NCBI GenBank assembly: GCA_043808015.1
Contig: JAZDFI010000039.1
Span: forward strand, 1-22,498
Origin: Candidatus Aenigmatarchaeota archaeon
GTDB lineage: Archaea > Aenigmatarchaeota > Aenigmatarchaeia > QMZP01 > QMZT01
Length of the DNA stretch: 22,498 nucleotides
Reading direction: 5' to 3'
The notes under the pieces are model-generated. The model was not told the DNA's origin. It saw nothing but the letters and a program-made list of their open reading frames with translations, and searched no databases. Position numbers and translations under genes: made by a program. This document shows positions 1-22,498 of this stretch, one piece after another (within the stretch, counting starts at the first letter, position 1; every line of letters starts with the position of its first letter).

Positions 1-174
1 GAAAAAAGGCTTGTTGACGGAGCAGCTGTTGTATAAGGTGCCGTCGTTGCATGACATGTTATTTATGGAAGTGTTTTGCATGCCAGTGCTGTCATGGGTT
101 TCTACAGAAATGGCAGCGAGAGGCAGGCATATGAGCGTTAAAAGAAGTACGAATGCAAGCCATCGGATTCTCAT
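1..174 (-). CDS. Secreted Cys-containing protein, N-terminal part only (runs off the window edge); not in the ORF track
   Basis: ATG at 174, open to position 1: MRIRWLAFVLLLTLICLPLAAISVETHDSTGMQNTSINNMSCNDGTLYNSCSVNKPFF. It has a signal peptide, N-x-S sequons, a C-x-DGT-x-Y-x-x-CS-x-x-KP motif and an AT-rich promoter-like region upstream. Confidence 0.8.
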   Translation of the reverse strand, partial: MRIRWLAFVLLLTLICLPLAAISVETHDSTGMQNTSINNMSCNDGTLYNSCSVNKPFF

Positions 175-219
175 AGTAATATCTTGTTTTTATCTAATTA
201 AAGAAATTGGCCGGCTAAA

Positions 220-411
220 TCAGCAGGCAGAACCGAAGCCGAAGTCTCTTCCAATCGCGACCAGGTCGAAAATATCAACCTCGCTGTTTTTGTTTATGTC
301 CGCTAGGGCATTGAAGCCGCTTTTCAGGCCGAAGTTGGTTGCGACCAAAGCCATGTCAAACAGATTAACACACCGGTCTGGAAGACCGCCGGTGGAATTG
401 GTAATGTCTCC
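220..411 (-). repeat. Dockerin module, divergent copy with an insertion in the first Ca-binding loop
   Basis: GDITNSTGGLPDRCVNLFDMALVATNFG...ADINKNSEVDIFDLVAIGRDFG is a duplicated Ca-loop/helix. Its NFGLKSGFN linker matches the NFGMKSGFD linker of the enzyme dockerins. Confidence 0.8.
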
Positions 412-1230
412 GATGCATAGCGGATCCGCGCCGTCGCAGCTTTCATCCACATTGTTATCGCAAACTTCAGTTTGCGGCGAAGGGCAACCGCCCCACGCGC
501 CGCCCGCACAGGTCTCTGAACCAGTGGCGCAGATGCCCTGATGGTTCTGTGAACATAGTCTTGAAAGGCCTTCATCAACACTACCATCACAGTCGTTGTC
601 GATATTGTCGCACACCTCTGTCTGGACGCCACCAGCAATGCAACCTCCCCATTTTTTGTCAGAGCCGCATGTCTGCGTTCCTGCGCAGCTGTTGACAATG
701 CATGGCTTAGTTTCTCCCTGAAGACATTCGTAAACTTTAGCAGTCCCATTCTGGCGAGAGTTATCGAGCGGCTGGCTGTTCATGTCGGATATCTTGAGTT
801 CTGAAAGGTTAATGTAGCCGTTGCCCGGGAATGCAACAAGCGGCTTGAGCCTGAAGGTGACATTAGCCAGCACGCCGCTGCCGCTCACGCTTCCGGAGCC
901 TATTCTGGAGCACGCAAAGTCGTTTATGACGCCAGGGACTGAAGTGTCCGGAGTCAGGCAGAACGTCCTGTCCTGCTTGCTGTTGTTGAGGAACGTCGAT
1001 TCCTGTATTCTCACGAACTCCAGCACGGTGCTGTTGTAATGCATGTCAAACTGGAAGCCGTAGACGTTGCTTGCGCCGCTTATGTTGACGTTTATCGTAA
1101 ACTGCGAAGCGCTGAATATGCTGTAGTTATAACTTGCCGGCACTATTTTAACCAGCGCTGACGAACCGGCTGAGGTAAAAAGCGATGTTAAAGATAAGCA
1201 GAAAAAAGCCAGCAGTATTTTATTTTTCAT
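220..1230 (-). CDS. Secreted cohesin + Cys-rich (MopE-like metal-binding) repeats + dockerin protein, putative adaptor scaffoldin, 336 aa
   Basis: Start revised from 1401 to the ATG at 1230 (MKNKILLAFF signal peptide; ATGA overlap with the upstream stop; GGAGAGGT SD-like site). Cohesin-like beta-sandwich (FTINVNISGASNVYGFQFDMHYNSTVLEF...GSGVLANVTFR), two EVCDN..D..CDG repeats and a C-terminal dockerin (GDITNSTGGLPDRCVNLFDM...ADINKNSEVDIFDL). Confidence 0.85.
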   Translation of the reverse strand: MKNKILLAFFCLSLTSLFTSAGSSALVKIVPASYNYSIFSASQFTINVNISGASNVYGFQFDMHYNSTVLEFVRIQESTFLNNSKQDRTFCLTPDTSVPGVINDFACSRIGSGSVSGSGVLANVTFRLKPLVAFPGNGYINLSELKISDMNSQPLDNSRQNGTAKVYECLQGETKPCIVNSCAGTQTCGSDKKWGGCIAGGVQTEVCDNIDNDCDGSVDEGLSRLCSQNHQGICATGSETCAGGAWGGCPSPQTEVCDNNVDESCDGADPLCIGDITNSTGGLPDRCVNLFDMALVATNFGLKSGFNALADINKNSEVDIFDLVAIGRDFGFGSAC

Positions 1231-2057
1231 GCAACATTTACCTCTCCGTTTGAAACAGTCGCCTGAATCTCCGCTGCCTTGGAGTTCGCCAGTTTCAGGC
1301 CGGAAATCTTTATCTGGCTCCTGCCGGAAGCGATGGCCTTGAAAGTTATCTTTTCCAGCACGCCGTTGCCCTGGACCGCGGTTCTGCCCAGCCTTGTGCA
1401 TGCGATGTTTTCGACGATGCCGCTGGAAGTTTTGTAATCAACGCAGAAAGTGTTGTCCTGGCCGTTATTGTTTAGGAAAGCGCCCTGCTCGACATTCTGG
1501 AACTGCAGGATCGCCGGGTCGTATTCCACGTCGAACTGGAAGCCGAAAAGGTCCGACGCTCCCGAAACCATGAATTCTAGCGTGACAGTCTCGCCGTTCG
1601 CCACGGACGAGGAAACGGGGTTAACGCTCACAGTAACCGGTCCGGATGGTATGTCTGGCGCAACTGGGGTTTCCTTACAGTCCTGAGGGCAAGTCGAAAC
1701 GCTTTCGCTGGAATCGCATATGCCGTTGCCGCAGAAGCCTGTAGGCAGGCCCGGCCCGATGGGCGTCTGCATGACAACCAAAACATAATAAGCCGTGACG
1801 CACAGGACGACGATTACTATGGCCGCGCCGGCCATGTAAATCTTCTTATGCGACTTTCCGCCGGCGCCGCTTTCTTTCGCGGGTTTTACATCCTGCTTCC
1901 CGACATTCGCCTTCCCGCCTCTTTGAAATTCAGAAATGGCTTCATCAACTTCGTTTTCCTGCCATCCCTTATCCACGAGCATGGCCTTGACCTGCTCCAA
2001 GTCCTTGCCGGATTTTAAGGCAGAATTAACATACGATGCCAGGCGCCCGTCAACCAT
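1227..2057 (-). CDS. Single-pass membrane protein with C-terminal cohesin domain, putative anchoring scaffoldin, 276 aa
   Basis: N-terminal helical domain (YVNSALKSGKDLEQVKAMLVDKGW), basic KSHKK followed by a TM helix (IYMAGAAIVIVVLCVTAYYVLVVM), a CGNGICDSSESVSTCPQDC motif, then cohesin (GETVTLEFMVSGASDLFGFQFDVEYDPAILQF...GNGVLEKITFKA) at about 1230-1640. Confidence 0.85.
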   Translation of the reverse strand: MVDGRLASYVNSALKSGKDLEQVKAMLVDKGWQENEVDEAISEFQRGGKANVGKQDVKPAKESGAGGKSHKKIYMAGAAIVIVVLCVTAYYVLVVMQTPIGPGLPTGFCGNGICDSSESVSTCPQDCKETPVAPDIPSGPVTVSVNPVSSSVANGETVTLEFMVSGASDLFGFQFDVEYDPAILQFQNVEQGAFLNNNGQDNTFCVDYKTSSGIVENIACTRLGRTAVQGNGVLEKITFKAIASGRSQIKISGLKLANSKAAEIQATVSNGEVNVA

Positions 2058-2096
2058 ATTAAAAATTAGGCGCTGCCAAAATAAATACTAATTTGG

Positions 2097-2255
2097 CTAC
2101 GTGAACCTGCTAGAGACGAACACGACGTCAAATATGTCTATTTCACCGCTATCGTCCGTGTCGGCTTTCTCATCAAAGCCGCTTTTCATGCCGAAGTTAT
2201 AGGCAACAATGGCAAGATCGGAGATGTCGACTTTGCCGTCGTCGTTAAGGTCAGC
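2097..2255 (-). repeat. Dockerin module, copy 1 of 3 closely similar enzyme-borne copies
   Basis: ADLNDDGKVDISDLAIVAYNFGMKSGFDEKADTDDSGEIDIFDVVFVSSRFT, with two DxN/DxDGxVDxxD loops. Confidence 0.9.
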
Positions 2256-5093
2256 AGAGCTTTTACACGAACCGTCCGCCAGGACCGTGTCTCCAGCCTC
2301 ATCACAGCATGATGAAACGCCGCCAGTCGTGATGAAGTGCTCGCCCGCGTCATCACCGCAACATTCCGTCTCACTGCCAGTGTCGTATTCCCCAAATTGC
2401 GCGCTTTCTCCTCCGGCAGTCCAATTGGCCATGCAGCCGCCGATGCATGATGTTGTATAGTTGTCGCAGTCGCGCCAATTGCTTTTATAATCCGTTTTAG
2501 CCATGCACCAGCCGTCAATGCGGCCGTCGTCTGTCAGGTCAGCGTAAGTTCCTTTCGCAAAGCACGCGTCACTGTAGACGCAATCGTCGTCATGGCCGCA
2601 GTACGCTCTGTCCGTCAGGTTGCTGCCACCGTTGATGCAGCGCTCATCCGCGATATCATCGCATGATCGGCCACCATAAGTCTTGAAGTGAATGCCGAAT
2701 TTCACGTCAAATTCTTTGAATCCCAGGCCATATGCGGGAGAGTTTGGCTGAAGCCGGAAATTGCCATTGGTATAATCGATAAACAATGGGTTGGCAATGA
2801 CAGAATTCGCGTCCAGGCCGGTGCTTTTCCATTTTTCATACGTGATTTTATTGCTTCCGTTCAGGATGCTGTAACTGCTGGTCGTGCTGAAGTAAAGATT
2901 ATTGTCGCTCTGGAAAACAGCCGGGCTGAACACGCCTCCCGGTCTGGTGGTGACATAGAACAATTCGGGGTATCTATTATTATAATAGATTATGTTGTTG
3001 CGATAAAATGTCGGCTGCGCGCCCGTGCCGACAACGACCGTAGTCTGAGATCTGTTGGCGTCCACGAAAATGTTATTTTCCATGACGTTCCCTACTCCGG
3101 CATACGTCTGTATGGCTTCCTGCACGTTGTAAAGAAGGTTGTCACGCACGGCGCAGTTGCGGCTCATGTCGTCCATGTATATGCCACGTATGATAAGACC
3201 AGTGGGGCGTGTGGTTTTGATGCCGGCATGGTGTGCAGTTGCCATGACATCGTGAACAACGTTGTTCGCAATCGTCACGGCAGAAACGTCTTCGGTTATT
3301 CCATACGTGTATATCGCCCCGCCGTCTTCGAGTTTTTGCATGGCATCATAGACGTGATTGTATGTTATGGCGCTCGCCGAAGAGACCGCTGTAAGCCTGA
3401 TGCCGATGTAAGGGCATGAGAATACTTCATTGCCGGTTATCGTCGAATTTTTAACGGCATGGGTTACAAAAATGCCGCTCCCGTCCGCAATCACGATGCC
3501 GACATCATGCACCGTATTGTTTGCAATCGTGACGTTTTCAGGATTTTTGCATATGACACCGCTTTCGCCCATATCGTAAATTTCGTTCTCAGCTACAATG
3601 CCGTTTGACAGGTAACCGATGTCAATGCCGTTTCCACCGACGCTTTTCAGCGTGTTTCCGATGAAGAACAGGTTGTCGGCATACCTGATCATGATGCCGC
3701 TCTGGTTGAAAGATGAGGGGTTGTCTGTCATGTTCCAGTCGGCATGCGCGAACGTCAGGCCTGCCATTCCGATGTACCGGACCTTGTCATTCTTCGTGCC
3801 TTCGATGATCATGAGGTCTTTCAATACAGGAACTATGAACTCGGCCTGTCCGATGTTTTCCGAATCGCGCGGCTGATAGAACAGCTTTTTCGTGCCTTTC
3901 TTGAGGTACCATTCGCCGGGGCTGTCCAGGCCGGAGAGCATGTTCTCCACATAGTAGCGCGGCTGCTGCTGTTCGGTATCATAAGACAATGTGTTGACAA
4001 ACGGTGTTGACAGCAGCGTGACTTTGTCGGACGCGACGCTGCTGATGCGCGAACGCGCCACCGACCAGCTGAGTAGCGCCACGACCTCGATGTCATTGAG
4101 ATTCGGCCAGCTGGCATCTATGTCGTTGCCGTTGAACCTGAACGCGTTGTATTTCTGGGTCACCTGGAACGTGTTGATTTTTGCACGTTCCGATCCGTGG
4201 TATATTTTGAGCGCATGGGCACCGGCAGTATAGTAGCTGATGGCGGGATCTGAAACAGAACCCGCAACGAACGGAGCACATATCTGCCACAGCCACCGCG
4301 CACCATCGCCCTTCGCCAGGACGCTGCATTTTACAGGCTCGCCGTCATCGATTTTCACGTAATAAGCCCCATTTTTCTGTCCGTCATGGAATGCGTTAAT
4401 CGCAAAAGCGTAATAGCCGGCTTCGGCTACGTTGAAAGAAAACGTCATTTTCGGCGCGTTTTCATTGAACGTTGCGTAATCGGGCGTGCCTTCCGGGACG
4501 ACTGCATACGTTATCTGGTCTTCGGTTTTTATTTCATATCCGGACGCCGTGCCGCTTTCCGCCTGTATGCTGATCACGGGCACGTCGGCGCTTTTGGCGT
4601 TGAAGTAAACGCCTTCGTTGGGCGTCCTCGCCCTGACAGCCCTCTTGTCGTTCACGAAAAGCGAATTGAAATGACCATGCTGGCCGACGAACTGCGAGAC
4701 GTCGGCCATATAGATGCCGTTCTGGTATAGTTGCCAGTCCAGCGCCAGCGTCTCGCCGCCGCTGATGATTGCTTTTTCGCCCGGGTATGATTTGTACGTG
4801 ATGGGCTTGTCCGGCGTGCCGGAATCCTCAGGTCTCAGAACAAACGGCTGAGCCAGAGGGTATGTCCCGCCGCGAATCATGATTTCCACAGGCGAAACGA
4901 ACTGTCCTGCGTTTTTCAGGCTGCGTACCGCATCCCTCGCTCTTTCCAGCGTCCTGAACGGCTGTTCCAGCGTGCCCGGATTCGCATCGTTGCCATCAGG
5001 TGAAACATAAAAATTAACTGGATATTGGGCGGCCGACGCTTGCGCAACAACAATAAGGCATGCGACAAAAAATGCGGCGAAAATGCCCTTCAT
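2097..5093 (-). CDS. Secreted right-handed beta-helix protein (GH141-like/pectin-lyase fold) with inserted CBM-like domain, Cys-rich region and C-terminal dockerin, 998 aa
   Basis: Signal peptide; FYVSPDGNDANPGTLEQPFRTLERARDAVR N-terminus; LFVNDKRAVRARTPN; YYVENMLSGLDSPGEWY; parallel beta-helix repeats (DGGAIY, GIYMDD); dockerin at 2097-2255. Confidence 0.8.
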   Translation of the reverse strand: MKGIFAAFFVACLIVVAQASAAQYPVNFYVSPDGNDANPGTLEQPFRTLERARDAVRSLKNAGQFVSPVEIMIRGGTYPLAQPFVLRPEDSGTPDKPITYKSYPGEKAIISGGETLALDWQLYQNGIYMADVSQFVGQHGHFNSLFVNDKRAVRARTPNEGVYFNAKSADVPVISIQAESGTASGYEIKTEDQITYAVVPEGTPDYATFNENAPKMTFSFNVAEAGYYAFAINAFHDGQKNGAYYVKIDDGEPVKCSVLAKGDGARWLWQICAPFVAGSVSDPAISYYTAGAHALKIYHGSERAKINTFQVTQKYNAFRFNGNDIDASWPNLNDIEVVALLSWSVARSRISSVASDKVTLLSTPFVNTLSYDTEQQQPRYYVENMLSGLDSPGEWYLKKGTKKLFYQPRDSENIGQAEFIVPVLKDLMIIEGTKNDKVRYIGMAGLTFAHADWNMTDNPSSFNQSGIMIRYADNLFFIGNTLKSVGGNGIDIGYLSNGIVAENEIYDMGESGVICKNPENVTIANNTVHDVGIVIADGSGIFVTHAVKNSTITGNEVFSCPYIGIRLTAVSSASAITYNHVYDAMQKLEDGGAIYTYGITEDVSAVTIANNVVHDVMATAHHAGIKTTRPTGLIIRGIYMDDMSRNCAVRDNLLYNVQEAIQTYAGVGNVMENNIFVDANRSQTTVVVGTGAQPTFYRNNIIYYNNRYPELFYVTTRPGGVFSPAVFQSDNNLYFSTTSSYSILNGSNKITYEKWKSTGLDANSVIANPLFIDYTNGNFRLQPNSPAYGLGFKEFDVKFGIHFKTYGGRSCDDIADERCINGGSNLTDRAYCGHDDDCVYSDACFAKGTYADLTDDGRIDGWCMAKTDYKSNWRDCDNYTTSCIGGCMANWTAGGESAQFGEYDTGSETECCGDDAGEHFITTGGVSSCCDEAGDTVLADGSCKSSADLNDDGKVDISDLAIVAYNFGMKSGFDEKADTDDSGEIDIFDVVFVSSRFT

Positions 5094-5125
5094 GCTTTAA
5101 TTTTGTGCAGCTTCGTTATAAAATA

Positions 5126-5284
5126 TCAGTCAAACCTGCTTGACACAAAAACTATGTCGAAGATGTCTATTTCCCCATTGTCATCCGTATCTGCTCTGGC
5201 GTCGAAACGGCCTTTCTTGCCGAAGTCCGCGGCGACGATGACCAAATCTGAGATGTCGACTTTGCCGTCGCCATTTAGGTCAGC
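5126..5284 (-). repeat. Dockerin module, copy 2
   Basis: ADLNGDGKVDISDLVIVAADFGKKGRFDARADTDDNGEIDIFDIVFVSSRFD. Confidence 0.9.
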
Positions 5285-8080
5285 CGCGGAGCCTCCTTCT
5301 GTCATCTGCTGGATTATCTCTTCATGTGAAAGCGTCTTTTTCCATATCCTCACATGGTCTATGGTCCCGTTGAACCAGTTGGTAGGCGACGTTCCCCTGT
5401 TTAAGCCGCCTATGTTTATGTGATGATTGTAATTGCCAACCAGATTTATGTCGCCTGTCCAGCCCTTGTCGTCCGTGCTGCCGCTTGTGCTCGCGAATGT
5501 GGTCGCCTGTTCTACGCCGTCAAGGTAGATTTTATTCCTGCTGAGGCCGTCGGAAACGAACGCTACAAAATGCCAGTTGCCGTCGTTCACGGACGTGGTG
5601 CCGTTTATGTAATTCCAGTTGCCTCCGGAGTCTGCAAAGTTCCATGCCATGTCAAGAACGTTGTTTCTTATGCGCCACACGTAATTGCTAGACAAGGATG
5701 ACGAAGTGGCATAGGCGGCGATTGTCTGCGTGGCAGATGACGAAGTTTTTATCCATGCTGTAACAGTCCCGGCGTTAGCGCTGTCCAGCGCATTGTTCGC
5801 CGCTGTCTGGATATAATCGCCGTAGCCATCGAATTTGACGGCGCCGCTAATTCTGCCTTCGGTAGTCCAGACAGTATTGTTGTAAAAAGTGCCGTTGTTG
5901 CCATATGGCGACTGGTCCACGGCTTTGGTTGGTGTCTCTCCCATAGAAAGATTGTTGTCCAGATTCATCTTTAGAAAAACGTCTGAGTTCTGGCAATCAT
6001 CACAGTCCGCCTTTTGATAAACTTCAATGGCAGTCACGGAATAAGCGAGGGACGTATAAGTGAATGATTGACCGGTTATATCAAAAGTGACTGGCTGAAT
6101 CGCAGAGATTGAACCTGTCACATCATCAGGATTTATCTGGATGCCGTTGATGTTCGCTCCGATAGTGCGGTTAAGATGTGGAGAGGTCAGAACATAAGCA
6201 TCCCCTTTAAGATTTGGCTTGGTGAAACCATCAAGGTTTACTGAGAACGTTTCATTTGTCGGCGCCCTGTTCACGATCATCAGATAAACTTTATTCCCGT
6301 CATCTGATTTTGAGCTGAACACATAAACATCTAGAATGTTCGGAGAGAAAGAGGCAGTCACATCCAAAACTTTTGTGCCAAAATGATTCGCGAAGAGGAA
6401 GAAGGAATAGTAAGGCGCACGCGGTGTGTAATTGCCTGAGATTACGCCACCAATATCACCCAATAACCACCATCTTGTTGAAAACTCTGCGTCGTAGTTT
6501 GCCATTATTCCCAGCATGTTGGCAGTCCATAATGCATCTGCAAAAACACCATTGATTGCCGGGCAGGAGCCGCCGCATGCACCATATTCGCTTATCGAAA
6601 GCTGGGTATTGCTGTTATAATCACTAGTCAAGGATTTTAACTTGTTCAATCTCGCATCAAACCCGGAAAGGTCATTGCTATAGCCTTGGAGTTCGCCGTA
6701 CGCATCGCCATCATAGCTCAACAATTGGTTGATGGCTTCATTCAGAGGTTCAGGCTGGGTAACGGAACGGTAATGATGGACATCAAGAACGTCGACTTTA
6801 GGCCCTTGCGTATTCATTAACTCTGTTGCGAATCCATCAAACAGAAAACCCGGTGAAAACCCCAGTATGCCGGGGGAAATTGCTTTTATGGCCGAGTAAT
6901 ATTCTCCGTAACGAGCAGCATATCCTTGCACATCATTGGACGCAATTATATCCAGCCACTCTTTCCACCTCCATCTCCATCCTTCCGGCTCATTCCCGAT
7001 CTGCCAGTACTTTATATCATAATTCTTCTCTACATTGGCATAACTTACAAGGTCTGCCTGCCTCTGCCGGTTAGCGACATCTCTTGAGTCGTCCCAGGGA
7101 AAAGCTCCGGCATTAAGGGTTATCAGAGGCTCCGCCCCCACAGCCGTTGCGAAGGTTACGAAAGAATCAATATCAGAAGGTGTTATTGTCTCGGTGTAAG
7201 GAATTGGAGGGAACCAAAGATTATCAAATCCGCCGTCTAAAATCAGCTCCTCTCCTCCTTCGGCTTTCTTAAGGCTGACGTTGTCCATCCAGAATGTGCC
7301 TGTTGCGTATTGAAGCCCCGTGCGTAATTCAATCCATTCAATTGTTTTGCCCTGTTTCGGGGTGTACACAAAACTTACAGTCATCTTGCGGTTGGCGGTC
7401 GTCCCCTCTCCGACATCAATCTCGACCAGGTTAGTTTGATTGCCATTTGAGCCGTCAACAGTTAGAATAACTCCTTCGCCGTCAGAATATAAAACGGTCA
7501 TCATGAGACCTTTCGTTTCCCAGAAATTATTCGAAGAAACATCATTGCCCTGTACATAAGCTGTCAAGTTGTATCTGACGCCCGGCGTCAGTTTAGAAGG
7601 ATCCAGAAATTGTTGCACGACAAATAAAGCCTTAGGATCATCATTCACAAGCTTCAGTCTTCCATTCTCAATAGACGAGCCCTTCACCATTTCAAAACTA
7701 GGCCCGTATCTTATCCATCTATTGGGCTGACTCCTTTTCCAATAGAATTCATCGCTCCAGGCGCCGCCAGGGTACCTTAATACTCCTGGTTTTATTGCTT
7801 TGGTAAGCGCTATCATCCTGGGATCATTATAAAAATCGATATTTATTATGCGAAACCAAGCCATCGTCGGAGTAATAAGCACGTTCTGTCCGTAAAGCTT
7901 GTTGTCAATCTGGGCAATAACTCTGGTCGTGTTGACATTTACTGTATAGGTGGGTGAAGCAGTCGCGAGCCCTGCCTTGTTTCCGCCAGAATCATCTTTA
8001 AAAGAAATAAGACCTGGGCTGAAGACCATGACTATTATTGCAATCAAGGTTACGGCAGTAACCAGAAAAAGCCTTTTCAT
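5126..8080 (-). CDS. Exported clan GH-A glycoside hydrolase (GH51/GH44/GH79-like) with CBM-like insert, LamG domain and C-terminal dockerin, 984 aa
   Basis: N-terminal hydrophobic signal or anchor; KPGVLRYPGG..SD..YW motif; YWQIGNEP (acid/base); LSISEYG (nucleophile); C-terminal beta-sandwich; LamG at about 5306-5974; dockerin at 5126-5284. Confidence 0.82.
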   Translation of the reverse strand: MKRLFLVTAVTLIAIIVMVFSPGLISFKDDSGGNKAGLATASPTYTVNVNTTRVIAQIDNKLYGQNVLITPTMAWFRIINIDFYNDPRMIALTKAIKPGVLRYPGGAWSDEFYWKRSQPNRWIRYGPSFEMVKGSSIENGRLKLVNDDPKALFVVQQFLDPSKLTPGVRYNLTAYVQGNDVSSNNFWETKGLMMTVLYSDGEGVILTVDGSNGNQTNLVEIDVGEGTTANRKMTVSFVYTPKQGKTIEWIELRTGLQYATGTFWMDNVSLKKAEGGEELILDGGFDNLWFPPIPYTETITPSDIDSFVTFATAVGAEPLITLNAGAFPWDDSRDVANRQRQADLVSYANVEKNYDIKYWQIGNEPEGWRWRWKEWLDIIASNDVQGYAARYGEYYSAIKAISPGILGFSPGFLFDGFATELMNTQGPKVDVLDVHHYRSVTQPEPLNEAINQLLSYDGDAYGELQGYSNDLSGFDARLNKLKSLTSDYNSNTQLSISEYGACGGSCPAINGVFADALWTANMLGIMANYDAEFSTRWWLLGDIGGVISGNYTPRAPYYSFFLFANHFGTKVLDVTASFSPNILDVYVFSSKSDDGNKVYLMIVNRAPTNETFSVNLDGFTKPNLKGDAYVLTSPHLNRTIGANINGIQINPDDVTGSISAIQPVTFDITGQSFTYTSLAYSVTAIEVYQKADCDDCQNSDVFLKMNLDNNLSMGETPTKAVDQSPYGNNGTFYNNTVWTTEGRISGAVKFDGYGDYIQTAANNALDSANAGTVTAWIKTSSSATQTIAAYATSSSLSSNYVWRIRNNVLDMAWNFADSGGNWNYINGTTSVNDGNWHFVAFVSDGLSRNKIYLDGVEQATTFASTSGSTDDKGWTGDINLVGNYNHHINIGGLNRGTSPTNWFNGTIDHVRIWKKTLSHEEIIQQMTEGGSAADLNGDGKVDISDLVIVAADFGKKGRFDARADTDDNGEIDIFDIVFVSSRFD
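5306..5974 (-). repeat. LamG/concanavalin-A-like domain, copy A of a ~670-bp direct repeat
   Basis: Aligns by eye with 9412-10084 at both DNA and protein level, with long identical stretches (GDYIQTAANNALDSAN, SSNYVWRIRNNVLDM, YNHHINIGGLNRGTSP). Confidence 0.9.
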
Positions 8081-8122
8081 ATTATATTATTTGCATTGAT
8101 TTAATTAATTATGTCGGGCAGG

Positions 8123-8281
8123 TCACGTAAACTTGCTCGCCACAAAAACTATATCAAATATGTCCACTGCTCCGCTGCCGTCGGTGTCTGTTTTTTCGTT
8201 AAAACCGCTTGCCTTGCCGAAGTTATAGGCGACAATAGCGAGGTCTGAAATATCGACCACACCGTCGCCATTAAGGTCTGC
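8123..8281 (-). repeat. Dockerin module, copy 3
   Basis: ADLNGDGVVDISDLAIVAYNFGKASGFNEKTDTDGSGAVDIFDIVFVASKFT. Confidence 0.9.
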
Positions 8282-11158
8282 GGCGGAGCTGACTGAAATT
8301 GTTTTTGAAATTATGTACACCTTTCCATCATCGCAGCTGGCAATTATGTCACCCTTACCATCGCTGTTAGCATCGCCGAATTCTATGAACTTTATCGAAT
8401 TCGGCAGCTTCACGTCCCCTGTGATTTTTCCGTTTTTATCGATTATTGAAACGCCGCCAACATCATAATTGTTTATTGGATCCGTGTCTTTGGTGCCATA
8501 GCCGACGATGATTTCCTTTTCGCCGTCATTGTTTATGTCGCCCGTAACAACAGACCATGCAGGATACGGGAACGGTATTTTCCAAATCGTGTTGCCGCTC
8601 GAGTCGAGCAATGTAACATTGTTTGAACCCTGTGCCACGTGTTTTCTAACCGCGGATACCACGACAATCTCCAGGCCGCTTCGCGATGCTGCCAGTTCAT
8701 CGATGCCGACGCCAAGCGTGTCCTCTCCTATGGCTTTGGTCCATAACTCAACACCGTTTTTGTCCAAAAGGCGGACGTTGGGAAAGCCTCTAACCTGACC
8801 ATCCCAAGTATACCACCCGCCAACGACGGCTATCTCATTGCTGCCGTCATTGTTGACGTCGGCGATGCGTGCCTGCTGCAATTTGCACAAATGACCGTCG
8901 CACGTGTATGTTTTATTCCATATCGCGTTTCCTGCTGAATCCAGCAAAACTACCTCACCGTTGCCGGTATTGCCGCCTCCTACCAAAAGTATCTCTTTTC
9001 CGGGATTGCTTGTAACGTCTGCGATTCTGACGCCTCTTATCATCCCATTAGGGTATGTGTATGTCCACAAAAGATTGCCGTTGTTGTCCAACAGTTCAAA
9101 CGGTATGGGGTTCTCTCCCAAAAAGCCAGCTGCCACTTCGTTGTCGCCATCATTGTCGACATCGCCTATATCGACAGCGGCTGCATAATTTCTGTTAGGC
9201 GACTGATGACTCCATAAAACATTCCCGGCTGAATTGAAAGCGAAAAACTCGCCATAAACAGGAGTGATGCTATAATCGGTTCCTCCACCAAGCACGATTT
9301 CATTGCCAGCATCGCCGGCCAGATTGCCGATTGCCACGCCAACTCCCCATACATACGGAGTGGGCAGAGTTCTCGAAACGACATTAAATTCTGGAGAAAA
9401 CTGCTCATTGAACATCTGTAATATTTCCTGTTGCGAAAGCGCCGTCTTCCATATCCTCACTTGGTCTATGGTGCCGTTGAACCAGCCCTGTGGTGACGTC
9501 CCCCTGTTCAGGCCGCCTATGTTTATGTGATGATTGTAACTTCCGACCAGATTTATGTTGCCGGTCCAGCCCTTATCGTCCGTGCTGCCGCCTGTGCTCG
9601 TGAACGCGGCGGCCTCCTCGACGCCGTCGAGATAGATTTTATTCCTGTTAAGACCGTCTGAAACGAAAGCGACAAAATGCCAGCTGCCATCGTTCACTGG
9701 TGTCGTGCTGTTTATCAGGTTCCAGTTGCCACCGGCGCCTGCGAAGTTCCATCCCATATCAAGTACATTGTTCCTTATGCGCCAGACGTAATTGCTGGAC
9801 ATTAATGATGACGTGGTGTATGCAGCAATAGTCTGTGTGGTGGCGGATGACGAAGTCTTTATCCAGGCCGTCACGGTTCCGGAATTCGCGCTGTCCAGCG
9901 CATTGTTCGCAGCAGTCTGGATATAATCACCGTCCCCGTCAAATCTCGCAGCGTTGCCGTACTTTGCCTCGATTGTCCATGTCACGTTGTTGTATGATGT
10001 GCCGTTGTTGCTGTAAGTGGACTGATCCAAAACTTTTGTGGTGGTTTCGCCCAGAGCAATGTTGTTGTCAAGGTTCATCTTGAGGTAAGTGTTAACATCG
10101 CTTACAGGTTTAACGTCTTTTAATTCGCCCTGTAGTGTCAGCAAACCTATTTCACGCGCGCTAATAGGATTAGTCGTGTTGCCTATCGAGCCCACTGCAT
10201 ACATATAATACAAGTCAGGTTCTACGGGCAAAACGGACATGGTCTGCGCGCCTATCAAACCATTCCAGTCATTTTCAATCACCGGATTATTACCGTATCT
10301 TGTCCATTCAAACAAATCAGTGCTCGTCGCATAAGATGAACGATGATTTGAATAAGCATCAACCTCGTCAAAATAGGCATACCATTTATCATCAGGCCCT
10401 TTTTGGGAAACTAATCTAGCTATGTATGCTCTCTGTTCATCCCATGGTGGATTTTGATTGTAAGTGATGACAGGATTATTCGTGTATTTTGTCCATACTT
10501 TTAAGTCAGGACTTGTTGCAACACCTTCTCCCTCATTAGCATAGCCAGTGCCATAATCACCTGCTGAGAACAGTATAACCCATTTAGAGATAGATGCATC
10601 CCAAACCGGCTGGCTTGTGTGACATATCCATTTTCTATCCCATCCGCTTGAGGAGCGATCAATGACTGGCATGTTAGAATACCTTGTGAAGTGATACCCG
10701 TCAGTCGACGTTGCTAACCCAATCACCTCATTTACCAAGTTATCGTGCCTTGCCGTGTAAAACATGTAGAAAACTCCATTGTCATAAATTACAGAAGGCG
10801 ACCAGACAAATCCCCCCTCCCATGCGTTAGCCGGGTTTTCTTCTAAAATCGGATTGCCTGCATATTTAGTGAAATGTATGCCGTCAGTAGAAGTTGCGAG
10901 ACCTATTGCATAAATACCACCGTATTCACCCCCAACTCTTCTGCCAGAGTAGTATAAAAAATAAGTACCATCATGATACACAACAGAGCCGCCGCCCAGC
11001 GACTGTTCATCCCATGCGCCAACAGGCCCCACTGTTAGTATGGGACTGTTTTCATGCCATGTCCATGTATCAGTGGAAGAAGCGGACACTTTAGCAGCAT
11101 CGAAAAACAACGCTGCTAGAAGTGAAAGAAAAATAGTCGCCAGAAAGCGTCTTTTCAT
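8123..11158 (-). CDS. Secreted multidomain protein: five-bladed beta-propeller (GH32/43/130-like fold) + LamG + seven FG-GAP/VCBS repeats + dockerin, 1011 aa
   Basis: Signal peptide; repeated IGLATSTDG.HFT.Y..NP(I/V) blades; LamG at about 9412-10084; seven GD(V/I)xNDGxxEI-type repeats at about 8300-9400; dockerin at 8123-8281. Confidence 0.82.
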   Translation of the reverse strand: MKRRFLATIFLSLLAALFFDAAKVSASSTDTWTWHENSPILTVGPVGAWDEQSLGGGSVVYHDGTYFLYYSGRRVGGEYGGIYAIGLATSTDGIHFTKYAGNPILEENPANAWEGGFVWSPSVIYDNGVFYMFYTARHDNLVNEVIGLATSTDGYHFTRYSNMPVIDRSSSGWDRKWICHTSQPVWDASISKWVILFSAGDYGTGYANEGEGVATSPDLKVWTKYTNNPVITYNQNPPWDEQRAYIARLVSQKGPDDKWYAYFDEVDAYSNHRSSYATSTDLFEWTRYGNNPVIENDWNGLIGAQTMSVLPVEPDLYYMYAVGSIGNTTNPISAREIGLLTLQGELKDVKPVSDVNTYLKMNLDNNIALGETTTKVLDQSTYSNNGTSYNNVTWTIEAKYGNAARFDGDGDYIQTAANNALDSANSGTVTAWIKTSSSATTQTIAAYTTSSLMSSNYVWRIRNNVLDMGWNFAGAGGNWNLINSTTPVNDGSWHFVAFVSDGLNRNKIYLDGVEEAAAFTSTGGSTDDKGWTGNINLVGSYNHHINIGGLNRGTSPQGWFNGTIDQVRIWKTALSQQEILQMFNEQFSPEFNVVSRTLPTPYVWGVGVAIGNLAGDAGNEIVLGGGTDYSITPVYGEFFAFNSAGNVLWSHQSPNRNYAAAVDIGDVDNDGDNEVAAGFLGENPIPFELLDNNGNLLWTYTYPNGMIRGVRIADVTSNPGKEILLVGGGNTGNGEVVLLDSAGNAIWNKTYTCDGHLCKLQQARIADVNNDGSNEIAVVGGWYTWDGQVRGFPNVRLLDKNGVELWTKAIGEDTLGVGIDELAASRSGLEIVVVSAVRKHVAQGSNNVTLLDSSGNTIWKIPFPYPAWSVVTGDINNDGEKEIIVGYGTKDTDPINNYDVGGVSIIDKNGKITGDVKLPNSIKFIEFGDANSDGKGDIIASCDDGKVYIISKTISVSSAADLNGDGVVDISDLAIVAYNFGKASGFNEKTDTDGSGAVDIFDIVFVASKFT
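9412..10084 (-). repeat. LamG/concanavalin-A-like domain, copy B
   Basis: Matches copy A. LamG hallmarks are TVTAWIK, WHFVAFV, KIYLDG and FNGTIDQVRIW. Confidence 0.9.
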
Positions 11159-11191
11159 ATTATACTATTTGCGTTTTAATTAGATAAATTT

Positions 11192-13540
11192 CTATGCTTC
11201 CGCCATCTTCGTCACGCCGTCGCTCTCCTTGTCCCTTGTCAGATGATAGGTCGAGCCCGTTATGTAATCCGACAGGCGCTCCTCGTGCGTGATGAGGAAG
11301 ACCTGGTCTATGATGTTCTCCATTCTGTCTTTGAGGACGGAGCCGAAATGCTCTATGGCGCTCCTGTCGAGGTTGTGCGTCGGTTCATCGAGGATGAGCC
11401 ATCTCAGGTTCGGGGTAAATGCGAGCGCGAAGGCTATGCGCAAGGCGAGGCACGCGAGCGAGCGTTCTCCGCCTGAAACAATATCCGCGTTCATCCATTC
11501 CTTTCTGCTCTTCAGCTGCAGGACATAATCCTTGTCGACCAGCAGGCGCACTTCGCTGAAATCGTCGTATGGGTAAAGCTCGCCCCATATCTGGCTCATT
11601 ATGAAGTTGACCGTTTTTAGAAATTCGTCTCTCAGCTGGTCCTGCGTGCTGCGCAGGACGTTGACAAATACATCCATCGATTCCGATATGCTGGCGTAGT
11701 TCTCGATGTCCTGCTTGTATTTAGCGAGCGTGCTCGCCTGCTCTTCTATCTCTTTCGCATCCGTCTTCTTTTCAGCCATCCTCTGCGAAATTCCCGTCAG
11801 CTTCGCCTCTATGCCTCTCGACCTGGCGATTGTTTCCTGGAGTTCGCTTCTCATTACTTTTATGTCGTGGCCGGTGATCTTCTTCTCGAGCGCCTTCCTC
11901 TGCTTCGCTGCCTCGCCCAGATGCGTCGCCGCCTGCTCCATCTCTTTCAGCAGCGTTTCTAGCGAATCTCGCTCCTTGAGGACGTCTTCCGAGCGTTCTC
12001 TGGCGACTCTCAGCTTTTCGAGCGAACGTCTCGACGCCGCCTCCTTGCGTTCTTGGACGCGTATCTGTGATACGACCGTCTTTATCTCGCTGTCCAGAAG
12101 CTTGCGTTTCGAAGTCGCTTCCCTCATTCTGCCGGACATGAATTCGAAATCCTTAAGGTCGCGTTTGATTTCTGCATACTCAAGAACGCTCTTCCTGAAG
12201 CCGTCGCTAGCGTCGCTTTCCTTCGCGACTTTCGCCTTGGTCTCGCGTATCCGAAGGTCGATATCGACGATATGCTTCAGCCGATGGTTCGTTAGGTCCT
12301 TCTTTTTCTCTTCTTCGATGTGCGAATCGCAGACCGGACATTTGTCTCCCGCTCGTCTCAGGTCGGACAGGCTCTTTTCCATCTCGGTCTTCTCGGCCAT
12401 GAGCACATAAAGAGTCTTCTTGAGCGCTTCGACGTTTTCGAGCATGGCGGCCAGCTTCTTTTCCGGCTCGTTGCCAAGCGCCTTGCCCAGTATTTTCAGC
12501 CGCCTGTCCTTGCCTTTCATGCCGTCGAGCTTCGCCTGCGTATCCTTCATCTGGTCGCGCAGGAAGAGCATCTTGCCGTTCATGAGCGACAGAGTCTCTC
12601 TCAGCACGCGGATTTCCCTTTCTCCTGAGGCCAGCGCAGTCTCGAGTTTCGTTATATCCGATGCCATCGACTTCAGCGACTCGGGGTCGGCCTTGGCCGC
12701 GCCGAGCTTTTTTCTCTTAATGTCCGCCTGTCGCTTCATTTCGTCCAGGCGGGATGCCAGCGATTCGCTTTTTCGGACCGCATCGTTGAGCATGTCATGC
12801 GACGCTTCGTATTGGACGACGTTTTCGGAAAGCTTCTTGCGCTCCTTCTCGAGAGAACCGAGCGTCTTGTCTAGGTCGCGTTTCTCACCCTCGAGTTTCT
12901 TTATCTCGTTCTCGAACGCGACCAGCTTCTCGTCGAGCTTGCGCGTCTTCAGGTCTTCGACGACCCGCACCATTTCCTTGCGTCTGGCCATGATGTTGTT
13001 CTTTATCGAGACCGCCGACTCGCGCGCCCGCTCGTAGCGGTCGAGCTTGAGCATCTCGTCGATCTGCTGCATGCGCTTGCCCTTTGGGATTTGCAGGAAG
13101 TAGTCGAGCGCGTTCTGCTCGGAATAGATAGCGCGCTGGAAAAGATCGTAATCCATTTGAAGAATCCTCTCGACTTCGCGGGTCACGCCCTGCGGGCTGA
13201 CTTCGAGCAGCTTGCCGTCCTCGCGTATCTCGGCGGCGACCGTCCCTTTCTCGCGTTCAATCGTCCTGCGCACGGTGTATTTCTTGCCGTCGCCGGCTTC
13301 GAACTCGACCTCGACCATCGCATGGCGCTTTTTCTGCGGTTTCGACATGATCAGGTCGTCGAGAGCCAGCTTCTTCGAGCCGAGCGCGGAAAACGTGCCG
13401 AAAAGCGCGAATGCAATCGCCTGCATCACGCTCGTCTTGCCGGAGCCCATTATGCCTATCAGCGCGTTGACGCCTTTCGAGAACTTGAGTTCCGAATCCA
13501 GATGCGACTTCCAGTTGACCATCTTTACGCGCGTAATCAT
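11192..13540 (-). CDS. rad50: Rad50/SbcC-type DNA double-strand-break repair ATPase, 782 aa
   Basis: Walker A GIMGSGKTS, Q-loop YSEQN, long coiled coil with central CPVC zinc hook, signature SGGE, Walker B LILDEP, H-loop ITH. Confidence 0.92.
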   Translation of the reverse strand: MITRVKMVNWKSHLDSELKFSKGVNALIGIMGSGKTSVMQAIAFALFGTFSALGSKKLALDDLIMSKPQKKRHAMVEVEFEAGDGKKYTVRRTIEREKGTVAAEIREDGKLLEVSPQGVTREVERILQMDYDLFQRAIYSEQNALDYFLQIPKGKRMQQIDEMLKLDRYERARESAVSIKNNIMARRKEMVRVVEDLKTRKLDEKLVAFENEIKKLEGEKRDLDKTLGSLEKERKKLSENVVQYEASHDMLNDAVRKSESLASRLDEMKRQADIKRKKLGAAKADPESLKSMASDITKLETALASGEREIRVLRETLSLMNGKMLFLRDQMKDTQAKLDGMKGKDRRLKILGKALGNEPEKKLAAMLENVEALKKTLYVLMAEKTEMEKSLSDLRRAGDKCPVCDSHIEEEKKKDLTNHRLKHIVDIDLRIRETKAKVAKESDASDGFRKSVLEYAEIKRDLKDFEFMSGRMREATSKRKLLDSEIKTVVSQIRVQERKEAASRRSLEKLRVARERSEDVLKERDSLETLLKEMEQAATHLGEAAKQRKALEKKITGHDIKVMRSELQETIARSRGIEAKLTGISQRMAEKKTDAKEIEEQASTLAKYKQDIENYASISESMDVFVNVLRSTQDQLRDEFLKTVNFIMSQIWGELYPYDDFSEVRLLVDKDYVLQLKSRKEWMNADIVSGGERSLACLALRIAFALAFTPNLRWLILDEPTHNLDRSAIEHFGSVLKDRMENIIDQVFLITHEERLSDYITGSTYHLTRDKESDGVTKMAEA

Positions 13541-13613
13541 ACCAAACCCTCAGCTATGTAGAGAAATTGGCGCGGGAATTATTAAGTCTTGATTTTTCCG
13601 GAGCTTTCAGAAT

Positions 13614-14171
13614 TCACAGCAGGATGCCCGCGAAAAGTATGACGAATATGCCGGCTGTGTTGAGCAGATACGATATCTCGGAAAACTTCCTGACATTTAT
13701 TTTCGTGCAGGCCGCGAAAAGGACCACGCCTATCTCGTCGGGCAGCGGGGAGGCAATGACAAAAACAGCGATCGCTGAAAGCAGGTATTTTTTTACGGAA
13801 CATGGCATTCCCGAACTTATCCTTCTGACAAAGCCTGTCTTTCCAAGCCTGTCCACCTCGTCCTCCAGCGAATGCCTTATGAATTTGAATATCAGCAGGT
13901 CGCCGACAAGGGCGCCAAGCCCTGCCACGAAGCCGGCTATGAATATGTTGTAATCCTTCGCGATTACGAGCAGCGCCGCGGTGGAGAAGCCCGATGTGAA
14001 GCCGTAAGAATACGCGATGCCAGACAGGAATGAGCCGGCATACCCAAGATATAAAATGATGCTCTCGAATGGTGTGAAGTCCCTGAAGCTGAAAAGCAGA
14101 TAGGCTGCAATAAACGTGGCTGCCAGAAGCATGAACTTCGGATATTTCAGGGCTGATGCCGCTTTGTTCAT
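13614..14171 (-). CDS. Multi-pass membrane protein of unknown function (possibly DedA/VTT-like), 185 aa
   Basis: Five to six hydrophobic segments, with GLGALVGDLLIFKFIR and ASPLPDEIG motifs. Confidence 0.75.
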   Translation of the reverse strand: MNKAASALKYPKFMLLAATFIAAYLLFSFRDFTPFESIILYLGYAGSFLSGIAYSYGFTSGFSTAALLVIAKDYNIFIAGFVAGLGALVGDLLIFKFIRHSLEDEVDRLGKTGFVRRISSGMPCSVKKYLLSAIAVFVIASPLPDEIGVVLFAACTKINVRKFSEISYLLNTAGIFVILFAGILL

Positions 14172-14204
14172 ATGTTTTATAATGAGGCCATCCGCTTATA
14201 TAAT
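14172..14204. promoter_or_regulatory. Interleaved divergent archaeal promoters, likely leaderless
   Basis: TTTTATAA at 14175-14182 is 23 nt before ATG 14205 (+). TTATATAA at 14196-14203 is 25 nt before ATG 14171 (-). Confidence 0.65.
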
Positions 14205-15146
14205 ATGAAAGCAGCCGGCATGCCGCCGAGGTTTCGCGAGCGATACGAAGCGATAGTTGACGAGCCGGAGGCGTTTTTCGCCTCGCTGACAAGGCCGCTG
14301 CCCAAGGCGTTTCGAGTGAACACGCTGAAAGCCGATATCCGGAAAGTGATAGAAAGGTTAAACGGGTATGGCATCGAAACGACGAATGTAGCGTGGGACG
14401 ACGCGGCTTTCGTCACGTCCAGTGATAAGACGGGAGCGACACTCGAACATTTCATGGGCCACATCTACATACAGGAGCTCGTATCGATGCTCCCGCCGCT
14501 TCTGCTGAAAGGCGAGATTAAGTCGAATCCGGAAATGACGATTCTCGATGCATGCGCTGCACCGGGTTCGAAAACAACGCAGCTGTCCGCGCTCCTGCGC
14601 AATCGTGGCCTAATAGTCGCGAATGACGCCGCTTTCAATCGTTTGAAAATAATCAAGCACAACCTCGAGAAGCTGGGCTGCATGAACGTCGCGGTCGTCA
14701 ACCACGACGCTCGCTTTTTCAAAACGGACATGCAGTTCGACTGCATCCTGCTCGACGCGCCGTGCTCGTCAGAAGGGACGATACGCAAAAACCGCGAAGT
14801 CCTTTCGAGGTGGAACGAAAAAGAGATAATATCGACTTCCGGGCTGCAGAAACAGATGATTACACGATGTTACGAGATGCTCAGGCCCGGGGGGCTCATG
14901 GTTTATTCGACGTGCACCTTCGCTCCCGAAGAGAACGAAGGCGTGGTGGATTACCTGATTTCCAAAAGCGATTGCAAACTGGAGAAAATCGAAATCATGG
15001 GTTTGAAGCTGTCCGGAACGGTAAAAGAATGGAGCGGCAGGACATTCGCCAGTGACGTTTCGAAGGCCGCTAGGGTCTGGCCGCACCACAACGACACGGG
15101 CGGCTTCTTCATGGCGAAGATAAGAAAGTCGGAGGGCGACGCATGA
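14205..15146 (+). CDS. RsmB/RsmF/NOP2-family RNA m5C methyltransferase, catalytic part
   Basis: FRVNTLK, YIQE..SM, ILDACAAPGSKT, ILLDAPCS and VYSTCT motifs, with both catalytic Cys present. Start revised from 14172 to 14205 (14220 is also possible) to leave room for the promoters. Confidence 0.92.
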   Translation: MKAAGMPPRFRERYEAIVDEPEAFFASLTRPLPKAFRVNTLKADIRKVIERLNGYGIETTNVAWDDAAFVTSSDKTGATLEHFMGHIYIQELVSMLPPLLLKGEIKSNPEMTILDACAAPGSKTTQLSALLRNRGLIVANDAAFNRLKIIKHNLEKLGCMNVAVVNHDARFFKTDMQFDCILLDAPCSSEGTIRKNREVLSRWNEKEIISTSGLQKQMITRCYEMLRPGGLMVYSTCTFAPEENEGVVDYLISKSDCKLEKIEIMGLKLSGTVKEWSGRTFASDVSKAARVWPHHNDTGGFFMAKIRKSEGDA

Positions 15147-15604
15147 ATCTCGTACCAATAAGGCCAAAGGAAGCTGAGGCGATGCTGGAATTCATGGAGA
15201 ACAGGTTCGGCATTCCGAAAGACGCATTCGCCGGACTCGAGTTCATGGACAACGGCAAGGGCAAGATATTCGCGATGAACGAGCGCAACGCCGTCTTCTG
15301 CAACCGCAACAACATAATGTCCGCGAGCCTGCCATTCATGCGCTTCGACGGCGCGACGAAGCCGACGTCGATGATGATACAGATGTTCGGCTCTCTCGCG
15401 ACGAGGGGCATAGTACACGTCGAGCGAAGCAAGGCTAAGGACTTCGCGGCCGGGTTCGACATCATATCCAAGGAAAACGCATGCTCGGACGGCTATGTTA
15501 TAATCAAATATAACGGCTTCCCGCTGGGATGCGGGCTGCTGCGCAACGGCGACATAAAGAACCAGCTGCCCAAGGCGAAACGCATGCCGGTCGAACTTCT
15601 CTAG
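15143..15604 (+). CDS. Stand-alone pre-PUA/PUA domain protein (RsmF C-terminal/NIP7-like), 153 aa
   Basis: ATGA overlap with the methyltransferase. FMENRFGI and GYVIIKYNGFPLGCG...IKNQLPKAKR resemble the RsmF C-terminal PUA-like domain. Confidence 0.75.
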   Translation: MNLVPIRPKEAEAMLEFMENRFGIPKDAFAGLEFMDNGKGKIFAMNERNAVFCNRNNIMSASLPFMRFDGATKPTSMMIQMFGSLATRGIVHVERSKAKDFAAGFDIISKENACSDGYVIIKYNGFPLGCGLLRNGDIKNQLPKAKRMPVELL

Positions 15605-15654
15605 AAATTTTATCAGTTATTTATAAACCAAGACGCATATATTCATCATATTCG

Positions 15655-16986
15655 ATGGTGGTTCTGATAGCTGAAAAATCTGAAAAGCACGAGAAGGCAG
15701 GCAAACCCGAAAAGGAAAGTCACGCCAAACCGGAGAAAACCGAAAGTCACGTGAAAGCCGAAAAGGCTGACCCGAGACTCATACCTGATTTTAACATAGG
15801 CATAGTCGGCCACGTGGACCACGGCAAGACGACTCTCACAGAAGCGCTCACCGGGAAATGGACGGACACGCATTCCGAAGAGATAAAGCGTGGCATTTCC
15901 ATTCGCCTGGGTTATGCCGACATAACGCTTTACAAGTGCCCGAAGTGCAAAGGCGCGAAAGCGTACTCGACGACGAAGAAATGCATAAGCTGCTTCTCCG
16001 CCGGAGAACCTGTGCGCACGATATCGTTCGTCGACGCGCCCGGCCACGAGACGCTTATGGCGACAGTCCTGTCAGGCGCGTCCCTCATGGACGGCGCGCT
16101 GCTCGTCATAGCGTCGAATGAGGAATGTCCGCAGCCGCAGACGTACGAACATCTAATGGCGCTCAACATCACGGGCATAAGCAAAGTAATCATAGTCCAG
16201 ACCAAGATCGACCTGGTCACAAAGGAGCAGGCGCTCTCCAATTACCAGCAGATAAAGAATTTTGTCAAGGGAACGATCGCCGAGAACGCCCCGATAATTC
16301 CCATTTCTTCAAGACAGAGGGTCAACCTCGACGCGCTTCTGGAGACGATAGACAACGTGATGAAGCCGCCTGAGCGCGACCCGAAGAAAACGCCGAAATT
16401 CCTCATAGCGCGTTCGTTCGATGTGAACAAGCCCGGCACGCTGATAGAGAAGCTGCAGGGCGGAGTCATAGGCGGCTCGCTCATCCAGGGCAAGCTTAAA
16501 ATCGGCGACGAGCTGGAGATAAAGCCGGGCGTCAAGGTGAAGGACAAGTACGAACCCGTCAAGACTCGAATAACCGGCATGCAGAAGGCCGGCAAAAACC
16601 TGGACGAGATAGGCCCGGGCGGCCTTGCGGGCGTTTCAACGACGCTGGATCCGTACTTAACCAAATCCGATTCCCTTTCCGGAAGCGTGGCAAGCGTTCC
16701 GGGAAAGCTGCCGCCTGTCGTGAGCAAGCTGAAGATGAAAACGACCCTTTTCAAGCGCGTCGTCGGCGTCAATACGGGCGCGGACGCTGGCGGCATAAAG
16801 ACAGGCGACGTGCTTCTGGTCACGCTGGCGACTATGAGGACGACCGGTTCCGTCGTTAGCGGCAGGCCGGGAGAGATAGACGTTTTGCTGAAGAGCCCGC
16901 TGTGCGCGGACAAGGGAGAGAAGGTCGCGATATCCAAGCTTTTCTCGGCCAGATGGCGCCTGGTCGGCTACGGGGAAATCGCATAA
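15655..16986 (+). CDS. eif2g: Translation initiation factor 2 subunit gamma (aIF2-gamma)
   Basis: NIGIVGHVDHGKTT, HSEEIKRGISIRLGYA, CxxC...CxxC zinc knuckle, DAPGHE, PQPQT.EH, TKID, RSFDVNKPG, RWRLVGYG. Start revised from 15529 to ATG 15655, downstream of TTTATAAA at 15620-15627. Confidence 0.97.
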   Translation: MVVLIAEKSEKHEKAGKPEKESHAKPEKTESHVKAEKADPRLIPDFNIGIVGHVDHGKTTLTEALTGKWTDTHSEEIKRGISIRLGYADITLYKCPKCKGAKAYSTTKKCISCFSAGEPVRTISFVDAPGHETLMATVLSGASLMDGALLVIASNEECPQPQTYEHLMALNITGISKVIIVQTKIDLVTKEQALSNYQQIKNFVKGTIAENAPIIPISSRQRVNLDALLETIDNVMKPPERDPKKTPKFLIARSFDVNKPGTLIEKLQGGVIGGSLIQGKLKIGDELEIKPGVKVKDKYEPVKTRITGMQKAGKNLDEIGPGGLAGVSTTLDPYLTKSDSLSGSVASVPGKLPPVVSKLKMKTTLFKRVVGVNTGADAGGIKTGDVLLVTLATMRTTGSVVSGRPGEIDVLLKSPLCADKGEKVAISKLFSARWRLVGYGEIA

Positions 16987-17096
16987 TTCCGGACGTAAAA
17001 AGCATTTAAATAACGCCGCCGATAATCAATTAAGCTTTTTGGGAAAAAGCTTAAGCAAAAAACGACCTGAAATCATTTTCAATTTGGAGGTAGAAT

Positions 17097-17510
17097 ATGA
17101 CAATAGTTGGCTTGAGTCTGAATTCAGTCGAAGCGAGGAGGGACAGGGAACAGATGTCCGGCGCTGAGATAAAGGTCAATTCCGTGCCGAGGATAAACGA
17201 CATACGCGAGGTTTCAGTTCCGTCCCTTGGCAGCAAGAAGGTCCTGTCGATGGACTTCGAGTTCGTCACGACTTACGACCCGAAAGTCGGCGAAATCAAA
17301 ATCGGCGGAGACATTCTTTACCTCACGGATGACAACAAGGCTATGCTCAAACAGTGGGAGAAGGAGAAGAAAATCCCGGAGAAGCCGTCGCTCGAAATCC
17401 TTAACTACCTGTTCAGGAGATGCCTGATAAAGGTTTCGGTGATAGCCGAGGATTTGCAACTGCCTCCGCCGCTGCCGATGCCTACGGTCAAACCGAAGGC
17501 GGACAAGTAA
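17097..17510 (+). CDS. Conserved archaeal hypothetical protein, 137 aa
   Basis: Strong SD (GGAGGT) just upstream; beta-strand-rich N-terminal part, then helices and a C-terminal LQLPPPLPMP motif; T-rich tract after the stop. Confidence 0.85.
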   Translation: MTIVGLSLNSVEARRDREQMSGAEIKVNSVPRINDIREVSVPSLGSKKVLSMDFEFVTTYDPKVGEIKIGGDILYLTDDNKAMLKQWEKEKKIPEKPSLEILNYLFRRCLIKVSVIAEDLQLPPPLPMPTVKPKADK

Positions 17511-17540
17511 TTCCTTTTTTATTATCCTTTTACCATTTTT
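17511..17540 (+). terminator. Oligo-T archaeal terminator candidate
   Basis: TTCCTTTTTTATTATCCTTTTTACCATTTT directly follows the stop at 17510. Confidence 0.5.
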
Positions 17541-17588
17541 AATTATATCACAATTCAGGCTAGACATGGCCAGGTCAGGGTGGATTAC

Positions 17589-18152
17589 ATGGGCAGGGAG
17601 ATAGAGATAAAGTTCCCGGTGGACAGCGAGGAGAAGCTAGTCGCTCGTTTGCTCGCGCTCGGTGCGCAGAAGATGTCCGAGGGGCTGGAGCATAACATTG
17701 TTTTTGACAATGGCGACATACGCAAGCGCGGCATTCTTCTCCGCCTCCGCAAAACGCCCAGCGGGAAGAACGTCCTGACCATAAAGACCACCATAAGCAA
17801 GAAGGAGTTCAAGACGGCGAACGAGACCGAGATAGAGGTCAGCGACTTTGCCAAAGCCAAGGAAATCCTCGCTGGTCTAGGCTACGAGATATGGTGGATT
17901 TACGAGAAGGAGAAGACGCGCTACATTCTCGGCGGCACGGCCATCGACATCGATCGCCTGCCCTTCGGCAAGTTCATGGAAATCGAAGGCTCGGAAGTCG
18001 GCATTCGCAGCGCGATGGCCAAGCTCGGCCTCGATCCTAAAAAGGGCATAAAGGAAACGTATCTCGAGCTCTACCAGAAGCACTGCAAGGACAAGGGCAT
18101 AACAGAAATGGAAAACCTGGTGTTCTGGAAGAAAGCTAGACGAACTTTTTGA
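17589..18152 (+). CDS. CYTH-domain protein (class IV adenylate cyclase/triphosphatase-like)
   Basis: EIEIKF (ExExK) motif, LRLRK, LTIK, ETEIEV, YEKEK, FMEIEG. ATG 17589 is preferred over GTG 17580, which is part of a GGGTGG SD-like site. Confidence 0.9.
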   Translation: MGREIEIKFPVDSEEKLVARLLALGAQKMSEGLEHNIVFDNGDIRKRGILLRLRKTPSGKNVLTIKTTISKKEFKTANETEIEVSDFAKAKEILAGLGYEIWWIYEKEKTRYILGGTAIDIDRLPFGKFMEIEGSEVGIRSAMAKLGLDPKKGIKETYLELYQKHCKDKGITEMENLVFWKKARRTF

Positions 18153-18696
18153 TTGCTTTCAACAGCAGCGGGAATTGTTTGTAGCCGGTTTTCTCGTTGA
18201 AGTGGCCTGCGCCTTTTATCACTTTGAGATTTACGTCGAGTTTGCATGCGATCTCCTGTCCGCGGGCGACTGACAGGTATGGGTCGTCATTCCCGTGCCA
18301 GACCTCGAAATGCACGCAGTTCTTTTTTATCTTATTCCAGTCGAATCCGCTTTCGAAGAACGAGCGGTTTATGACGTCGAATTTTTCGTTGCCGACGCCG
18401 CCTATGAAAGACGAAATGAGAAAAGCCGCTTTTATCGGCTTGCCGAGCGACTCGATTTTTTTCAGGACGAATGCGCAGCTTATGCTGTGGCCGACAAGAA
18501 TTGTATCCGGCCCGATGTGTTTGTCGAGTTTCTCTAGAACTTTCAGCCAGTTGTCCAAGCTCTGGCCATTCGGAGTCGGAAACTGCGGCACGAAAACCTT
18601 GCATCCTGACTTTTCGAGCTCGCGGCCAAGCCACATGTACCAGTTTTCTTCGGGGTGGCCGTAAACGCCGTGGCAGATTATAACATTCGTTGTCAT
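18136..18696 (-). CDS. RBBP9/YdeN-family alpha/beta serine hydrolase, 186 aa
   Basis: IICHG...NWYMWL, nucleophile elbow GHSIS, HGNDDPY (Asp), GAGHFN (His). Overlaps the CYTH gene convergently by 17 bp. Confidence 0.9.
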   Translation of the reverse strand: MTTNVIICHGVYGHPEENWYMWLGRELEKSGCKVFVPQFPTPNGQSLDNWLKVLEKLDKHIGPDTILVGHSISCAFVLKKIESLGKPIKAAFLISSFIGGVGNEKFDVINRSFFESGFDWNKIKKNCVHFEVWHGNDDPYLSVARGQEIACKLDVNLKVIKGAGHFNEKTGYKQFPLLLKAIKKFV

Positions 18697-18721
18697 GAAC
18701 TCACAAAATATTCGCTTCGAC

Positions 18722-18937
18722 TCACTGCCTCTTGACCAGCCTGATGTCCTCGCCTGTGACCGTCTTTCTGCCTGCGTGCTTGGCGAACTTGACCGCGTCC
18801 TGGGCGATGCCGTCGGACATTCCCTCTATTACGATGGCGAACTCCTTCATCGCCGACTTCGAGACGCGCTTCGCTCCCGCGTCCTTGAGTATGCGCTCGA
18901 AAGGCGCAAGCGGCAATCGCTGTTTCTTTTCAGACAT
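18722..18937 (-). CDS. Archaeal histone (HMf-like), 71 aa
   Basis: LPLAPFERILKDAGAKRVS...AKHAGRKTVTGEDI; SD AGGAGG upstream. Confidence 0.96.
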   Translation of the reverse strand: MSEKKQRLPLAPFERILKDAGAKRVSKSAMKEFAIVIEGMSDGIAQDAVKFAKHAGRKTVTGEDIRLVKRQ

Positions 18938-19170
18938 TTCTATTCCTCCTTGAAAATGATGCGAAAGGGATTCTCTTTCTTTTATTTTTGTAAATAATCG
19001 TTTATAAACGTTGTTTGGCGCGAAATGGGACGGAAAAAACTTTTTTTAACGGTTTGCGCATGCGCGCACGCATAAAGAAACTAAAAAGGAGAAACGGGAG
19101 ACTTTATTTTTTTCAAAAGTTTATAAGGTAGTTTAAACAAAAGGTATAATTAAACCGTTGGAGGTAAAAC
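18938..19170. promoter_or_regulatory. Divergent promoter region between the histone and the small zinc-ribbon gene
   Basis: TTTATAAA at 19001-19008, CAAAAG-TTTATAAG (BRE-TATA) at about 19114-19127, GGAGG SD sites on both sides, A/T tracts and a central alternating purine-pyrimidine tract. Confidence 0.7.
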
Positions 19171-19311
19171 ATGTCACAGGCTTATTGCGTGAAATGCAGG
19201 AAAAAAGTGGAAATAAAAAACGAGCAGAGCGTAAAACTCAAGAATGGTAAACCAGCGAAGAAAGGACTCTGCCCGGACTGCGGCACAAAAGTTTTCAAGA
19301 TTGGCGGTTAA
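19171..19311 (+). CDS. Small basic zinc-ribbon protein (DUF5679-like), 46 aa; below the ORF-track cutoff
   Basis: MSQAYCVKCRKKVEIKNEQSVKLKNGKPAKKGLCPDCGTKVFKIGG has CxxC and CxxC motifs; GGAGGT SD at 19160-19165. Confidence 0.9.
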   Translation: MSQAYCVKCRKKVEIKNEQSVKLKNGKPAKKGLCPDCGTKVFKIGG

Positions 19312-19338
19312 ACTCGATTGTTGCATTGTTCGGACTGT

Positions 19339-20259
19339 TTATAATTCTTTTTCTTTTGGTTTTTGTTTCATGTCCAGATACCAGTCTATCATTTTCTTCA
19401 ATTCAGTGCTGAAATCGGCTTTCGGTTTGTAGCCGAGATGCTTCGCTTTCGTGATGTCGTAATTCCTGTTCATCGTGAGGACGTCGAGATAAGTTTTCAT
19501 TCCCTTGGCACGCGCGGCCATGCCGACGAGCCACGCAGGCATCAGCTTCGGACGGCCTCCGAGCAGCGTGACCAGTTCGCTGGCGAACTCGACAAACGGG
19601 ATTGGATTCTCGTCCGCGATGTTGTAAACGCCTTCGGCTCTCGGCTTGAGAGCTAGCGCGAATGCCTGCGCCACATTCGAGATATGTGCGACGTGCGTCA
19701 GGTTTCTGGTTTTCGGGATAGGAAATCCCTTTTCGAGAAGCGTCAGGTTCTTGAACCATTGCGGCGAGCCTGCGCCGTAAACGGGCGCTATTCTGAGCAC
19801 GACGTATTTCATTCCAGAATCTGCTATAAGCTTTTCTGCCTCGAGTTTCGACCAGCCGTACAGGTTCGCCGGCCGTGTCGGATAGTTCTCGCCGGCCGGA
19901 CCCTTGGAAGCGGGTATCTCGCCGTAGACTGAGACGCTGGACGCGAAAACGAACCTTTTCGCTTTTGGGCAGGCTTCTATTATGTTTTTGGTGCCCTCGA
20001 CGTTGATTTCGAAAAGCTCGTCCTTGGGCTTCGTGTAGGAAACGATCCCAGCCAGATGGATGATTGTATCGACGTTCTTGCCTATGCCCTTGAGCGACTG
20101 CGGCTGCGTGATGTCGCCTTTGACCACGTCGAACTGCGGATACATCGTTTTGGCGGCCTCGTAGTCGTTGCTGAGTATGCGCACGTCCTTGCGGGAGCTA
20201 GCGATTGCTCTCGTTACGCTGGAGCCCAGAAAACCCGTCGCACCCGTGACTAAAAGCAT
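19339..20259 (-). CDS. NAD-dependent epimerase/dehydratase (extended SDR), 306 aa
   Basis: MLLVTGATGFLG, IIHLAG, NVEGT, FVFASSVSVYG, YGWSK (YxxxK). Start revised from 20322 to ATG 20259. Confidence 0.92.
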   Translation of the reverse strand: MLLVTGATGFLGSSVTRAIASSRKDVRILSNDYEAAKTMYPQFDVVKGDITQPQSLKGIGKNVDTIIHLAGIVSYTKPKDELFEINVEGTKNIIEACPKAKRFVFASSVSVYGEIPASKGPAGENYPTRPANLYGWSKLEAEKLIADSGMKYVVLRIAPVYGAGSPQWFKNLTLLEKGFPIPKTRNLTHVAHISNVAQAFALALKPRAEGVYNIADENPIPFVEFASELVTLLGGRPKLMPAWLVGMAARAKGMKTYLDVLTMNRNYDITKAKHLGYKPKADFSTELKKMIDWYLDMKQKPKEKEL

Positions 20260-20289
20260 ATTTATATCTACAGTCGCCAATTTAAAACT
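20260..20289. promoter_or_regulatory. Interleaved divergent promoters, likely leaderless
   Basis: TTTATATC at 20261-20268 serves the + gene (ATG 20290). TTTTAAAT on the minus strand at 20280-20287 serves the - gene (ATG 20259). Confidence 0.6.
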
Positions 20290-21066
20290 ATGAAAATCGG
20301 CAAAGTAGAGACGTATCTGCACGAGGTCATTGAGAAGGACGGATCGGTCTTTTTCGGCCTCATAGACCCGATGGACGAGAAGAAGGAGAATCCGTTCAAA
20401 TTCGCCAAGGTTTTCGATGAAGCGGGCGCCGACGTCATACTCATAGGCGGTTCAATCGGGGCTGAAGGCGACCTTCTCAACAGCGTCGTGAAGAAGATAA
20501 AGGAGACCACGAACAAGCCGGTCGTTCTCTTCCCTGGCAACATCGGCGGCGTGACCAAATACGCGGACGCGCTTTACTTCATGAGTCTTTTGAATTCGAA
20601 CAACCCGTACTGGATAACCGGCGCTCAGGCGCTCGCCGCCCCGATGATAACCATGAACAGGATGGAAGCGATTCCCACTTCCTTGTTAATAGTCGAGCCC
20701 GGCGAGACGGTCGGCTGGATAGGCGAAGCGAAGCCCATCCCGTACCACAAGCCGGACATCGCTGTGGCGTATGCGCTCGCGGGCAAGCTGCTTGGACAAA
20801 GGCTTACGATTTTAGAACGCGGTTCCGGAGCGCCAGGACCATCGTCACCTGAGATGTTCCGTGCGGTCAAGCAGGCGGTAGGCCACCCGGTTATATGCGC
20901 GGGCTCTAGCAAGACGCTGGACGACATAAAGACGACGCTCATGGCAGGCGCTGACGGCATACACGTCGCTTCGCTGGTCCAGCACGCGCAGGATCCGCTG
21001 GCGACTGCGAAGAAGCTGGTCCAGTTCACCAAGGACGTGGGCAGGGAAAAGAAAGCCAAGGTCTAA
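20290..21066 (+). CDS. Geranylgeranylglyceryl phosphate synthase family protein (group II-like), 258 aa
   Basis: LIDP, ILIGGS, PVVLFPGN, ADALYFMSLLNSNNPYWITGAQ, GETVGWIGEAKPIP, LERGSGA. Confidence 0.9.
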   Translation: MKIGKVETYLHEVIEKDGSVFFGLIDPMDEKKENPFKFAKVFDEAGADVILIGGSIGAEGDLLNSVVKKIKETTNKPVVLFPGNIGGVTKYADALYFMSLLNSNNPYWITGAQALAAPMITMNRMEAIPTSLLIVEPGETVGWIGEAKPIPYHKPDIAVAYALAGKLLGQRLTILERGSGAPGPSSPEMFRAVKQAVGHPVICAGSSKTLDDIKTTLMAGADGIHVASLVQHAQDPLATAKKLVQFTKDVGREKKAKV

Positions 21067-21473
21067 TTGGTCGCCGCGCCTGATTTGATTTCTTTTTCAA
21101 CAATCATCCTTTTCGCGACTTCTGCCAGTATTTTTCCCATCAACTCGTCACTGGCCTGCTCAAAAATGGCGGCGCCGTACTCGTATTCCCAGTTTGCCAT
21201 CCTCTTGATGTTTTCAGCCGAGAACTCCGCTTCAGGCACGCCGTATTTTTTCAGCAGTTTTTCCATAACACGTATGCCCGCCACGGCCACGCTTTTCACC
21301 TTTTCTTCAGAAAAGCCGTATATGTTCATGGCCAGAACGTCGTTGAGATAGTTGTTCATTTTCATATAGCGTTCATAATCTCTCAAAGAAAAAGTTTTCC
21401 AGCAATCGTATAAATCGAAAATGCCGGACAAGCCCGTGTATTTTTCGTGCAATGGACTGTTGAACCGGCTCAT
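21063..21473 (-). CDS. Hypothetical protein, 136 aa
   Basis: Start revised from 21662 to ATG 21473 (MSRFNSPL...). It fills the gap between GGGPS and HAD, with a TATA-like CTTATAAA about 23 nt upstream overlapping the HAD stop codon. Confidence 0.7.
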   Translation of the reverse strand: MSRFNSPLHEKYTGLSGIFDLYDCWKTFSLRDYERYMKMNNYLNDVLAMNIYGFSEEKVKSVAVAGIRVMEKLLKKYGVPEAEFSAENIKRMANWEYEYGAAIFEQASDELMGKILAEVAKRMIVEKEIKSGAATN

Positions 21474-21496
21474 GATTAATTTTTGAATGGCGGATT

Positions 21497-22150
21497 TTAT
21501 AAGTAGCCGAGAATCTGGAAGGGGTTGTTGACGTAAAAGTCGGGATTGAATTTTTCCAGGCGCTCGCGCGCGTGGTAGCCATACGTGACTGCGATAAGCT
21601 TCGCGACCTTCGCCGCCCTGCCGGCGAGCATGTCGACCTCCATGTCGCCGATGAAGGCGCATTCATCGTGCTTCACGCCCAGCTTCTCCATCACCAGCAG
21701 TATCTGGGCTGGATCCGGTTTGAGCTTGTTTATGTCCTTGCCGCCTACTACCGCATCGACGTGATTCTCGAAGCCGAACTGCGCCAGCAACCGTCTGATT
21801 ATGAACTCGTGCGTGTTCGATGAGATGCCTATCTTATAACCGCGCTTTTTGAGCTCGGAAAGCACTTCTGACGCCCCATGGAACGGACGTATGTCCTTTT
21901 CCAGCTGCATGTACTGCCTTTTGTAAATATCGTTCGCCTTTTCAATCTCGTTTTCTGCGACGCCCATGGAGGCATAGAAGTTCCTGTAGTTGCCGTCGAG
22001 CGCTTCCGTGAACTCTTCCAGCGAGAACGGGAACTTCTTTTTCATCTCGGCCAGCACGACCCTGTAAATCGCGTATATAGTGCTCTTCGAGTCCGCTATC
22101 ACGCCGTCGAAGTCGAATATGACTGCCTTTATCCCATTTTTTTCTGGCAT
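21497..22150 (-). CDS. HAD-superfamily hydrolase (phosphoglycolate phosphatase-like), 217 aa
   Basis: IFDFDGVIADS (motif I), SSN (II), KPDP (III), FIGDMEVD (IV). Confidence 0.93.
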   Translation of the reverse strand: MPEKNGIKAVIFDFDGVIADSKSTIYAIYRVVLAEMKKKFPFSLEEFTEALDGNYRNFYASMGVAENEIEKANDIYKRQYMQLEKDIRPFHGASEVLSELKKRGYKIGISSNTHEFIIRRLLAQFGFENHVDAVVGGKDINKLKPDPAQILLVMEKLGVKHDECAFIGDMEVDMLAGRAAKVAKLIAVTYGYHARERLEKFNPDFYVNNPFQILGYL

Positions 22151-22202
22151 ATGTAGGTAAATGGGCGAGCGCTTTTAAATTTTAGCGGTAATTAAAATTC
22201 GA

Positions 22203-22498
22203 ATGATTTCGCGCGCAAGGCGGATTCTCATAGGCGGCATAGACGTCGGCCATCATACATCGATAGCGATTCTCGACTTGGCCGGCAACGTGCTTTTTCT
22301 GGACACTTTCGTCCATCCGCAGAATTCCGATGTTCTCGAATGCATCACCGAGCTGGGCAACGTTCTCGTCCTCTCGACGGATCGCGCGAAGCCGCCGTCA
22401 CAGGTCAGGAAAATCGCGGCTTCCATCGCCGCTAAGATGGTCCTGCCGGCGAAGAACATGACCAAGAAAAAGAAGCGCATATTAATCGAGGACCACGC
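22203..22498 (+). CDS. DUF460-family protein, N-terminal part (runs off the window); not in the ORF track
   Basis: MISRARRILIGGIDVGHHTSIAILDLAGNVLF...VLVLSTDRAKPPSQVRKIAASIAAKMVLP matches the GIDxG..AILDL.G / xTD..P.P..V.KIA pattern. A TTTTAAAT box lies at 22173-22180. Confidence 0.8.
   Translation, partial: MISRARRILIGGIDVGHHTSIAILDLAGNVLFLDTFVHPQNSDVLECITELGNVLVLSTDRAKPPSQVRKIAASIAAKMVLPAKNMTKKKKRILIEDH

Follow-up and report, generated by a model that had tools for sequence, protein, structure and literature searches.

The left half of the window, a 22,498-nt stretch that makes up the entire contig C39 of the source genome (G000; 0.93 Mb, 90.7% complete, contamination 0.58%), carries cohesin and dockerin genes that can, on balance, be read as a native and exchangeable surface-display cassette, in which two plug-and-socket codes would serve contact with the glycans of a host or a matrix. 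It is practically certain that the cohesin and dockerin modules are genuine, and very probable that these cohesins retain the cargo on the surface of the producing cell. The particular wiring, from cargo to the adaptor W1 and from W1 to the anchor W2, is probable judging from the sequences, and contact is somewhat the likelier purpose of the display than feeding. What the sequences show directly is which modules there are, how they are ordered, and that the site is conserved and its cargo changes; the wiring and the purpose are what we infer. As the original prediction had it, anchor, adaptor and cargo (W3, W4 and W5) are all present at the locus (Table 1), and the genome-wide count gave two cohesins and four dockerins in G000, every one of them located here.

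Table 1. Features of the cassette and its flanks in the window
Feature	Position	Strand	Description	Basis
W0	1..174	-	Flank outside the system: first 58 codons of a PKD/He_PIG/Big_9 surface protein	Translation; tblastn; Pfam of orthologues
W1	220..1230	-	Monovalent adaptor, 336 aa	Pfam, fold match, alignment with 6 orthologues, dockerin class
W2	1227..2057	-	Anchor, 276 aa	Pfam Cohesin, hydropathy, conserved architecture
W3	2097..5093	-	Cargo, 998 aa: signal peptide, GH141-like right-handed beta-helix, Cys-rich linker, cargo-class dockerin	Pfam, PDB
W4	5126..8080	-	Cargo, 984 aa	PDB matches; residue numbers; similarity to P0135
W5	8123..11158	-	Cargo, 1011 aa	Pfam, PDB sequence matches, model, Foldseek, alignment
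Rad50-like ATPase	11192..13540	-	Conserved upstream flank of the cassette	Pfam; NCBIfam; synteny

Positions 1-11158 hold six genes, all on the minus strand, directly after the gene of the Rad50-like ATPase, whose best NCBIfam match (PRK03918) scores below the cut-off of that model. Six co-oriented exported genes had been predicted as the system, and their number and shared orientation are right. Nevertheless, the sixth one, W0, is not a component, since no cohesin or dockerin module was found in it and the PKD gene of this type also occurs in relatives without the cassette. The remainder of W0 lies on contig C38, whose end overlaps that of C39 by 141 identical nucleotides, and its protein family presents a C-terminal membrane helix according to hydropathy and the tail sequence. 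The genes adjoining the cassette are archaeal, as expected for the DPANN-type host proposed: the aIF2-gamma gene reaches 607.7 bits (cut-off 315) and the GGGP synthase gene also scores above its cut-off. The lineage is probably Aenigmarchaeota. No tRNA was detected by a scan of the window, and a scan for sigma-70 promoters and terminators, with a model unsuited to archaea, gave no signal (18 versus 14.1 expected and 14 versus 11.7 expected, respectively).

Residues 1-46 of W2 form a short helical motif, predicted to be cytoplasmic. A single transmembrane helix within aa 70-101 follows, and then come a small Cys module and a C-terminal cohesin (DNA 1233-1631), which scores 57.7 bits with Pfam Cohesin (cut-off 24.1). 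Hydropathy shows one strong hydrophobic segment (peak 2.76) after the charged N-terminus. Regarding hydropathy and sequence, W2 would be placed in the membrane with its cohesin facing outside, in line with the membrane-anchored cohesin of the original prediction. The architecture is conserved in seven related proteins, plus 11 full or partial database relatives, and the nearest of the database relatives carries the name Ca. Aenigmarchaeota. With one cohesin and a predicted membrane anchor, W2 corresponds to a non-SLH anchoring scaffoldin. ESM Atlas feature matches for its N-terminus score at most 0.84 and are considered leads only.

W1 is the secreted cohesin and dockerin protein that had been foreseen. 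It presents a signal peptide, a cohesin (aa ~24-167; 40.6 bits, same cut-off), a stalk of Cys-rich MopE-like repeats (Pfam MopE motif, 31.1 bits) and an adaptor-class dockerin (DNA ~238-414), and with one cohesin and one dockerin it has the architecture of a monovalent adaptor scaffoldin. In its AlphaFold model the N-terminal beta-sandwich is confident, and among PDB structures it resembles cohesins most closely (6kgd, E 7e-11; the archaeal 2xdh at rank 6, E 8.5e-10), so the cohesin fold proposed for the beta-sandwich is supported. The W1 dockerin gave no Pfam Dockerin_1 match at E 0.01 in the whole-protein search and 13.5 bits in the six-frame genome search; a profile built without Pfam input, in which W1 itself was included, recognises it with E 1.7e-20. 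The pLDDT is below 50 over the C-terminal 70 residues, dockerin included, and the model does not confirm the dockerin fold. The first calcium loop carries a 6-residue insertion absent from its orthologues. The start of W1 is most likely at 1230 rather than at 1401, which gives a 4-nt overlap with W2, the same as in relatives.

In each of the cargo proteins W3, W4 and W5, both loops of the C-terminal dockerin are intact and follow the pattern D-x-[DN]-x-[DNS]-G-x-[VI]-D-I-x-D. The close similarity of these dockerins had been noted before and holds: 35-40 of 53 residues are alike among the three, versus only 20-23 of 53 in comparison with the W1 dockerin. In the whole-protein search with Pfam Dockerin_1, W4 passes the 22.9-bit cut-off and W3 (21.1) and W5 (22.1) fall short, while all three pass it in the six-frame genome search. 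PDB sequence searches also gave matches with the dockerins 2y3n_B and 2jnk.

Furthermore, the dockerins split into two classes by their last helix. In seven family genomes, which are kin and therefore do not give independent counts, and with classes defined after viewing the sequences, all six cohesin-bearing proteins end in xx[DN][FYL]G, and 21 of the 23 cohesin-less proteins end in [FY]xxx[RK][FL][TSD], the cargo class, an adaptor-class dockerin being found on two cohesin-less proteins. The count comes from 32 matches, with one cut sequence dropped and two fragments unread, and excludes the three dockerins of G007 (81% complete), which are of a third type; no cohesin was found in that genome. 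Cohesin and dockerin occur together within the family, both being present in G000, G001, G003, G009, G013 and G014. The W1-type cohesins form a supported clade of nine rows (96/98), and the anchor cohesins group apart with weaker support (83/84). These two dockerin sequence classes are new here, as are the observations on G043 and P0135 given below; neither the classes nor the swappable behaviour of the cassette figured in the original prediction.

According to the proposed wiring, the W2 cohesin would receive the adaptor-class dockerin of W1, whose Cys-rich repeats would form a stalk. The W1 cohesin, located at the stalk tip, would in turn bind a single cargo-class dockerin at a time (that of W3, of W4 or of W5) in a calcium-dependent manner. 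The classes and the co-occurrence favour this adaptor type-switching; G009, G041 and G045 fit it uncleanly. In G043 the single cohesin match belongs to the W1 clade, itself carries a C-terminal membrane helix and lacks a dockerin, and all 15 full dockerins read there are of the cargo class (three partial matches unread). G042 and G044 each have a directly anchored W1-type cohesin, and three of three dockerins are cargo-like in each; G042 also has an anchor-type cohesin, with an adaptor-class dockerin in none of the three.

The lone W1-type cohesin of G043, paired with cargo-class dockerins only, and the class split kept in 6/6 adaptors and 21/23 cargo proteins make it unlikely that the display is flat or promiscuous, that is, that cargo docks straight on W2 or that any cohesin pairs with any dockerin, W1 being an optional extender. 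However, G045 runs anchor, adaptor and cargo with four of four dockerins of one symmetric class, G009 has six cargo-class dockerins and its sole adaptor cohesin found is a sister subtype outside the W1 clade, and the W1 and W2 cohesins (36% identical over 122 aa) have much of the predicted binding-face strands in common, all of which would suit such a display. The single class of G045 could also agree with a head-to-tail polymer, where the dockerin of W1 binds the cohesin of the next W1 in a fibre rooted on W2 and the cargo caps the tips; cohesin and dockerin do lie at opposite stalk ends of W1, and G041 has a W1-type adaptor with no W2-type anchor recognised among its four cohesin matches. 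This polymer is very unlikely, as the cargo-class dockerins that alone accompany the G043 cohesin point to cargo as its ligand. The reading retained below is the proposed one-to-one wiring from cargo to W1 to W2. Separately, a fused two-cohesin scaffoldin was considered for G009 and G014, where the open frames measure 623 and 615 aa, respectively, and was rejected, a stop codon separating two genes.

Concerning the cargo, the carbohydrate-active folds assigned originally were right for the three proteins, with the exception that catalytic residues were not found in W5. W3 scores 38.3 bits with Pfam GH141_M (cut-off 27) and matches the PDB entries 9rx2 (E 1.7e-41) and 5mqp (BT1002, E 1.7e-33). 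Its residues D590 and D641 align, with a 5-residue offset, with the catalytic aspartates D523 and D564 of BT1002; the segment concerned, the third one of this whole-protein match, is weak by itself (10 bits). By alignment, W3 keeps the catalytic Asp pair of GH141, besides the beta-helix and insertion domain of this family. W3 could act on hemicellulose because one GH141 member is a xylanase (PMC10154630).

W4 presents an N-terminal hydrophobic signal, a predicted clan GH-A barrel (GH79/GH51-like) with an inserted segment of ~200 aa, a LamG domain and a cargo-class dockerin. Its matches with PDB sequences of heparanase (E 2e-5) and GH51 arabinofuranosidase (E 2e-4) are equally weak, and the family models gave no Pfam GH match at E 0.01 and 28 bits with NCBIfam ArfA (cut-off 625). 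The GNEP and SEY motifs of W4 align with GNEP and GET of heparanase, whose glutamates we take to be the catalytic ones; E364 (in GNEP) is the putative acid/base and E498 the putative nucleophile. A homologue search with residues 295-690 returned nine proteins, W4 itself included.

W5 consists of a signal peptide, a five-bladed beta-propeller, a LamG domain, an FG-GAP repeat region and a C-terminal cargo-class dockerin. In its model (pLDDT 86.7, pTM 0.89) the propeller has a GH130/32/43/137-like fold, and the top Foldseek matches are GH130 phosphorylases (E 5e-16) and BT_0996, with TMq 0.72; the five-bladed propeller of GH130, GH32 and GH43 enzymes is thus predicted for W5. No invariant acidic residue outside structural SxDG turns was found in an alignment of 34 rows with a mean identity of 16%, built with full-length multi-domain homologues. 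The group to which the propeller belongs is repetitive and uncharacterised and has no conserved catalytic acids; the propeller itself may be a hydrolase or a lectin. Pfam matches of W4 and W5 with a clostridial neurotoxin receptor-binding domain score at or below the cut-off, are overlapped by a much stronger LamG, and were read as fold-level cross-matches. Moreover, self-blastn showed that the LamG-coding DNA of W4 (5309-5974, minus strand) and W5 (9416-10084) is 78.9% identical over 672 nt, and that the leaders at 8062-8107 and 11140-11182 share 82.6% identity. This similarity looks like the trace of a duplication followed by an exchange of the N-terminal domain.

The cassette is native to the genome and exchangeable, and it is not a chimeric join because the same gene order is found beside Rad50 in relatives. 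It adjoins Rad50 in three of the 15 relatives whose Rad50 region was examined (G003, G009 and G014), and in four of the 15 Rad50 directly abuts the PKD gene, the site being empty. The DNA of G003 is collinear with C39 and 79-86% identical at both cassette ends. The cargo differs in the cassettes at this site (GH5, GHL15, beta-helices), with a GH5-like one in G003. It is replaced rapidly, and FG-GAP, LamG, discoidin and GDSL proteins are found among it. A chimeric join or bacterial contamination of the left half, for which the low third-position GC of the W5 (0.39) and W4 (0.46) enzyme domains (genome median 0.69) could speak, is left with virtually no probability: it is largely refuted by this synteny, and the collinearity of G003, the name of the closest W2 relative and the low contamination of the genome also argue against it.

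In the archaeal protein P0135 a single chain combines an enzyme domain like that of W4 (60% identity over 656 aa), Cys repeats like those of W1 (E 3e-18), a membrane helix and a tail similar to the cytoplasmic motif of W2 (21.0 bits with the motif, versus ≤9.7 in 1000 shuffles); no cohesin or dockerin was found in it. This fusion speaks in favour of the proposed display. As a tentative and rather doubtful idea, a lineage of host-dependent DPANN archaea could have divided a single-chain enzyme-stalk-anchor protein into three exchangeable parts, held together by two orthogonal cohesin-dockerin codes. Newly acquired glycan-cutting domains would then be exchanged at one fixed chromosomal site, as a kit for recognising and penetrating the host, and the cargo list would predict host surface glycans.

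As for the function, GH141-like and GH79/51-like hydrolases and a propeller, with LamG in W4 and W5, would bind and cut fucose-, uronate- or mannose-containing glycans on host surfaces or in a biofilm matrix, so that the cell would reach and hold its host more than feed on released sugar. A host-glycan or EPS target instead of plant biomass, as already proposed, would fit the cargo and the missing sugar-uptake genes. In the 90.7% complete G000, no ABC importer permease, sugar-binding protein PF01547, PfkB, ROK or ADP-dependent sugar kinase, uronate isomerase or pyruvate kinase was found. UxaC was found in 0 of 41 relatives, and among six family cassette carriers ROK occurs only in G009. Because these searches revealed neither a sugar ABC importer nor a sugar kinase, host or matrix contact is favoured over feeding. 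These absences and the fast turnover of the cargo render a nutritional mini-cellulosome, digesting polysaccharide beside the cell and importing the sugars, decidedly unlikely. Nevertheless, sugar use would be compatible with the 5-6 MFS transporter matches, the enolase and the PGI/PMI present; ~9% of the genome is missing, and W3 and W4 seem to keep their catalytic acids. Glycoside hydrolases and glycolytic genes are reported for Aenigmarchaeota (PMC8407114), and a one-cohesin/one-dockerin pair is described as enhancing cellulase activity in Cellulosilyticum (PMC13487519).

Docking across species, with dockerins or cohesins binding matching host modules (e.g., methanogen or ANME surface proteins) as adhesins, is improbable to a high degree, given that partners for the two dockerin classes are encoded in the locus itself and that the two modules occur together in the six genomes mentioned above. 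Its basis would be that ANME and other archaea are reported to carry many cohesin/dockerin proteins, some on S-layer domains (PMC9012536), and that both families are present in the Methanosarcina control genome.

Little is settled about how DPANN archaea find, hold and cross host surface layers, and molecular candidates that lend themselves to testing in the absence of a culture are few. This locus offers small soluble modules and a sharp prediction, namely which of two cohesins binds which of two dockerin classes. The substrates of W3 and W4, whose catalytic residues appear intact by alignment, would point to host or matrix. If the wiring is true, an archaeon would show adaptor-type switching although it has no multi-cohesin scaffold, and synthetic enzyme assembly would gain a cohesin-dockerin pair that is both new and orthogonal. 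The module types have long been known, and non-cellulosomal and archaeal examples are already published; a literature search found no description of such a cohesin-dockerin system in DPANN.

Compared with known systems, the term cellulosome-like was an overstatement. Cohesins are present (W1 and W2 above the Pfam cut-off, the W1 model matching solved cohesins), as are two-loop dockerins on enzyme-like proteins (W3, W4 and W5). However, this is not a cellulosome because there is no multi-cohesin scaffold, the two cohesins of the 90.7% complete assembly being borne singly by separate genes. Among the five cassette proteins, neither CBM3 nor dockerin-bearing cellulases or hemicellulases were found (no Pfam match with CBM3, GH5, GH9 or GH48). 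Unlike complex cellulosomes, the system has no primary or polyvalent scaffoldin, and whereas cellulosome anchors use SLH, a sortase signal or a C-terminal helix, W2 has an N-terminal helix and a cytoplasmic motif.

The enzyme folds are those of GH141 (BT1002), GH79 heparanase or GH51 arabinofuranosidase, and GH130 or BT_0996, with the catalytic acids apparently kept in W3 and W4. Substrates are not transferable from these enzymes because the matches are distant, with a structure-based identity of ≤20% for the propeller. The minimal system of Cellulosilyticum lentocellum (PMC13487519) is alike in its very few modules side by side and its one-to-one complex, here only proposed; it is a cellulase heterodimer of a cellulolytic bacterium, and its abstract mentions neither a membrane anchor nor an adaptor tier, nor a second class of dockerin.

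Archaeal modules were credited to Archaeoglobus fulgidus (PDB 2xdh) in the original prediction, and they are reported from ANME-1 and ANME-2 as well (PMC9012536). These are alike in archaeal host, cohesin fold and variable partners; as far as that report describes them, ANME dockerins are mainly on ABC substrate-binding and S-layer proteins and there are up to five cohesins per protein, whereas the present system, in a DPANN archaeon, has glycoside-hydrolase-like cargo and a single cohesin per cohesin protein. The architectures of W1 and W2 resemble the Ruminococcus ScaC-type monovalent adaptor and the single-cohesin anchoring scaffoldin (categories 5 and 6 in PMC11557425), W1 differing in its Cys-rich stalk, and the system as a whole in its archaeal host with a total of four dockerins. 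Type-switching is proposed there for monovalent adaptors, and the two dockerin classes suggest that the same could happen in this archaeon.

The locus lies on the minus strand, where the gene order is Rad50, the three cargo genes (W5, W4 and W3), the membrane-anchored cohesin gene W2, the adaptor gene W1 and the cut gene W0, with intergenic gaps of 45 nt or less. The cohesin and dockerin modules proposed for it are genuine: the W1 and W2 cohesins are both above the Pfam cut-off, the W1 model contains a confident beta-sandwich that is matched best, in structure, by clostridial cohesins and by that of Archaeoglobus (2xdh), and both calcium loops are intact in each of the three cargo dockerins. 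The W1 dockerin is more divergent than these, with a 6-residue insertion in loop 1, and is a low-confidence region of the model. Adaptor dockerins also present an invariant cysteine directly before the first helix and a second one near the C-terminus, both mostly absent from cargo dockerins, which could possibly form a disulfide clasp. A genome-wide search found 2 cohesins and 4 dockerins in the whole assembly (G000), every one of them at W1-W5. The original prediction had also counted W0 as a component, and this has to be withdrawn. W0 is a flanking gene whose remainder lies on contig C38; it encodes a PKD/Ig protein that has a membrane helix at its C-terminus, and neither a cohesin nor a dockerin was found when it was checked for both.

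The genome comprises 934,049 bases (completeness 90.7%, contamination 0.58%), and the window is its contig C39. The right half of the window encodes archaeal housekeeping functions, with aIF2-gamma and geranylgeranylglyceryl phosphate synthase above the NCBIfam cut-offs. The nearest relatives of W1 and W2 (70% and 89% identity, respectively) are labelled Ca. Aenigmarchaeota in their source records. Nineteen relatives have a Rad50 match, and the Rad50 region was fetched for 15 of them. The cassette follows Rad50 in three of these 15 (G003, G009 and G014), and in G003, where it crosses a contig gap, collinearity with the window holds at either end. Rad50 abuts the PKD gene without a cassette in four others (G001, G002, G008 and G012), and neither arrangement was seen in the fetched Rad50 stretch of eight. 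The cargo is different in each carrier (GH5, GHL15, beta-helices, LamG). The locus is therefore a native, exchangeable cassette in a fixed slot, and not the chimeric join that might have been suspected for the left half. In G001 and G013 the anchor-adaptor pair is found at another site, with cargo genes dispersed across the genome. Of 41 relatives, 16 have cohesins and 15 have these dockerins (G000 counted in both), and the dockerins occur in 23 of 301 genomes sampled across the phylum (G000 counted). Two cargo genes of the carriers appear to be interrupted (see the table): that of G003, a close relative, is either a pseudogene or an assembly error, and the two frames of G014 are probably one broken gene.

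Table. Coordinates of features in the window, in other contigs of G000 and in loci of related genomes (L0xx).
Feature	Location	Observation
Adaptor dockerin with cysteine pair	window 220-420	W1 C-terminus
Helical motif of ~45 aa	window 1920-2057	W2 aa 1-46
Helical motif of ~45 aa	G000:C9:3-401
Helical motif of ~45 aa	C38 PKD protein, C-terminal tail
Helical motif of ~45 aa	P0135 tail
Gene of 137 aa	window 17097-17510	adjoins aIF2-gamma; 72-98% identical in relatives where seen; no match in Pfam or NCBIfam
Stretch of lower GC	window 18700-19340	GC 0.45 in 18501-19500; one doubtful 100-aa ORF; no tRNA found in a search for one
Geranylgeranylglyceryl phosphate synthase	window 20290-21066	archaeal lipid gene, reduced DPANN genome
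Large surface proteins	G000:C34:21383-28816 and 31222-34698	ORFs of 2478 and 1159 codons
Lone cargo gene after Rad50, G003	L036:10494-11994	frame break between N-terminal Ig-like part and GH5 domain
Cargo and dockerin ORFs, G014	L030:2621-6251	1140-aa cargo ORF without Pfam match, then 113-aa dockerin ORF in a different frame
Reversed adaptor layout, G041	L056:10886-11872	328 aa; internal cargo-class dockerin, then weak cohesin-like domain (Pfam E 5.5e-4)

Concerning how the parts would connect, the last dockerin helix separates two classes in the family. Among 32 dockerin matches in seven genomes (2 fragments left unread and 1 cut sequence excluded; the genome G007 was omitted as a third type), 6/6 complete cohesin-bearing proteins end in xx[DN][FYL]G (adaptor class) and 21/23 cohesin-less proteins in [FY]xxx[RK][FL][TSD] (cargo class), the classes having been defined after inspection and the genomes being kin. 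The cohesins also fall into two groups in the tree: W1-type sequences form a supported clade, from which the anchors are set apart with weak support. G043 makes a good test case, since its system is larger yet simpler, with 18 dockerin matches, many in tandem arrays, versus one membrane-anchored cohesin. This sole cohesin match is of the W1 type and has its own membrane helix, and all 15 full dockerins read are of the cargo class; the dockerins of G042 and G044 (3/3 each) fit the same pattern. On this evidence W1-type cohesins would pair with cargo-class dockerins, which would leave the W1 dockerin as the ligand of W2. From these sequence patterns we infer a two-class wiring in which cargo dockerins would bind the W1 cohesin and the W1 dockerin the W2 cohesin. 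Against this wiring, G009 has six cargo-class dockerins and no W1-clade cohesin, G045 has a single dockerin class throughout, the adaptor of G041 is present with no W2-type anchor recognised, and G042 has an anchor-type cohesin but no adaptor-class dockerin. The two cohesin-less proteins with an adaptor-class dockerin also count against it, and they may dock directly on the anchor.

Regarding the cargo, W4 belongs to clan GH-A and is as far from heparanase as from GH51; in the sequence alignment its E364 and E498 fall on the two catalytic positions, which in heparanase are held by the catalytic glutamates. W5 has a five-bladed propeller whose nearest folds by model comparison are GH130 and BT_0996, and it may be a lectin, since a search of the alignment for conserved catalytic acids found none. 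W3 is GH141-like, and its D590 and D641 align with D523 and D564 of BT1002, which mutagenesis showed to be required for activity (PMC10154630). W4 and W5 have in common a LamG-coding stretch (78.9% DNA identity) and similar leaders. Third-position GC is 0.62 in this LamG stretch, 0.46 in the W4 enzyme domain and 0.39 in that of W5; the genome median is 0.69 over 353 long ORFs, of which 7 are as low as the W4 domain and 4 as low as the W5 domain, domains being compared here with whole ORFs. The similar tails and leaders, together with the low GC of the enzyme domains, suggest that catalytic domains of foreign origin were joined to native tails. A search for relatives pointed to no donor for either domain, and the W4 enzyme domain has its nearest relative in another archaeal protein.

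The balance leans towards a purpose in which this cargo gains access by binding and cutting glycans of the host or matrix, rather than towards feeding, because ABC importer permeases, PF01547 binding proteins, PfkB, ROK and ADP-dependent sugar kinases, uronate isomerase and pyruvate kinase were not found in seven targeted searches of a genome that is 90.7% complete, which fall short of a full annotation. Enolase, PGI/PMI and MFS transporters are present, and feeding keeps a place as the less favoured role. A role in access agrees with the proposal that the phylum lives symbiotically (PMC8407114).

Similar parts are found in single chains. The archaeal protein P0135 joins the W4 enzyme domain to W1-like cysteine repeats, a membrane helix and a cytoplasmic motif like that of W2, and in two large surface proteins on contig C34 such cysteine repeats immediately precede a membrane helix at the C-terminus. 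The three-gene relay thus has the look of a stalked surface protein, once a single chain, that has been split. Several membrane-anchored surface proteins carry the cytoplasmic motif, helical and about 45 residues long, on their inner side (profile E-values of 1e-9 for the C9 protein and 0.004 for the C38 tail), and it may be a common localisation or assembly tag. It may resemble the Pex14 N-terminal domain; its structural look-alikes in the Atlas, taken as leads only, are unnamed Nanobdellota and Minisyncoccota proteins.

In the scaffoldin categories of PMC11557425, W1 falls among the monovalent adaptors and W2 among the non-SLH anchors. A cellulosome is defined by its primary scaffoldin, which is missing here, so the locus is not a cellulosome and would work like the anchor-adaptor tier of one; the original prediction was right to see a real system here, and it is native, but "cellulosome-like" says too much. 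No description of such a system in DPANN was found in titles and abstracts on cohesin or dockerin in these groups, and subscription papers and supplements may list such proteins. Archaeal cohesin and dockerin proteins have been published for Archaeoglobus and ANME (PMC9012536), and non-cellulosomal dockerins have been suggested as adhesins in Omnitrophota (PMC10066038). This kind of system is already known, and what is added here is the putative two-class wiring, with the natural experiment of G043 and the P0135 fusion, and the swappable slot.
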